Source of the DNA: Candidatus Woesearchaeota archaeon
GTDB taxonomy: Archaea; Nanobdellota; Nanobdellia; Woesearchaeales; JAHWIC01
Assembly (NCBI GenBank): GCA_019322485.1
Contig: JAHWIK010000015.1
Location: 23,216 to 87,215, forward strand
Direction: 5' to 3'
Length of the DNA stretch: 64,000 bases
The translations under genes were made by a program, and so were the position numbers. Numbering within the stretch: position 1 is the stretch's first letter; every line of letters begins with the position of its first letter. The notes below the pieces were generated by a model. The model searched no databases and had not been told where the DNA came from. It worked only from the letters and a program-made list of their open reading frames with translations. This document shows, piece after piece, positions 1-64,000 of this stretch.

Positions 1-1
1 T

Positions 2-169
2 GGTGGTTCTATAAGGAGATGGAATCTTGGTTCTTCATTAAAGATGGGAGATGTTATGCATGCATTGATTGGACTTGTAACACCTTATATGACTGGAAAG
101 CTAGACGGCAGAGAAATAACAGATCCAGGTATCTTAAAGGTACATAGAAAGTATAAGCTTCCTGGTTAA
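2..169 (+). CDS. 3' end of an unidentified CDS running in from the window edge (55 codons, ...KVHRKYKLPG*)
   Basis: Frame 2 is open from the window edge to TAA at 167-169. I recognise no motif. Confidence 0.3.
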   Translation, partial: GGSIRRWNLGSSLKMGDVMHALIGLVTPYMTGKLDGREITDPGILKVHRKYKLPG

Positions 170-1408
170 CTACAGAACAGAATAATAATCTTCTAAAACA
201 ATCTTATCCATATTCTCCAGGTCTCTTACAACATATAATCTGCCATTTCCCAGTTCTGTAATCCTTTCTGCCAGGGCTTTTGCTTTTGGCTCTAGCTTTA
301 TTCCAATCAAAGAAATAGTTATTCCAGCATTTCTTGCTTCTGAGATTGCTCTTATTGTTGCGTTCTCAGGGTCACTACCAACAGTTGGCATTGCGTCTGT
401 TATAAGAATCAAATGCTTTGTTATGTTTTCATTCGGGAATAACTCAATTGCTTTCTCTATTGTCTTTACAATGTTTGTTTCTTTTGAGGCCCTTATCTTT
501 GTGATTTCTTTTAACAGCATTCCAAAGTCATTTGTTGGTTCAATAGCTGTTTTTACTTCTGAACCAAATACAATTAAGCCAACCTTGTCTTTTTCATTAA
601 GGGCTTTAAACGCTAATGCAACACCTGCTTTTTTGCAGACATCAATCTTTGCGCCTTTCATTGAGCCGGATGCATCTAGGGCATAGATGATTGATATGCG
701 GCCTTTTCTCTGCCTTTCAAATGTCCTTAGGTCCTCTTTGATTAACTCCTTATGAGACCTTCTTACTGCCAGCTTGATTGAATCCCTTATTGCCAAATCC
801 TTGTATCTATCTCCTTTCTTGTATAGCTTGACATCCATCTTGTCGCCGTAATGCGCAGCTTTTTTATGCACTTTCTCTCCTAGAATTCCTTTAGGCATTA
901 GATTGCTTAATTCTTCTGTGTAAAGAATTAATGATGCAAGCTCAACACCTTTTTCCAGAATATTCCCTCTGCTGTCAATTAATTTATTATCTTTTAATTT
1001 CTCAATGTTCTCTTCAATATTCTTTCTTATCTCTTTCTGGAACTCAGGGATATTTATGTTTTTCTGGATATAGCCTGGCTCGTAATTGCTTAATAACCTT
1101 AGAATTGTGGGGCCAAAGACCTTCTTAGCCATTGAATAGCTTTTAACAAGCTGCTCCATCATTAAATCAGGAGTAAAGCAGCTAAGGCCCTGGTTGATTG
1201 ATTCTCTTATAAGCTTGCCGTCCTTGACTGTTTTCTTGTCGTTCTCAAGAACAGAATGCATTAATTTATCTCCAACCTTGCCTCTTGATAGTTTACCAGA
1301 AAGTTCTGTTATATCAGCCAGCTTTTCTACTTTAGTTTGCCGGCTGTCAAAGGCCACCACCCTTCTTGACGGCCTCGCTCTTTGAGAAATCCTTAAACTC
1401 CTCAGCAA
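170..1408 (-). CDS. von Willebrand factor A (VWA) domain protein, ChlD-like partner of the adjacent AAA+ ATPase
   Basis: The C-terminal half has a VWA MIDAS-type motif 'IIYALDASGSMKG' and 'ILITDAMPT'. It lies directly downstream of the ChlI-like ATPase. The 62-nt overlap suggests the true start is further in. Confidence 0.8.
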   Translation of the reverse strand: MLRSLRISQRARPSRRVVAFDSRQTKVEKLADITELSGKLSRGKVGDKLMHSVLENDKKTVKDGKLIRESINQGLSCFTPDLMMEQLVKSYSMAKKVFGPTILRLLSNYEPGYIQKNINIPEFQKEIRKNIEENIEKLKDNKLIDSRGNILEKGVELASLILYTEELSNLMPKGILGEKVHKKAAHYGDKMDVKLYKKGDRYKDLAIRDSIKLAVRRSHKELIKEDLRTFERQRKGRISIIYALDASGSMKGAKIDVCKKAGVALAFKALNEKDKVGLIVFGSEVKTAIEPTNDFGMLLKEITKIRASKETNIVKTIEKAIELFPNENITKHLILITDAMPTVGSDPENATIRAISEARNAGITISLIGIKLEPKAKALAERITELGNGRLYVVRDLENMDKIVLEDYYSVL

Positions 1409-2369
1409 TGTATTCCGTCGGGCTTTTGAGGTATTTAGCAGAAGGCTTTAACTCAATGCGATGGCTCAAGACAGAGACAACAGCCTCGGCTATATCTTCA
1501 AAATCAATTTTTTGCCTGCCTTTTAATTTTGCATTAGCTTGTGCTCTTTCATACAAGCCAATAGAAGCTCTAACACTAGGCTTTTTGCTTAGTTTGCTGT
1601 CTTCCCTTAATAACCTTACAAAGTAGATTGCTAGGTTTAGTAAATTATCTGCAAATTCAACATCAATTTTCTTTCCTTTTTGTTTTACTATCCCTGTTTC
1701 AATCTCTATGCTTTCTGGGTAAGCCATATATAAAACATCAAACCTGTCAATGAAAACATCTGATATGCGTTCTGTTGATGTGTCCTCTGGATTCATTGTT
1801 GCTATTAGTATGAAATTAGCAGGGATATCAACGTCATAGCTGCTTATGGTTGCTTTTCCTTCCTGCAGAACTTGCAGCAAGGCATTCTGCAGTTTCTCAG
1901 GGCACCTGTTGACTTCATCAAAGAACAAGATGCCATTATTTGCTTTGAATATCTTTCCTGGTGTAAAGGCCTCCATGCTTAAAGGGCCGGATTTTAATGC
2001 CTTTACAGGGTCAATGTCTCCAAGTAAATCCTCAACAGTTAAATCAGGACTTCCCTGGATTCTTATGAATCTTTCAACTCCTTTTACTTTCTTTGATTTT
2101 AGCTGTTTATTTGATTTACAAGAAGGGCAAACAGGATTCTTTGGGTCACAGTGGAACTCACAGCCATCAACAACATCAATCTCTGGCAGTAGTTCTGCAA
2201 CATTCTTTGCTAAGGTAGTCTTTCCAATACCGGGCGGCCCAACAATAATGATATGCCTTCCCATCAATAGGGCTGATTTTAGGCCGTGTTTTACCTTATC
2301 CTGCCCAAGAATATCTATAAATGGGTCTTTTTCCTTCAGGAAAATTGCTTCTAATTGTTTTGAAATCAT
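1347..2369 (-). CDS. AAA+ ATPase of the Mg-chelatase ChlI/BchI (MoxR-related) type
   Basis: Walker A 'GPPGIGKTTLA', Walker B 'ILFFDEVNR' and 'ATMNPE' are present. There is a Cys-rich insert 'CEFHCDPKNPVCPSC'. It is paired with a VWA protein. Confidence 0.85.
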   Translation of the reverse strand: MISKQLEAIFLKEKDPFIDILGQDKVKHGLKSALLMGRHIIIVGPPGIGKTTLAKNVAELLPEIDVVDGCEFHCDPKNPVCPSCKSNKQLKSKKVKGVERFIRIQGSPDLTVEDLLGDIDPVKALKSGPLSMEAFTPGKIFKANNGILFFDEVNRCPEKLQNALLQVLQEGKATISSYDVDIPANFILIATMNPEDTSTERISDVFIDRFDVLYMAYPESIEIETGIVKQKGKKIDVEFADNLLNLAIYFVRLLREDSKLSKKPSVRASIGLYERAQANAKLKGRQKIDFEDIAEAVVSVLSHRIELKPSAKYLKSPTEYIAEEFKDFSKSEAVKKGGGL

Positions 2370-2407
2370 TCCAAAATAAGAAGGTAGAATTACTTATAAA
2401 GGTTTGG

Positions 2408-3421
2408 TTATCGTGACTTGTATGCCCCAGTAGCTTTTTCACCATTCATTCCGCTTCTCAACAGCAAATGGCCGTTGCAGCGGAAATCATAGTACCTATT
2501 AGCTACAGTCCTTAAGATTTCCATATCTATTAACAGGGCTTCAGCTTTTTTTCTTGCTGAATCTTCACCACCCAAGTGTTCACTCACATATTTTTCCATA
2601 AAATGGTCCATTGCAGAGAATGCTCCCTTTAAATAATCTGCTCTGATTCTGCCCCTTAAGGGAATTGCTCTGCTTAGGTTACTATCTACCTGAGCAATTG
2701 CTCCTCTAAATCCGCTAAATTCGTCTCGTTGTCCTTCGGGTTTTGCCCCCAGGACTTTATCCTTGTATATTGCATCTATGTGTCTGCTTACACTTTCTCT
2801 GTATATACCACTGATTATACCGCTAAAAACAGCCTCTACTTCAGCAGGTTCATTGCCATACTTACGCATTTCATAGACTCCTACTTTATCCCACAGCTTT
2901 CTTGTTACATTAGCAACCATCTGGATAGACCTATTTGCTTTTACAGTAGGATGGTCCATCTCCCCATCCATAATCAAACCAAAATCAGTGCCATAATTTT
3001 CATATGCATAGTTTGTTGTGAATATTCTCATAACTGTCCCTAAGACTACCTCAGCCAGTAACATCCTTCTTGCGGGATCTTTAACAGGCTCTTCTACAAC
3101 AGCTCTTTCACCAAGTGCATCTCTTTCAATTCTTATTGTCGGTTCTGGGTCTTCTTCAGGATGAATAGCTAAGTGGACTTTAGCTGCATATACTCTTAAT
3201 GTGTCTATATCAAGATCGTGTAAATAGAATTTTTCTTCACCTTCTTCATCTGTAAAACTACCTTCTGTTGCTTCTCTTACAGCTGCTTGGAACTTAGCTT
3301 CTAATTTAACAATATCACTAAGCTCCTTCCTACTGCTTTCTCTATTTGCTGGGCTTCCTTGCCCTGCTTTGTTTAGTTCTTGCGTCATTTTTCCATAACT
3401 GCGAGAAGTAATCTCGCGCAC
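2408..3421 (-). CDS. hypothetical protein (337 aa), no recognisable motif, Arg/Glu/Ala-rich rather than Lys-rich
   Basis: Long ORF with coding-like composition. It sits at the head of the AAA+/VWA gene string. Confidence 0.55.
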   Translation of the reverse strand: MREITSRSYGKMTQELNKAGQGSPANRESSRKELSDIVKLEAKFQAAVREATEGSFTDEEGEEKFYLHDLDIDTLRVYAAKVHLAIHPEEDPEPTIRIERDALGERAVVEEPVKDPARRMLLAEVVLGTVMRIFTTNYAYENYGTDFGLIMDGEMDHPTVKANRSIQMVANVTRKLWDKVGVYEMRKYGNEPAEVEAVFSGIISGIYRESVSRHIDAIYKDKVLGAKPEGQRDEFSGFRGAIAQVDSNLSRAIPLRGRIRADYLKGAFSAMDHFMEKYVSEHLGGEDSARKKAEALLIDMEILRTVANRYYDFRCNGHLLLRSGMNGEKATGAYKSR

Positions 3422-3517
3422 AGTCTTTTCACTTATTGAGGTTTTTCATACATAATCTAGAAGATTATATAATTTATATAATACGGGAAAATTAGGTACT
3501 TTATAAACCTTTTGTTT

Positions 3518-4114
3518 CTATAGAGTAGAGATAATCCTTGTTAGTTTAATAACAACAGAAGCAACAATTGGCATTACTATGTTATCATCTACCCTGCGCA
3601 TTCCGAACTTTATTTCAATGCCTTCTGCAATCATGGCAAAGATAGCAGCAAAAAAGGCTTCTGCTGGCCTGACAAATATAACTGCAGCAAGAAAGCCGGT
3701 GATTATGCCCACTATTGCACCTTCAATGAACTTGGCGCTGTCCAACGGATGTTTTACCCTTCCAAAATGCACTCCAACAAACCTTGAAATTGGGTCAGCA
3801 ATTGCAAGGATTGCTATTGAAGCAAGAGCGATATCCTGCGGGAAAAGGAAGACTACAATAGTAATTCCAGTGATATAAAAGAATGCACCCTTTGCTGGAA
3901 ACTTTTTTATGTCTTTTTCACGGTCAAATTGCTGCAGAAACCAGTGCATAACAGGTATTCTATATCTTTTTGAAATTAATGACAGCGCTAAAAGAGCTAG
4001 GGTCAATGTTAACAACAGCCATTTTGTAAGAAATTCAAATTTTAGCAGTAATATGATTATTGTACCGCACGTAATGTGGAACAATCCCCTTCTAAATTCA
4101 AACTTGCTAGCCAT
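3518..4114 (-). CDS. polytopic membrane protein of the dolichol/polyprenol kinase - cytidylyltransferase-1 superfamily
   Basis: N-terminal 'EFRRGLFHI' resembles the E-x-RK-x-x-H motif. 'DPISRFVGVHFGRVKH...KFIEGAIVG' resembles D..a..vG..fG..k...K..EGs. About 6 TM segments. Confidence 0.55.
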   Translation of the reverse strand: MASKFEFRRGLFHITCGTIIILLLKFEFLTKWLLLTLTLALLALSLISKRYRIPVMHWFLQQFDREKDIKKFPAKGAFFYITGITIVVFLFPQDIALASIAILAIADPISRFVGVHFGRVKHPLDSAKFIEGAIVGIITGFLAAVIFVRPAEAFFAAIFAMIAEGIEIKFGMRRVDDNIVMPIVASVVIKLTRIISTL

Positions 4115-4115
4115 T

Positions 4116-4694
4116 TTATCTTCTGAATATCTTTATTCTTTGAAAAATTTTATGCTTTTTTTCAATAAAGACAAAAAAGTGTGCAACTGCAAAACCAAGC
4201 AAAGCACCACCAATAACATCGCTTAAGTAGTGCACATTTAAATAGATTCTGCTAAAAGCGACTATAACTGCAAAAAGAACCCAGAACCATTTGAGCTTCG
4301 GAAATTCTAAATCAAGGATCGGTATTGCTGTGAAAGAGGCGCTTGCATGCAGGCTGGGGAATGAGTAAACTGTTGATATTATGAAATGCGCTGCTACCAG
4401 GTCTTCTGGCCTTGGCCTTGCGATAATGGATTTAAGGATAAGGCACAATATTGACGAAGCCAGGAAACTTACCCATAGGACAGGGATCCATTCACGCTTG
4501 CGTTCCTGCCATAAGAACAAGGAGGTCATTACTATCAAGACTATGAATACAGAGCCGAAATGGGTTACTGAGCCTAGGGCATAGTCTAGGATTGGATTTC
4601 TTACCATGCTTACCAATACTAATTTGTCTAAAAAGAAACTGATTATGAGAAGTATGATTCCTGCACTGTAGAAGATAATGTTTTTTGTTTTCAT
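4116..4694 (-). CDS. PAP2-family (type 2 phosphatidic acid / polyprenyl-diphosphate) phosphatase
   Basis: All three PAP2 motifs are present: 'KSIIARPRP', 'PSLHAS' and 'SRIYLNVHYLSD'. Confidence 0.85.
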   Translation of the reverse strand: MKTKNIIFYSAGIILLIISFFLDKLVLVSMVRNPILDYALGSVTHFGSVFIVLIVMTSLFLWQERKREWIPVLWVSFLASSILCLILKSIIARPRPEDLVAAHFIISTVYSFPSLHASASFTAIPILDLEFPKLKWFWVLFAVIVAFSRIYLNVHYLSDVIGGALLGFAVAHFFVFIEKKHKIFQRIKIFRR

Positions 4695-5566
4695 TTGGAT
4701 TTCTTAGTTACAATTGTCGTCGATAAAATCCCCAAAGCAAGGAAGAGAAGCATTACAACAATATTTGATATTGTCCACGAGGTTGTGTTCTGGCATACTT
4801 TCTTTATTGGAATGCTTAAACAACCAATTACCAACCCTAATAGGACATAGAGTGTTTTGCACTTGTCCTTTCTGAATAAAAATGATACAGCTCTTGAGAT
4901 GCTGAACGCCCCTAATATTGCCCCTATAGTGAACGCCATGAAATAATCAAGTTTTCCTAAGATATCATGCAGAACACTTAGCATAAACTCATAGATGCCC
5001 AATATAAGGAGTATGAATGCACCTGAGATTCCAGGCAGGAACATAGCGCTGATTGCAAGGAAACCTCCAATAAAAATATATGCTATATTTGGCGTTATTG
5101 TTGCTGGGATAAGTATTGAAAGTGATATGCCTACCAACAACCCGAGAAGACCGAACATGATATTTTTTGTATGGTGCCTTTCGATGTGGTCAAAGATTGC
5201 TTTTGATGACGCTAGAATCAGGCCAATAAAGAATGATATTGTGTATGCGTAATGATTCTCTAATAGGTAGGTTATAATCCTTGAGCCAATCAGTAATGCA
5301 GTAGCTATGCCTGCTCCTAATGTTATAAGGAAGATAAGGTCCAGCTTTTTTACATCCTGCTTTAATGCGCTTAAGCCCTGCTTGTCTCTCTTTATGCTGT
5401 ATCTGAACAAATCACCAACCAGCTTAGGAGAGAAGCTCTTTACAGCATTTATCAGTCTTGTATAAATCCCTGTGATAAAGGCAATTGTTCCTCCTGAGAT
5501 TCCAGGGATTATATCGCATATTCCCATCAAAACTCCTTTTAGAAATAATAAGGTAGTTTGCTTCAC
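4691..5566 (-). CDS. DUF368-family membrane protein (family reported as a polyprenyl-phosphate translocase, PopT type)
   Basis: Duplicated signature 'IPGISGGTIAFITGIY' and 'LPGISGAFILLILGIYE'. About 8 TM segments. Confidence 0.8.
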   Translation of the reverse strand: MKQTTLLFLKGVLMGICDIIPGISGGTIAFITGIYTRLINAVKSFSPKLVGDLFRYSIKRDKQGLSALKQDVKKLDLIFLITLGAGIATALLIGSRIITYLLENHYAYTISFFIGLILASSKAIFDHIERHHTKNIMFGLLGLLVGISLSILIPATITPNIAYIFIGGFLAISAMFLPGISGAFILLILGIYEFMLSVLHDILGKLDYFMAFTIGAILGAFSISRAVSFLFRKDKCKTLYVLLGLVIGCLSIPIKKVCQNTTSWTISNIVVMLLFLALGILSTTIVTKKSK

Positions 5567-6555
5567 TTCTTGACAACTCCTTTTAGTTTTTTATTCTTTT
5601 TTTTGATATTTGGCCAGATTAAGGTTCCTGGCTGTATAATTACGTTTTTTGCAGTTACTTTATCACCGATAATTGCGCCAAGTTTAAGAACTTTTATTTT
5701 TTTATTTTTTATAATTGAGATTACATTTGATTTTGATTCTATCTTTCCTTTGAAATAAACACCTTCTCCAATTATTGAATCCTTTACTATTGAACCTTTT
5801 TCAATGATTGAATTGTCCATAATGATTGAATTGATTACTTTTCCTTTGATTTTGCAGTTCTTTCCTATTGAGTTTCCTTTTATCCTGAATAATTTCTTTA
5901 CATCAAACAGATTCCATGGATAGCCAACTGATATCCATTGTTTTGCTGCAACACATTTTACTTTTTCTTTTTTTGCCAATGCCCTTACAGAATCAGTTAG
6001 CTCGTATTCTCCTCTTGGAGACCTTTTTATTTTTTTGAGTTCATTGAAGATTTCTTTGTCTAGAACATAAAGTGCAGTATTTGCTAGGTTTGATACTGGC
6101 TTTTTCGGCTTTTCAACTAAATCTGTTACAAAGCCGTTCTTTACAGTATAAACACCAAACCTTGAAGGGTCTTTTACTTTCTTGGCTAGAACTGAATATT
6201 TGTGTTTTATGCATTTTTTTATATCATTTCTCGAGTATAAATCATCTGCCATCAATACTATGAATTTGTTTTTTATCTTGTTTTTTGCTACAGCCAGGGC
6301 ATGGCCTGTTCCTAATTGCGGTTTCTGCAGAACATAACTAATCTTTAATTTTTTGTATCTTTTCTTGAATTGTTTTTTAATTGAATTTGCTTTAAAGCCA
6401 ACTATAAGGATTACTTCTTTAACCAAGCCATTTAACTGGTCTAGATTATATTCTAATAATGTTTTATTTCCTATTTTTAACAACGGCTTTGGCTTGTTTA
6501 TAGTCAGAGGATAGGTTCTTGTTGATTTACCTGCTGCTAGAATTACTGCCTGCAT
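5563..6555 (-). CDS. sugar-1-phosphate nucleotidyltransferase with a C-terminal left-handed beta-helix
   Basis: N-terminus 'MQAVILAAGKSTRTYPLT..KPKPLL'. The C-terminus has hexapeptide-like repeats (IIMDNSIIEKGSIVKDSIIGEGV). Confidence 0.8.
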   Translation of the reverse strand: MQAVILAAGKSTRTYPLTINKPKPLLKIGNKTLLEYNLDQLNGLVKEVILIVGFKANSIKKQFKKRYKKLKISYVLQKPQLGTGHALAVAKNKIKNKFIVLMADDLYSRNDIKKCIKHKYSVLAKKVKDPSRFGVYTVKNGFVTDLVEKPKKPVSNLANTALYVLDKEIFNELKKIKRSPRGEYELTDSVRALAKKEKVKCVAAKQWISVGYPWNLFDVKKLFRIKGNSIGKNCKIKGKVINSIIMDNSIIEKGSIVKDSIIGEGVYFKGKIESKSNVISIIKNKKIKVLKLGAIIGDKVTAKNVIIQPGTLIWPNIKKKNKKLKGVVKK

Positions 6556-6556
6556 T

Positions 6557-7807
6557 TTATAGGAGTCTTATCTGCTTAACCTTTTCTTTTATGTATGGCT
6601 CTTTTATTAATTTTTTAACCAGGTCTTCTGGCTTTGTGAATTCTCTCTTCACCTTTGCAAAGACCTTTTTGCCTTTTGTGAATGTGTTCTTGTGCTTTGC
6701 TTTGAATCTTTTAACATGGAATTTCTGCTTTAATGCAGGCCCTTCGTGGAGCTTGATATTTGGCAGAGGTTTTTTATCGCAGATAAAGAAAATCGTTGCT
6801 TTTAATTCCTTATCCCAATGCCAGCCTTTTTCTAATATCTTGAAATCATTTCTTAGCAGTTTATCTGCCATATATTCAAAGGATTTTACGAGTTTTGCTC
6901 CTGCGATGTCTTCTTTTCTTCTTATTGTTTTGATGTCTAAGGCAATTAATTTCTTGTTTTTTGCTTTCTTTTTTAGGTCATCGGTTGTCAATACCTTTTC
7001 CTTGAAGAGCTCTTTTGACGGTTTTTTTAGGAAATTCTTGCAAGCCAATCTGAAATTATCGAATTTTTCCTTGCTAAGGGCTGCTGCAGCATTCCTGTCA
7101 TGCTGTACAGGGTCTATTAAGATTAATGGTGAATAGGCCTTTGATTTGTTTAGCTCCTGCAGCACATCCTTTCCTTTGTAGTATTTCTTTATGTCAATTA
7201 TTACCTTATCAGGCCATTTTGCTGCATTCCTTGCTAGTTTTAGGAACGAGCCGTAGTGGGTTGTTAGAACCTCGCAGATATAACCTGAGAATCCTCTTAT
7301 GTAGGATTCTGCACCATAGGCATTATTTGCTTTGCAGAATTGTTTTGTCAGCCTTATCTCATCTTTTAAGGCTTTATTTGTGTTGGCTGCAACCCATTTT
7401 GCATGCAATGGGCTTACATCAGTTATATTAACTGCCTGCTTGGCATCCTTTATATCGAGGATAGGGACTATCTCAAAGGTAAAGTTTCCTTTTTTTAGCT
7501 GAAAATAATCCCTGCTACCATGCAATTTTGTAATTCTTGGGAAAATTTTTTTTAATTTCTTCTCCAGGATACCGGATAACTGGTCGCTTTTGTCTTTATA
7601 CTTCGAATATTTGAAGCAGACAAATATATCTGCATCATTTGCACGCTTTAACCAGGTTCCTTTTGCACCAGAACCGCCCAGGATTACTTTAGCCTCTTTT
7701 ACCTTCTTCTTTAATGCTGAAAGAACAGAATAAATCTTTCCAGAAACCTCTGTTTTTAGCTCTTCATCTGGCTTTATTTCCTCTAAAACCTCTTTTAGTA
7801 AATTCAT
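6557..7807 (-). CDS. cca: archaeal class I CCA-adding enzyme (tRNA nucleotidyltransferase)
   Basis: 'LGGSGAKGTWLKRANDADIFVCF' matches the archaeal CCA-enzyme catalytic core (GS..kGTwL...DiDiFv). Length is about 416 aa. Confidence 0.85.
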   Translation of the reverse strand: MNLLKEVLEEIKPDEELKTEVSGKIYSVLSALKKKVKEAKVILGGSGAKGTWLKRANDADIFVCFKYSKYKDKSDQLSGILEKKLKKIFPRITKLHGSRDYFQLKKGNFTFEIVPILDIKDAKQAVNITDVSPLHAKWVAANTNKALKDEIRLTKQFCKANNAYGAESYIRGFSGYICEVLTTHYGSFLKLARNAAKWPDKVIIDIKKYYKGKDVLQELNKSKAYSPLILIDPVQHDRNAAAALSKEKFDNFRLACKNFLKKPSKELFKEKVLTTDDLKKKAKNKKLIALDIKTIRRKEDIAGAKLVKSFEYMADKLLRNDFKILEKGWHWDKELKATIFFICDKKPLPNIKLHEGPALKQKFHVKRFKAKHKNTFTKGKKVFAKVKREFTKPEDLVKKLIKEPYIKEKVKQIRLL

Positions 7808-7889
7808 GGCGAGAATAAAAGATATTGAGTTTAAAAGGTTTATGTTTTTAAGGAAAAACTTAATAAACAGTAATTCTAATGCTTGCTGT

Positions 7890-8663
7890 ATGATAAAAAT
7901 AGGTCCTGCCGGAACCTCAGGCTTGGGTTATCCTGATGGATTTATACACTGCAAGGAGATTGGCCTGGATGCTTTAGAGGTTGAGTTCACCCACAGCGTT
8001 CATATGAATAATGAAAAGGCAAAGCTTGCTGGACAGGCTGCCAGGAAGCTGAAGCTTGACCTTTCTGTTCATGCCCCTTATTTCATTAATTTAGCGTCTG
8101 AGGAAAAGCCGAAGATAACTGCTTCTAAGAAAAGGATTTTGATGAGCTGCGAAAGAGCGCATTATTTAGGTGCAAAATATGTTGTTTTTCATGCCGGCTT
8201 CTACGGCAAAAAAGACCATGAAGAGGTTTATTCTATTATTTCAAATGAGATAGCTGACATGCAAAAGACAATCAAAGCAAAGAAATGGAATGTTGTTTTA
8301 GCTCCTGAGACAACCGGCAAGCCGGTCCAGTTCTGCGGCTTGGATACTTTATTGAGGTTAAGGAAGGATGTTAAGTGTGAACTTTGCATTGATTTTGCAC
8401 ATATGAAAGCCAGAACCCAGGGCAAGATGTCATATGATGAGATGCTTGACAAGCTCAAAGGAATAAAGCACATACATTCACATTTTTCTGGAATAGAATG
8501 GACTCCTAAAGGAGAGAGAAGGCATTTACTGACGCAAGCTAAAGATATAAAAGAACTGCTTAGTTGCTTACTTAAACATAAGGTTGATGTTACTATAATA
8601 AATGAAAGTCCGGATCCAATTGGGGATGCTCTTAAGATGAAGAAGATTTTAGAAAAACTATGA
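7890..8663 (+). CDS. nfo: endonuclease IV-like AP endonuclease (xylose-isomerase-like TIM barrel)
   Basis: 'VHAPYFINLAS', 'VVFHAG', 'LAPETTG' and 'CIDFAHM' are present. I prefer the in-frame ATG at 7890 (MIKIGPAG...). The 7806 ATG abuts the divergent cca start codon and leaves no promoter space. Confidence 0.7.
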   Translation: MIKIGPAGTSGLGYPDGFIHCKEIGLDALEVEFTHSVHMNNEKAKLAGQAARKLKLDLSVHAPYFINLASEEKPKITASKKRILMSCERAHYLGAKYVVFHAGFYGKKDHEEVYSIISNEIADMQKTIKAKKWNVVLAPETTGKPVQFCGLDTLLRLRKDVKCELCIDFAHMKARTQGKMSYDEMLDKLKGIKHIHSHFSGIEWTPKGERRHLLTQAKDIKELLSCLLKHKVDVTIINESPDPIGDALKMKKILEKL

Positions 8664-9043
8664 AGAAAATAATCATTGACACAAACTTTTTAATGGCAGT
8701 AAGCCAGTTTAAGGTAGATATTTTCTCGGAGATAAGAAGGATTTGTGATTTTAGTTATCAATTATTTATCATCGACAAAACAATCAATGAACTCAAGTCA
8801 ATAATAGAAACCCAGAAGGGGAAGAATAAGGCTGCGGCCAAATTAGCATTATCAATAATAAAACTCAAAAAAATTAAAAAAATAAAAACAAAGGAAGGAA
8901 CTGTTGATGAGCTGATTCTAAAACTTCCGAAGAAAGACACAATTGTTGCGACGCAGGATATGGAATTAAAGGGCAGGCTGAGGAAAAAAGGAATTCCTCT
9001 TATTGTTTTAAGGCAGAAGAAGTATTTGGTTATAGTTGAGTAG
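8660..9043 (+). CDS. PIN-domain protein, Fcf1/Utp24-like
   Basis: 'IIIDTNFLM' carries the PIN Asp. 'VATQDMELKGRLRKKGIPLIVLRQKKY' matches the Fcf1-type C-terminus. It overlaps nfo by 4 nt. Confidence 0.7.
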   Translation: MKKIIIDTNFLMAVSQFKVDIFSEIRRICDFSYQLFIIDKTINELKSIIETQKGKNKAAAKLALSIIKLKKIKKIKTKEGTVDELILKLPKKDTIVATQDMELKGRLRKKGIPLIVLRQKKYLVIVE

Positions 9044-9059
9044 AAATTTAAATTATATG

Positions 9060-18348: not shown

Positions 18349-19614
18349 TTAATTTATCCAGCCTAATTCTTTAGCAGTTTGTTGGCAAATTACAATCTGG
18401 TTTAGATTGGCACCCTGTCCTCCTCCATCCTCAGACAACACGATACCACCACACATTAAACATGCCTTATTTTGAGGATATAAAGGTTCTTTATTGGGCT
18501 CAGGAATTCCTTCTGGTATGTTGCAGCAGGACATGTAGGGTCCCCTTGGACAAGGTGCTGTATATTTGTCCTTTACAAAAGAAAGACCACTAAAATAACC
18601 AAGATTATGAGCATTTTCATGTATAAATGTTTCCAACTTTTCATCTCGATACGCGGATGAAGTTTCGAGTGAAATGTAAATGTTTGGGAAAGGGGCAAAA
18701 CTTAAGAAACCTTGATAACCACCATTTTGATGGAAGTCATTTAAAAAAATTATCGTGATACTGTCATAATGACTTATATTGATTTTCTGTTTTTTAATTT
18801 CTTTATCAAAAAAATCTACTATATCTTGATTTGACCCTGTGCGCCTTCCTCTTTGTGGAGGATCTTCTTCCAGCTTATATGGTCCAAAAATTGAAACATT
18901 AAAGATGTCATTATCATAGCTATAGCCATACCTTGCTGCTTCTTTCTTGAAAAAGTCATTTATATAAAACAAAGAGTGGGGTCCTGGGCTTCTGGTTGGT
19001 ACCGACTCGTCTGCTGTTACCTCGAGACCAAAATATCCATTAGGATTATTCAATACTTCTAAGAATGAAAAAGATTTATCTTCAATATCACAGTTCAATT
19101 GGCCGTTTGTCCAAAAACATTCTCTTTCGCCACTTAAATAATGTGTTCTGCAACAATAATAAGCTCTGCCATATTCAAAATCATCCTTAGCTTTAAATTC
19201 AATAACTGCAATTTTAATTGGCCTTCTTAATGACCCTTTTATACATTTGCCACCCTCACAAACAGAAAGCCCAGAACATTTATCTTGACATGATTTTATA
19301 CAAGCTCCATCTCTACAACCGTTTTCGCATTCATAAGGTTCAATTCTTATTCTATTGTTGCTGCAATAGTACTCATAAAGAGTATTGTTATTTCTGCATC
19401 TATCGGTATATATCCTTGTTATGCTTTTGTTCAGCCTAAACCAAGTCTTATAGGTATAACTTACACTTCCTTTTGTAAAATAATTTTGGCCGTCACTATC
19501 TGAACAGGATTCAGAACTTAACCAAAAAAATCCTCCGGTAAAATCTTTTATTTCTGCTAAATATACGGCTAGGAGGAGTAAGACAACCACAAGGATAATT
19601 GTTGACTTTTTCAT
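18349..19614 (-). CDS. secreted Cys-rich protein with an HExxH metalloprotease motif
   Basis: N-terminal signal/TM 'IILVVVLLLLAVYLA', the Cys module 'CSDSDGQ...YEYYC...CRDGAC', and 'FIHENAHNLGY'. Confidence 0.6.
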   Translation of the reverse strand: MKKSTIILVVVLLLLAVYLAEIKDFTGGFFWLSSESCSDSDGQNYFTKGSVSYTYKTWFRLNKSITRIYTDRCRNNNTLYEYYCSNNRIRIEPYECENGCRDGACIKSCQDKCSGLSVCEGGKCIKGSLRRPIKIAVIEFKAKDDFEYGRAYYCCRTHYLSGERECFWTNGQLNCDIEDKSFSFLEVLNNPNGYFGLEVTADESVPTRSPGPHSLFYINDFFKKEAARYGYSYDNDIFNVSIFGPYKLEEDPPQRGRRTGSNQDIVDFFDKEIKKQKINISHYDSITIIFLNDFHQNGGYQGFLSFAPFPNIYISLETSSAYRDEKLETFIHENAHNLGYFSGLSFVKDKYTAPCPRGPYMSCCNIPEGIPEPNKEPLYPQNKACLMCGGIVLSEDGGGQGANLNQIVICQQTAKELGWIN

Positions 19615-19767
19615 TGATTTAGATTATTTTTTTGGTTGTATATAAATTTTTTGACCCATTCAATCATTTTTTTGTTTATTGCTGACCTGCTTTAAGCGGC
19701 TCTTGCAGACTCAAAAATTGAATATGCTATAGAAAACTATAAATACCAATTCATTCAAAATAAGAGT

Positions 19768-20229
19768 ATGAAATACACAATATTATTGTCTTTATTGTCA
19801 ATTATAATAATAAGCGGTTGTTATGCTGAAAAATTAAATGAGGGGGATATTTATATCGATAGGATTGAAATAGTGAATCAGAGGTCTTGCGAAGAAATTG
19901 AAGCAGCTATGGAAACATCGGAATTAGCGAGACTTGATGGTTATAAAACAATGGCTGAAGTTTATACTTATGTAAGCCCTATAGAAGAATCGAGTGGACA
20001 AGATTATGCTTGCATTATCTTAAGAGAGGATCAGTATGATATGTATAAAAAAACTGGCAAGTTAGGATATACTGGTTGGAAACCTGGACTAAATAAAGCT
20101 GAAAGTCTACTTGGATTAGAACTAGATAAAACCACTAAAGTGTATTTTTGTTGTTATATTGTTGATGAGAATGGAGAGAAGATTTCTAATGATTTATGCA
20201 GTGAAAAGACATTTGAAAAAGTTTGTTAG
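19768..20229 (+). CDS. small secreted lipoprotein-like protein
   Basis: Signal with a lipobox-like 'IIIISGC', then a Cys-containing domain. Confidence 0.5.
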   Translation: MKYTILLSLLSIIIISGCYAEKLNEGDIYIDRIEIVNQRSCEEIEAAMETSELARLDGYKTMAEVYTYVSPIEESSGQDYACIILREDQYDMYKKTGKLGYTGWKPGLNKAESLLGLELDKTTKVYFCCYIVDENGEKISNDLCSEKTFEKVC

Positions 20230-20388
20230 TAACAAAAGAGCGATTAAATTAGCAGCAGACTTTATAGTTAAATTAATTCTTGCTTTAGTCTTATTCTTTT
20301 TGGGAATAGTTTTTGTAATAAGATGGATAGGGTTATTTTAGTGGATGAGCCGCCTATATGTTCTTTCTGAATTGGATATAGTTGATAT

Positions 20389-20739
20389 TTACCTTATCTC
20401 AACTTCACAGGTCTTCTTCGGCTCAACAGAAGCCTTTAGGACTCTTATTGTAAGTCCAAGAGCGCTTCTCTCTGTTCCTGTTGTTATGGTCAGGGTTTCT
20501 TCATCAACCCTTATCCTGCAGAAGGTTTCCTGCGGGCTGACATCAACAAGGATAAGATTTCTGCCTTCATGCTCAGTGATAAATCCTTTTCTAAGCACTA
20601 CAACAGGTTCTGGCTCAGGCTCTTTCTCTACTGCTGCTTCTTCTTCAGCTGCAGCCTCTGGTTCAGGAGCTTCCTCCTCAACAGGCTTAGCGCAGCCAAT
20701 AAGCAAAAACAAGATAAGAACTGAAATTATCTTTTTCAT
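20389..20739 (-). CDS. lipoprotein-like secreted protein, paralog of the upstream gene
   Basis: 'LFLLIGCAKP' lipobox, an acidic linker, and a C-terminal ~70-aa domain shared with 20744..21232. Confidence 0.55.
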   Translation of the reverse strand: MKKIISVLILFLLIGCAKPVEEEAPEPEAAAEEEAAVEKEPEPEPVVVLRKGFITEHEGRNLILVDVSPQETFCRIRVDEETLTITTGTERSALGLTIRVLKASVEPKKTCEVEIR

Positions 20740-20743
20740 ATTA

Positions 20744-21232
20744 TCACCTCAACATAACTCTGCATGTTTCATCAGGGCTAAGGGATGGTTCAAGCACTTC
20801 TATGGTAATGCCCTGGATGCTTCTTGACTTTCCTTTGGTTATCAATATGCTCTCGCCATCTACCCTGAACGAGCAGTATGTTTTTTTTGGGCTTACATGG
20901 CTTAGAATAACATCCTTGCCCCTGAATTGAGTAACAATCCCAATTTCAAGCACTGTGCCAGGTTTTGGCGGCTCAGGCTCTGCCTCAACCTCTTCTATTT
21001 CCTCAACAACAGGCTCAAATTTAGGCTCTTCTTTTTTTCTTTCTGGTATTAACTCCTTGATGTTGCTTCTTACATCTTCGATAGAAATAAACTGCGATAG
21101 GTCTGGTCCAGCTAGAAACAGAAAAGCGAGAAGAAGCACAACCACAATAGCTATGTTAATCATGCGCGCCTTTCTTTGCTTCTCTAATTCATCTATGTCC
21201 TGTATTAACTTGGTTTCTGTTGTTTTCTTCAT
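20744..21232 (-). CDS. single-pass membrane protein, paralog of the downstream gene
   Basis: TM 'INIAIVVVLLLAFLFLAG', an acidic linker, and a C-terminal domain alignable with 20389..20739. Confidence 0.55.
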   Translation of the reverse strand: MKKTTETKLIQDIDELEKQRKARMINIAIVVVLLLAFLFLAGPDLSQFISIEDVRSNIKELIPERKKEEPKFEPVVEEIEEVEAEPEPPKPGTVLEIGIVTQFRGKDVILSHVSPKKTYCSFRVDGESILITKGKSRSIQGITIEVLEPSLSPDETCRVMLR

Positions 21233-21537
21233 AGTCTCTTGTATTCCTTCTTAACTCGTACCTTAATCTTGTTTATAGGAGCAAAGACTGGCCTCCCAAG
21301 GTGGTTAAACTCAACTCTTTTCTTCTCTTCATCTATATGCCTTACCTCTCCTTCTATATGGGGCTTGTCAGCTAGCCTAACCACATCGTGCATGGTTATT
21401 TGGTGTATACTGCGGACTGATTTCCAGCGGCCTCCCTTGCTTTTTACTCTGACCTGATGTATTTTAGCACTACTATCAGCTACTGATGAGCCAAATTTTT
21501 CGTGATGAGGCCTTCTCCTGGAAAATATTATTGACAT
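21229..21537 (-). CDS. small basic hypothetical protein (102 aa)
   Basis: The ORF overlaps the next gene by 4 nt (operon-like). I recognise no motif. Confidence 0.45.
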   Translation of the reverse strand: MSIIFSRRRPHHEKFGSSVADSSAKIHQVRVKSKGGRWKSVRSIHQITMHDVVRLADKPHIEGEVRHIDEEKKRVEFNHLGRPVFAPINKIKVRVKKEYKRL

Positions 21538-21585
21538 TTTTATTCCTTTTATGATATATGCAAAGCACTTATTTAAGTTTTACTG

Positions 21586-22830
21586 TTATTTCTTTTTGCT
21601 CTTTACCTTCTTTTTTCTTTTCAATTTTCTGCCGCATTTATAGCAGAATTTAGCGCCTGGCGCATTCCTGGCTTTGCATTTCCTGCATATGGTGAGCTTA
21701 GGCTTTGGCTGTTCTTTTAATTTTTTAGCTTTGATAATCCTGTAGATAATCCATCCAATTAAAATCAAAAAAGCCAGGCCTAAAGTTCCGAATGCAATTG
21801 TGTTCATAAAAGCCCTTAATTTCCATGCTTCCTGGGCCTCTTTTTTTATATCAGCTAATTCCTTTATGCGTTCTTCATCCTCTGTTCTTTTGCACTCACC
21901 GCAGTCAGCAGCACAGCCCCTACATGTTTCTCCAGGCTGGCAAACACCATCACCGCACCAGTCGCAATCCTCAGCACAAACACCCTGCTCTTCAACCTCA
22001 CAGATGCCATTTCCGCAGTATGTTTCACAAACACCTAAGGAGGTGCACCTTTCATAGGCGCCGCAGGCACAATCCTTTGCAGAATTCCTGCAGTTTTCGT
22101 TAACTCCAGCATCACAAAAGCCGTCATTTCTTATAAACGGCGAATGGCTGCATGCCTTATGCACGCAATAGCTCCCTTCGCACTCATCTGCTTCATTGCA
22201 GAATTGTCCATCACATTTGCCTACATCAACTGGGCAGTTGCTGCATGTCTCGTATTGTTTCTCTTTCACCTCATTGCCGCAGTAGGTTGCGCATTTACGC
22301 TCATCAACATCTCTTTTGGAATCGCCTTTATCATCTATACAGCTTTTATTTGGGTCACAGGAACAGTCATTTTCTGCGCTGATGCAGGATTCGTAGCTGT
22401 TCCTTGTAGTGCAGATGCCATCACCTTCATATCCAAAGTCAAAACTTATTGTCTTGGTCTCTGTCTTTGTTGGCGGTGATGTCGGCCATGGATAGCAGGT
22501 CCATGTCTGCTTGCCAACACAGTTTACAATCAGGGGGGTTGAAACATGCCCGAAAATACCCTTTGCTTCTACCCTAAACCCAAAATTCTTAGTCTGCCCC
22601 GCCACAAGGTCTTCGCCTATATCCCCATTATGGTCTTCAGTTTTCCAATTGCATGTAAGCTTGCAGATATTGCTAAGACCCATATTGATGTTAGAAGTAA
22701 GTTCTACAGTCTCCCCCTGGTAAGGAAGGGATGCAGGACTGGGAATAGAACCAATGGTATACTCATAGGCATATGCAGGCTGAAGACTTACTAATAAAAC
22801 AAACAAAATGCATAGCGGTGTTTTGAGCAT
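21586..22830 (-). CDS. type-I membrane protein: Cys-rich ectodomain, one TM segment, cytoplasmic zinc ribbon
   Basis: Signal 'ILFVLLVSLQPAYA'. 'YCGNGICE..CAEDCDWCGDGVCQPGETCRGCAADCGEC' repeats. TM 'GTLGLAFLILIGWIIYRII'. Tail 'CRKCKARNAPGAKFCYKCG'. Confidence 0.6.
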   Translation of the reverse strand: MLKTPLCILFVLLVSLQPAYAYEYTIGSIPSPASLPYQGETVELTSNINMGLSNICKLTCNWKTEDHNGDIGEDLVAGQTKNFGFRVEAKGIFGHVSTPLIVNCVGKQTWTCYPWPTSPPTKTETKTISFDFGYEGDGICTTRNSYESCISAENDCSCDPNKSCIDDKGDSKRDVDERKCATYCGNEVKEKQYETCSNCPVDVGKCDGQFCNEADECEGSYCVHKACSHSPFIRNDGFCDAGVNENCRNSAKDCACGAYERCTSLGVCETYCGNGICEVEEQGVCAEDCDWCGDGVCQPGETCRGCAADCGECKRTEDEERIKELADIKKEAQEAWKLRAFMNTIAFGTLGLAFLILIGWIIYRIIKAKKLKEQPKPKLTICRKCKARNAPGAKFCYKCGRKLKRKKKVKSKKK

Positions 22831-22869
22831 TTTTACTATACCTTGTCCTTTTGTAATTTAAAGTTTTCC

Positions 22870-24288
22870 TTAACCTGCTATAAACTCTATGATTCTGTCA
22901 TATACTTCCGGGGTAGTTAGAGGATACAGCATATAAGTGTGCTTAAACCTTTCTCCAGTGTAAGCCAGGTTCTTAGCGCCTTGTAAAGGCACGCTTGTAG
23001 AGCAGACAACATCATCATGGTATAGTTCAGTCTTGCCGCAGGGATAATAAGGCACTACACCAGCAACATGAATCATTCCTTTTTTTGCTTTTCCGGTTAT
23101 AGTCAGGTATCTTGTTCTACCTGGGGTTTCATCACCTGAGTTCAGCCTTGTCAGGAATGGACTTCCCTCAACCATGTCATAGCACTCCAGCCCAGGATGG
23201 GAAAAACTGCAGCCCACTGCAGGAGCTATTATATTTTCCCCGCCAATAATTCCGTGGTTTGGTGTTCCGATTGTAACAAGAACCTCAACACTCCCGCTTC
23301 CATATTTTCTTATATATTCTCTTGACACTAATCCGCCCATGGAATGGGCTATGATTATGACCTTGTTCTTTCCAGTGTAGTGCTTTAAGGTATCTATTGT
23401 CTTCTTAATCCTGTCTGAGTAGGCTGAGATATCCTTTTCATCCTCAACGCCAATTATCGAGCCCCTGTCATCATATACACCTAGGTAATAGGTTGTTCTT
23501 ACACAGACTGGTTTGTTTAGCTTTCCCCACAGTCCTGCTCCAACAGATTCCTCTCTTGCGCTTGGCAGCAGGATACCTTTGTTGATATAAAGGCCGTCTT
23601 TCTCAAGTTTATTCTGGAACTCTAAAAAATGATTTATGTTAGAATAATCTACATCCTCATTTTCTTTTGCAGAATGCCCATGGATAAGGATAATTGGTAA
23701 ATCAGTGTTGGGGTCAACGCTTTCTTGGGGTATGTATTCCTCTTTGCAGTCTGCAGGGCAATTCATTGGATTTTCATTAGCATCGCATCTTCCATTGCCG
23801 CAGGTTATAATCTCGCATCTTCTTGTTTTTGTGTTGCATCTTCCGTTAACACCACATCTGCAGTCATTAGGCGCTGTAACACAGTTTTCCCCAAGTTCAG
23901 ATTCACAGAGGCCGTCCTGGCAGTCAACTAAACCGCAGTCCTTGTCGCAGCCAAGCCCACACTCCCCAGGATTGCAGATTAGGTCGCCGCAATAAGAGTC
24001 TGCCTCGCAGCTTCCGCAGTCTTTTGCGCATGCAGAACAGCTTTCTTCTGCCTGGCAGAAATAATCCCCGCACCAGTCGCAGTCTAAGGAACATATGCCT
24101 CCCTCGTCTTCCTGGCAGATTCCGTCACCGCACCAGTCGCAATCAGCAAAACACAGTTCAACCTCATTTTCCTGGCAGATTCCATCACCGCAATAAGGCT
24201 TATTTGCAATGAAGAATAAATAACCAGAACCGCTTACCAAAAGGACAATGATGAACACCACAACTATTTCATTTTCAGATATTTTCAT
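22870..24288 (-). CDS. membrane-anchored Cys-rich repeat protein fused to an alpha/beta-hydrolase (lipase/PGAP1-like) domain
   Basis: N-terminal TM, 'YCGDGICQ..CFADCDWCGDGICQ..CSLDCDWCGDYFCQ' repeats, 'PIILIHGHS' and the nucleophile elbow 'IIAHSMGG'. Confidence 0.7.
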   Translation of the reverse strand: MKISENEIVVVFIIVLLVSGSGYLFFIANKPYCGDGICQENEVELCFADCDWCGDGICQEDEGGICSLDCDWCGDYFCQAEESCSACAKDCGSCEADSYCGDLICNPGECGLGCDKDCGLVDCQDGLCESELGENCVTAPNDCRCGVNGRCNTKTRRCEIITCGNGRCDANENPMNCPADCKEEYIPQESVDPNTDLPIILIHGHSAKENEDVDYSNINHFLEFQNKLEKDGLYINKGILLPSAREESVGAGLWGKLNKPVCVRTTYYLGVYDDRGSIIGVEDEKDISAYSDRIKKTIDTLKHYTGKNKVIIIAHSMGGLVSREYIRKYGSGSVEVLVTIGTPNHGIIGGENIIAPAVGCSFSHPGLECYDMVEGSPFLTRLNSGDETPGRTRYLTITGKAKKGMIHVAGVVPYYPCGKTELYHDDVVCSTSVPLQGAKNLAYTGERFKHTYMLYPLTTPEVYDRIIEFIAG

Positions 24289-24484
24289 AGGTGTGAGTTG
24301 GGGATTATCCTATTTAAGTTTTTGCTAAATTTAAAAAAACTTATAAAGAGGTTTGGACTTCCGGCAGTTATATGGCTCCTCTAGAAGTATCGGAAATGGC
24401 CCTGAGAATTGGTGTTCCTGTGTTGATGGGTATTACAGCTAGTGTCTATATTTTTGACTATTTTCTTAGAAGAAGGCAGTATGA

Positions 24485-24838
24485 TTAGTCTTTTGTGATT
24501 AGCTCATCAGCCTCAATATAAGGCTTTGTTCCTGCAAAAGGAATCTCACCATAACGGATTGTCCCCCTTACAACATAATCAACCTCATACTCAAATGTTT
24601 GCTGCGCTACTGCTTTCTTTACATAAAGATAAGGGCCACCGCTTACCTTAGCCCATTCCCGCTTTGCTGTTCCATCTATGATGCCCCTTATCTCAACTTC
24701 CATGCCTTCATACTTTTCAGGATTATCATTTATTGCTTTAATCAATGCACCATCACTTGCTTTTCTTACAATAATCTCATAGCCACCAAACTGGCAGCCG
24801 CATAAAAAAATTAAAAATAAAACTAATAGTTTTTTCAT
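24485..24838 (-). CDS. small lipoprotein-like protein, last gene of the giant-protein operon
   Basis: 'LFLIFLCGCQ' lipobox-like signal. 4-nt overlap with the upstream gene. Confidence 0.5.
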   Translation of the reverse strand: MKKLLVLFLIFLCGCQFGGYEIIVRKASDGALIKAINDNPEKYEGMEVEIRGIIDGTAKREWAKVSGGPYLYVKKAVAQQTFEYEVDYVVRGTIRYGEIPFAGTKPYIEADELITKD

Positions 24839-26016
24839 TTTTTCTTCCTCTTTTTAGGCTTTAGTTTCTTTATCATTATTATCAATGCTGCAGCTATAAT
24901 AGCTAAGGCAACTGCCACATACAACAATGGAGATACCTTTCTTTCTGCTTCGTGCAGCTCTATTGTAAACTCCCTTTCAAAGGTTTTATCTTTATAGTAA
25001 GCCTTTGCCTTTAGTTCATAAGATCCAAGCTCCAGCTCATGCGCTTCCCAATGAAGCCTTACAGAGCTGTTCCTGTTTGGTTCGATATCAATCCTGTTTG
25101 CTTCCATAGCTGCAATTACTGTGCCATTCCTGATAATATCTGCAGTCAGGTTAACATCCTCAAGCTCTTTATTCCAGTTTGACCCTAAGAACATATTTAT
25201 CCTGTTGATTTTATCAACAACAGCAGTTCTTGTTCCTAAGAAAATCAGCACCCCTTCTTCACCAATCCTAAAACTTCCAGTTTCTTCTACTGCTTTTCCG
25301 GAAAACTTAATGATTGATTCTGCATCATACTCACCAGGCTTGAACAGGAACTTCTTTATGGTTAATTGGTTTTCATGACTTTTTCCAGGCTCAATAGTAA
25401 ATGTTGCTTTTGGCAGGGATAGTATCTTCTTCTCTGTATTTCCCAGAATCTTATAACCAAGCACTACATCATGGAATCCATTTACAAGTGCAGCTTTGTA
25501 CAGGCTTGCAACTTTCTCTTTATTCTCATATATGTTAAGGTCATTCTCTATTCCTCCAATTGTTATTGCGCCTTTGTTTTCCATTACTGTTGTAAATTTC
25601 ATAAGATATTGGCTGTCATCAATAACCAAAAGCTCTGTTTTAAGGTATTCCTCAGGATACGGAACAAATAAATTAACCGTATGATGTACTGATGGCTTTG
25701 TTGTTACTGTTCCTGAACCTGCTGGTTCTTCATATACAACTATCTTAGCCTGATGCTCGCCAGGCCCGAAAGGCCCTGATAGGTTAAAGCTGAATTCTTT
25801 TGGGCCTATTACAACCCCTTCACGCGCAATCTCCACGTCAAGCTCACCTTCAACACCAATTGTAATCCTTGTTGGAAGGTTTGATGAAGGTATAACTGTA
25901 AAAACACCTGAATGCTCTTTATTCCCAAAGAAATCTGTCTTTGCGGGCATTGCCCCTAAAGCAAACACAGCGTCTATTGAAAGCACCAATATAATAAATA
26001 AAATCCATTTTTTCAT
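24835..26016 (-). CDS. secreted beta-rich protein with a C-terminal TM anchor and basic tail
   Basis: Signal 'ILFIILVLSIDAVFA'. C-terminal 'LLYVAVALAIIAAALIIMIKKLKPKKRKKK'. 4-nt overlap with the giant gene. Confidence 0.55.
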   Translation of the reverse strand: MKKWILFIILVLSIDAVFALGAMPAKTDFFGNKEHSGVFTVIPSSNLPTRITIGVEGELDVEIAREGVVIGPKEFSFNLSGPFGPGEHQAKIVVYEEPAGSGTVTTKPSVHHTVNLFVPYPEEYLKTELLVIDDSQYLMKFTTVMENKGAITIGGIENDLNIYENKEKVASLYKAALVNGFHDVVLGYKILGNTEKKILSLPKATFTIEPGKSHENQLTIKKFLFKPGEYDAESIIKFSGKAVEETGSFRIGEEGVLIFLGTRTAVVDKINRINMFLGSNWNKELEDVNLTADIIRNGTVIAAMEANRIDIEPNRNSSVRLHWEAHELELGSYELKAKAYYKDKTFEREFTIELHEAERKVSPLLYVAVALAIIAAALIIMIKKLKPKKRKKK

Positions 26017-29000
26017 GTTGTTCTCACCAATATAGTTGAATTCTTCTGCCCCGAGGGCTCAAGCAACGGCACAGTTGCGTTCAAATCAATCTCTGCTGTG
26101 TCTGAGGCATCTTCCCAGTTTAGATTATATATTGCCGGCGTGCTGTTTGAAGGCATTGGAGTTAATGTTGTCGTTGCTGAAGTGAATGAGCCGGATTCAT
26201 TCACGCCTATTGCGAATTGATATGACTCATTTGGATTAGGCACTGTCTCAAACAAGTCAGTTGCATTTATTGATATGTTGACAATTAAATTGCCTACATT
26301 TTCCAATAGGAGCGGCAGTGGGCTGTCATCTTCTGTGGATTCACTAAAGCCAGGTATTACCACCCCAAAGTCAACTACATCCCTTGTCAGGTTTATTGCT
26401 ATGTATGAGCTTAATGTAAAGTTCCATACATCGCTCCATTCTCCTGAGATAATGGAGTGATAAGCCCTTACTCTCCAGAAATATGTCTTGTCAAGCTCGA
26501 GGTCGCTTATTAGTGTGTGGCTGGTTTCATTATTGCTTCCTTCTGATAGATTTCCTCTTGAGTAATCTAATGATGTAAAGATTGGCGAATCATCTATCTC
26601 TATCTCGTATTTTGCAGTTGTTGAGCCATTGTAGGTTGCATTGTACCAAGTGAATGTTGGCCTTAGCTCTGTTGTGGTGTTTCCGCTTTCCGGGCTTTTG
26701 AGGATAACCTTTGACGGCCTGTTGGCTTCTTCTCTTTCACATGCGTCTTTGCATGTGTAGCCATTGTATGTCTGGGTATAATCACAGACCCATATGTTCT
26801 CTTTGCTGTTTCCATTGCTCCAAGGCAGTTCTCCTGATACTGTTCTTGTGTCATTGTCATCTCTTAACTCAACCTCAACAGTATAGTATCCTTCACTCAA
26901 GCCGCTTAAACTGACTGTGCCATTGCACATTCCTGTTGATGCAAGCGGAACACTTCCGAGAGATATCCTGCTGCCAGGGCTGTTCTTTTCTGCATAAACA
27001 ACACAGCCAGAGGCATTAGCAGTAAATCCATAAGTGCTTGTGAAATTAACTGCTACATTCAGTGTTTCTGTTGGCACGTAATAATCCTTTGTTGGGTATG
27101 AAGTACTGCAGTTTGTGTCTATGCAGAAGAATCCTGTTGTTTGTTTTGGCAAGGTTCTTACATCAATGGTCAGGCTTGTGTTTGGACCAATATTGCCGAC
27201 ACCATCAACTGCCCTTGCATAGATTGTATTTAAGCCGTCAGATAATGTGAGGGCATACCTGCAGTCATAAGCTGATGTTTCATTTACCCATCCAGTGCCG
27301 TCATTAAACTGGCAAAGTTCAACGCCGGAATTCCATGTGCCAGAGTCAGTTGCATTTACTCTTACATAAACAGTGTCTGAGGCGCTTAATCTGGTAACTG
27401 TATTGTCTGTTTTTATCATTCTTAGCCTGGAGGTTGTGTAATCATCATCTGCAGGAGTTGTTTTTACAAATACTGGTGCTTGCGGCGGCTCTGTTTCAAG
27501 GATGTACTGCGTAACATCTGCATTTTGCTCTACTCCGCCTATACTTGTTGAGACATAATACGAGAAACTCGAGTTTTGTACAATTGTGTCATTATCAGGG
27601 ACAGTTATCCAGAATGTTAGGTTTAAAATCTGGTTTGGATATGCTCCGCTGTATTCTATAAGGACAGCCTGGTAATGATATCCTGATTGAGCACTGTACT
27701 GCACATTGAAATTACCAGAGTCTGTTCCATAGATTCCAGAGTTTGATGCATTCATCTCATAATCTAATGGCACATAGGTTGCGCTTGCACTTCCAAGATA
27801 AATCTGGATTGTTTTTCCGTTTACATTTGTGGCTGAGTCTGTGAATGTGAATGTAAGGTTTTTTCCTCTCCAATGATATTCTGTGTATGTCAGGTCAGGT
27901 GTTCCGCCGCCCCAGTTTGTGTTTACTGAGTAATCTGGGGGCTCTCCGCCTATGTAGCTGACTGCTGCTGCATCAGAGCATTTTAGCGTGCATGCTGCTA
28001 AACTATTTGTATACGGGGCCAGGCATGAAGCACCTGATGAACAATCTGAGTCTTCGCAGTCAACTGAATTGTCAAAATCATTGTCATAGCTGTCTGTGCA
28101 TGCTGATTCTGTTGTTCTATACCCTGTTCCTGCACTAGCCGAGTTGCAGATTCCTTGGCTTGTAGACCACACACCAACGATTCCATCACAGTCTGAATCC
28201 CTGCAGTCATAAACACCATCATTAAGGCTGGCGTTTATCTCATTAGGGTCATAATTTGTCTTTGAGATGTATTCATCTTGGTATTCATACTCATTGTTTA
28301 AGCCATCCATGCACGAATCTAGCGTTACATTCTCTTCTGGAGGACAGACCCTGCATAATCCTTGATGATAACATCCTGTATCATAACAGTTTGCAAGATT
28401 ATCGCCATCATTATCCATTGAGTAAGCTGTTGTTCCGCTTGAATTATAATCACCGCAAAGAGTATCATCAAAAGGATCAAAGTACATCTCTTCAAATAAT
28501 GCACATAAAATATCTCCTGGGCCCAGCAGGCCATTGCAGTCAGGGTCGCCACAATCTGTTCCTGAAGCATCATTTGTCTCGTATTCTGTTCCATTCCATG
28601 TGTAGGCATCTAGGTCATTGTCTAATGTGTCATTGCAGGTCTGCTCTACTATTGATAATCCTGAGCCGTCATCTGTACAGACATACAGGCCAGATTCCTG
28701 CACAGCATAGCAGTTATAATCATCACAATCTTCACCTGTATTTGCACCGGCATGTGCGCTTCCTGACTCTCCAACATAATAGGTTCCTAGGTCTTGGTCA
28801 TTGTCAACTCCATCAGAACAGTTGTATTCCCATCTTATTGTGCATAAGCCGATATTTCCTGAGTCATTTATGTAAGTGTTATTGCAGTCAGAGTCATAAT
28901 TATTCCATGCACAGTCAATTCCTGCTCCAGCTGCAGTACTTAGATTAATACCATCTGACAAATAATTATCAAGGTCATTGTCAATGCTGTCAAGGCACCA

Positions 29001-32000
29001 GTTTTGTGTGCTGTTGCAGCCAGTTGGTGAGCATGTATAGTTTTCCCGGCCAGGGCAGGCAGAATTGTTATAACAGCTGTAATCATTGCAGTCACCATCT
29101 TGCAGGTAGGTGTTTGCTCCAAAGTGGTATTGATATGATGCATTTGTCCATCCAGGGTTCTGCATCTGGCTGATGTAATAATCCTGGTCATTATCAAAAA
29201 CATCTGTACAGTTTCTTTCAATAATTAATTCACAGTTTTGTCCTGACGGGCCGATAGCTGTATCATTGCAGTCTTGGTCATATCTATAGCTGTCATAAGC
29301 AATAGCATACGGCCAGAATTGGTTTGGAGTGAGACCATATGCATAATAGATGCAGTCTATTCCGCCTGATAGGTTTTCCACTCTGTTTGAATCTAATAAA
29401 TAATCAGTTATGTTGTAGACATACCTGTCTAGGTCATTGTCAACTCCATCAGTGCACAATGATGCTGTTTCTGTTGTAGGGCATGCAGAGTCATTTGCAC
29501 AGTCATAATCATCACAATCATAGCCGCCAGAGGCGCTTGTCCTATTCCCGCCAGGATTGTATGCATTATCTAAGTCATTGTCATAACCATCTGTACAGTT
29601 TATCTCGTGGCCTAGCTCACATTTTCCAGGACCCATATCAACACCATCACAGTCTGCATCAGGGTAGTGGTTTCCATCATAGTTATATCTGCAGTCCATT
29701 CCACCGCCATACTGGTTGTTTGTTGCACTATATTGTGTTCCTGTCCAGCCGGTTATTGTATAATAATCAAGGTCATTATCCTTGTTGTCAGAACAGTTTG
29801 CTCCATCATTTTCCCAATAGTTTGTTACATTGCATGTTGATTGGCAGTCATACTCTCCATGTGCAATGTTGCTTCCACCTGCACCATATTGATAATTTGG
29901 GTTTGTTGTTGAGGCTCCTGTTGAGGTCGTATTGCAGTCAAGTTCCCCATCCTGGTCATTATCAAATCCATCTGAGCAGCTTGTTTCAAAGATTAATTGG
30001 CATGTTCCTGCTGGCAATACAGAACTATTGCAGTCTATATCATACTCTACCATCCTGCAGTCAGCTCCTGCTCCTGGCAAGCCCGAGTAAAAGTCTAGGT
30101 CATTGTCCTTTCCGTCAATGCATGTTATTCCTGACTCATTTATGGGACAGTTTGAATCATTGAAACAATCATATTCTCCATGAGGATAAGTTCCTCCACC
30201 AGAATAGGTTGACCTGGGGTTAGTTGGATTGCTTAAGTACTGGATTACCCCGCCTGTAAAGAATGCTGTTGTGTTGCAGTCAAATGCTCTGTCACGGTCA
30301 TTATCAAACAAGTCATTACATATTGTTTCTACCCCTAATTCGCATGTGCCATTGATTCCTCCAACATTATAGCTGAGCCAGCTTGAGTTTAGGATGTATG
30401 TGTTGTTGCAGTCAGTGTCCCATGTACCTGCATTATAATGGCAGTCTGTATCACCATCATCGTCATTGTCAAAGCCGTCTGTGCAGGAGTTATTTGTTGC
30501 AGCATATTTGCTTTCATTCTGGTAAGCGCATAAAGGATAGGTTCCGTCAGGGTTTGCCGATGTTGAACCAATATAAGCGTCGCAATCAATGTCAATACAG
30601 TCTGTTGTATAATCCAAGTCATTGTCATATGAGTCTGCACAAGATATATCATGTTCATCTCTTACGCCGTCATCTGAAATATTTATGTTAAATTTAAAGT
30701 CATATGCTGAACCATTAAATATCCTGTTCAAGACTAAGCCATACATTCCATAGAAGTTGTTTGTTGTATTCATCATTGCTTTTAGGACATTATCTAATGT
30801 GCTTTGGGTGTAAGGTGTTGGGTCAGAAGGAGGATTTGGGCCAGACTGGGCAATTATTGAGTTAGCACTTGTTGTTTTTCCGCTTAGACCGGTTGTTGCG
30901 GAGTAGTTTAATATCCAGAAATCACCAGGGTTTTCCTGCCATAATGATGTATTGAACTGCCACACCTTGAAATAAGCTGTATAGCCTGTTATTTGCGAGG
31001 TTTGATACAGCCTCATACTAAACAATGCTTCTGGCTGTATCTTGTATGTGTAAGTGACTGCTGTGTTCGATGCTGTTCCAGTGCATAAGTTTGGTGCGCA
31101 TGAAGCATCACAGGTTCCACCGTCTATGCATTGAAGTGACCCATCTAAATCACCTGGGTCATATGGCGGGTCATCTCTCCAGCCAGCTGCTGTTTTGTTG
31201 CAAGTCCATGCAGGAGTGCCCTGCTTGTTTGTATTAGAGCCCCCTACAATATAATATTCTCCGTAGACAATTGAAGCGCAGTCTGAATCCTCACAATCTA
31301 TTTTACCATCTCCATCATCATCTGCATTATTAGCACAGTGCGTCTCCACAACGTCAGGGGTATTCTTTTTCTTTATTGAGAAGTCAACGTCTTTTGCACC
31401 ATAATAATATGATGAGTCTGCGGGATTATAGAAAACACTTGAACAGGTGTTGTTTTCAAGGAAGTAGTTTGAGTTATCTACGCCGGCTGCACAGTTTGCT
31501 GCCCTGGTCACATAACCTACATACCATGCATAGTTGAGGGCAGCTTTACCCTCGTAGAAAGCAAGTTGCACTGTTCCGTTTAATCTTCTGCCAGATGTTA
31601 CAGGTATTGTGCATGTCCTGTGGCATTCTTCACCAACAGGGCATGTTGAATCCTCAGAGTTATTGACATTAGTCACTGTATTGCTTTGGCTTATTGTATA
31701 GGATATAGAGTAATTATTTCCTGCTGTGTTGGTAACTGTTTCTGCTCCATCTGCATAGTTCGAGTCCATGCAGGAGAAATTAGCTTTTAGGTTTTCGATT
31801 ATTCCTTCTCCGATTACTGTCAGATTTATTACTGAACCATCTTCGTAGAACACCCTTCTCCTGTAATTATTTGAGGTATCTGCCACTCTCAACAGGAAGA
31901 ATCCTACTGTTCCTGATGAGCTAGCTCCTCCTGTTATTTCTGTAATAGATGATAACTCTTTTCCATCAGGGATTATGAAGAAGTTTAGTGAACTGACAAG

Positions 32001-32063
32001 TAAGAGGATAATACAAAGTACTAATTTAATAATTTCAGATATCTTTTTTGTTTTATCTTTCAT
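26013..32063 (-). CDS. giant (2016 aa) surface protein with about 15 Cys/Asp/Asn calcium-binding-like repeats and C-terminal Ig/FN3-like domains
   Basis: N-terminal TM/signal. Repeated 'C-x-D-x-x-DND-x-D...DC-x-D-x-DC' units, e.g. CSDGFDNDQDGELDC, CTDGVDNDLDRY, CIDGKDNDLDFY. The C-terminal 'RPTFTWYNA...YFWRVRAY' is FN3-like. Confidence 0.8.
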   Translation of the reverse strand: MKDKTKKISEIIKLVLCIILLLVSSLNFFIIPDGKELSSITEITGGASSSGTVGFFLLRVADTSNNYRRRVFYEDGSVINLTVIGEGIIENLKANFSCMDSNYADGAETVTNTAGNNYSISYTISQSNTVTNVNNSEDSTCPVGEECHRTCTIPVTSGRRLNGTVQLAFYEGKAALNYAWYVGYVTRAANCAAGVDNSNYFLENNTCSSVFYNPADSSYYYGAKDVDFSIKKKNTPDVVETHCANNADDDGDGKIDCEDSDCASIVYGEYYIVGGSNTNKQGTPAWTCNKTAAGWRDDPPYDPGDLDGSLQCIDGGTCDASCAPNLCTGTASNTAVTYTYKIQPEALFSMRLYQTSQITGYTAYFKVWQFNTSLWQENPGDFWILNYSATTGLSGKTTSANSIIAQSGPNPPSDPTPYTQSTLDNVLKAMMNTTNNFYGMYGLVLNRIFNGSAYDFKFNINISDDGVRDEHDISCADSYDNDLDYTTDCIDIDCDAYIGSTSANPDGTYPLCAYQNESKYAATNNSCTDGFDNDDDGDTDCHYNAGTWDTDCNNTYILNSSWLSYNVGGINGTCELGVETICNDLFDNDRDRAFDCNTTAFFTGGVIQYLSNPTNPRSTYSGGGTYPHGEYDCFNDSNCPINESGITCIDGKDNDLDFYSGLPGAGADCRMVEYDIDCNSSVLPAGTCQLIFETSCSDGFDNDQDGELDCNTTSTGASTTNPNYQYGAGGSNIAHGEYDCQSTCNVTNYWENDGANCSDNKDNDLDYYTITGWTGTQYSATNNQYGGGMDCRYNYDGNHYPDADCDGVDMGPGKCELGHEINCTDGYDNDLDNAYNPGGNRTSASGGYDCDDYDCANDSACPTTETASLCTDGVDNDLDRYVYNITDYLLDSNRVENLSGGIDCIYYAYGLTPNQFWPYAIAYDSYRYDQDCNDTAIGPSGQNCELIIERNCTDVFDNDQDYYISQMQNPGWTNASYQYHFGANTYLQDGDCNDYSCYNNSACPGRENYTCSPTGCNSTQNWCLDSIDNDLDNYLSDGINLSTAAGAGIDCAWNNYDSDCNNTYINDSGNIGLCTIRWEYNCSDGVDNDQDLGTYYVGESGSAHAGANTGEDCDDYNCYAVQESGLYVCTDDGSGLSIVEQTCNDTLDNDLDAYTWNGTEYETNDASGTDCGDPDCNGLLGPGDILCALFEEMYFDPFDDTLCGDYNSSGTTAYSMDNDGDNLANCYDTGCYHQGLCRVCPPEENVTLDSCMDGLNNEYEYQDEYISKTNYDPNEINASLNDGVYDCRDSDCDGIVGVWSTSQGICNSASAGTGYRTTESACTDSYDNDFDNSVDCEDSDCSSGASCLAPYTNSLAACTLKCSDAAAVSYIGGEPPDYSVNTNWGGGTPDLTYTEYHWRGKNLTFTFTDSATNVNGKTIQIYLGSASATYVPLDYEMNASNSGIYGTDSGNFNVQYSAQSGYHYQAVLIEYSGAYPNQILNLTFWITVPDNDTIVQNSSFSYYVSTSIGGVEQNADVTQYILETEPPQAPVFVKTTPADDDYTTSRLRMIKTDNTVTRLSASDTVYVRVNATDSGTWNSGVELCQFNDGTGWVNETSAYDCRYALTLSDGLNTIYARAVDGVGNIGPNTSLTIDVRTLPKQTTGFFCIDTNCSTSYPTKDYYVPTETLNVAVNFTSTYGFTANASGCVVYAEKNSPGSRISLGSVPLASTGMCNGTVSLSGLSEGYYTVEVELRDDNDTRTVSGELPWSNGNSKENIWVCDYTQTYNGYTCKDACEREEANRPSKVILKSPESGNTTTELRPTFTWYNATYNGSTTAKYEIEIDDSPIFTSLDYSRGNLSEGSNNETSHTLISDLELDKTYFWRVRAYHSIISGEWSDVWNFTLSSYIAINLTRDVVDFGVVIPGFSESTEDDSPLPLLLENVGNLIVNISINATDLFETVPNPNESYQFAIGVNESGSFTSATTTLTPMPSNSTPAIYNLNWEDASDTAEIDLNATVPLLEPSGQKNSTILVRTT

Positions 32064-32212
32064 TATTCTATTAACACCACTTTTACTTTTTTGTTAGCCC
32101 AGTGTTTAGGAACGTAGATTTGAGCACCGTTGCCGCTGTGTTTTGCGGTCTTCTCAATAACCTCATAACCTTCCATTTCCATTTGAATCGGCTTTCTCTT
32201 TAGGCGTTTCAT
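32063..32212 (-). CDS. 49-aa AbrB/SpoVT-like (DUF2080-like) mini-protein, copy 1
   Basis: My own translation, below the ORF-track cutoff: MKRLKRKPIQMEMEGYEVIEKTAKHSGNGAQIYVPKHWANKKVKVVLIE. Its stop TAA shares 1 nt with the giant gene's ATG (TAATG). Confidence 0.55.
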   Translation of the reverse strand: MKRLKRKPIQMEMEGYEVIEKTAKHSGNGAQIYVPKHWANKKVKVVLIE

Positions 32213-32352
32213 TATTCTATTAACACCACCTTGACTTTTTTGTTAGCCCAGTGTTTAGGAACGTAGATTTGAGCACCGTTGCCGCTGTGTTTTGCAGTCT
32301 TCTCAACTACCTCATGCCCTTCTATTTTCATCTGAATTGGCTTACTTTTCAT
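32212..32352 (-). CDS. 46-aa AbrB/SpoVT-like (DUF2080-like) mini-protein, copy 2
   Basis: My own translation: MKSKPIQMKIEGHEVVEKTAKHSGNGAQIYVPKHWANKKVKVVLIE. It makes a TAATG junction with copy 1. The C-terminal 30 aa are identical to copy 1. Confidence 0.55.
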   Translation of the reverse strand: MKSKPIQMKIEGHEVVEKTAKHSGNGAQIYVPKHWANKKVKVVLIE

Positions 32353-32385
32353 GTAGCTACAATGTAGCTACATCACTTTATAAAG
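32353..32385 (-). promoter_or_regulatory. TATA box plus a double 8-bp palindrome (GTAGCTAC x2) abutting the mini-gene start codon
   Basis: The minus strand reads CTTTATAAAG-TGAT-GTAGCTAC-ATT-GTAGCTAC-ATG. The TATA box is about 25 nt upstream of the ATG, which implies a leaderless transcript. Confidence 0.45.
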
Positions 32386-32436
32386 ATTTCGGTATTTTAG
32401 AAGATATTTTGAGAAAGAACGTCAGAAAGAAACTAT

Positions 32437-32715
32437 TTACTGAATATCCTCAATCCTAATTATATGATATCCAAACTGAGTCTTTACGGGGCCGACAATG
32501 TCTCCTTTCTTTGCATTGAAGCAGGCATTCTCAAACTCTTTTGCCATTTGACCTCTTTTAAACCATCCAAGATTTCCTCCCTTTTTTCTTGAAGGGCACA
32601 TTGATTTCTCTTTAGCAACCTCTGCAAAGTCCTTTCCATGAGTCACATCATAAGAAACAACAAGAGCTTCCTGCTCTGTTTTAACTAAGATATGCGATGC
32701 ATTGACTTTTTTCAT
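32437..32715 (-). CDS. parvulin-type peptidyl-prolyl cis-trans isomerase
   Basis: 'ASHILVKTEQEA', 'GGNLGWFKRGQMAKEFE' and 'GPVKTQFGYHII'. Confidence 0.85.
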   Translation of the reverse strand: MKKVNASHILVKTEQEALVVSYDVTHGKDFAEVAKEKSMCPSRKKGGNLGWFKRGQMAKEFENACFNAKKGDIVGPVKTQFGYHIIRIEDIQ

Positions 32716-32729
32716 AAAACACCCCTGAT

Positions 32730-33452
32730 TTATTCAACATAAACCTTTTCCTTTCCTAGATTCTTAAATGGAATCTCACCAAATCTGCAATTTCTGCAGG
32801 TTGCATCCAAATCAACCCAGTGGTCCATTGATTTATAGCTTTTCAGGGCATCTGGAAGATAAGCCTGGACATAAACATGCCTTGGAATGAAAACTAACCT
32901 TGTGTTTACACCAATTGCTTCTAAGAGAGTTGCTAATAGAACAGCAGCATCATCGCAGTCACCACCCTGAACAGAAAGAGATTCTTTGGCTGTCTTAACA
33001 TACTCAAACTCATTTGGGTCAGAGACATAATTGAAATTATCACGAATAAAATAATAGAGGGCTTTTGCATGGCATACGCGATTAGTAGGGCAGCCCATAA
33101 CTGAAACCCTGTCAGCAGTCTGCTTGATTAAAGGGTCTGTTGGGTCTATTAACTCCAAGAAATCGTATTTGTTGGTCACATTATGTTTTGTAAGGTTTAA
33201 TGAGAATTCTGGAACAACCTCGCTGATTGTTGGAATATAATTAGGTGCAGGATCAATCTTTATAGAATAAGAAGGAACCAGCCATAGCACAACTAATAAT
33301 AACAGAAATATTGCCATAATCCATTTTATAGGGCCTCTCCACCATGGCTCTTGCTCAATATCCTCATGAACTTCGTGTTCTTCTTCCATATTGATTGTTT
33401 TTTCTTCTATGTTTATATTGTTTTTGTTTGAGGAAAGCTTTATAAATCGCAT
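32730..33452 (-). CDS. membrane-anchored transglutaminase-like (papain-fold) domain protein
   Basis: One TM segment. 'QGGDCDDAAVLLATLLEAIGVNTRLV..PRHVYV' followed by 'DLDAT', giving a Cys-His-Asp arrangement. Confidence 0.65.
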   Translation of the reverse strand: MRFIKLSSNKNNINIEEKTINMEEEHEVHEDIEQEPWWRGPIKWIMAIFLLLLVVLWLVPSYSIKIDPAPNYIPTISEVVPEFSLNLTKHNVTNKYDFLELIDPTDPLIKQTADRVSVMGCPTNRVCHAKALYYFIRDNFNYVSDPNEFEYVKTAKESLSVQGGDCDDAAVLLATLLEAIGVNTRLVFIPRHVYVQAYLPDALKSYKSMDHWVDLDATCRNCRFGEIPFKNLGKEKVYVE

Positions 33453-33472
33453 AAAAATCCTGCGCTGGAAAA

Positions 33473-33925
33473 ATGGACTATGCTGAATCAGATAGGGAAC
33501 ATTTGGAGAGCACCTTAGCAGCTGCTACTTCGCCAGTATTAGCTTATTATAGAACTGGCTCAACAGTGAATGGCCAAGCTTTGCCTCACTCTGATATAGA
33601 TTATATTATAATAAATGACATGGATACACATACTCCTTATGGGCATGTTGCCCGTGTCTGGGACCCAAATGCTGCAAAGTTTGTTGATTTTGTTCATTTT
33701 ACAAGAAAGGACCTGGAGTCTCCATCAACAATACCAGATGAGCAGGGCAGAGATGGCAAAATTAAGTATTTGATGAGAGAATTAGTGCGTGAGAGGATAC
33801 TTCTTCATGGTGGAGATGCTTTTCTTGCTTTATTAAATGAAGGAGACCTAAAAAGAGTAGCAGAACAATTAGGGATAGATTCTAGTTCAATGGCAAGGCT
33901 GAAAAATGCAGTATCCTGGGAATAG
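33473..33925 (+). CDS. minimal nucleotidyltransferase (Pol-beta superfamily) domain protein
   Basis: 'YYRTGSTVNGQALPHSDIDYIII' matches the GS-x(n)-D-x-D motif. Confidence 0.55.
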   Translation: MDYAESDREHLESTLAAATSPVLAYYRTGSTVNGQALPHSDIDYIIINDMDTHTPYGHVARVWDPNAAKFVDFVHFTRKDLESPSTIPDEQGRDGKIKYLMRELVRERILLHGGDAFLALLNEGDLKRVAEQLGIDSSSMARLKNAVSWE

Positions 33926-33996
33926 GTTTTTCTTTTTATCCCGAAATTAAAACAACCTTTATAAACAATAATTCTTAACTTTTTCTGGGGGAAATA

Positions 33997-35889
33997 ATGG
34001 TTAAAGAGGAGTTAGATAGAAGTCACTTTCTTGATTTAGTCAGTAGTCCGAAGGATTTGAGGCTGTTGAATAAGCAGCAGTTAGATATGCTTGCTGAGGA
34101 ATTAAGAAGGCTAATAATTGAAACTGTAAGCAAGACAGGCGGCCACTTAGCGTCCAGCCTTGGTGTTATTGAATTAACTATTGCTTTGCATTATGTTTTT
34201 GACTCACCAAATGACAAGATAGTATGGGATGTTGGACATCAGGCTTATGCACATAAGCTGTTAACAGGAAGAAAAAATAAGTTCCATACCTTAAGGCAGC
34301 ACAAGGGCATAGCTGGTTTTCCAAAATCAAAGGAGAGCCCTCACGATGCCTTTGATACTGGACACAGCTCAACAGCAATATCAGCAGCTTTAGGAATAGC
34401 AGCTGCTCGCGATTTAAAGCATGAAAAAAACAAGGTGATAGCTGTTATTGGAGACGGAGCTTTAACTGGCGGAATGTCTTTTGAAGCCTTAAATCATGCT
34501 GGCTCATTAAAGAAAGACCTCATAGTAATCCTTAATGATAATGAGATGTCAATAAGCAAGAATGTAGGTGCTTTATCCTCTTATCTTTCAAAGCTGGTAT
34601 CAAAGCCTGGTTATGTCGACAGAAGAAAGAAAGTAGAAAGGATTTTAAGGGGGATACCTGGCCTGAGAAGGCAGGCTGCTAAGGTTTTTGGAATCGAGGA
34701 TACAATAAGGGCTTTAGCAGCTACAACTCCTGGCCTGATATTCAGGGAGCTTGGTTTTAGGTATTTTGGACCTGTTGATGGCCATAATATCGAGCAGATG
34801 ATAAAAACATTAGAGAACATAGAACAGCTTAAAGGTCCTATATTGCTTCATGTCATAACAAAAAAAGGGAAAGGCTATAGCTATGCAGAAGCTGACAGGA
34901 CAAGGTTTCATGGCATTGCGCCATTCAACATAGAGAATGGTGAAAAGAAGCACAAGAGCAGCGTTACATACACAACAGCATTCTCAAGATGTTTGACAAA
35001 GCTTGCAAAGCAGGACAAAAGGGTAGTTGCAATAACAGCAGCAATGAAGCCTGGAACAGGATTAGACCAGTTTGCAGGAATGTTTCCAGACAGGTTATTT
35101 GACGTCGGCATAGCAGAGCAGCATGCAGTTACATTTGCAGCTGGCTTGGCTAAGAACGGCTATAAGCCGGTATGCGCGATTTATTCTACTTTCCTGCAAA
35201 GGGCTTATGACCAGATTGTGCACGATGTTTGTTTGCAGAACCTGCCTGTTGTCTTTGCAATTGATAGAGCTGGCTTGGTCGGAGAGGACGGACCAACACA
35301 TCATGGAAGTTTTGATTTATCTTATCTGAGGCATATACCAAACATGACTGTAATGGCTCCAAAGGACGAGAATGAACTGGGGCATATGCTAAAAACAGCT
35401 TTAGAGATTGACGGGCCGGTTGCAGTAAGATACCCAAGAGGTACGGGCTTGGGGGTTGCAATACAGAACCCATACCACCCAATAGAATTAGGAAAAGCAG
35501 AAGTAATGCAGAAAGGAAAAGATTTGGCAATATTAGCAGTTGGTTCTTGCGTTGATATGGCGAATAAGGCTGCTGAGAAACTGGGGAAGAATAAAATAAA
35601 TGCAACCGTTGTTAATGTAAGGTTTGTAAAGCCTCTGGACGAGAAACTAATACTGAACCTAGCAAAGAAACACAGGAAACTGATTACTATAGAGGAGAAT
35701 GCATTAGATGGCGGTTTTGGTTCTGGTGTGCTGGAATTGTTGGAGCAGTATAACACCAAGGCAACGGTAAAAAGAATTGGAATACCTGATAAATTTGTAG
35801 AGCACGGTTCAATGTCAATCTTAAGAGAAAAAATTGGATTAACTGAGGATAATATAGTGAAGGAAGCGAAGTCGTTGATGGCAAAATGA
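33997..35889 (+). CDS. dxs: 1-deoxy-D-xylulose-5-phosphate synthase
   Basis: 'GGHLASSLGVIELTIALHYVF', 'DVGHQAYAHKLLTGR', 'GDGALTGGMSFEALNHAG' and 'DGPTHHG'. Confidence 0.95.
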   Translation: MVKEELDRSHFLDLVSSPKDLRLLNKQQLDMLAEELRRLIIETVSKTGGHLASSLGVIELTIALHYVFDSPNDKIVWDVGHQAYAHKLLTGRKNKFHTLRQHKGIAGFPKSKESPHDAFDTGHSSTAISAALGIAAARDLKHEKNKVIAVIGDGALTGGMSFEALNHAGSLKKDLIVILNDNEMSISKNVGALSSYLSKLVSKPGYVDRRKKVERILRGIPGLRRQAAKVFGIEDTIRALAATTPGLIFRELGFRYFGPVDGHNIEQMIKTLENIEQLKGPILLHVITKKGKGYSYAEADRTRFHGIAPFNIENGEKKHKSSVTYTTAFSRCLTKLAKQDKRVVAITAAMKPGTGLDQFAGMFPDRLFDVGIAEQHAVTFAAGLAKNGYKPVCAIYSTFLQRAYDQIVHDVCLQNLPVVFAIDRAGLVGEDGPTHHGSFDLSYLRHIPNMTVMAPKDENELGHMLKTALEIDGPVAVRYPRGTGLGVAIQNPYHPIELGKAEVMQKGKDLAILAVGSCVDMANKAAEKLGKNKINATVVNVRFVKPLDEKLILNLAKKHRKLITIEENALDGGFGSGVLELLEQYNTKATVKRIGIPDKFVEHGSMSILREKIGLTEDNIVKEAKSLMAK

Positions 35890-36923
35890 GAAGCAAAACA
35901 AAAGAAATCAGGATTGGAAAACTGAAGATTGGCGGAGATAATCCTATTGCAATACAGTCAATGACTAATACTGATACAAAAGACGAGGAAGCAACAATAA
36001 AACAGATTCATGAGCTAGAGGAGAATGGCTGCGAGATAGTTAGGGTTTCTGTTCCTGACAAGGAATCGTTGCTTTCATTAAGAGCAATAAAAGAAAACAT
36101 AAGCATTCCATTGGTTGCTGATATTCATTTTGACCATAAATTAGCTGTAGAAGCTGCAAGGATTGCAGACAAGATAAGGATTAACCCAGGAAATATTGGG
36201 AAAGAGAACCTGAAAGAGGTTGTTGATGCTGTTATGGATTCAAATATTCCGATGAGGGTGGGGATTAACCTAGGTTCTTTGGAAAAAGACATTGAGAAGA
36301 AGTTTGGCCTTACTGCATTAGGTATGGTTGAGAGCGCAATGAGGTCTGTGAAAGAGATAGAAAGGCTTGGCTTCTACAATATGGTTATTTCATTAAAGGC
36401 TTCTGATGTGTTAAAGACAATAGAAGCTTACAGATTGTTTTCACAGAGGTCACAATACCCTTTACACGTCGGTATAACCGAGTCTGGGAGCAGTTTTACA
36501 GGAACTGTTAATTCATCAGTTGGAATTGGAGCTTTATTATTGCAGGGAATTGGAGATACAATCCGCGTTTCATTATCAGCTGAGCCTGTTGAAGAGGTTA
36601 AAGTTGGCTGGCAGATTCTGAAAGCACTTAGGCTTAGGAAGAGGGGGATTGACATAACAAGCTGCCCAACGTGCGCAAGAAAAGGCATAGATGTTATCAA
36701 TATTGTCAAGGAGCTTGAGCAAAGAACCTCAAAAATGAACAAGCCTTTGCATATTGCAGTTATGGGCTGCGGTGTTAATGGTCCAGGAGAAGCTAAAGAA
36801 GCTGATATTGGTGTTGTCGGCGGAAAAGGAAATGTTTTGCTTTACAAGAATGGAATGATGGTCGGCAATATTGAGGGAGATGTTCTTGAAAGGTTGATGA
36901 AGGAGATAGAGAATTCAAAATGA
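35886..36923 (+). CDS. ispG: 4-hydroxy-3-methylbut-2-en-1-yl diphosphate synthase
   Basis: 'IGGDNPIAIQSMTNT', 'RINPGNIG', 'SCPTCAR' and 'AVMGCGVNGPGEA'. ATGA overlap with dxs. Confidence 0.9.
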   Translation: MRSKTKEIRIGKLKIGGDNPIAIQSMTNTDTKDEEATIKQIHELEENGCEIVRVSVPDKESLLSLRAIKENISIPLVADIHFDHKLAVEAARIADKIRINPGNIGKENLKEVVDAVMDSNIPMRVGINLGSLEKDIEKKFGLTALGMVESAMRSVKEIERLGFYNMVISLKASDVLKTIEAYRLFSQRSQYPLHVGITESGSSFTGTVNSSVGIGALLLQGIGDTIRVSLSAEPVEEVKVGWQILKALRLRKRGIDITSCPTCARKGIDVINIVKELEQRTSKMNKPLHIAVMGCGVNGPGEAKEADIGVVGGKGNVLLYKNGMMVGNIEGDVLERLMKEIENSK

Positions 36924-38305
36924 GCTGGAAATTAATCACATTAAAACAGTATCCGATGTTCTCGAGATGGTGGATACATGAAGCGTTTCTCCACGATATG
37001 AAAGATACTTTAGGTATGAATTTTAAAATGTACAAATCGCTCTATAGCGGGACTTATGCTGATAGTGATGAGGTTGAAAAGTTAAGGTCTATGTTAATAT
37101 CTAAACTTGAAAAAGATATTGATTCAATTAGGAAATTATGTGAGAATTGGAAACATGATTGTGATGAGCTTATTAGATTTACAAAAGAATTAGAAAAATC
37201 GGACTTCTCAAAAAACTCTGATGAGGAATTAGTTAATTTATCAGAGAATTGCATTAAAAAATTAAGAAGAAGCGCTTCATATATTTATCTGTCAGTTGTT
37301 TTGGATGAATATTTTCAGAATTGGCTGAATAAAATACTTGAAGCTAAGGTTCAGGACCAGAATGAGAGGACAAAATACTTCCAAATTCTTACATCTCCAA
37401 CAAAAAATACTAAATTAATTGACGCTAAGAAGGTATTAATTGAGATTTCTAAAGTTGTTAAAGAGAAAGGTCTTGAGGGAGCAGAGGACTTAATCAAAGA
37501 TTATGTATCTAAATTTAAATGGCTTGGATATGATACTGGAATTGGAAGTGATTTAACTATAGAACAAACAAAGGATAAGATTTCTAATATTCTTGAGCAA
37601 AAACAGCACGACTCTGATGTTAAAAATAGGGATGAGGTCTTGTCTGAGTTGGATCTCAATGAAAAAGATAAAGAATTACTTGACTTGATGGACGAACTTA
37701 TTTTCCTAAGGACTTATAGGGCTGAAAGCAATATGGTTGCAGGAGCTGATATAAGGCCTATTCTTGAAGAACTTGCAAAAAGAGCCAATACAAATTATGA
37801 TAATCTAGTTCAATTAACCATTGATGAAATAAAAGACTCAATAAAGTCAAAAAAAGTAGACTTGAAGAAGATTGAGGAGAGAAAGAATAAGTATGGCTTG
37901 TTAATGGTCGATGGAAAGAATACAATCTACAGTGGAGATGAAGTGGATAAAGTAGAGGAAAAGGTTGAAGTTCCTGAAGGATTGACAGAGTTAAAAGGAT
38001 TAGTAGCACACCATGGAAATAAGAGGGGCCATGTTAAGATTGTTTTGAGGCATAAAGACTTTGATAAGATTGAATTTGGAGATATTTTGGTAACAAAGAT
38101 GACTAATCCTGATTTTATAGTTGTTTTAGAACAGTGTTCTGGAATAATTACAGACATTGGAGGGATAACCTCTCATGCAGCGATTGTTGCACGAGAACTA
38201 AACAAGCCATGCATTACAGGAACTCAATATGCTACAAAAGTCTTGAAAGATGGTGACTTAGTTGAGCTTGATACAGATAAAGGCATTGTAAAGATAATAA
38301 AATGA
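36920..38305 (+). CDS. uncharacterised protein with a C-terminal PEP-utilising-enzyme mobile (swivel phospho-His) domain
   Basis: C-terminal 'GIITDIGGITSHAAIVARELNKPCITG'. The N-terminal ~360 aa are helical and K/E-rich, with no ATP-grasp motif I can see. ATGA overlaps on both sides. Confidence 0.7.
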   Translation: MSWKLITLKQYPMFSRWWIHEAFLHDMKDTLGMNFKMYKSLYSGTYADSDEVEKLRSMLISKLEKDIDSIRKLCENWKHDCDELIRFTKELEKSDFSKNSDEELVNLSENCIKKLRRSASYIYLSVVLDEYFQNWLNKILEAKVQDQNERTKYFQILTSPTKNTKLIDAKKVLIEISKVVKEKGLEGAEDLIKDYVSKFKWLGYDTGIGSDLTIEQTKDKISNILEQKQHDSDVKNRDEVLSELDLNEKDKELLDLMDELIFLRTYRAESNMVAGADIRPILEELAKRANTNYDNLVQLTIDEIKDSIKSKKVDLKKIEERKNKYGLLMVDGKNTIYSGDEVDKVEEKVEVPEGLTELKGLVAHHGNKRGHVKIVLRHKDFDKIEFGDILVTKMTNPDFIVVLEQCSGIITDIGGITSHAAIVARELNKPCITGTQYATKVLKDGDLVELDTDKGIVKIIK

Positions 38306-39453
38306 ACATAGCAATCATAACAGCAGCTGGAAAAGGAACAAGGATGAATGAAAAAGTCAATAAAATATTGTTATCTTTAGTCGATAAATCAATAATTGAA
38401 GAAACAATCGAGGTTTTTGAGGCGTGTAAAGATATTGATGAGATAATTATTGTTGGAAACAGCGATGATATTGAATCATTAAACAAAATCAATGAAAAAA
38501 ATAATTATAAAAAAATTAAAAAAATCATTGAAGGCGGAGAACAACGGCAGGATTCAGTGTTTAATGGAATAAAATCCATTGAAAATGCGAGTAATGATGA
38601 TATTTTATTGATTCATAATGGTGCAAACCCCCTTGTAGACGAGAAAACGATTCTTGAATGTATTAAAGAAGCAAAGGAGCATGGGGCAGCTGTTGCTGCA
38701 ATGCCTGCAAAAGATACAATAAAACAGGTTGAGAATGGTTTTGTTGCTAAAACATTGGATAGAAAGCAGCTCTGGCAGATGCAGACACCGCAAACAATCC
38801 AGTTTGGGCTTGCGAAAGAGGCTTTTGAAAAGGCATTTGCTGATAATTTCTATGGAACTGATGATGTTGGGCTTGTAGAAAGGCTTGGAAAAAAGGTTAA
38901 GATTGTTGAGTGCAATACTGAGAACGTAAAAATCACAACAAAGAATGATTTAGAACAAGCAAGACTCTTGCTTAATGCTTCTGTTGTTGGAATCGGACAG
39001 GATTCCCACAAATTTACCGACGAGAAAAAGGATTTAGTTTTGGGTGGTGTAGTAATTCCAAATGAGCAGGGCTTAGAAGCAAACTCTGATGGTGATGTCA
39101 TCCTGCATGCCTTGTTTAATGCTTTAAGCCAGGCAGCTGGAGAAAAATCATTGGGAAATTATGCAGATTCAATGTGTGAGAATGGAATAAAAGACAGCAG
39201 AGAGTATCTAAGAGTGATTTTAGACATAATCAACAAGAAAAATTACAAGATAAATAATGTTGGCTTTATGATAGAAGCAAAAAAGCCAAGGCTAGGGGCT
39301 AATGAAGACAGAATAAAAGAGAATATTGCAAATTTATTGGGAATAACTAAAGATAAAGTTGGAATAACAGCAACCTCAGGAGAGGAATTAACTCCATTTG
39401 GCCAGGGCAAGGCAATACAGGTATTTTCAGTTGCAAGCTTAACAAGAAAATAA
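38302..39453 (+). CDS. ispDF: bifunctional IspD/IspF (MEP cytidylyltransferase / MEcPP synthase)
   Basis: N-terminal 'IITAAGKGTRM' is IspD-like. C-terminal 'GIGQDSHKF...SDGDVILHAL' is IspF-like. Confidence 0.9.
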   Translation: MNIAIITAAGKGTRMNEKVNKILLSLVDKSIIEETIEVFEACKDIDEIIIVGNSDDIESLNKINEKNNYKKIKKIIEGGEQRQDSVFNGIKSIENASNDDILLIHNGANPLVDEKTILECIKEAKEHGAAVAAMPAKDTIKQVENGFVAKTLDRKQLWQMQTPQTIQFGLAKEAFEKAFADNFYGTDDVGLVERLGKKVKIVECNTENVKITTKNDLEQARLLLNASVVGIGQDSHKFTDEKKDLVLGGVVIPNEQGLEANSDGDVILHALFNALSQAAGEKSLGNYADSMCENGIKDSREYLRVILDIINKKNYKINNVGFMIEAKKPRLGANEDRIKENIANLLGITKDKVGITATSGEELTPFGQGKAIQVFSVASLTRK

Positions 39454-39474
39454 TGAAAATCAAAGATTTTCAGT

Positions 39475-40344
39475 ATGTCAAAAACCAAGGTTTTTAACAT
39501 GATCCAGCTAAAAGCACACGCAAAGATAAACCTGACCTTAGATGTACTTGCAAGGCTGGATGACGGCTATCATCGGATAGAATCTATAAAACAGCAGGTT
39601 GGTTTGCACGATAAAATCTCATTAGGGCCATTGGATGATATAAAGGTAATCTGCAGCCATCCTAACATAACCACAAAAGAAAATCTTGTCTTTAAAACAG
39701 CATTGTTGCTAAAAAATGAATTTAATGTAGCAGAGGGAGCGAAGATAACAATAGAAAAAAATATTCCATTAGCTGCTGGCTTGGCTGGAGGCTCATCAGA
39801 CGCAGCAGCAACCCTGGTAGGATTAAACAAGCTTTGGAAACTTGAGCTTGATGAGCAGGAACTGACAAAATTAGCTGCAGAGATTGGAATGGATGTTCCT
39901 TTTTCTGTTGTTGGCGGTTCTTGTTTTGCAGAGGGCAAAGGCACTAAACTAAGCAGGATAGAGCTGCCTGAGATGCATGTGCTGTTAATCAACCCTGGTT
40001 TTGAAGTCTCTACAAGAACAGCTTACCAAAGCCTTGACTTGTCAAGAACAGGAAAGGCAATGGCAACAAAGAAACTATTGGAAGTAAGGAACATGGGTGT
40101 GAGAGAAATATCAAAGGTCATGCATAATGACTTTGAAGCTGTGGTGCTGGGGAAGCATTCTATTCTGAAAGAGATAAAGGGCAAATTAATGGAGAATAAT
40201 GCCTTGAATGCAATAGTATCTGGCTCAGGGCCAACTGTTTTTGGCTTGTTTGAGGATGAATCAACTATAAGCAAGGCTTACGAATCTCTTAAAGAAACTT
40301 ATCCATTTGTATTCATGACAAAAACAGTAGCGAGGAAAGAATGA
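39475..40344 (+). CDS. ispE: 4-diphosphocytidyl-2-C-methyl-D-erythritol kinase
   Basis: 'KAHAKINLTLDV', 'PLAAGLAGGSSDAAATL' and 'SGSGPTVFG' (GHMP kinase motifs). Confidence 0.9.
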   Translation: MSKTKVFNMIQLKAHAKINLTLDVLARLDDGYHRIESIKQQVGLHDKISLGPLDDIKVICSHPNITTKENLVFKTALLLKNEFNVAEGAKITIEKNIPLAAGLAGGSSDAAATLVGLNKLWKLELDEQELTKLAAEIGMDVPFSVVGGSCFAEGKGTKLSRIELPEMHVLLINPGFEVSTRTAYQSLDLSRTGKAMATKKLLEVRNMGVREISKVMHNDFEAVVLGKHSILKEIKGKLMENNALNAIVSGSGPTVFGLFEDESTISKAYESLKETYPFVFMTKTVARKE

Positions 40345-41153
40345 GAATTAAAAAAGCAAAGCACTCTGGATTTTGTTTTGGTGTTAAGAGGGCAGTAGAG
40401 TCAGCGCTGGGCACAGAGGGGGAAGTAAAGACATTAGGCCCATTAATACATAATCCTCAGTTTATAGCAGAGCTTGAGAAAAAGGGAATAAAATCTGTTG
40501 ATTCTGTCGATGAGGTTGAAAAAGGCTCTTTGATAATAAGGGCGCATGGTGTCCCGGATTCTGTTATAGAAAAGGCCAGGGGAAAAGGGCTTAATGTAAC
40601 TGATTTAACATGTCCTTTTGTCAGGAAGGTGCATGATTATGCTAAGGAATTCTACAAACAAGGCTATAGTGTGGTTGTGGTTGGAGAGAAAAACCATCCT
40701 GAGGTTGTAGGAATAATTGGCAACATTGATGGTATTGTTGTGGGCAATGCAGATGATGCAAGGAAACTTGGCAGGTTCGAAAAGATTGGAGTGGTTGCAC
40801 AAACAACACAATCACTTGAGAACTTTAACAATGTTGTTGATGAGCTGAAAAAGCATACAGATGAGTTAAAGGTACATAATACCATATGCTCTGAAACAGA
40901 TTCAAGGCAGAAACACGCTATTGAGCTGGCAAAAGAGGTTGACTTGATGATAGTTATTGGGGGGAGAAACTCTGGAAATACCAGAAGGCTTGCCCAGCTT
41001 TGCTCTAAATTAACTGAAACAAAGCATATTGAGTCTGAGGATGAGTTAAAGGAGGGGTGGTTTGCAGGCAAGGGTTGTGTTGGGATAACAGCTGGCGCTT
41101 CAACACCGGACAGCACAATCAAGAAGATTGAGGATAGAATCAGGGAGATATGA
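40341..41153 (+). CDS. ispH: 4-hydroxy-3-methylbut-2-enyl diphosphate reductase
   Basis: 'GFCFGVKRAV', 'GPLIHNPQ', 'LTCPFVRKVH', 'NTICSET' and 'GASTP'. Confidence 0.9.
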   Translation: MRIKKAKHSGFCFGVKRAVESALGTEGEVKTLGPLIHNPQFIAELEKKGIKSVDSVDEVEKGSLIIRAHGVPDSVIEKARGKGLNVTDLTCPFVRKVHDYAKEFYKQGYSVVVVGEKNHPEVVGIIGNIDGIVVGNADDARKLGRFEKIGVVAQTTQSLENFNNVVDELKKHTDELKVHNTICSETDSRQKHAIELAKEVDLMIVIGGRNSGNTRRLAQLCSKLTETKHIESEDELKEGWFAGKGCVGITAGASTPDSTIKKIEDRIREI

Positions 41154-42246
41154 GATTATGGAATTCATACAAGCAGTAGGGCAATACAAGGGAATAGTCA
41201 ATAAGACTTTAAGCACGTTCTTTGATAATCATATCAATAAAACACAGGATGGCTTTCTAAAATTTAATTATTCTACACTTAGGGATTATGTTTTGCGGGA
41301 CGGCAAGAGATTAAGGCCAATCACACTGATAATGGCTTACAAGTCAATAACTGATAATGATGAGCAGAAGATTTACATGCCTTCTTTGAGTATGGAACTG
41401 TTCCATGCTTCCTCATTAATACATGATGATATAATGGATGAGGATGATTTAAGGAGGGGAAAAGAGAGCATGCATACCCTGTTTAACCAGTGGTTTGTTG
41501 ATAATCACGGCCAGGCAGGCTATAATGGGCCTATATTTAACCAGTTATCTACTAAGTTTGGGGTTTCTATGGCAATACTGCAGGGAAATATACTGATTGC
41601 TTTAGGTGAGTCCTGCTTGTCAGGCTCCTCATTTGCCCCGGAACAGATAAAGGCTGCTTTAATGGTGTGCAATAACACAAACAAGGTAGTTAATGAAGGC
41701 CAGATACAGGACATTGTTCTGGAGACAAAGAGGGAGTTTACTGAAAATGATTATTTGAGTATGATTGCTAAGAAAACAGGCAAATTATTCAGCACATCTC
41801 TTGAGATAGGTGCAGTATTTGCAGGTGCAACAGATTCTCAGAGAAAAGCGCTTGATAATTATGCATTATCTGCAGCAACAACATTCCAGATACAGGACGA
41901 TATAATGGACATAAGCCCTGATATGAAAAAGGGGCATGAGGTTGGCTCTGATATAAAGCAGGGAAAAAGAACCTTGCTTGTTATGAAGGCCCTGGAAAAA
42001 GGGGATGAAGGCCAAAAAAAGGTTTTGTTTGATGCTCTTGGCAATGAGAAAGCAACACCAGAAGAAATAGAGATTGCTATCGATGTTATGCACGCTACAG
42101 GGGCAGTTGATTATGCAAAGAATCTTGCAGCTGATATGATTAAGAAAGGAAAGGATGCGCTTAAGGAAGCAGACCCTGCTTTATCTTCTGATGGATTGAA
42201 GTTCTTTAATGATTTAGCAGATTATATGGTAAATAGAAATGTCTAG
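41128..42246 (+). CDS. trans-polyprenyl (GGPP-type) diphosphate synthase
   Basis: FARM 'LIHDDIMDEDDLRRG' and SARM 'FQIQDDIMD'. The true start may be the ATG at 41159 (MEFIQAV...). Confidence 0.85.
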   Translation: MRIESGRYEIMEFIQAVGQYKGIVNKTLSTFFDNHINKTQDGFLKFNYSTLRDYVLRDGKRLRPITLIMAYKSITDNDEQKIYMPSLSMELFHASSLIHDDIMDEDDLRRGKESMHTLFNQWFVDNHGQAGYNGPIFNQLSTKFGVSMAILQGNILIALGESCLSGSSFAPEQIKAALMVCNNTNKVVNEGQIQDIVLETKREFTENDYLSMIAKKTGKLFSTSLEIGAVFAGATDSQRKALDNYALSAATTFQIQDDIMDISPDMKKGHEVGSDIKQGKRTLLVMKALEKGDEGQKKVLFDALGNEKATPEEIEIAIDVMHATGAVDYAKNLAADMIKKGKDALKEADPALSSDGLKFFNDLADYMVNRNV

Positions 42247-42764
42247 GATTTGATTAGTTTCTCTAGCTTGTCCCAATTGTCTGCTGAGTTTTCTTCGCAG
42301 TTATAGGTTGCCAGCTTGACTCCTTGAGGTATGACCTTGACTTTGTATGCATGAGCTCCTTTAGAGTTTACTTTCTCATTTCTTATGCTTTTTTTAATCT
42401 CTTCAGAGCAGGCAAAGCCAATAACTCCTCTTGGCTTGTGTTTCTTTATAATCCTCTTCATGAAGTTAAGAGAAGGAACAACAAAGAATTTAGAGCCAAG
42501 GCCTTCGCTTAATTTTCTTATGTCCCCTATCTTACACAGTCCGCAGCTGATGCACTTAACCCCTTCTAATGAATCAAGCCTTGCAGGACATTTAGGATTT
42601 CTTAAGCAGTGAGGCAGAAAAACGGCTCTTTCATTCTTAGGTATTTTCCTGAAGTCTTCCTCATAATATTTGTTGATAGCATCTAGGATATCATGTTTTA
42701 TTCCTAATAGCTTTCTAAGTGGATATAACGATACTGTCAGGAAGAATTTCACTTTTTTATTCAT
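42243..42764 (-). CDS. DUF116-like Cys-rich protein
   Basis: 'FLPHCLRNPKCPA...CISCGLCKIGD' and 'VIGFACSEE'. Confidence 0.6.
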   Translation of the reverse strand: MNKKVKFFLTVSLYPLRKLLGIKHDILDAINKYYEEDFRKIPKNERAVFLPHCLRNPKCPARLDSLEGVKCISCGLCKIGDIRKLSEGLGSKFFVVPSLNFMKRIIKKHKPRGVIGFACSEEIKKSIRNEKVNSKGAHAYKVKVIPQGVKLATYNCEENSADNWDKLEKLIKS

Positions 42765-42788
42765 TTTTTTGAATAAAAATAAAAAAAT

Positions 42789-43244
42789 TTATTCTAACAA
42801 CATTCTTGCTCTTGATGGATCATATTTCCACTCAGAGGATAATTTTCCAGTTCTCTTGTAGTACTTTACAAGCCTGTTTATCTTTGACGAGGTTAACAAC
42901 AAGCCTCTTTTTGCAGTTGAGTCTCTTGTGTTTGCCTCAAGATGCTTGTGTATCTTAACTGCCCTCCTTATGAGGCTTTGCAGGTCCTCAGGCATAGCTG
43001 GCAGAATTTTCTTTTCTTTTAGAATCTGCGTAATGTCCTTTTTTGTTAACAGCTTAACATTAGGAACACCGTAAGTATCTCTTAGTGAAATGCCTATCTG
43101 GGAAGGTGTTTTGCCTTCTTTTGCCAGCCTTACAATCAATAATTCTATTTCCTTTCCTTTGTACCTTGTCCATGTGGGTGTTGTTGTCTGTAATGGTTTT
43201 TTGCTTTTAGCTTTACCTTTCCTTCTTGAATACATTCTTGCCAT
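42789..43244 (-). CDS. rps15: 30S ribosomal protein uS15 (S13e type)
   Basis: 'MARMYSRRKGKAKS', 'PSQIGISLRDTYGVP' and 'HLEANTRDSTAKRGLLL'. Confidence 0.9.
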   Translation of the reverse strand: MARMYSRRKGKAKSKKPLQTTTPTWTRYKGKEIELLIVRLAKEGKTPSQIGISLRDTYGVPNVKLLTKKDITQILKEKKILPAMPEDLQSLIRRAVKIHKHLEANTRDSTAKRGLLLTSSKINRLVKYYKRTGKLSSEWKYDPSRARMLLE

Positions 43245-43393
43245 AGTATCACCTTTAGTCTATTTTATTTGGAAACAAATGAGAATTCATTTTGTCTCCA
43301 GTATAAGCGAGCCATTATTGACCTGCTTATCTCTCGATATAATATAGGAATGATAATTGGTTTAAAAACCTTACTATATGAAGAAATAATCAA

Positions 43394-43565
43394 TAGCCCC
43401 GGGCAGATTCGAACTGCCGTCCCCGGCTGTTTTCGATGGAAATCGCAAAACTGTTGGAAATCTTTGATTTCCACCACCAAAAGCAGGGATGATTTGTCGG
43501 AAATCGGAGATTTCTGAGCAAATTGAAAATCTCCGATTTTCAATTGACCACTACACTACGGGGCT
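43394..43565 (-). tRNA. tRNA-Gln(UUG) with two introns (51 nt in the D-arm, 48 nt at 37/38)
   Basis: Hand fold gives acceptor AGCCCCG/CGGGGCU (A1-U72) and D arm GUGU-AGUGGUCAA-[intron]-UCAU. The AC stem is CCUGC/GCCGG with a U-C mismatch, and the loop is UUUUGG|A. The T arm is GGCAG-UUCGAAU-CUGCC. The mature length is 73 nt. Intron 2 forms a full hBHBh' motif. Confidence 0.7.
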
Positions 43566-43644
43566 CTAAAGCTAAGAAACTCCTCGCGAATATATAAAAG
43601 TTGTGATAAACTAAATCAAAAATTATTTATACCAGTGTTTTAGA

Positions 43645-44247
43645 TTGTTAGTCATGGCACTATTGACCAGTATGTTGGAGGCCTTGAATCAGATAGGGGC
43701 TTCTTTTACTCAGGATTATAGTTTGTGGTGGTATCTTGCACCTGTTTTTTTGCTGTGGACCCTATTGGAGCTTTATTTTGGCAAATATAAGAGGGAAAAG
43801 CTTGGTTGGAACACCTCTCTCGGTAATGGGATTACTTTAACCTGGATTAGTGTTGAGTCAATGCGTTTCCTGTTTGAAAAGCAGCCCTCAAATTTTTGGT
43901 TTAAATTTGGAATTATAATGGCAATATTGCTTTATGCAATGTTGATAGTTTATTTTGCATTCTCACATAAATTATCTGCTAAGGTCACTTATACCCTGGC
44001 AAGCCCTAGTCCGGTGTATTTTCTGAGCGCTGTTACGATTTTATGGGGCCATGGAGTTTTGATTGTGACCTGGTGGGTTCTGCTTGACCTGGTCATTATA
44101 TATATCCTCTTGGCGATTATTTTTTTAATTATCAAAAAGATTATGCCAGAGTCAACAAGGGATATGGAAGGAGAACAGCCTCCAGGGTTAGGGGGCATGG
44201 GTAAAGAGGATTTAGGTTTGAAAGATCTCAAAGATTTAAAGATCTAA
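43645..44247 (+). CDS. polytopic membrane protein, function unknown
   Basis: About 5 TM segments and a C-terminal tail 'GLGGMGKEDLGLKDLKDLKI'. Confidence 0.5.
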   Translation: MLVMALLTSMLEALNQIGASFTQDYSLWWYLAPVFLLWTLLELYFGKYKREKLGWNTSLGNGITLTWISVESMRFLFEKQPSNFWFKFGIIMAILLYAMLIVYFAFSHKLSAKVTYTLASPSPVYFLSAVTILWGHGVLIVTWWVLLDLVIIYILLAIIFLIIKKIMPESTRDMEGEQPPGLGGMGKEDLGLKDLKDLKI

Positions 44248-44255
44248 TTTTCAAC

Positions 44256-44558
44256 ATGAAAAAAATTATTTTATTTTGTTTGGTGCTTCTAGTAGTGCTA
44301 GCTGGCTGCAGGCCAAAGGAAAAGATAGTTATTGCAGACAAAACAGGAGCTATGACTAAATCTATGGGAGGGCCTTCCTTGAACTGCCAGGACAGTGACG
44401 GAGGAAATACTCCAGAAGTAAAGGGAACTGTTACAGTGACTGGAGCTGAGGAAACTGACTCCTGCCTTGGAGATTTCCTGGTAGAGTATTACTGCGAGAA
44501 TGGAAGGAAAACACATACGAATATAAGATGCGATTGTGAAGACGGCGCTTGTTCTTAG
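44256..44558 (+). CDS. small lipoprotein with a 'CxDSDGG...EYYC...DGAC' Cys module
   Basis: 'VLAGCRPKE' lipobox. 'CQDSDGGNTPEVKGTVTV..DSCLGDFLVEYYCENG...CDCEDGACS'. Confidence 0.55.
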   Translation: MKKIILFCLVLLVVLAGCRPKEKIVIADKTGAMTKSMGGPSLNCQDSDGGNTPEVKGTVTVTGAEETDSCLGDFLVEYYCENGRKTHTNIRCDCEDGACS

Positions 44559-45286
44559 CTGTAAAGCTTAAGTGATTCTTCTTCCATGAAATGCAGATTT
44601 CCCGGTATGATTAAACACTGAGGATATTTTTCAATCTTTAGATTCTTAATGTCTCTCAATTTAGCTGATTTGATAAAGGGAGCATCAGAGCCGAGCTGTG
44701 CGCAGGCAACAGCTAGTTTGTCACTCTCAACACCTTCTTTTATCAGATATTTAGCTGCATCACCTATAGTTAGGAACTTGTTGTTTTTGGGGTCTAAGTC
44801 TAATAGAAACAAAGTATGGAACCCAATTGACTGGTTGCTTTTCAATACACTAACTGGTGATTTAATATCTTTATTATTGAATGGAATGGAGGTTGTTTTT
44901 CCGAATTTATACAGCTCTAAACCAGTTATGCCAACAGCAGTCAGTATAGAGGCATTATGGATTATTTTTGTCTTAACTCCAGCTTTCTTTGCTCTCATAA
45001 GAATGTCAATATGTGTTGTCGCTCCAAACACATCGCCAATTATCAATAAAGCAGTTTCCTTGGTTTTTGCATCTTTGAGTATGGTTTCTTCAGCTTTTTT
45101 CTCTACTAGGTCTCTATCAGCCACTATAATCTTCTTTCCGTAGACTTTCTCTAGAGCTCCTACAGAACAATTAAGCTTAGATGTGTAGCTTTCCAAGTAA
45201 ACTGATTCACATTTCCTTACAGCTTCCAAGCCTTTAACACTGATATCTTTCTCATCATTAAGGCCGATTCCTATTAGGTATAACAT
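44555..45286 (-). CDS. dph5: diphthine synthase
   Basis: 'MLYLIGIGLNDEKDISVKGLEAVRKCESVYLESYTS' and 'LIIGDVFGATTH'. Confidence 0.9.
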   Translation of the reverse strand: MLYLIGIGLNDEKDISVKGLEAVRKCESVYLESYTSKLNCSVGALEKVYGKKIIVADRDLVEKKAEETILKDAKTKETALLIIGDVFGATTHIDILMRAKKAGVKTKIIHNASILTAVGITGLELYKFGKTTSIPFNNKDIKSPVSVLKSNQSIGFHTLFLLDLDPKNNKFLTIGDAAKYLIKEGVESDKLAVACAQLGSDAPFIKSAKLRDIKNLKIEKYPQCLIIPGNLHFMEEESLKLYS

Positions 45287-45448
45287 GGGAAAGGAAAATT
45301 AAGGCTGTTTTATAAACATTATTAAAAATAAAAAAAGAAAAAAAATCCCCGCTATGCGCAGGGGATTCAAGGCCTTCATCCTAAAACGCGTTGGGGGGTG
45401 GTTTAAAAGATGAAGGCAGAATTTCACCGAACTGGTGAATATGATGCC

Positions 45449-46522
45449 TTACCTCACTACGTCTATTCCAAGCTCTTCGCTTATCTGCATAGCTTGAGGG
45501 CTTGCTTTTGTGTAGTCAATCTTGCCTAGGATCCATGGAGACTTTACTCCAGTTATTATAGTCATAACTGTTAACTTGCCTTTTAGTGTGTCATCAACTC
45601 TTGCTCCCCAGATAACATTTGCATCAGGGTCAAGGCTTTCAGTTACTTGTTCTCCAACCTTGTTGATTTCATCCAAGGTCATATCTGGACCACCAGCTAT
45701 ATGTATTAATGCGCCTGTTGCTCCTTTGTAGCTTATGTCAAGCAAAGGATTGCTTAATGCTCCCTTTACTGCTTCATCTACTCTGTTGTTTGTGTCAGAA
45801 GCACCAACTCCGATAGCTGCTACTCCGCCGTTTGTCATTATTGTTTTAACATCTGCATAATCAAGGTTAACCAAGCTAGGTATTGCTATTGTCTCAACAA
45901 TTCCTTTTATCATTGTAGCTATTAGTTCGTTAGCTACGGCAAACGCTTGTTTTATAGGCAGGTTACCTGCTATATTTACCAGCCTGTTGTTATCAATGAC
46001 TATAACTGTGTCTGCAACTTGTCTTAATTGCTGCAAGCCAAATTCAGCTTTGTCTACTCTCGCGCGCTCAATCTTAAATGGCATTGTCACTGTTCCTATT
46101 ACTATGGAACCAGTGTCTTTTGCTACTTGTGCTATTATTGGGGCTCCGCCTGTACCTGTGCCGCCACCCATGCCTGCGCAGACAAATACCATGTCTGAGC
46201 TTTTTAGCACTTCTTTTATCTCCTGTATGCTTTCCTGTGCTGCTTCAGCACCTTTCTCTGGATAGCCTCCACAGCCTAGGCCACGAGTTACTTCTTTCCC
46301 AACCAGGAACTTGCGGTCAGAATCAGTTATATCTAAGTGCTGTCTGTCAGTGTTGGCTGCGATTATTTCAGCACCTTTTATACCCTTTTGGTATAGCCAG
46401 CCAACCATGTTATTGCCAGCTCCGCCAATACCAATTACCTTTATATTTGCTTGACCTATGTCAAGTTCTTTTGTTCCCTGTTCTTCTGCGTGTTTTAACG
46501 CACTATCTATTATAAAGTCCAT
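45449..46522 (-). CDS. ftsZ: cell division GTPase FtsZ
   Basis: 'GIGGAGNNMV' and the tubulin signature 'GMGGGTGTGGAPIIA'. Confidence 0.95.
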   Translation of the reverse strand: MDFIIDSALKHAEEQGTKELDIGQANIKVIGIGGAGNNMVGWLYQKGIKGAEIIAANTDRQHLDITDSDRKFLVGKEVTRGLGCGGYPEKGAEAAQESIQEIKEVLKSSDMVFVCAGMGGGTGTGGAPIIAQVAKDTGSIVIGTVTMPFKIERARVDKAEFGLQQLRQVADTVIVIDNNRLVNIAGNLPIKQAFAVANELIATMIKGIVETIAIPSLVNLDYADVKTIMTNGGVAAIGVGASDTNNRVDEAVKGALSNPLLDISYKGATGALIHIAGGPDMTLDEINKVGEQVTESLDPDANVIWGARVDDTLKGKLTVMTIITGVKSPWILGKIDYTKASPQAMQISEELGIDVVR

Positions 46523-46839
46523 TTTTTCTCCCCCATTTTTGTTTTTGTGGTTTTCATAATATATTTTTCGATATATACATCGAATTATCGAAATATTTAA
46601 ATAGGAGCTTATACTATATACTCCTTAGAACGGGTTTAACACTTGCGCCAACAGGTGTTTAAGCTTGTGCACGGCGGTTTGACTATCTTTCGCCAAAAGG
46701 ATTCCAAAAACCGCTTTTTTCAACCAACAAACGTTTTTAATTGAGTTTTTCGCCAAAAAAACCCAATAGACACGATTTCTATTTTATTATACACATATGT
46801 ATACTAGTATTTAAATTTTTCTATTATAGATTATATAAA

Positions 46840-47499
46840 TCAACGTTTGAGCTTTTCCTTAACTTTCTCAGAAATCTTTTCATGCAGTTTCTTTAGGCTT
46901 TTTACTCCTTCTTTTAGGTATATCTCTGTTCTCTTGGACCACCAGCCCCAGGATGAAGGAGGTATATGCTTTCTTGATCCCCATCTGTTCACAAAGAATA
47001 TTGCAAAGGCCCTGTTCTTTGGTGGCGGCTCTGGTTCTTCAGCAGCATAACCCACTGTAATAATAGCCTGAGGTATCACTTCCTCTGGCAGGCCTAAAGC
47101 CCTGCGCATCATGTCTTCATCAAAGGCACTAACCCAGCAGGCACCTAAGCCAAGTGCATGGGCTGCTATTAACATGTTTTCTGCAGCAGCAGCACAATTC
47201 TGTATTGCGTATAAACGCTCGCCTCTGACACCATAGAATCTTTTTACTTTCTCAGGCACTGCTATGATAGCAAAGTGTACTGGCGCTTGAACCATCCATG
47301 TTTGTTGCAAGGCGGCTTCAGCTACCTGTTTCCTTACTGCCTCTTCCCTGATGATTATAAATTTCCAGCTTTGTATATTTCCTGAAGAAGGAGCCAGCCT
47401 TCCGGAATCTAGGATAGTTGCTATCATATCCCAAGGCACTGCCTTATCCTTGTACTTCCTTACAGACCTTCTTGTAATAATACATTCAATTGCATCCAT
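46840..47499 (-). CDS. nitroreductase-family flavoprotein
   Basis: 'ITRRSVRKYKDKAVP', 'APSSGNIQSWKF' and 'HALGLGACWV'. Confidence 0.8.
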   Translation of the reverse strand: MDAIECIITRRSVRKYKDKAVPWDMIATILDSGRLAPSSGNIQSWKFIIIREEAVRKQVAEAALQQTWMVQAPVHFAIIAVPEKVKRFYGVRGERLYAIQNCAAAAENMLIAAHALGLGACWVSAFDEDMMRRALGLPEEVIPQAIITVGYAAEEPEPPPKNRAFAIFFVNRWGSRKHIPPSSWGWWSKRTEIYLKEGVKSLKKLHEKISEKVKEKLKR

Positions 47500-47541
47500 C
47501 TAACAAGTTTTTTATACTTACTTATATTTATATCTAACGGT

Positions 47542-49299
47542 ATGAAGTATCAAAATCTGGTTAATGTTTATCAAAAACTTGAAGCAACAACAAAGCGCTT
47601 AGAGAAGACCCATATTATCTCTGAGTTTTTGAAAACAATTGAAGCAGAGGATTTACCTAAGGTTATTCTGCTGCTGCAGGGAAAGCTATTTCCAAATTGG
47701 GATCCAAGCAAGATTGGTGTTGCTTCCAGGCTGATTTTGAAGGCTATTGCAATTTCTACTGGAATTGATACGAGCAAGGTTGAGAATAGCTGGAAGCGAA
47801 GCGGTGACCTGGGAAAAACTGCTGAAGAGCTTGTTGTGCTCAAGAAACAGGCAACACTCTTTTCAAAAGAGTTGGATGTAAAGAAGGTCTTTGATAACCT
47901 GAGAAAACTTGCAACCTTGGAAGGAGCAGGCACTGTTGAAAGAAAGATTCAATTAATTGCTGAGTTGCTGACAAGTGCAGAGCCGTTAGAAGCAAGATAT
48001 ATAGTACGGACTGTTTTAGGTGAGCTAAGGGTTGGTGTTGGAGAAGGAAGCTTGCGTGATGCAGTTGTTTGGGCATTCTTTACAGATGAGATAGGCTTTA
48101 CATATAATACTAAAGAAAATAATATTGAGATTGAGAACAGGGATGATTATAACAAGTATGCAAATGCTGTTCAGCAGGCTTACGATTTGACAAATGATTT
48201 TTCTTCTGTTGCTAAGGTTGCTAAGACTGCTGGCATTGATGGCTTGTTGAATATGGAGCTTGAGGTTAACAGGCCTGTTAAGGTTATGCTTGCCATAAAG
48301 GTAAAGGATATTGGTGATGGCTTTGAAAGGGTTGGAAAGCCAGCTGCTGTTGAGTTTAAGTATGACGGCTTTAGGATGCAGATACATAAAGCGCATGATA
48401 AGATAACTATATTTACCCGGCGTTTAGAGGATGTCACAAGACAGTTTCCTGAGGTTGTTAAGTATGTTAAGGATAATGTTAAGGGCAAGGAATTTATTAT
48501 TGATTCTGAGGCTGTTGGTTACGACCCTAAAACAGATAAGTATCTGCCTTTCCAGAGTGTTTCCCAGAGAATAAAAAGAAAGTATGATATTGAGAAGATG
48601 GCTAAGGATTTCCCTGTTGAGCTTAATGTTTTTGATATAATCTATTTTGAGGGAAAGAATCTGATAAAAGAAGGATTTGGCAGAAGACGAGAGGTTCTCT
48701 GGAAGATTGTAAACCAGGTTCCTAAGAGGATAGTTCTTGCAAAGAATCTGATAACCTCTAGTGAGGATGAGGTTAGGGCTTTTTATAATGAATCTTTAGA
48801 GGCTGGCAATGAGGGGATTATGTTTAAGACTCTTGATGCTCCCTACAAGCCTGGTGCTCGTGTTGGCCATATGGTAAAGTTAAAGCCTACAATGGAAACA
48901 CTTGATTTAGTCATAGTTGGTGCTGACTGGGGCGAGGGTAAAAGAGCTTCATGGCTTTCAAGCTTTACAATTGCATGCATTGATGATAATGGAAATTTTC
49001 TTGAGGTTGGAAAGGTTGGCACTGGTATAAAGGAAAAAGAAACTGAAGAAGGGGTAACGTTTAAGCAGCTTACTGAATTGCTTAAGCCTTTGATAATTGC
49101 AGAGAAAGGCAAAGAGGTTAAGATACAGCCGAAGATTGTTATTGAGATAACCTATGAAGAGATACAGAAAAGTCCTACTTATGCTTCTGGTTATGCTTTA
49201 AGGTTTCCTAGGCTGCTTAATATTCGTGAAGACCGTTCTGCTGAGGATATAAGCACTTTAGAGATGGTTGAGGAGTTTTATCTTGGACAGAAGAAATAA
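47542..49299 (+). CDS. lig: ATP-dependent DNA ligase
   Basis: Motif I 'EFKYDGFRMQIH', 'DSEAVGY', 'EGIMFK' and 'VKLKP'. Length is about 585 aa. Confidence 0.9.
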   Translation: MKYQNLVNVYQKLEATTKRLEKTHIISEFLKTIEAEDLPKVILLLQGKLFPNWDPSKIGVASRLILKAIAISTGIDTSKVENSWKRSGDLGKTAEELVVLKKQATLFSKELDVKKVFDNLRKLATLEGAGTVERKIQLIAELLTSAEPLEARYIVRTVLGELRVGVGEGSLRDAVVWAFFTDEIGFTYNTKENNIEIENRDDYNKYANAVQQAYDLTNDFSSVAKVAKTAGIDGLLNMELEVNRPVKVMLAIKVKDIGDGFERVGKPAAVEFKYDGFRMQIHKAHDKITIFTRRLEDVTRQFPEVVKYVKDNVKGKEFIIDSEAVGYDPKTDKYLPFQSVSQRIKRKYDIEKMAKDFPVELNVFDIIYFEGKNLIKEGFGRRREVLWKIVNQVPKRIVLAKNLITSSEDEVRAFYNESLEAGNEGIMFKTLDAPYKPGARVGHMVKLKPTMETLDLVIVGADWGEGKRASWLSSFTIACIDDNGNFLEVGKVGTGIKEKETEEGVTFKQLTELLKPLIIAEKGKEVKIQPKIVIEITYEEIQKSPTYASGYALRFPRLLNIREDRSAEDISTLEMVEEFYLGQKK

Positions 49300-50502
49300 T
49301 TATTTATTCGGAACAAAATACATTATTCCTAATCCTATAACAAAGAATCCCATCAACAGCCATAAAGCTGGCTGGTAGCCTGCTCTGACAACAATAAAAC
49401 CAAACAGTACAGGTCCAATCAAGCCAGAGAATTTCTCTGTTAAACCTTGGAAGCCGAAGAATTGCGCCAACTTGTTCTTTGGGCTTAGGTGTACTAACAT
49501 TGGCCTGTTTAAGGTCCAGATTGCACCTAAGGCTGCTCCGCCAAGGCAGCCAGCTATTATGAATGTAACTACATTGTTAACCTTCATTAATAAGTATATG
49601 ATTCCAATCCAAAGAAACAAAGCAGTAACTATAGATCTCTTTGAGCCGATCTTGTCTCCAAGTTTTCCGAATATTAAAGCACCTAAAGCAGAGGTTAAAG
49701 CCATTCCTGCATAAGCATAAAAGAAATTAACCATACTGATTCCTATTTGCTCGCGGCCGTAAAGATAAAGGAATACAATTGCAGTATTCATTCCGTCTGT
49801 ATATAACAAACAAGCTATTAAGAAAATGAATAAGCTCTTGTGTTTTCTTGCCTCCCTGAAGGTTGATTTAATTGCTGAATAGGCTTTTTTAATCCCTTCT
49901 TTTAGGCTTACTGTTGCTTTTCTTACTTTGTCTTTGACAAGGATGAAGGTGATTATTGAAAAACCTAGGAAGAAAATTGCTGTTGCTGGAAAGATTGATT
50001 TTACTGCTGCTTCTGTTTCCCAGCCAAGCATACTCATTAATATGTATGCCATGACCAGGCTTAGGATTGTTCCAACATAACCCATTGCAACACCATAGCC
50101 AGAGATCTTTGACATATTCTTTTTTGTCGAGATATCTGTTAGTATTGCATCATAGACATCCAGGCATGCATGGAAGGTAAGTGTTGCAAATACTCCAAGA
50201 ATTAAGGCACCATACAATCCAATATAAGGTGTTAATGCTGTTGCAGTAACGCAAAGCAGGGTAAAGAAAATAACATAAGGCATCTTCCTTCCAGTTGAGT
50301 CAGATAAAGCACCAATAAAAGGAACAAATACGCCAGCAAGGAATATTCCAAGGCTTGTTACTAAGCCCACATGGAATTCATTCCCGCCCAAGAAAACCTT
50401 GATTAAAACAGGAAAGAAGAATGTTACATATAAAGCAGAGAAAGCAGTATTTGCTAAGTCATATATTGTCCAGCCAAAGATTTTTTTTGTTAGTTTCTTC
50501 AC
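49300..50502 (-). CDS. MFS transporter (UMF1/Atg22-like)
   Basis: About 12 TM segments. The N-terminus 'GWTIYDLANTAFSALYVTFFFP' is typical of UMF1. Confidence 0.8.
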   Translation of the reverse strand: MKKLTKKIFGWTIYDLANTAFSALYVTFFFPVLIKVFLGGNEFHVGLVTSLGIFLAGVFVPFIGALSDSTGRKMPYVIFFTLLCVTATALTPYIGLYGALILGVFATLTFHACLDVYDAILTDISTKKNMSKISGYGVAMGYVGTILSLVMAYILMSMLGWETEAAVKSIFPATAIFFLGFSIITFILVKDKVRKATVSLKEGIKKAYSAIKSTFREARKHKSLFIFLIACLLYTDGMNTAIVFLYLYGREQIGISMVNFFYAYAGMALTSALGALIFGKLGDKIGSKRSIVTALFLWIGIIYLLMKVNNVVTFIIAGCLGGAALGAIWTLNRPMLVHLSPKNKLAQFFGFQGLTEKFSGLIGPVLFGFIVVRAGYQPALWLLMGFFVIGLGIMYFVPNK

Positions 50503-50619
50503 AAGCTTCTTTCTGATATAATAGTATAAAATCTTTTTGGTTTACTATCTCTATTGTTTACTATTTTGTAGTGGTAAAATTGAAAAGCTTTATATATAAA
50601 AAACCATTTTGGTCCTATT

Positions 50620-52584
50620 ATGGTACCAGATAATGGAGAAAAGGATACTGGTAACTCTACAGAAGGACCTCCAGAGGACACCCAAGGAGAACCTACAGAG
50701 AGCCCTACAGAAGCCTCTACAGAAGAACCTGAAGAAGAAAAGCTTCTAGTAATAAGACCTTTTGATGAGGTTAAGGCGGATTTGATAAGGCTATCTGAAT
50801 CAACGGATGATGCTGAGAAGGAAGTGATTCGTGGTAGGTTACATGAGGACTTCGATTCTGTCTATCCTATGTTAAAGGGACTGCCTCGCGGGGAAGATGC
50901 TACACTTCTTTCCTACCCTGGGCAAGAGAATATGGTTTCTGCTGTGGATATGGTTGCTAAAAAACCCAAAAAGAAATATGTAGATATGGCAAGCCAACAA
51001 CTAGGCAGGCTTTATGAATCGTATCAGGCAGAGGTTCTTCAAGCGAAATGGAATACTGAAGCTGAGAAACTGCAGTCAGCAGTAGCAAACCCACAAGAGA
51101 CAATAACCCATCTAAGAACTTCCCTTTCTTCTCATCTGTCAGGGCTTCATAGAGATGTTCGTGCTTGTACCATCGACCTATTAATAAAATATAGGGACTT
51201 TAAAATAGGGGAAGATCCTGCTCGGGATGAGGAGAGGATCACTGATAGTTTGCTTGACCCTGAAGATGGGTATTACATCTTAGGTTATACCATAAGGATT
51301 TTTGAGGATGTAAGCGCTAGATATAATGATGTCCGGCTTAAGCAACTTGCACTGAATCCAAGTATTGCTGATACAGCCCGTACCTTATTGCAGATAGTTA
51401 ATGAGGCTCGAAAGATAACTGGGGAGGCTGGCCTTAGTTTAGAAATCTCGTGCAGGGAAGAACTTGAAGCTATGCTGGAGAAAGGAGAGCCTTCTCCTGC
51501 TGATTCAGAGAGGATACTTGCCACTAATAACGAAATACTAATACAACTTGGTAATTTCTTGCTTGATGCTGTTCAAGGCACAAGTTTAGAAGGTAAGTTG
51601 GATTATAAGAAACAAGACTTGCCTGAGAGAGAGCAGGCAGATAAACCAAAAGCGCCACGCAGGGAATATAAAAGGTCTGCTCCGAGCAGGGTATTTTCAA
51701 ATGAATCTCACTCTGAACTTGCAGGTCTTATTTGCACGCTTTCTGCTTCAGAGAATAACGAGGAGTGGGCAGAGATGAGGGGGTGTATAAAAGGAATGCT
51801 GAGTGAGGCGTATAGAGCAATAGGGATAACAGAGGCACATGTGAACGAAATACGTTTGACCTATCCTAAAGAGGAGGAGTTATGTTCTTTGGCTGATAAA
51901 ATTCCTGAACAAAAGGAGACAACTTATGAATTAACTGCTAAGGTGAGAGCTCTTTATGAAGCTGGCACTGCTTACACTGCCCTGGCTTTTTGGAAGAGAT
52001 GGGTGGCTTCATTAAAGGAAGAGTTGGCAACTGAATCTATGGTATATGATACCTGGAAAGGTGCTTTATCAACTTATATGAAGCATTGCGCACCTGAATC
52101 TAGGGACGAAGTTAATAAACGTTTGATAGCGCGTAGAAGGTCAGTCATGGGAGAAGAAGAAAGCCAGAAGTATAGTGATGAGGAAATACTTTTAGCAGTA
52201 AATTCCGAGCTGGATGACAGAGGTAGGCCTGATTTAATGTTAGATCATTCTGCAATATTTTTTGAGGTTGCTATAGAAGATTACGCTCGTTTAGCAAATG
52301 ATGTATGTAAGAAATGGAGGGGCACAACTGAGTTTATTGGTGCTATGCTTAGGTTTTGTGGCGGTGTTTCTCCTTTGGCAGGCTCGTTAGGTATAACTGC
52401 AGATGATTCAGACAGCACCAAACTTAAGGAGTCGTATGAAAAAGGGCTGGGCTATGTTATGGAAGATGAGCATGACCCAAAAGATGTTGCTAATACTTTA
52501 GGTACTTCAAAGAATGTATTGAAGCAGTACGGGGAAATTTATATTAAAATTCTTGAGAAGGTTGCTGAAGAGAAACAGAAATAA
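50620..52584 (+). CDS. acidic hypothetical protein (654 aa) with a two-fold internal duplication
   Basis: Long ORF with an acidic, low-complexity N-terminus. The two ~300-aa halves are alignable by eye. Its stop codon abuts the 3' end of tRNA-Arg. Confidence 0.6.
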   Translation: MVPDNGEKDTGNSTEGPPEDTQGEPTESPTEASTEEPEEEKLLVIRPFDEVKADLIRLSESTDDAEKEVIRGRLHEDFDSVYPMLKGLPRGEDATLLSYPGQENMVSAVDMVAKKPKKKYVDMASQQLGRLYESYQAEVLQAKWNTEAEKLQSAVANPQETITHLRTSLSSHLSGLHRDVRACTIDLLIKYRDFKIGEDPARDEERITDSLLDPEDGYYILGYTIRIFEDVSARYNDVRLKQLALNPSIADTARTLLQIVNEARKITGEAGLSLEISCREELEAMLEKGEPSPADSERILATNNEILIQLGNFLLDAVQGTSLEGKLDYKKQDLPEREQADKPKAPRREYKRSAPSRVFSNESHSELAGLICTLSASENNEEWAEMRGCIKGMLSEAYRAIGITEAHVNEIRLTYPKEEELCSLADKIPEQKETTYELTAKVRALYEAGTAYTALAFWKRWVASLKEELATESMVYDTWKGALSTYMKHCAPESRDEVNKRLIARRRSVMGEEESQKYSDEEILLAVNSELDDRGRPDLMLDHSAIFFEVAIEDYARLANDVCKKWRGTTEFIGAMLRFCGGVSPLAGSLGITADDSDSTKLKESYEKGLGYVMEDEHDPKDVANTLGTSKNVLKQYGEIYIKILEKVAEEKQK

Positions 52585-52700
52585 TGCCCCTGCCGAGAAT
52601 CGAACTCGGGTCTTCAGGTTTTTGCAAAATTGCCGCAACCTAATATTCTTTTTGGCTATGCCGAACCTTGTTCAGCAAGTATCCACTATACTACAGGGGC
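52585..52700 (-). tRNA. probable tRNA-Arg(GCG) with a 13-nt 37/38 intron and a ~31-nt D-arm insertion
   Basis: Acceptor GCCCCUG/CAGGGGC. T arm CCGAG-UUCGAUU-CUCGG. AC stem UUAGG/CCUGA with loop UUGCGG|A. The mini-intron CAAUUUUGCAAAA gives H = UUGC/GCAA flanked by 3-nt bulges. I could not fix the D-arm boundaries by hand. Confidence 0.6.
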
Positions 52701-52712
52701 AATAATTTGTTT

Positions 52713-53207
52713 TTAATCTGACTCTTTTAATAAACCTTTCTTAACTTTGAGGAAGAAATCCTGGTTTTCTTTTAGTTTGTAATCAGCAAAGGTATGGTTA
52801 AATTCAATAATCTCATCACCATTAAATCCCAGAACTTTATGCAAGAATATTCCATCTCCAATCTCTGTTTTAAACGGCCTGTGCTTTAAGCTTGCCATGA
52901 AAACTCCTTCTTCAGAAATATATCCAGGATCAATGTTAACTGTTCTTTTGTTATCAATTCTAAATTTGTCTTCAATCTTTCCGGTTTGGATTCTTATTTT
53001 TGCTAATTCTTCATCATTAATTATTTTTTTAAAAGAAATAAACCTCTTTTTTAGATTCTTTCCAGATTCTTTTTCGTAATAATCGGTAAAAGTAAAATCA
53101 TACTCTCCACTTTCATCATCAATTTCTCCAAATTGATTTTTCAATTCAATAACTGCTTTATCAAGAGCTTCTTTTTCTGAGTACATTACAGCCATTAATA
53201 GTTTCAT
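52713..53207 (-). CDS. DUF4416-like protein
   Basis: 'FTFTDYYEKESG', 'RTVNIDPGYI' and 'HTFADYK' match my recollection of the DUF4416 pattern. I prefer the start at MKLLMAVMY; the track ORF extends to 53264. Confidence 0.55.
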   Translation of the reverse strand: MKLLMAVMYSEKEALDKAVIELKNQFGEIDDESGEYDFTFTDYYEKESGKNLKKRFISFKKIINDEELAKIRIQTGKIEDKFRIDNKRTVNIDPGYISEEGVFMASLKHRPFKTEIGDGIFLHKVLGFNGDEIIEFNHTFADYKLKENQDFFLKVKKGLLKESD

Positions 53208-53375
53208 CTTAACCATTATTTCAATCTTAATAAAAATAAATCTGAAAATTCCTTTCACAATCACTATAAAGGAATTTTCATCTGCTTAATTTACTTCATG
53301 ACATATGATGAGTTTTGCTTTAAAGGATGGAAGAAGGCAAAACTCAGATTTATTTCTTTTTATTGATTATTTTTC

Positions 53376-54944
53376 TCATTGATTCCAATCTTTAAGACTA
53401 ATCTGTCCTTTTCTCTTGCGTTCAGGAACTTTTGATTTATCTATGTCCTCGCCAACCTGCTTCTTGACGTCAATCGCAACCTTTTTCCCAAGTATTTGGA
53501 CTAGTTTTGTGATGTCAGCTTTCTTCACACCTGAAACATCCTTAATCTTGTTTCTGAATAAAGCTCTTGCACGCACTCTTCCAACATTCTTTATCCTAAG
53601 CAGAGGCAGCAGCTCTTCCTTAACACCATACTTAAGCCTTAACCTAAGCTTTATTATCTCGCTTATCAAAGATTTCAGCTTAAGAATCCTGCACAGCTCT
53701 TCTGCTGCATAAAGAAGCCAGTCCGCATTATCCACTTTAACCCGCAATTCACCAGGCCTTACATTAAACTCTTCAAGAATAAATTCCTCATCCTTTTCAT
53801 CTATCCAGTTCTGCATGAATAAGGCAGTCTTAACTGAGCTGAGAAAATCCTCATATTCTGGGTCATACATAGATGGAATCTCTTCCAGTATAGAGTCATG
53901 GTATGTCACCAAAGCTTCTTCTATTTTCTCGTATTCCTTTACCCTTACCTTGAGCAGGGGCCTTATTTCTAGTGTGTGCGATACCATCTGCAGGAATGAA
54001 AATGCTTCTGTCCTGTTATGGGCCTTTTTTAGACATTCAATAAAGAAATGCGCTGTCAGAGGGTCAATATAAAGCTCAGCAACCCTTTTTCCTAGGATTG
54101 TTGCCTTGTACTTTTCATTTCCAAATTCATCAGCTGTTTGGAAGTCAGCACTTTTGCTTGTGGATGTTAAGAATCCCCAGTCCTCAAGCAGGGTCAGCAT
54201 CCTCATGATAATCTCTTCAAGCTTTTCCATATCCTTGAACTGATAAGCCCAGAATGTTTTTTCAAAAAAATCAAGAATGCTTTTCTTGTCATTGATAAAG
54301 TTAGCAGCAATCAATGACAGCAGATAAGTCCTGAGAACAGGCTCGACTGCAAGCTTTGAATAGATGTCTTCCGGCTCTCCCAGGATATATTTCTCATGAA
54401 TCTTTTTTTTCTCAGGCTTTGTTGCAGCTATTGCTATTGCCTGGCCTTCCTTGTCATAATTAGGACGGCCGGCACGGCCAGCCATCTGCAGATATTCTAG
54501 GACAGGGATAAACTGCATTCCACGATGACCGTAACGCCTTAAATCCTTGAGGATAGCCCTGAATGCAGGCAAATCAACTCCTAAGGCGAGTGTTGGTGTG
54601 GCACAGATAATCTTTATTGTTCTGTCCCTGAAAGAATTCTCAATTAATTCTTTTTGCTTATGGGTTAAGCCTGCGTGATGGAATGCAATGCCTTTCTTGA
54701 CGCATGAAGCCAGCCTTTCACACTGCCTTGTTGGCCTTGAAAGAACTTTTAGTACAGCTTCAGAAAGTTCTTGAAGTTTTTTATCACTTATTTTGGCTTT
54801 TTTAGAAATCTCTTCTGCAGTTTTTTCAGCAGAGCGCTTTGTATTCACGAATACAATCGCCTGTTTATTTTTATTTATAGTATCTAATGCAAGGTTTATT
54901 GTTGCATCATCAGCATTCCCGCTAATCTTTACTGTTTTATCCAT
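53376..54944 (-). CDS. Hel308/Ski2-type helicase fragment: RecA2 + winged helix + ratchet + HhH, with no RecA1 domain
   Basis: 'AIVFVNTKRSAEK' (motif IV region), 'ATPTLALGVDLPA' (V), 'QMAGRAGRPNYD' (VI) and a C-terminal HhH 'IKNVGRVRARALF'. No Walker A or DExH is present. Only 32 nt separate it from the upstream gene. Confidence 0.8.
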   Translation of the reverse strand: MDKTVKISGNADDATINLALDTINKNKQAIVFVNTKRSAEKTAEEISKKAKISDKKLQELSEAVLKVLSRPTRQCERLASCVKKGIAFHHAGLTHKQKELIENSFRDRTIKIICATPTLALGVDLPAFRAILKDLRRYGHRGMQFIPVLEYLQMAGRAGRPNYDKEGQAIAIAATKPEKKKIHEKYILGEPEDIYSKLAVEPVLRTYLLSLIAANFINDKKSILDFFEKTFWAYQFKDMEKLEEIIMRMLTLLEDWGFLTSTSKSADFQTADEFGNEKYKATILGKRVAELYIDPLTAHFFIECLKKAHNRTEAFSFLQMVSHTLEIRPLLKVRVKEYEKIEEALVTYHDSILEEIPSMYDPEYEDFLSSVKTALFMQNWIDEKDEEFILEEFNVRPGELRVKVDNADWLLYAAEELCRILKLKSLISEIIKLRLRLKYGVKEELLPLLRIKNVGRVRARALFRNKIKDVSGVKKADITKLVQILGKKVAIDVKKQVGEDIDKSKVPERKRKGQISLKDWNQ

Positions 54945-54976
54945 GAAAAAACAAGAAGAAATACGAATATAAATAG

Positions 54977-57130
54977 TTATACCTTTTCTGTTACAACGTA
55001 CGTCTTGTAAGTATACTGCCTTGGTGGTATTGGTTGAGGTGCGGGTTGAGGTGTTGGTTCTGGTGCAGGCTGTGGTGCTGGTGCAGGCGCTGGTGTTGGC
55101 TCAGGAGTAGGCTCCGGAGCTGGTTCTGGTGCAGGCTGTGGTGCTGGTGCAGGTGTTATTGGTGTTGGTTGCGGTGCGCTTGTAACAACCATTTGAGGAA
55201 GGGTTTGCCGTTCTATTACACTAACAATCCATCTGACACTTACAGCAGCTTTGCCATCAGAGATAATAACTCTCACCTCTTTTTTTCCAGGAGAAGTAAA
55301 CCAACGTCTATGCAGCGGGCCCCCTTTGTAGCGCGCAAGTGGACCAAATATCCATTCATAGCTTAGTGCATCACCATCAGGGTCCTGGGCAGATGCTTGG
55401 AACAAAACAGAGCTGTTGACATAAACACCAAATTGACCCACCATTGGGCTGACATTCCATACAACAGGCTCCCTGTTTGTGTTGTGCACAAGGACTACTG
55501 CATCTTCGCTTGAATTTAAGTCACCATCTGAAGCTGTAAAGGTGACTGTATATTGTTTTGCTTCCAGCCTTCTTGTCTCATCATGGCTGGGGGTCCAGCT
55601 AAACCCGTCTGCATCAAAACTTGAGCCGGCAGGCACATCTTCTGCAGATGTGACAATCCTGTCATTATCTGGGTCATAGGAATTAACATTAAAGTGTAAA
55701 ACTGCTCCTTCATCTACATCCTGCTGAGGTATTTCCTCAAGAACAGGCGGCCTGTTAACATTATTTACAACAACTGTTACGTTCTTCTCAACAGAGGTTT
55801 TGCTGTCAGATAATTTAATAAATACTGTGTAGGTGCCTGCATCATCATAACCAGTCCCTTTCACAGCTTTGTTCATCCAGCCGCTATATCTATAAGATAC
55901 CTTATCACCATCAAGGTCATATCCATTAGGCTCTAATACAAGGGTTTCCCCTTCATTCATGACTATTGTTCCCATATCTTCAAGCACAGGGGCCCTATTC
56001 TCTTCCATGACCCTAATCTTTATGGTTTTGGTTGTGCTAAATTCATTGCTTTCAGCCAGGAATGTTATAGTTTGAGTTCTGCTGAGTAAGTGGAAATTGT
56101 CAAGGAAATATGTAAAGAGGTTTGTTTTTTTAACAAAATCCTTGCTTGGTGTCCATTTAAAGACATTGCCATCAAATCCTGAATTTTCCGGCGCTTCAAG
56201 AACTGTGATTATTATATCATCGCCATCTGGGTCGCTGGCATTTACTACTAAGTTTACTTCCTCACCTTCTCTTACAGTTATATCATGGAGTGGTTCAATT
56301 ATCGGTTCGCGGTCTACATCATAAACTACAAGGTCTACCTTTTTTGAATATTCAAAATCCCTGTCCCTTATTGTTATTGTTACCATGTATTCACCATCAT
56401 CCTCATAGGTGGTTTGCCAGAAATTTTCATTGCCTATTGGCTCTGATATCTCATATTCAAGATGGTAGGCTCCTAAATCAGGAAGCTCGATACTTACTAT
56501 GTCTGTTTCATCTACTTCAATATAGCTTATGTTATCCAGGAGTTGTGCCCTGTCAACATCCTCAATATCCATAGTCCATTCCTGGGATGTTTTAAGCGTG
56601 CTGTCAGATACAACTACTTTTATGGTATGCGTTCCCTGGTCAAAATAGTCTGCGTAATACTCAATCTCTTGCTCCCTGCCTAAGAATTCATCATCAATGA
56701 ACCATTTGTAGGTTAGTTCATCTTCGTTTATGTCAGAGGCCTCAGCCCTGAAGTAGAGGCTTTCACCCTCTTCAATTGACAAAGAGGTATCTTCTGGGTA
56801 GAAATCATATATTTCAGGCTGTTCTTCTTTTTTGTTAACAACGATTATGACCTCTTCTTCTGTGATAAGGTCGCCGTCAGAAGCAGTGACTGAGGCAATA
56901 TAATTTCCAGCATCTCCATAGGTAGTTTGCCATTCTCCCTCGCTGTTTAAGGGGTATGTGTAGGAATATTCTAATGTATCACCGTCAGGATCATCAAAAG
57001 AAGGTTTTATGGAGACAAGGTCAGTCTCATTAACTATCATATTAGTTAGAGAATAAGTTATTGGCAATACAATAATTAGAACTAATACTAAAATTAACCA
57101 TTTCTTATCCATTAACCCAACCCCCAACAT
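54977..57130 (-). CDS. secreted protein with ~7 Ig/cadherin-like 'DPDGD' repeat domains and a Pro-rich tail
   Basis: N-terminal TM/signal. Repeated 'D.DGD.L.Y.....WQTTY.D.G.Y.V.I..SDG'. Tail 'PAPAPQPAPEPAPEPTPEPTP'. Confidence 0.7.
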   Translation of the reverse strand: MLGVGLMDKKWLILVLVLIIVLPITYSLTNMIVNETDLVSIKPSFDDPDGDTLEYSYTYPLNSEGEWQTTYGDAGNYIASVTASDGDLITEEEVIIVVNKKEEQPEIYDFYPEDTSLSIEEGESLYFRAEASDINEDELTYKWFIDDEFLGREQEIEYYADYFDQGTHTIKVVVSDSTLKTSQEWTMDIEDVDRAQLLDNISYIEVDETDIVSIELPDLGAYHLEYEISEPIGNENFWQTTYEDDGEYMVTITIRDRDFEYSKKVDLVVYDVDREPIIEPLHDITVREGEEVNLVVNASDPDGDDIIITVLEAPENSGFDGNVFKWTPSKDFVKKTNLFTYFLDNFHLLSRTQTITFLAESNEFSTTKTIKIRVMEENRAPVLEDMGTIVMNEGETLVLEPNGYDLDGDKVSYRYSGWMNKAVKGTGYDDAGTYTVFIKLSDSKTSVEKNVTVVVNNVNRPPVLEEIPQQDVDEGAVLHFNVNSYDPDNDRIVTSAEDVPAGSSFDADGFSWTPSHDETRRLEAKQYTVTFTASDGDLNSSEDAVVLVHNTNREPVVWNVSPMVGQFGVYVNSSVLFQASAQDPDGDALSYEWIFGPLARYKGGPLHRRWFTSPGKKEVRVIISDGKAAVSVRWIVSVIERQTLPQMVVTSAPQPTPITPAPAPQPAPEPAPEPTPEPTPAPAPAPQPAPEPTPQPAPQPIPPRQYTYKTYVVTEKV

Positions 57131-57156
57131 TAAAAATTAAAAAAATAAAAAAGAAA

Positions 57157-58272
57157 TTATCTTTGTTCTATTCCTAGGAATACAGGTGCCCTGTTAACGT
57201 TTTCAACAGCCACGTTTATCTGCTGGCTTACTGAAAGGTCACCGTCGCTTACTGTTATTGTTACATCATAGCTGCCTGAATCATCATAGGTTGTATCCCA
57301 CGCAAAGACATTCCCTTCCTGCTCAAATTTGTCGCTATCTGCTGCAAAGGATAGGCCGTCTCCATCTAGGTCAGAGGCTTCTACAACAATTATTACAGGC
57401 TCATTTTCATTAACTATGATGTTGTCTAGTTCTTCCATTTCAGGCGGCCTGTTAACATTTTCAACTGTAATAGCCCATATCTGTGATGTCTCAAGTGTGC
57501 CGTCGGTTATTGATAACTTAATAGTGTGTGAACCAGCACTGTCATAGCCTAGGTCAAATGCGAATGAGGTGTCGGTTGATACTTCCTCGCCATCAATCTT
57601 CCATTCATAATCCAGGTAATCACCATTAAGGTCTGATGCTGATACGCTGAATTCTATGATGTTATCCTCTGCTATGATTAATTCTGTATCTGCTGGATTA
57701 GCAAACTCAATTATTGGGGCCTCTTCTTTTCTGTTTACAATTATTAATACATCCTGTGAAGCAGAAAGGTCTCCATCAGATGCGGTTATTGTTACTGTGT
57801 ATTCACCCTCATCTCCATAAGTAGTTTGCCAATCACCTATGCCATCAAGAGGTGATGTGAATGCGTAAGTTAAAGGGTCTCCATCAGGGTCAGTTGCGTC
57901 AGGTTCTAAGCTGACAAGCTCTGTTTCTTCTACTATGATAACAACTGCTTGCTGGTCAACAACGTCTACATCTTCTAATACTACTTCCTCCTCTTCCTCA
58001 ATAATCTCAATGACCTCTTCAATGTCTTCCTCGACCTCTTCTTCCTCTTCCTCATCTCTTCTGAAGATGTCAAGAGGGCTTGTTCTTTCTTCCTCCTCTT
58101 CCACTTCTTCTTCCTCTTCTGCAACCTCCTCATCTTCTTCACCCTCAACAACAATATCATCCATGCTTATTGTAGAAACATCAGATTTGCCATATATATC
58201 TTCATAGATTTGACATCCACTCAATAAGAACAAGACTATCACACCAATTACAAGTAAATATTTCTTAAACAT
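57157..58272 (-). CDS. lipoprotein paralog with an acidic linker and 3 Ig/cadherin-like 'DPDGD' domains
   Basis: 'LLSGCQ' lipobox, poly-Glu linker, and 'ATDPDGDPLTYAF...WQTTYGDEGEYTVTITASDGDL'. Confidence 0.7.
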   Translation of the reverse strand: MFKKYLLVIGVIVLFLLSGCQIYEDIYGKSDVSTISMDDIVVEGEEDEEVAEEEEEVEEEEERTSPLDIFRRDEEEEEEVEEDIEEVIEIIEEEEEVVLEDVDVVDQQAVVIIVEETELVSLEPDATDPDGDPLTYAFTSPLDGIGDWQTTYGDEGEYTVTITASDGDLSASQDVLIIVNRKEEAPIIEFANPADTELIIAEDNIIEFSVSASDLNGDYLDYEWKIDGEEVSTDTSFAFDLGYDSAGSHTIKLSITDGTLETSQIWAITVENVNRPPEMEELDNIIVNENEPVIIVVEASDLDGDGLSFAADSDKFEQEGNVFAWDTTYDDSGSYDVTITVSDGDLSVSQQINVAVENVNRAPVFLGIEQR

Positions 58273-58456
58273 ATACCAACACCTCCAGGTTTTTGTGTTT
58301 TTATTATTTTTATCATTATAAAATGGGAACTTCTATATAAACTTTATGGTAGTCAAAGCTATAAAACCATTTTTTTTTTACCACTGTTTCCGACGACAAA
58401 CTTAGACTTTTTTCGTAACTGGGTTTGGACGAATCGGAAAAATTTGCTGAAAAATC

Positions 58457-58480
58457 TGAAAAAAATGGGCCCGCTGTGAC
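58457..58480 (-). repeat. orphan 24-nt copy (23/24 identical) of the tRNA-Ile 3' exon plus its T-tract
   Basis: tgaaaaaaatgggcccgcTgtgac here matches tgaaaaaaatgggcccgcCgtgac at 58572..58595. I found no matching 5' acceptor strand upstream. Confidence 0.7.
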
Positions 58481-58573
58481 CTAAGGGTTTCACCCGATAG
58501 ACCCCTGTAGGGAACATAAAGTTCCCTGCCGCAATTTGCTGTATAGTTAAGATTGCGGATTGTTAAGTTTTTG

Positions 58574-58580
58574 AAAAAAA
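58574..58580 (-). terminator. oligo-T tract (T7) directly after tRNA-Ile
   Basis: Seven T residues on the transcribed strand follow the discriminator base. Archaeal termination signals are oligo-T tracts. Confidence 0.5.
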
Positions 58581-58712
58581 TGGGCCCGCCGTGACTTTCT
58601 AGCCACAAGTTTTAGAACTTGATGACATTTGAACACGGGACCACTCGATGTCTGTATTTCGCTTGCGCGAAATGTATCAGTCGAGCGCGCCACCAGACTA
58701 TGCCACGGGCCC
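58581..58712 (-). tRNA. tRNA-Ile(GAU) with two introns (25 nt at 37/38; 33 nt in the T-loop, ~59/60)
   Basis: The fold is GGGCCCG-UG-GCAU-AGUCUGGUG-GCGC-G-CUCGA-CUGAUA|A-UCGAG-UGGUC-CCGUG-UUCAAAU-CACGG-CGGGCCC-A. Intron 1 has a 7-bp h' helix with a GCAA tetraloop and 3-nt bulges. Confidence 0.75.
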
Positions 58713-58728
58713 ACTATCATAACAAAAA

Positions 58729-58856
58729 CGCCTCTGGGCAGATTTTCCCGCCATAAATCTTTCGGATTTAATGCGTCTCGAACTGCCGACCTTGTGATTT
58801 CTTCACCAAAGAATTGGTGTAACAGTCACACGCTCTACCTGCTAAGCTACAGAGGC
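58729..58856 (-). tRNA. tRNA-Asn(GUU) with two introns (21 nt at 37/38; 34 nt in the T-loop)
   Basis: The fold is GCCUCUG-UA-GCUU-AGCAGGUA-GAGC-G-UGUGA-CUGUUA|A-UCACA-AGGUC-GGCAG-UUCGA|AU-CUGCC-CAGAGGC-G. The mature length is 73 nt. Confidence 0.75.
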
Positions 58857-58878
58857 ATTAAGTTCAAGAATTGATACT

Positions 58879-58894
58879 ATATTTATATAATTTT
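58879..58894 (-). promoter_or_regulatory. BRE/TATA promoter for the tRNA-Asn/tRNA-Ile pair
   Basis: The minus strand reads AAAATTATATAAATA, centred about 30 nt upstream of tRNA-Asn position 1. Confidence 0.45.
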
Positions 58895-58900
58895 CTATGG

Positions 58901-59395
58901 CTATGATTTCTTTTTCTTGAGTATAATATATACTATTATTGCAGCTAGAATTGCTGAAGCAAGAATAATGGGGATTGTTATAGTTAACCTTTTTTCCCTT
59001 AAATCAGCTGTCAACACATTTTCTTCTTTTTCATTGTATATGTTTATCTGCTTTGCATCTGGCAGCGAGGGCAGGATTAATGCAAAATCTGTATTATCTA
59101 CCCTAACAAGGCCCCCCTGGGTTTTGCCGTCCATATGAATATCTGTGTAATGTTCTAATGGAACCTCAAATCTGAATGAATATATGACATCATCATCTAC
59201 GGAAATTATTTCTGCCTTATAGCCTGCATCAGGCTGTATCTTTCTGTCGGGATAGTATCCATATGTTTCTATCTCGTCAATAATAGAGACTTTGCCATTA
59301 TCGTAATTGAGATTTAAGATTAATATTTTTTCAGCGCATGCTGCCTGCGCAAATAATAACAGCATTATCATTAAGATAAGTTTTTTAGTTTTCAT
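58901..59395 (-). CDS. secreted protein with a C-terminal TM anchor
   Basis: Signal 'LILMIMLLLFAQAACA'. C-terminal 'IPIILASAILAAIIVYIILKKKKS'. 4-nt overlap with the upstream peptidase gene. Confidence 0.5.
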   Translation of the reverse strand: MKTKKLILMIMLLLFAQAACAEKILILNLNYDNGKVSIIDEIETYGYYPDRKIQPDAGYKAEIISVDDDVIYSFRFEVPLEHYTDIHMDGKTQGGLVRVDNTDFALILPSLPDAKQINIYNEKEENVLTADLREKRLTITIPIILASAILAAIIVYIILKKKKS

Positions 59396-60546
59396 CTTTC
59401 GTACACGCTTAATTTTTCTATTATTGCTTCTTCATTAATTGGGCCGTAATATTCTGCGTAGAGGCTCCTCATCAATGAGTTTTCTGTTCCACGGTAATAT
59501 CCATCTGTTGAGCAGCCCTTTAAGCAGTCAGTTCCTTCTGTACCAGCCCATTTTGAGCATTGGCTGTTGTCACAATTCGGATACTCCTCTCCATCAAATT
59601 TTATTTGCAGGTAATAATCATCAACATATTCATCAGCCAGGTCACCAAAGCTGTGGCCAAACTCATGCATTAGTACAGATGGGTTGTCAGCTGTGTTGAT
59701 GTTTGCTATGTTTGCTATAGCGCTTGACCTGATTGGTATTACAAGATCCTTAATCTTGTTCCTTTCTATTAAAATAAAAATAAATTCATGAGGACATCTT
59801 GATGCAATCCTCTTCACCTTAAAATTATTGCACAAGACATAATTATTGAATGTACAGCTTAGGTCCTGGAAGTCATCCACCATATAGAAATTGAATTTGT
59901 CTCTGTTTGCGTGGAATGGCTCAAGCTTGAAGAAAACATTGTTTATATAATTATAAACCTCATCTTTGAATTCTTCTGTTGTCTTATATGCCTGGCCTAA
60001 AAAGACAATATCAATTCCATCATCTGGTTCTGAGGTATAGAAAACAGAGACACATTCTTCTCTTTCATCCTCTTCTGAAAAACCATCGATAGTTGAGGTT
60101 CCGAGCTTGCTTGTTAGTTTTAATCTAACCTTGCCATTAACTGCTTTGATGCATAGGGGGCTTCTGTCAATCTCAAAGTTTTCAAGTTTTTCTGCTCTGA
60201 GTTCTTCTGAAGGTAAAACAAAGAAATTTGAGTCTGGATAATTATCAATATTCATTGTAAGCTCGTTATTGGCAAAATCATCGAATTCTTTTGAGCGGTC
60301 AACAAAGCAAATAGAGGTTATATCCTTTGGTACAGCCATGGTCCTGTCTACATAGCTTCCATAGCCTTGCTTGCTTTGGACGCCTATAGCACTTTTGACA
60401 CTCTCAATAAATATTGCAACCTCTCTTTTCTGCGCAGATTCTTCAAGCTCCCTGATATAAACAAAACCAAATGATAGAACAAGTACTGCTAAAATAGCTG
60501 TTACAGCGAAGATAAATGGTTTTGCCGCTACCTGAGCTTTTGTCAT
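59392..60546 (-). CDS. membrane-anchored M64 (IgA-peptidase-like) zinc metallopeptidase
   Basis: 'LMHEFGHSFGDLADEY' matches the M64 HEFGHSFGgLADEY signature. There is an N-terminal TM segment. Confidence 0.7.
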   Translation of the reverse strand: MTKAQVAAKPFIFAVTAILAVLVLSFGFVYIRELEESAQKREVAIFIESVKSAIGVQSKQGYGSYVDRTMAVPKDITSICFVDRSKEFDDFANNELTMNIDNYPDSNFFVLPSEELRAEKLENFEIDRSPLCIKAVNGKVRLKLTSKLGTSTIDGFSEEDEREECVSVFYTSEPDDGIDIVFLGQAYKTTEEFKDEVYNYINNVFFKLEPFHANRDKFNFYMVDDFQDLSCTFNNYVLCNNFKVKRIASRCPHEFIFILIERNKIKDLVIPIRSSAIANIANINTADNPSVLMHEFGHSFGDLADEYVDDYYLQIKFDGEEYPNCDNSQCSKWAGTEGTDCLKGCSTDGYYRGTENSLMRSLYAEYYGPINEEAIIEKLSVYER

Positions 60547-60578
60547 AATCTATTTTCTTGAGGAATTTATATATAAAC

Positions 60579-62030
60579 TTATTGCTTGACTCTAGCGATA
60601 ATGCTTCTCAACATATGCCCGATAACTTCAATATCATAGAATTTGTTTAATTCAAGCCTTTCTTTGACCCCTATGATTAAAGGATAGGTGCCAATCTGCC
60701 TTCCAAAGGTTGTTTTGCCGTCATAAATTTCCATTCTTACATCCTTGATAACAGTTCCTTCTGGAACAAGTTTCTTTAGCATAGGTGAATCAATCTCCTG
60801 CCTTATCTGGTTGCGCCATTTCCAGTAATATTTCTTGTTCTTTTTTATGAACTTGTTTCCAACAGTATTATATAGCTGGGTTCCTTCAAAAATATCAACC
60901 TGCCTGACATTGATTCTTCTTAGTAATAAGCCCTCACCCATAAAGCGCTTTAGCCATTGGATGTTATGCTCATTTGTGGATTTGCTCTCTCCAATCAGCC
61001 CAAACAGCAAGTTGATTCCAGGCAGGAATTTAGGCATGCCATTCTTGCCTCTTTCCTGGCCATATTTATTCAGTATTCTTCCAGCCTCGTAAGTAACCTC
61101 AGGGTCAGCGTTAAGGTTGTTTTGCTTTACAACCTCTGGGTCAAAGCTTTCAACGCCAAATGCAGCTGTATTGCCTGCTGTACCATACTTAACAATAGCT
61201 TTTGTTATCTCAATTCCTTTTTTTGACACAACATTTACAGGATTTACATTATCAATATGCAAAACCTTTGGCTCGCATTCTTTTCTAATGCCTTCAATAA
61301 TACCAATGGCTTCTGGGTGAGAATAGTAGTCAGACTGTTTTCCTAGTCTAAAATATTTTACACCAAGCTTGTCGAATGCTTTTGCTTCTTTTAGGATATC
61401 TTTTTTTGGTCTGAATGAGATGCTGTTTTTTATTGGCTCTGTGCAAAAGCTGCAATGTGTTTTTCTTGAGCAGCCTTTTGAGGTCTCTAGCTCAATTATT
61501 CTTAAGCTCGGGATTTGTTTTATCAATTCTGTTCCTTTGACTGCAAAATCTTCTACCTCTTCATAGCTGAAATTGAAATCTTTTATCTCGTTGAAATTTG
61601 AAAGGTCTGCCTTTTCAAAGAATCTTCCTCCCTCTGTTGATGTTCCGTAAACAGCAGGTCCAGTTAATATTTTTCTGCAGTTTAGGTCTTTTGTCAGCTG
61701 TATAATCTCCTTTAAAGTACCAGGAACAGCACTTAGGTATTTTCCAGGAGTATGAACACCAGCGATTATAATTAGTTCAGAAGTGGAGTTTAAGATTCCC
61801 TTTATTTCATCACTAGTTCTTGTGGTGTTATATTTTTTAATATTTGTTTTTTGAATTGATTTCTTTTCATTGATACTTTTTAGTAATCTTAAATCGTCTA
61901 TTGTAATATAGTTTGGAATCTTTTCTAAAGAACCGGCAATATATCTAGGATAAGTGCCCAAGTAAGGCGGAACACCTAGACCAGCTGGTTCATCTGTGTA
62001 GCAGTCTAATATTGTGAATACCATAGGCAT
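60579..62030 (-). CDS. radical-SAM-like Fe-S enzyme with a C-terminal TRAM-like domain
   Basis: 'ETSKGCSRKTHCSFCTEP' (CX5CX2C cluster motif). The N-terminus is flavodoxin/B12-like. The C-terminal 'GTVIKDVRMEIYDG...YDIEVIGH' is TRAM-like. Confidence 0.65.
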   Translation of the reverse strand: MPMVFTILDCYTDEPAGLGVPPYLGTYPRYIAGSLEKIPNYITIDDLRLLKSINEKKSIQKTNIKKYNTTRTSDEIKGILNSTSELIIIAGVHTPGKYLSAVPGTLKEIIQLTKDLNCRKILTGPAVYGTSTEGGRFFEKADLSNFNEIKDFNFSYEEVEDFAVKGTELIKQIPSLRIIELETSKGCSRKTHCSFCTEPIKNSISFRPKKDILKEAKAFDKLGVKYFRLGKQSDYYSHPEAIGIIEGIRKECEPKVLHIDNVNPVNVVSKKGIEITKAIVKYGTAGNTAAFGVESFDPEVVKQNNLNADPEVTYEAGRILNKYGQERGKNGMPKFLPGINLLFGLIGESKSTNEHNIQWLKRFMGEGLLLRRINVRQVDIFEGTQLYNTVGNKFIKKNKKYYWKWRNQIRQEIDSPMLKKLVPEGTVIKDVRMEIYDGKTTFGRQIGTYPLIIGVKERLELNKFYDIEVIGHMLRSIIARVKQ

Positions 62031-62057
62031 AGAATATTATTTCTTGTTATTAAAGCT

Positions 62058-64000: not shown

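Follow-up and report, generated by a model that had tools for sequence, protein, structure and literature searches.

A small hairpin insertion bounded by two copies of a tRNA-Ile 3' end in a Woesearchaeota-like archaeon

A tRNA-Asn and tRNA-Ile cluster with a repeated 3' end

The stretch of DNA analysed here, which we call the window, spans 64,000 nucleotides with a G+C content of ~38%, and the proteins that flank the locus of interest have their best relatives in Woesearchaeota and Nanoarchaeota MAGs. Its minus strand carries a cluster of two tRNA genes. The first of them, tRNA-Asn(GTT) at 58729..58856, has introns in its anticodon loop and its T-loop; tRNA-Ile(GAT) follows at 58581..58712, with a T5 run and 16 nt between the two genes. 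Non-canonical introns hide the tRNAs of the window from default ARAGORN and from Rfam at the gathering threshold, neither of which reports any; the tRNA-Asn region draws a weak Rfam tRNA match of 20.4 bits. The calls given here are those of ARAGORN after two introns had been removed from each gene by hand. The genome is rich in such introns, including T-loop introns at position 59/60. Boxes of the TTTATATA type precede tRNA-Asn, a further tRNA at 43565 and the neighbouring PKD gene. A Logan contig of the same organism begins only 20 nt before that PKD gene; a contig in SRR14699980 encodes a PKD protein identical to that of the window.

Read along the minus strand, tRNA-Ile consists of exon 1 (58712-58675), an anticodon-loop intron of 25 nt (58674-58650), exon 2 (58649-58628), a T-loop intron of 33 nt (58627-58595) and exon 3 (58594-58581). 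The exons are the same in an alignment of six relatives. In the relatives that lack the T-loop intron, L034 and L036, the T-loop reads UUCAAAU, which places the intron at 59/60 and defines exon 3 as U60-A73; the limits first written for this exon, in a sequence-only reading of the locus, were one base short.

The 24-mer GTCACRGCGGGCCCATTTTTTTCA matches the window twice, at 58457-58480 and at 58572-58595, both on the minus strand and with one G/A difference between them, and 0 of 100 dinucleotide shuffles gave a match, so the repeat that the sequence-only reading had noticed is real. The copy at 58572..58595 comprises the last intron base, exon 3, a T7 run and CA, and forms an attL-like end. 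It closes a genuine tRNA-Ile gene, as had been claimed, since ARAGORN calls tRNA-Ile(GAT) once the two introns are taken out. The orphan copy at 58457..58480, the attR-like end, reads G + UCACAGCGGGCCCA + T7 + CA and has A64 in place of G64. It was said to have no tRNA body upstream, and we find none there: the preceding sequence gives no match to tRNA models, and 257 of 500 shuffles score as well against the tRNA-Ile body as the 91 nt themselves do. The att string of the locus can be written as GTCACRGCRGGCCCATTTTTTCA.

Structure, constraint and distribution of the insert

Between and including one of the repeats lies an insertion of 115 nt (58457-58571), made up of 91 unique bases and one repeat copy. 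The 91-nt segment holds three hairpins, and the repeat copy that comes after them amounts to a degenerate last tRNA exon followed by an oligo-T terminator. All three hairpins proposed from the letters (CCGCAAU/AUUGCGG, AGGGAAC/GUUCCCU and GGGU/ACCC) are present on folding. On the minus strand the insert opens with an unpaired leader, CAAAAACTTAACAAT (58559..58573), which is the same at 14 of 15 positions in the homologous insert of a relative, L032 (described below), and which on the plus strand reads ATTGTTAAGTTTTTG with a T5 run inside. Hairpin 1 (58529..58558) has a 7-bp stem, CCGCAAT/ATTGCGG, that is unchanged in L032, and a loop of 16 nt (58551-58536) that is 19 nt long in L032 and agrees at 9 of 16 positions. 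Hairpin 2 (58509..58527), AGGGAAC-TTTAT-GTTCCCT, is identical in L032 over all 19 of its positions and is followed by ACA. The segment 58481..58508 consists of a linker, ACAGGGGTCTATC, hairpin 3 (GGGT-GAA-ACCC) and TTAG; hairpin 3 reads GGGC-GAA-GCCC in L032, a compensatory change from U-A to C-G. The part with hairpins 1 and 2 is much more stably folded than its shuffles, with z = -5.0 in the window and -3.7 in the L032 homologue. A further pairing can be drawn between GGGUCU (58504-58499) and the GGGCCC of the orphan exon; GGGUCU/RGGCCC is compatible with both carriers, with U.G in one replaced by U-A in the other. Nevertheless, the 3' domain that would contain it is no stabler than shuffles (z = -0.3 and -1.0).

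The pattern of differences between the two carriers is uneven. Outside the hairpin-1 loop the insert is the same at 88 of 92 positions (96%), against 9 of 16 (56%) within that loop (Fisher p = 1e-4). Four-fold degenerate sites of the adjoining radical-SAM gene are 53% identical between the same two genomes, the anticodon-loop and T-loop introns of tRNA-Ile are 36% and 73% identical, respectively, and identity is 63% over the 59 nt that directly follow the insert. The chance of so few differences in the core at the neutral rate is ~1e-20. A loop at the neutral level beside a nearly frozen remainder implies that the two copies have been apart for about as long as their hosts, and that the stems, the hairpin-2 loop, the linker and the leader are all under nucleotide-level selection. 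As judged from this comparison, the hairpin core is under strong constraint at the level of nucleotides, with the comparison comprising two carriers and the covariation a single pair. Neutral decay is not what the numbers describe (96% in the core versus 53% at four-fold sites), and an insert with such an apparently constrained core is no decaying scar and no junk.

The radical-SAM and PKD genes next to the tRNA cluster served to locate syntenic loci. In L001 the order is the same (tRNA-Asn, tRNA-Ile, PKD gene) and both flanks align, leaving a gap of 115 nt that is bounded by the repeat. Empty sites, with a single 3' end and colinear flanks, are found in five relatives (L001, L034, L036, L037 and L039). 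At precisely this site a metagenome contig, L032 (JGI 3300038943), carries a homologous insert of 121 nt. The arrangement is thus no assembly artefact, as an independent metagenome assembly has the same architecture. The sequence-only reading had named, as a finding that would speak against its claim, a plain duplication of the terminator in related genomes; the comparison did not find this.

The two carriers are not sisters on the tree of the radical-SAM protein, which reads ((L030/L036, window), L001), (L035, (L034, L032)), and each stands beside a sister lineage without the insert. The pattern requires two gains or, if there was a single gain, at least three precise losses. The A64 of the orphan exon (CACAG) is common to both orphan copies and occurs in none of the ~15 tRNA-Ile genes examined, which points to a common origin of the two inserts. 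We did not expect to see so small a cargo that appears to be strongly conserved and yet is present or absent among sister lineages. Neither BLAST nor a covariance model found a further copy in the window and 40 loci, with the covariance-model search covering 503 kb of related DNA. Four scans of viral contigs for the att string or the cargo returned only two chance matches; phage and plasmid collections held no copy of the insert, and one metagenome scan for hairpin 2 had no match. A metagenome scan with the repeat recovered nothing but normal tRNA-Ile genes with several introns from other archaea, all of which have one 3' end.

Alternative readings of the orphan exon and the hairpin core

The possibility raised in the sequence-only reading, that the orphan exon is a stand-alone 3' piece used in trans, would have the orphan U60-A73 and the leader pair with a 5' piece encoded elsewhere, for example that of a tRNA-Ile2 with the T-stem strand CUGUG, before the splicing endonuclease and ligase cut and joined the pieces. 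A genome full of non-canonical tRNA introns, with T-loop 59/60 introns among them, is a setting in which this could be imagined; both carriers retain the T-stem strand CACAG, and the search for a partner covered only the 64 kb of the genome that the window represents. The splice junction argues against it. Real T-loop introns at nine loci, from the clade and from five unrelated metagenome loci, end in GRA-AG|U, in which GRA pairs with U54-C56 and AGU forms the bulge with the 3' splice site, a relaxed version of the bulge-helix-bulge. At the orphan exon this half motif is missing in the window (UUA-GG|U) and broken in L032 (GGA-AC|C), where the exon is one base short and lacks U60. Moreover, a 6-nt indel between the carriers falls exactly at this junction, the acceptor strand differs between them (CGGGCCC in the window, CAGGCCC in L032), the leader is locked in the insert's own hairpins, and the piece is gone from five close relatives, including both sister lineages. 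Reading of 58481-58580 found no promoter box of the TTTATATA type from which such a piece might be expressed. The complementary 5' piece that had been envisaged does not lie within the 64-kb window, which contains no CUGUG-UUCRAAU partner, has no additional tRNA start in GGGCCCG (its only other GGGCCCG is inside a coding sequence) and shows complementarity to the insert over 11 nt at most. A split tRNA is therefore very improbable, and the orphan copy is better described as a second oligo-T stop than as a usable exon. We think it hardly credible, too, that the insert belongs to a small protein gene. In each carrier the same frame runs through the element without a stop, for 68 and ~78 codons, both indels are multiples of three (3 nt and 6 nt), and two of the four core substitutions are synonymous. 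However, only 2 synonymous changes in ~40 codons, against 47% divergence at the adjoining four-fold sites, mean that the constraint is on the nucleotides and not on the codons. The conserved part has neither a start codon nor a Shine-Dalgarno sequence, the frames differ upstream of it (T7 versus T6), and the ORF would start inside a tRNA intron and run through a terminator. It shares no words with any protein in 5.8 billion clusters, and no gene is called there in L032.

Two further readings deserve more weight. The insert may be a free-standing gene for a small RNA, on either strand and with its own promoter, in which the repeat of the tRNA end acts as an oligo-T stop or a processing end, or provides a tRNA-like end for RNase P, tRNase Z or the CCA-adding enzyme. 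Constraint on the unpaired leader, the hairpin-2 loop and the linker is in keeping with this, as are the compensatory pair in hairpin 3 and the exchange of U.G for U-A in the pairing of GGGUCU with the orphan RGGCCC. On the plus strand, hairpin 2 has 9 bp, folding of the 91 nt gives z = -3.9 (versus -2.2 for the sense strand with the orphan exon), and a T5 run comes directly after hairpin 1, so that an RNA could start antisense to the 3' end of tRNA-Ile and stop there. Against such a gene, the 91 nt contain no TTTATATA-type box, and the tRNA-like 3' domain is no stabler than its shuffles. Rfam 15 has nothing at the gathering score in the window and only noise up to E = 10 in 58200-59000; the module is missing from five close relatives and has no other copy in 503 kb of related DNA. 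We consider a free-standing RNA gene improbable. A plain tandem duplication, with no mobile element involved, is unlikely as well, and nonetheless a serious rival. The 3' part of an intron-bearing tRNA-Ile would have been copied once, by slippage or unequal recombination, in the ancestor of the clade; the copy would then have lost its tRNA identity, been partly recruited, and been deleted several times through the repeats, which explains the patchy pattern equally well. The orphan exon of L032 is preceded by 22 nt that look like the 3' half of the T-loop intron in the tRNA-Ile of the same genome, at the equivalent position (an equal score came from 10 of 500 shuffles). The age of the copies, as suggested by 56% identity in the hairpin-1 loop against a neutral 53%, would match that of the host split, and no recombinase was found among 40 ORFs of the window or at the L032 locus. 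Against a tandem duplication, neither the leader nor hairpins 1 and 2 show detectable similarity to tRNA in either genome. The earlier suggestion of a decayed tRNA copy stands for the last ~45 nt only, where the L032 intron tail, with its marginal similarity, speaks for it, and fails for these two hairpins. The tree would demand at least three independent precise losses. Finally, the orphan CAGGCCC of L032 differs from the tRNA-Ile of L032 itself and matches the allele of the L036 tRNA-Ile, the acceptor of another lineage.

Several other candidates were set aside. A solitary CRISPR-like repeat (GTTCC...GAAAC, 58515-58487) is not part of any array and does not recur in the window, and its L032 counterpart ends in GAAGC. 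Two hairpins followed by ACA recall an H/ACA RNA; the stems are perfect over 7 bp and leave no pocket, and no K-turn is seen by reading. The archaeal bulge-helix-bulge has two 3-nt bulges around a 4-bp helix. For an intron that spanned the insert, both ends of which would lie in identical repeats, reading shows that the central helix of such a motif could only be the palindrome GGCC and that the helices next to it (the U-run against CACAGCG) cannot form. Hairpin 1 is not a palindromic protein-binding site, given that the spacing of its arms shifts from 16 to 19 nt. A MITE or IS-derived element is rejected for its lack of terminal inverted repeats (none by reading), the 24-nt repeat and its single copy in the window and 503 kb of relatives. 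A tRNA-like minihelix in the 3' domain gains no support from folding energy.

Possible integration at a tRNA gene and comparison with known systems

Integrative elements typically leave duplicated tRNA ends as their footprint, and such duplications have been put forward as a route to introns and to splitting in archaeal tRNA genes. We suggest that the repeat arose as an att-type duplication of the tRNA 3' end by recombination, and that it now flanks a constrained cargo without ORFs which probably acts as a trailer RNA or as cis sites; we would give this reading about even credence. The locus shows a direct repeat of a tRNA end that bounds extra DNA, an intact tRNA, and empty sites in five relatives. 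Recombination between DNA molecules at the tRNA 3' end would generate a direct repeat of the attL/attR type, leaving the intact tRNA on one side of the insert and the displaced tRNA fragment on the other, and the flanking repeats would permit precise loss and so account for the patchy distribution. The duplicated unit would have been copied at the DNA level from an intron-bearing gene and have included at least the intron tail, exon 3, the T-run and CA, as the decayed tail in front of the orphan exon of L032 suggests. The orphan allele of L032 is the one to expect of an attP taken over from a different host, although mutation of G to A by chance would give the same result. Of the explanations offered by the sequence-only reading, a scar of an att site fits best as far as a discrete 115-nt insertion that comes and goes among close relatives is concerned; with its constrained core, however, the insert is not a scar in decay. 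Archaeal integrases favour tRNA 3' ends, their att sites may be very short and may reach past the gene, and the tRNA is reconstituted (PMC8371274). The footprint that they leave is a tRNA fragment beside a reconstituted gene, and attP is able to carry an intron (PMC3293823).

The insert is too small, at 91 nt between the repeats, for an autonomous element. No integrase or recombinase is encoded between the repeats, where the sole open frame has no homologue; a Pfam scan of 40 window ORFs yielded no integrase or transposase match, and there is none near the L032 locus. No full-length parent element is known, and searches of viral, phage and plasmid sequence gave no match. A parallel is offered by another relative, L040, in which the same tRNA cluster carries an insertion of ~815 nt that contains one ORF and lies between copies of a 14-nt repeat of the 5' end of tRNA-Asn; the matches of this ORF, to an HTH and to endonucleases, are all weak.

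How the hairpin core might be used is suggested by its position. Because tRNA-Ile begins 16 nt behind tRNA-Asn, after a T5 run and with no promoter between them, oligo-T must be leaky in this cluster; the spacing between the two tRNAs is similar in L034, with T6. Read-through of the T7 of tRNA-Ile would make the cargo a trailer of the Asn-Ile transcript that ends at the second T7, and the organization of the locus suggests that it is probably transcribed in this way. Cleavage by tRNase Z at A73 of tRNA-Ile could then free the trailer as a small stable RNA, and the orphan exon would not be spliced into any tRNA. Alternatively, the hairpins may be cis sites of a non-autonomous mini-element whose recombinase is encoded elsewhere. 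In either case, the core would be kept by selection on its nucleotides. We propose, tentatively and as something we would not yet expect to hold, that the 91-nt core is an undescribed functional element of Woesearchaeota-like archaea, either a mini integrative element at the tRNA-Ile attachment site, without a recombinase and moved or excised in trans, or a trailer RNA, which has been kept since the hosts split and repeatedly lost through its flanking repeats. On the comparisons made here, the insert appears to be a small insertion module and not a spare part of a tRNA.

The footprint has been caught in archaea of the DPANN type whose tRNA genes are heavily disrupted, beside a tRNA with a T-loop intron, and intron sequence appears to form part of the duplicated stretch. 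If the core turns out to be a mini mobile element or an RNA made from the trailer, the tRNA-linked genome dynamics of archaea would gain a new small player. An orphan tRNA 3' exon, in turn, is no evidence for a split tRNA, and a tempting false positive is removed. Split tRNA genes are described from Nanoarchaeum equitans, Caldivirga maquilingensis and Staphylothermus (PMC3218864). The locus resembles them in having a tRNA 3' fragment that follows sequence of other than tRNA type, in an archaeon many of whose tRNA genes are disrupted. It departs from them in that it offers no bulge-helix-bulge half site, conserved junction, promoter or partner within reach, is absent from sister genomes, and consists of a 14-nt fragment that duplicates its intact neighbour.

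The 3'ETS-leuZ of E. coli is a tRNA-operon trailer RNA that acts as a small RNA. Here, too, a structured segment comes right after the last tRNA of a polycistronic transcript, and normal 3' processing would free it; unlike 3'ETS-leuZ, the module lies behind a T7 tract. The CIMEs of Streptococcus are non-autonomous, att-flanked elements that are mobilised in cis or in trans, and the known examples of this type are bacterial, kilobases long and tied to a resident integrative element. The insert shares with them a short stretch of DNA between att repeats at the end of a tRNA or other gene, the lack of a recombinase of its own, and a patchy distribution; it differs in that we find no recombinase or partner element.

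Archaeal integrated elements offer a further comparison, with repeats such as the 44-bp repeat of tRNA-Arg at SSV1 and the tRNA-Thr fragment in Caldiarchaeum subterraneum (PMC3293823, PMC8371274). The locus is set apart from these by the 91 nt between its repeats, which hold no integrase or other ORF and are under purifying selection, and by its lack of a known parent element. Like the archaeal att repeats, however, its direct repeat covers the 3' end of the tRNA and runs a few bases past it, an intact tRNA is accompanied by an orphan fragment, relatives have empty sites, the orphan copy carries a mismatch, and intron sequence lies within the attachment sequence.

An insertion at tRNA-Asn in a relative

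The tRNA-Asn gene that is syntenic with the one in the window carries an insertion in one relative, L040 (2680-3510; NCBI assembly GCA_964447855.1, contig CAYUUH010000015.1). Here ~815 nt have been inserted, with a complete tRNA-Asn gene on one side and, on the other, 14 nt (GCCTCTGTAGCTTA) that repeat the tRNA 5' end as an orphan copy. The insert holds a single ORF of ~270 codons, which ends on the tRNA's own GCTTAG and encodes a YFPDF...IIEVTEWK motif. An N-terminal HTH match and PHROG 'endonuclease' matches to this ORF are both weak. We regard the insertion as a candidate mobile element that targets tRNA genes and carries a nuclease.

T-loop introns and spacers of the tRNA-Asn/tRNA-Ile cluster

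The T-loop introns of tRNA-Asn (CGCATTAAATC...TTTATGGCGGGAAAAT) and tRNA-Ile (CGCCATTAAGC...CTTATGGCTTGGAAGT) are alike in both sequence and architecture. Among the relatives' syntenic loci, the tRNA-Asn intron is missing from L032 and L034 (window 58737-58770 compared with L032 ~9023-9053), and the tRNA-Ile intron is missing from L034 and L036. This pattern of presence and absence, together with the likeness of the Asn and Ile introns, looks like the spread of an intron between tRNA genes. In an unrelated DPANN tRNA-Ile gene (L025/L028, ~5170-5265), the T-loop intron is ~90 nt long and includes another GGTTCAAAAA...TTGAAAGT unit, so that it appears to be nested or duplicated.

The spacer between tRNA-Asn and tRNA-Ile in the window (58713-58728) is only GTTTTTGTTATGATAGT, which has a T5 tract and no promoter, and L034 is similar, with a T6; because of this, an essential tRNA seems to rely on read-through of an oligo-T tract. 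The corresponding spacer in the relative's locus L001 is 67 nt long and has its own TATA box. Between the tRNA cluster and the promoter of the neighbouring PKD gene, two intergenic blocks, GTCCAAACCYAGTTACGAAAAAA and TTGTCGTCGGAAACAGTGGTAAA (58340-58430, minus strand), are kept in every aligned relative, with conservation well above neutral divergence.

Further genes and repeats in the window

Two more tRNA genes, on the minus strand (43394-43565 and 52584-52701), carry introns that are long or multiple. Neither was detected by default ARAGORN or Rfam, and the intron mode of ARAGORN returned doubtful calls for them, Lys-TTT (83-nt intron) and 'Pro-AGG'. Any tRNA inventory of this genome that relies on standard tools will fall badly short of the true number.

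The ribosomal protein L10/P0 match in a 660-codon ORF (15432-17414, minus strand) covers only the first ~180 residues; a long extension rich in repeats makes up the remainder, and tandem repeats lie within it at 15897-16245. Another tandem repeat (32058-32343; 149-nt unit, 1.9 copies, 91% matches) adjoins, just outside, the 5' end of a 2016-codon ORF (26013-32063). On the plus strand, a MEP/DOXP isoprenoid operon (33997-42246) encodes DXP synthase, GcpE, an IspD-IspF fusion, an IspE-like kinase, LytB and a polyprenyl synthase; it is complete and of bacterial type, here in the genome of an archaeon.

What the first reader, a model, noticed from the sequence alone, without database searches (positions are those of the whole stretch)
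58581..58856. Tandem tRNA-Asn and tRNA-Ile genes each carry a second intron inside the T-loop
Both genes fold into complete cloverleaves only if two introns are excised. One is a canonical 37/38 intron (21 nt and 25 nt). The other is a 33-34 nt intron that interrupts the T-loop (Asn 58744-58777; Ile 58594-58626).

For tRNA-Ile, the canonical intron shows a 7-bp helix capped by a GCAA tetraloop between two 3-nt bulges. Its T-loop intron can be drawn with bulges AA|U and AG|U around UUCA/AGAA, which places the splice at 59/60.

All four tRNA genes in this window appear to have two introns each. That density is known mainly from Thermoproteales and some DPANN lineages. It implies a broad-specificity splicing endonuclease.
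Basis: partly seen in the sequence, partly recalled or inferred. Interest (0 to 1): 0.55.

Follow-up and report, generated by a model that had tools for sequence, protein, structure and literature searches.

The report
Two-intron tRNA genes in a Woesearchaeote
Two adjacent archaeal tRNA genes (Asn and Ile) are each interrupted by a normal anticodon-loop intron and by a second intron in the T-loop; this is real and conserved in relatives, but it is a known kind of archaeal tRNA gene disruption rather than something new.

Summary
On the minus strand, 58856-58729 encodes tRNA-Asn(GTT) and 58712-58581 encodes tRNA-Ile(GAT). Each needs two excisions: a 37/38 intron (21 nt and 25 nt) and a 59/60 T-loop intron (34 nt and 33 nt). 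The spliced products are complete cloverleaves, and no single deletion rescues either gene. The host is a Candidatus Woesearchaeota (DPANN) archaeon.

The Asn-Ile pair is syntenic in related genomes, where each intron is present in some and absent in others. Intron-free orthologues carry exactly the T-loops that 59/60 splicing would produce. All 17 T-loop introns collected keep at least 3 of 4 central-helix pairs of a bulge-helix-bulge motif in the 59/60 register only. Exon stems covary.

The other two tRNA genes in the window, Arg(GCG) and Gln(TTG), also have two introns each (D-loop plus 37/38).

The 59/60 position, multi-intron tRNAs and heavy tRNA disruption in DPANN are all published, so this is a new member of a known kind. 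The splicing endonuclease type could not be determined because no EndA gene lies in the window. ARAGORN and Rfam miss all four genes. A 115-bp duplication of the tRNA-Ile 3' end lies just downstream.

The parts
58729..58856 (-). tRNA-Asn(GTT) gene, 128 nt. Exons 58856-58820, 58798-58777 and 58742-58729. No encoded CCA.
   Evidence: The spliced 73-nt product is called tRNA-Asn(gtt) by ARAGORN. Orthologues in L003 and L013 have no introns and score 66-68 bits with the Rfam tRNA model. Full pre-tRNA fold z = -4.4.
58799..58819 (-). Asn intron 1, 21 nt, canonical position 37/38. Bulges UA|C and AA|A, central helix CUGU/GAAG (3 of 4 pairs), 5-bp inner helix.
   Evidence: Top-scoring bulge-helix-bulge among all splice-site pairs in the precursor. 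Orthologues carry 0-44 nt at the same site.
58743..58776 (-). Asn intron 2, 34 nt, T-loop position 59/60. Bulges AG|A and AA|U, central helix UUCG/GGAA (3 of 4 pairs), inner helix starts at intron nt 2.
   Evidence: Third-ranked strict bulge-helix-bulge. T-arm fold. Register test. Absent in 7 of 10 orthologues; 6 of those 7 read TTCGAGT, the 59/60 product, and the most distant (L012) reads TTCGAAC.
58581..58712 (-). tRNA-Ile(GAT) gene, 132 nt. Exons 58712-58675, 58649-58628 and 58594-58581. A12xC23 mismatch in the D-stem, shared with L001.
   Evidence: The spliced 74-nt product is called tRNA-Ile(gat) and is identical to the spliced L001 orthologue. Intron-free orthologues in L018 and L020 score 67-70 bits. 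Covariation on alignment A1.
58650..58674 (-). Ile intron 1, 25 nt, position 37/38. 7-bp helix AUUUCGC/GCGAAAU with a GCAA loop, central helix CUGA/ACAG (3 of 4 pairs), bulges UA|C and AC|A.
   Evidence: Top bulge-helix-bulge score. The motif appears in the minimum-energy fold of the whole precursor.
58595..58627 (-). Ile intron 2, 33 nt, T-loop position 59/60. Central helix UUCA/AGAA (3 of 4 pairs), bulges AA|U and AG|U, inner helix GUCA..UGGC plus CAAGUU/AACUUG, one extra U before the central helix.
   Evidence: A homologous intron sits at the same site in L001-L004, L008 and 8 distinct metagenome sequences.
58881..58890 (-). TATA-like box (TTATATAAAT), 25-34 nt upstream of the Asn 5' end. 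Probable archaeal promoter of the pair.
   Evidence: Read directly. The same motif is conserved upstream of Asn in L001. Function is inferred.
58713..58728 (-). 16-nt Asn-Ile spacer (TTTTTGTTATGATAGT). Too short for a separate promoter, and it begins with T5.
   Evidence: Read directly. L001 has a 69-nt spacer with its own TATA-like box. Co-transcription is inferred.
58574..58580 (-). T7 tract directly after the Ile discriminator base. Probable archaeal terminator.
   Evidence: Read directly.
58457..58481 (-). Orphan copy of the tRNA-Ile 3' end (intron tail, nt 60-73, T7, CA). It is a 25-nt direct repeat of 58572-58596 with 2 mismatches, 115 nt downstream.
   Evidence: Absent from L001. Orthologous flank resumes only after the orphan. 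Its A-for-G change would break the T-stem.
52585..52700 (-). tRNA-Arg(GCG) gene with a 31-nt D-loop intron (52650-52680, about position 20/21, relaxed motif) and a 13-nt 37/38 intron (52620-52632, perfect 4-bp central helix UUGC/GCAA).
   Evidence: D-arm boundary fixed by homology to the L003 tRNA-Arg. The spliced product is called tRNA-Arg(gcg).
43394..43565 (-). tRNA-Gln(TTG) gene with a 49-nt D-loop intron (43494-43542) and a 48-nt 37/38 intron (43429-43476). U29xC41 mismatch in the anticodon stem.
   Evidence: The spliced product is called tRNA-Gln(ttg).
6557..7807 (-). Archaeal class I CCA-adding enzyme. It supplies the CCA that none of the four tRNA genes encodes.
   Evidence: Pfam tRNA_NucTransf2 9.5e-37, CAA_C 7e-14, NTP_transf_2.

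Best explanation
These are two functional tRNA genes of a Woesearchaeota (DPANN) archaeon. Each carries two protein-spliced bulge-helix-bulge (BHB) introns: one at the canonical 37/38 site and one at the non-canonical T-loop site 59/60.

Proposed pathway:
1. The pair is transcribed from a TATA-box promoter upstream of tRNA-Asn, probably as one precursor because the spacer is only 16 nt, and ends at a T7 tract.
2. In each arm the loop nucleotides (32-35 or 54-57) pair with the four intron nucleotides at -6 to -3. This creates a 4-bp helix flanked by two 3-nt bulges.
3. The archaeal splicing endonuclease EndA cuts after the second nucleotide of each bulge.
4. An RtcB-type ligase joins the exons.
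5. RNase P and RNase Z trim the ends, and the CCA-adding enzyme encoded in the same window adds CCA.

Shown here: the exon/intron architecture, BHB geometry in the 59/60 register, conservation and covariation of the exons, and presence/absence of the introns among orthologues.

Inferred: transcription, cleavage, ligation and the enzyme type.
For: 1. Excising both inserts gives complete cloverleaves called by ARAGORN. No single deletion does so (0 of 2,119 per gene).
2. The host is archaeal/DPANN.
3. The Asn-Ile pair is syntenic next to the same radical-SAM gene in related genomes. The T-loop intron is present in 3 of 10 Asn and 6 of 11 Ile orthologues. Of the 7 uninterrupted Asn orthologues, 6 read TTCGAGT; of the 5 uninterrupted Ile orthologues, 4 read TTCAAAT. 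These are exactly the 59/60 splice products; the exception in each case is the most distant locus, L012. Orthologues with no intron or only a 37/38 intron score 54-70 bits with the Rfam tRNA model.
4. The spliced Ile of the window and of L001 are identical at 74 of 74 positions, while their introns differ in length and sequence.
5. On 9 distinct spliced Ile sequences, 98.9% of stem cells pair. Seven pairs show compensatory changes, 3 of them in the T-stem that the intron splits. Zero of 500 shuffles reach this, and slid registers collapse to 36-50%.
6. All 17 T-loop introns (9 from genomes, 8 from a metagenome scan whose pattern left the intron free) have at least 3 of 4 central-helix pairs in the 59/60 register, and 9 have 4 of 4. 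Every other register gives at most 7 of 17.
7. Unconstrained folds place the inner intron helix at intron nt 2 in 8 of 9 cases. The L001 Ile fold is a textbook hBHBh'.
8. The 37/38 BHBs are the top-scoring motifs in both precursors. Full precursor folds have z = -4.4 and -4.2.
9. Position 59/60 is a published intron site, and a 59/60 intron was cleaved in vitro by a DPANN EndA (PMC4090602, PMC3239211).
Against: - There is no RNA evidence for transcription or splicing.
- EndA and RtcB are not in the window, so the enzyme is assumed.
- The central helices of all four window introns have one mismatch (3 of 4 pairs). RNAfold does not form this weak U-A/U-A/C-G helix spontaneously in most cases.
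- The Ile T-loop motif has one extra nucleotide, so it fails the strict-geometry scan.
- tRNA-Ile has an A12xC23 D-stem mismatch and lacks its own promoter. A T5 tract after Asn might terminate transcription before Ile.
- My exon parsing located the 5' T-stem strand by complementarity to the 3' strand, which slightly favours pairing. The flanking variable-loop and TTCRA sequences fix the position independently.
Confidence: 0.9

Rival explanations
1. The genes are pseudogenes: once-normal tRNA genes inactivated by random insertions into the T-loop and no longer producing functional tRNA.
For: - Standard tools do not recognise them.
- There is a D-stem mismatch in Ile.
- A duplication scar sits next to the Ile gene.
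- There is no expression data.
Against: - The insert sits at exactly the same inter-nucleotide position in 17 sequences from independent assemblies, always with a BHB-competent 3' end.
- Exons are perfectly conserved between the window and L001 while the introns diverge.
- The T-stem covaries across intron-containing copies.
- In each locus these are the only Asn and Ile genes at the syntenic site.
Confidence: 0.04
2. The T-loop inserts are real introns but are spliced at a neighbouring register (58/59 or 60/61) rather than at 59/60.
For: - The cloverleaf alone cannot fix the junction.
- For Ile, 60/61 gives the same product as 59/60.
- The Ile motif has an extra nucleotide, which leaves some freedom.
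Against: - The register test peaks sharply at 59/60 (17 of 17, against at most 7 of 17 elsewhere).
- For Asn, only 59/60 gives TTCGAGT, the T-loop of 6 of the 7 uninterrupted orthologues; the seventh (L012) has TTCGAAC.
Confidence: 0.04
3. The orphan 3' end downstream (58457-58481) is the 3' half of a split or trans-spliced tRNA, so the locus encodes a Nanoarchaeum-style split gene in addition to the intron-containing genes.
For: - It has a tRNA-like 3' end (UCACAG-CGGGCCC-A) followed by its own T7 tract.
- The host is a DPANN archaeon, and split tRNAs are known from Nanoarchaeum (PMC4090602).
- The 115-nt segment folds with z = -2.2.
Against: - No partner 5' half exists. GGGCCCG occurs only in the Ile gene, the orphan and one coding site in the window.
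- The orphan lacks the GAA element needed to pair with U54-C56.
- It is absent in the closest relative, and the orthologous flank resumes right after it, which is the signature of a local duplication or insertion.
- Its A-for-G change breaks pairing with the Ile 5' T-stem strand.
Confidence: 0.02

Closest known systems
ARMAN-2 (Candidatus Micrarchaeum acidiphilum) pre-tRNA-Cys(GCA) with a 59/60 intron, and pre-tRNA-Pro(GGG) with 53/54 plus 59/60 introns (PMC3239211)
   Same: - DPANN host.
- Intron at exactly 59/60 in the T-loop with a bulge-helix-bulge motif.
- Occurs in a genome whose tRNA genes are heavily disrupted.
- Cleavage of a 59/60 intron was shown in vitro for ARMAN-2.
   Different: - Different phylum-level lineage (Woesearchaeota).
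- Different tRNAs (Asn and Ile).
- Longer introns (33-34 nt against 13 nt) with a full inner helix, closer to strict hBHBh' than the hBH form of ARMAN-2 tRNA-Cys.
- Combined here with a 37/38 intron rather than a second T-loop intron.
- The enzyme here is unknown. Epsilon2 EndA has been reported only from the Micrarchaeum group (PMC5829648).
Multi-intron tRNA genes of Thermoproteales and other Crenarchaeota (Sugahara et al. 2007/2008 and Marck & Grosjean 2003, as cited in PMC4090602 and PMC8450103)
   Same: - Two or three BHB introns per tRNA gene.
- Non-canonical sites including 20/21 and 59/60.
- Intron gain and loss between close relatives.
- Relaxed BHB variants.
   Different: - Those hosts are TACK archaea with (alpha-beta)2 EndA carrying the crenarchaeal loop.
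- Here the host is a mesophilic, low-GC DPANN archaeon.
- Local density here is 8 introns in 4 genes, against a reported Thermoproteales mean of 0.84 per gene (PMC8450103). Four genes is a very small sample.
DPANN tRNA gene disruption linked to alpha4 EndA with the L3 loop (Kaneta et al. 2018, PMC5829648)
   Same: That study included a Woesearchaeota genome. It reported increased tRNA disruption in DPANN lineages and noted that incomplete tRNA sets imply undetected disrupted genes. The genes here are exactly that kind of case.
   Different: That work did not describe these genes or the lineage-wide tRNA-Ile 59/60 intron. I could not verify the EndA type for this genome.
[quoted passage not shown]
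   Same: A tRNA-Ile with three BHB-type introns in the same three arms, as seen here in the L002, L025 and L030/L032 orthologues.
   Different: Eukaryotic red-alga host and a different anticodon. The resemblance is convergent, with no shared ancestry implied.

Membership tests
Archaeal protein-spliced (BHB/EndA-dependent) tRNA introns | Precise excision restores a canonical cloverleaf tRNA | tested here: met
   ARAGORN calls full-length Asn, Ile, Arg and Gln after excision. No single deletion works for Asn or Ile.
Archaeal protein-spliced (BHB/EndA-dependent) tRNA introns | Exon-intron junctions lie in two 3-nt bulges on opposite strands, separated by a 4-bp helix (hBHBh' or a relaxed variant) | tested here: met
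   All four introns of the two target genes have 3 of 4 central pairs with 3-nt bulges. Orthologous T-loop introns have 4 of 4 in 9 of 17 cases, and the L001 Ile minimum-energy fold is a strict hBHBh'. The window's Ile T-loop motif has one extra nucleotide, making it a relaxed form.
Archaeal protein-spliced (BHB/EndA-dependent) tRNA introns | The host is an archaeon or eukaryote that encodes a splicing endonuclease (EndA) and an RNA ligase (RtcB) | tested here: inconclusive
   An archaeal (Woesearchaeota) host is established. No EndA or RtcB gene lies among about 60 window ORFs.
Archaeal protein-spliced (BHB/EndA-dependent) tRNA introns | Introns are actually removed from the transcript (spliced mature tRNA, released or circular intron) | not testable with these tools
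   No RNA data are available.
Non-canonical 59/60 T-loop intron class | The insertion point lies between nucleotides 59 and 60, the structural equivalent of 37/38 in the T-arm | tested here: met
   The register test peaks at 59/60 (17 of 17). Six of 7 uninterrupted Asn orthologues (TTCGAGT) and 4 of 5 uninterrupted Ile orthologues (TTCAAAT) have T-loops equal to the 59/60 products.
Split / trans-spliced tRNA genes (Nanoarchaeum type), considered for the orphan 3' end at 58457-58481 | Separate 5' and 3' half genes whose trailer and leader are complementary and form a BHB at the junction | tested here: not met
   There is no matching 5' half in the window and no UUC-pairing GAA element. The orphan is a lineage-specific local duplication.
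Self-splicing group I / group II introns in tRNA genes | An intron of hundreds of nucleotides with conserved catalytic core structure | tested here: not met
   The inserts are 13-49 nt. Rfam finds no intron family, even at E-value 10 in the region.

The most novel reading that the evidence does not exclude
The 59/60 intron of tRNA-Ile(GAU) is an old, vertically inherited feature of a large part of the Woesearchaeales, kept by selection rather than drifting neutrally. I found it in 14 distinct sequences from independent samples, with homologous inner helices showing compensatory changes. In this reading it is processed by an alpha4-type EndA with the DPANN 'L3' loop. Possible benefits are ordering of T-loop modification or masking the T-arm/3' end from integrases. 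The 115-bp duplication that begins at the intron/3'-exon boundary would then be the scar of an integration into an intron-bearing tRNA gene.
Probability: 0.15. Interest if true: 0.5.

Novelty: new member of a known kind. Interest (0 to 1): 0.3.

Why it matters
- Annotation: ARAGORN and Rfam missed all four tRNA genes in this 64-kb window, and every T-loop-intron copy in the relatives. Woesearchaeota genomes annotated with such tools will appear to lack tRNA-Asn, Ile, Arg and Gln. That distorts tRNA-count quality criteria and any inference about reduced translation capacity in DPANN. Kaneta et al. 2018 had already suspected undetected disrupted tRNA genes in these lineages.
- Evolution: the set of orthologues with 0, 1, 2 or 3 introns at fixed sites is a clean natural series for studying intron gain and loss, and for testing which EndA architecture handles T-loop and D-loop introns in DPANN.
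- It does not change what is known about how archaeal tRNA introns work.

Tried and rejected
- Default ARAGORN, ARAGORN in intron mode and Rfam on the raw window found none of the target genes. ARAGORN's intron-mode calls at 43394-43565 (Lys) and 52584-52701 (Pro) hit the right loci with the wrong intron models and anticodons. Its calls at 55053-55230 and 58338-58490 are spurious.
- Brute-force deletion scored by ARAGORN was too permissive to resolve the Arg gene, with 14,385 calls across many anticodons. I replaced it with a strict cloverleaf scorer combined with a bulge-helix-bulge (BHB) scorer.
- The BHB scan alone has a high background. Chance motifs score 13-14 against 14-16 for the real ones, so it was used only together with the cloverleaf and comparative evidence.
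- Exact-protein look-up of a neighbouring gene found no record.
- BLAST of the Arg and Gln genes against the related loci found nothing. L001 lacks the tRNA-Arg next to DUF4416. The Arg D-arm boundary was settled only by homology with the L003 tRNA-Arg.
- EndA search: tblastn used an M. jannaschii EndA sequence recalled from memory and is therefore weak. Pfam scans of about 60 window ORFs found no EndA or RtcB.
- Two viral-contig scans, one for the tRNA-Ile 3' end and one for the 90-nt inserted piece, returned nothing.
- The split-tRNA reading of the orphan 3' end was rejected.
- GC-rich islands in other intergenic gaps are terminator hairpins or coding sequence, not further RNA genes.

Full report
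**1. What is at 58581-58856**

On the plus strand nothing is recognisable. ARAGORN finds no gene and Rfam at gathering score finds nothing in the whole window. A permissive Rfam search gives only a 20.4-bit partial tRNA match at 58772-58856.

The minus strand reads as two tRNA genes.
- 58856..58729 has a 7-bp acceptor stem GCCUCUG/CAGAGGC, a D-arm, an anticodon stem UGUGA/UCACA around CUGUUA...A, and a T-stem GGCAG/CUGCC.
- 58712..58581 has acceptor GGGCCCG/CGGGCCC, anticodon stem CUCGA/UCGAG around CUGAUA...A, and T-stem CCGUG/CACGG.
- In both genes the anticodon loop and the T-loop each contain an insert.

Removing both inserts gives a 73-nt tRNA-Asn(GTT) and a 74-nt tRNA-Ile(GAT), both called by ARAGORN. 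A strict cloverleaf search over all one- and two-deletion models returns the same layout. None of 2,119 single-deletion constructs per gene is called a tRNA.

**2. Host and surroundings**

The neighbouring genes are archaeal, including Hel308 domain 4, a CDP-alcohol phosphatidyltransferase and PKD/Ig surface proteins. The radical-SAM gene 1.7 kb away is 100% identical to a protein of a Candidatus Woesearchaeota archaeon on a 92.6-kb NCBI contig. The 24 related genome loci are mostly labelled Woesearchaeota or Nanoarchaeota. The window has 38.8% GC.

A TATA-like box (TTATATAAAT, 58881-58890) lies 25-34 nt upstream of Asn and is conserved in the closest relative, L001. The Asn-Ile spacer is only 16 nt, against 69 nt with its own TATA-like box in L001, so the two genes are probably co-transcribed. 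A T7 tract follows Ile. Neither gene encodes CCA, and a class I CCA-adding enzyme is encoded at 6557-7807.

**3. Comparative evidence**

The Asn-Ile pair sits beside the radical-SAM gene in many related loci. The inserts are present in some orthologues and absent in others, always at fixed sites.

| Gene | Orthologues compared | With 37/38 insert (size) | With T-loop insert (size) | Other |
|---|---|---|---|---|
| Asn | 10 | 8 (14-44 nt) | 3 (32-37 nt) | - |
| Ile | 11 | 9 (14-42 nt) | 6 (31-40 nt) | 2 have a D-loop insert |

- Intron-free orthologues (L003 and L013 Asn; L018 and L020 Ile) score 66-70 bits with the Rfam tRNA model. Copies with only a 37/38 intron score 54-60 bits. Every copy with a T-loop insert is missed.
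- Six of the 7 uninterrupted Asn orthologues read TTCGAGT, and 4 of the 5 uninterrupted Ile orthologues read TTCAAAT. These are exactly the products of excision between nt 59 and 60 in the window genes. The exception in both cases is the most distant locus, L012 (TTCGAAC and TTCGAAT).
- The spliced Ile sequences of the window and L001 are identical at 74 of 74 positions. Their introns differ in length (25 vs 14 nt; 33 vs 34 nt) and in sequence. This is the pattern expected when selection acts on the exons only.
- On nine distinct spliced Ile sequences, 98.9% of stem cells pair. Seven pairs show compensatory changes, three of them in the T-stem that the intron splits. Zero of 500 shuffles reach these values, and slid registers fall to 36-50% paired.
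- Caveat: I located the 5' T-stem strand by complementarity, which favours pairing a little. Its position is also fixed by the flanking variable loop and the TTCRA motif.

**4. Bulge-helix-bulge (BHB) geometry**

Archaeal EndA cuts after the second nucleotide of each of two 3-nt bulges separated by a 4-bp helix. For a 37/38 intron the helix is nt 32-35 paired with intron nt -6 to -3. The T-arm equivalent is nt 54-57, with the cut at 59/60.

- A scan of every possible splice-site pair ranks the 37/38 motifs first in both precursors, and the Asn T-loop motif third. Chance motifs score nearly as high, so this scan is not decisive alone.
- A metagenome scan for a tRNA-Ile T-arm with an insert, with the intron interior and its 3' end left unspecified, gave eight more distinct sequences. 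Three of the genes (two distinct sequences, since L030 and L032 are identical) have three introns.
- Across all 17 T-loop introns, the 59/60 register gives at least 3 of 4 central pairs in 17 of 17, and 4 of 4 in 9 of 17. Any other register gives at most 7 of 17.
- The window genes read UUCG/GGAA with bulges AG|A and AA|U (Asn), and UUCA/AGAA with bulges AA|U and AG|U (Ile).
- Unconstrained folds of the T-arms place the inner intron helix at intron nt 2 in 8 of 9 cases. The L001 Ile fold is a strict hBHBh'.
- The full Ile precursor fold reproduces the 37/38 motif with the 7-bp GCAA-capped helix. Both full precursors fold far better than shuffles, with z = -4.4 and -4.2.
- Weak points: all four window introns have one mismatch in the central helix, and the Ile T-loop motif has one extra nucleotide.

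**5. The other tRNA genes in the window**

An acceptor/T-arm scan finds two more genes.
- 52700..52585 is tRNA-Arg(GCG). It has a 13-nt 37/38 intron with a perfect central helix UUGC/GCAA, and a 31-nt D-loop intron at about 20/21 with a relaxed motif. The D-loop intron boundary was set by homology with the L003 tRNA-Arg D-arm, GUAU...GAAC.
- 43565..43394 is tRNA-Gln(TTG). It has a 49-nt D-loop intron and a 48-nt 37/38 intron.
- Both spliced products are called by ARAGORN.
- No other RNA genes hide in the intergenic GC-rich islands.

**6. Mechanism and what remains inferred**

The best explanation is ordinary archaeal tRNA splicing. EndA cuts at two independent BHB motifs per precursor, an RtcB-type ligase joins the exons, the ends are trimmed and CCA is added.

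Architecture, geometry and evolutionary constraint are shown here. Transcription, cleavage and the enzyme are inferred. No EndA or RtcB gene is among the roughly 60 ORFs of the window, so the EndA type is unknown for this genome.

Kaneta et al. 2018 (PMC5829648) report alpha4 EndAs with an L3 loop in several DPANN lineages together with increased tRNA disruption. They note that incomplete tRNA sets point to undetected disrupted genes. Because the T-loop motifs here are close to strict, they do not by themselves demand very relaxed specificity. The relaxed D-arm motifs of the Arg and Gln genes argue for it more.

**7. Comparison with what is known**

- Position 59/60 is listed among the non-canonical intron sites (PMC4090602).
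- ARMAN-2, another DPANN archaeon, has a 59/60 intron in tRNA-Cys that its epsilon2 EndA cleaves in vitro, and a tRNA-Pro with 53/54 plus 59/60 introns (PMC3239211).
- Genes with two or three introns are well known in Thermoproteales. tRNAscan-SE 2.0 searches for such introns, but with BHB models trained on Crenarchaeota/Euryarchaeota and Thaumarchaeota introns (PMC8450103).

This is therefore a new member of a known kind. The modest additions are three: the lineage-wide tRNA-Ile 59/60 intron in Woesearchaeota, the local density of two introns per gene, and the demonstration that common tools miss all of these genes.

**8. Side finding at the locus**

The tRNA-Ile 3' end (intron tail, nt 60-73, T7, CA; 58572-58596) is repeated 115 nt downstream at 58457-58481 with two mismatches. 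L001 has no such copy. Its flank downstream of Ile is orthologous to the window sequence that follows the orphan.

This looks like an att-type or slippage duplication around a ~90-nt insert that forms two 7-bp hairpins. Viral-contig scans for either part found nothing. A split-tRNA reading is rejected.

Noticed in passing
window 58457-58596 (minus strand): A 25-nt direct repeat of the tRNA-Ile 3' end plus terminator (58572-58596 and 58457-58481, 2 mismatches) flanks a ~90-nt insert with two 7-bp hairpins (CCGCAAU..AUUGCGG and AGGGAAC..GUUCCCU). It is absent from the closest relative L001, and orthologous flank resumes after the second copy. It looks like an integration or duplication scar at the intron/3'-exon boundary.
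   Followed up: partly
window 33997-42246 (+): A contiguous bacterial-type MEP/DOXP isoprenoid gene cluster in an archaeon: DXS, GcpE/IspG, a PEP-utilizer-domain protein, fused IspD-IspF, a GHMP kinase (IspE-like), LytB/IspH and a polyprenyl synthetase. No Dxr was recognised. From my own knowledge, archaea normally use the mevalonate route.
   Followed up: no
window 58713-58728 versus L001 13307-13375: The Asn-Ile spacer is 16 nt in the window, begins with T5 and has no room for a promoter. In L001 it is 69 nt with its own TATA-like box. tRNA-Ile expression in the window lineage may depend on read-through from tRNA-Asn.
   Followed up: partly
L002 7778-7929, L012 5616-5478 (-), L025, L030/L032: Orthologous tRNA-Ile genes with a third intron in the D-loop. 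Three of them (L002, L025, L030) share a conserved intron 3' end, UGGACAAU, whose GGAC can pair with G15-U17a of the D-loop to form a BHB central helix with the cut near 19/20.
   Followed up: partly
L026 331-394 (-) region: A tRNA with anticodon loop CUUAUA, i.e. tRNA-Ile(UAU), carries the same 59/60 T-loop intron type plus a 37/38 intron. The T-loop intron is therefore not confined to the GAU isoacceptor.
   Followed up: no
window 15432-17414 (-): A 660-aa ORF has ribosomal L10/P0 domains only in its first ~180 residues. From my own knowledge this is about twice the usual P0 length. It could be a long C-terminal extension or a mis-joined ORF.
   Followed up: no
window 26013-32063 (-) and 9911-12505 (-): Two very large ORFs (2016 aa and 864 aa) have no Pfam match at all. 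They lie near PKD/Ig-type and WxL-interacting-like surface proteins, so they may be lineage-specific surface proteins.
   Followed up: no
window 43265-43543 (-) and 58629-58874 (+): Mechanical ORFs of 92 aa and 81 aa overlap the tRNA-Gln gene and the tRNA-Asn/Ile genes. Gene callers that miss the interrupted tRNAs could annotate these as hypothetical proteins.
   Followed up: no
window 43394-43565 (-): The spliced tRNA-Gln(UUG) has a U29xC41 mismatch in the middle of the anticodon stem. The spliced tRNA-Ile has A12xC23 in the D-stem, shared with L001.
   Followed up: no
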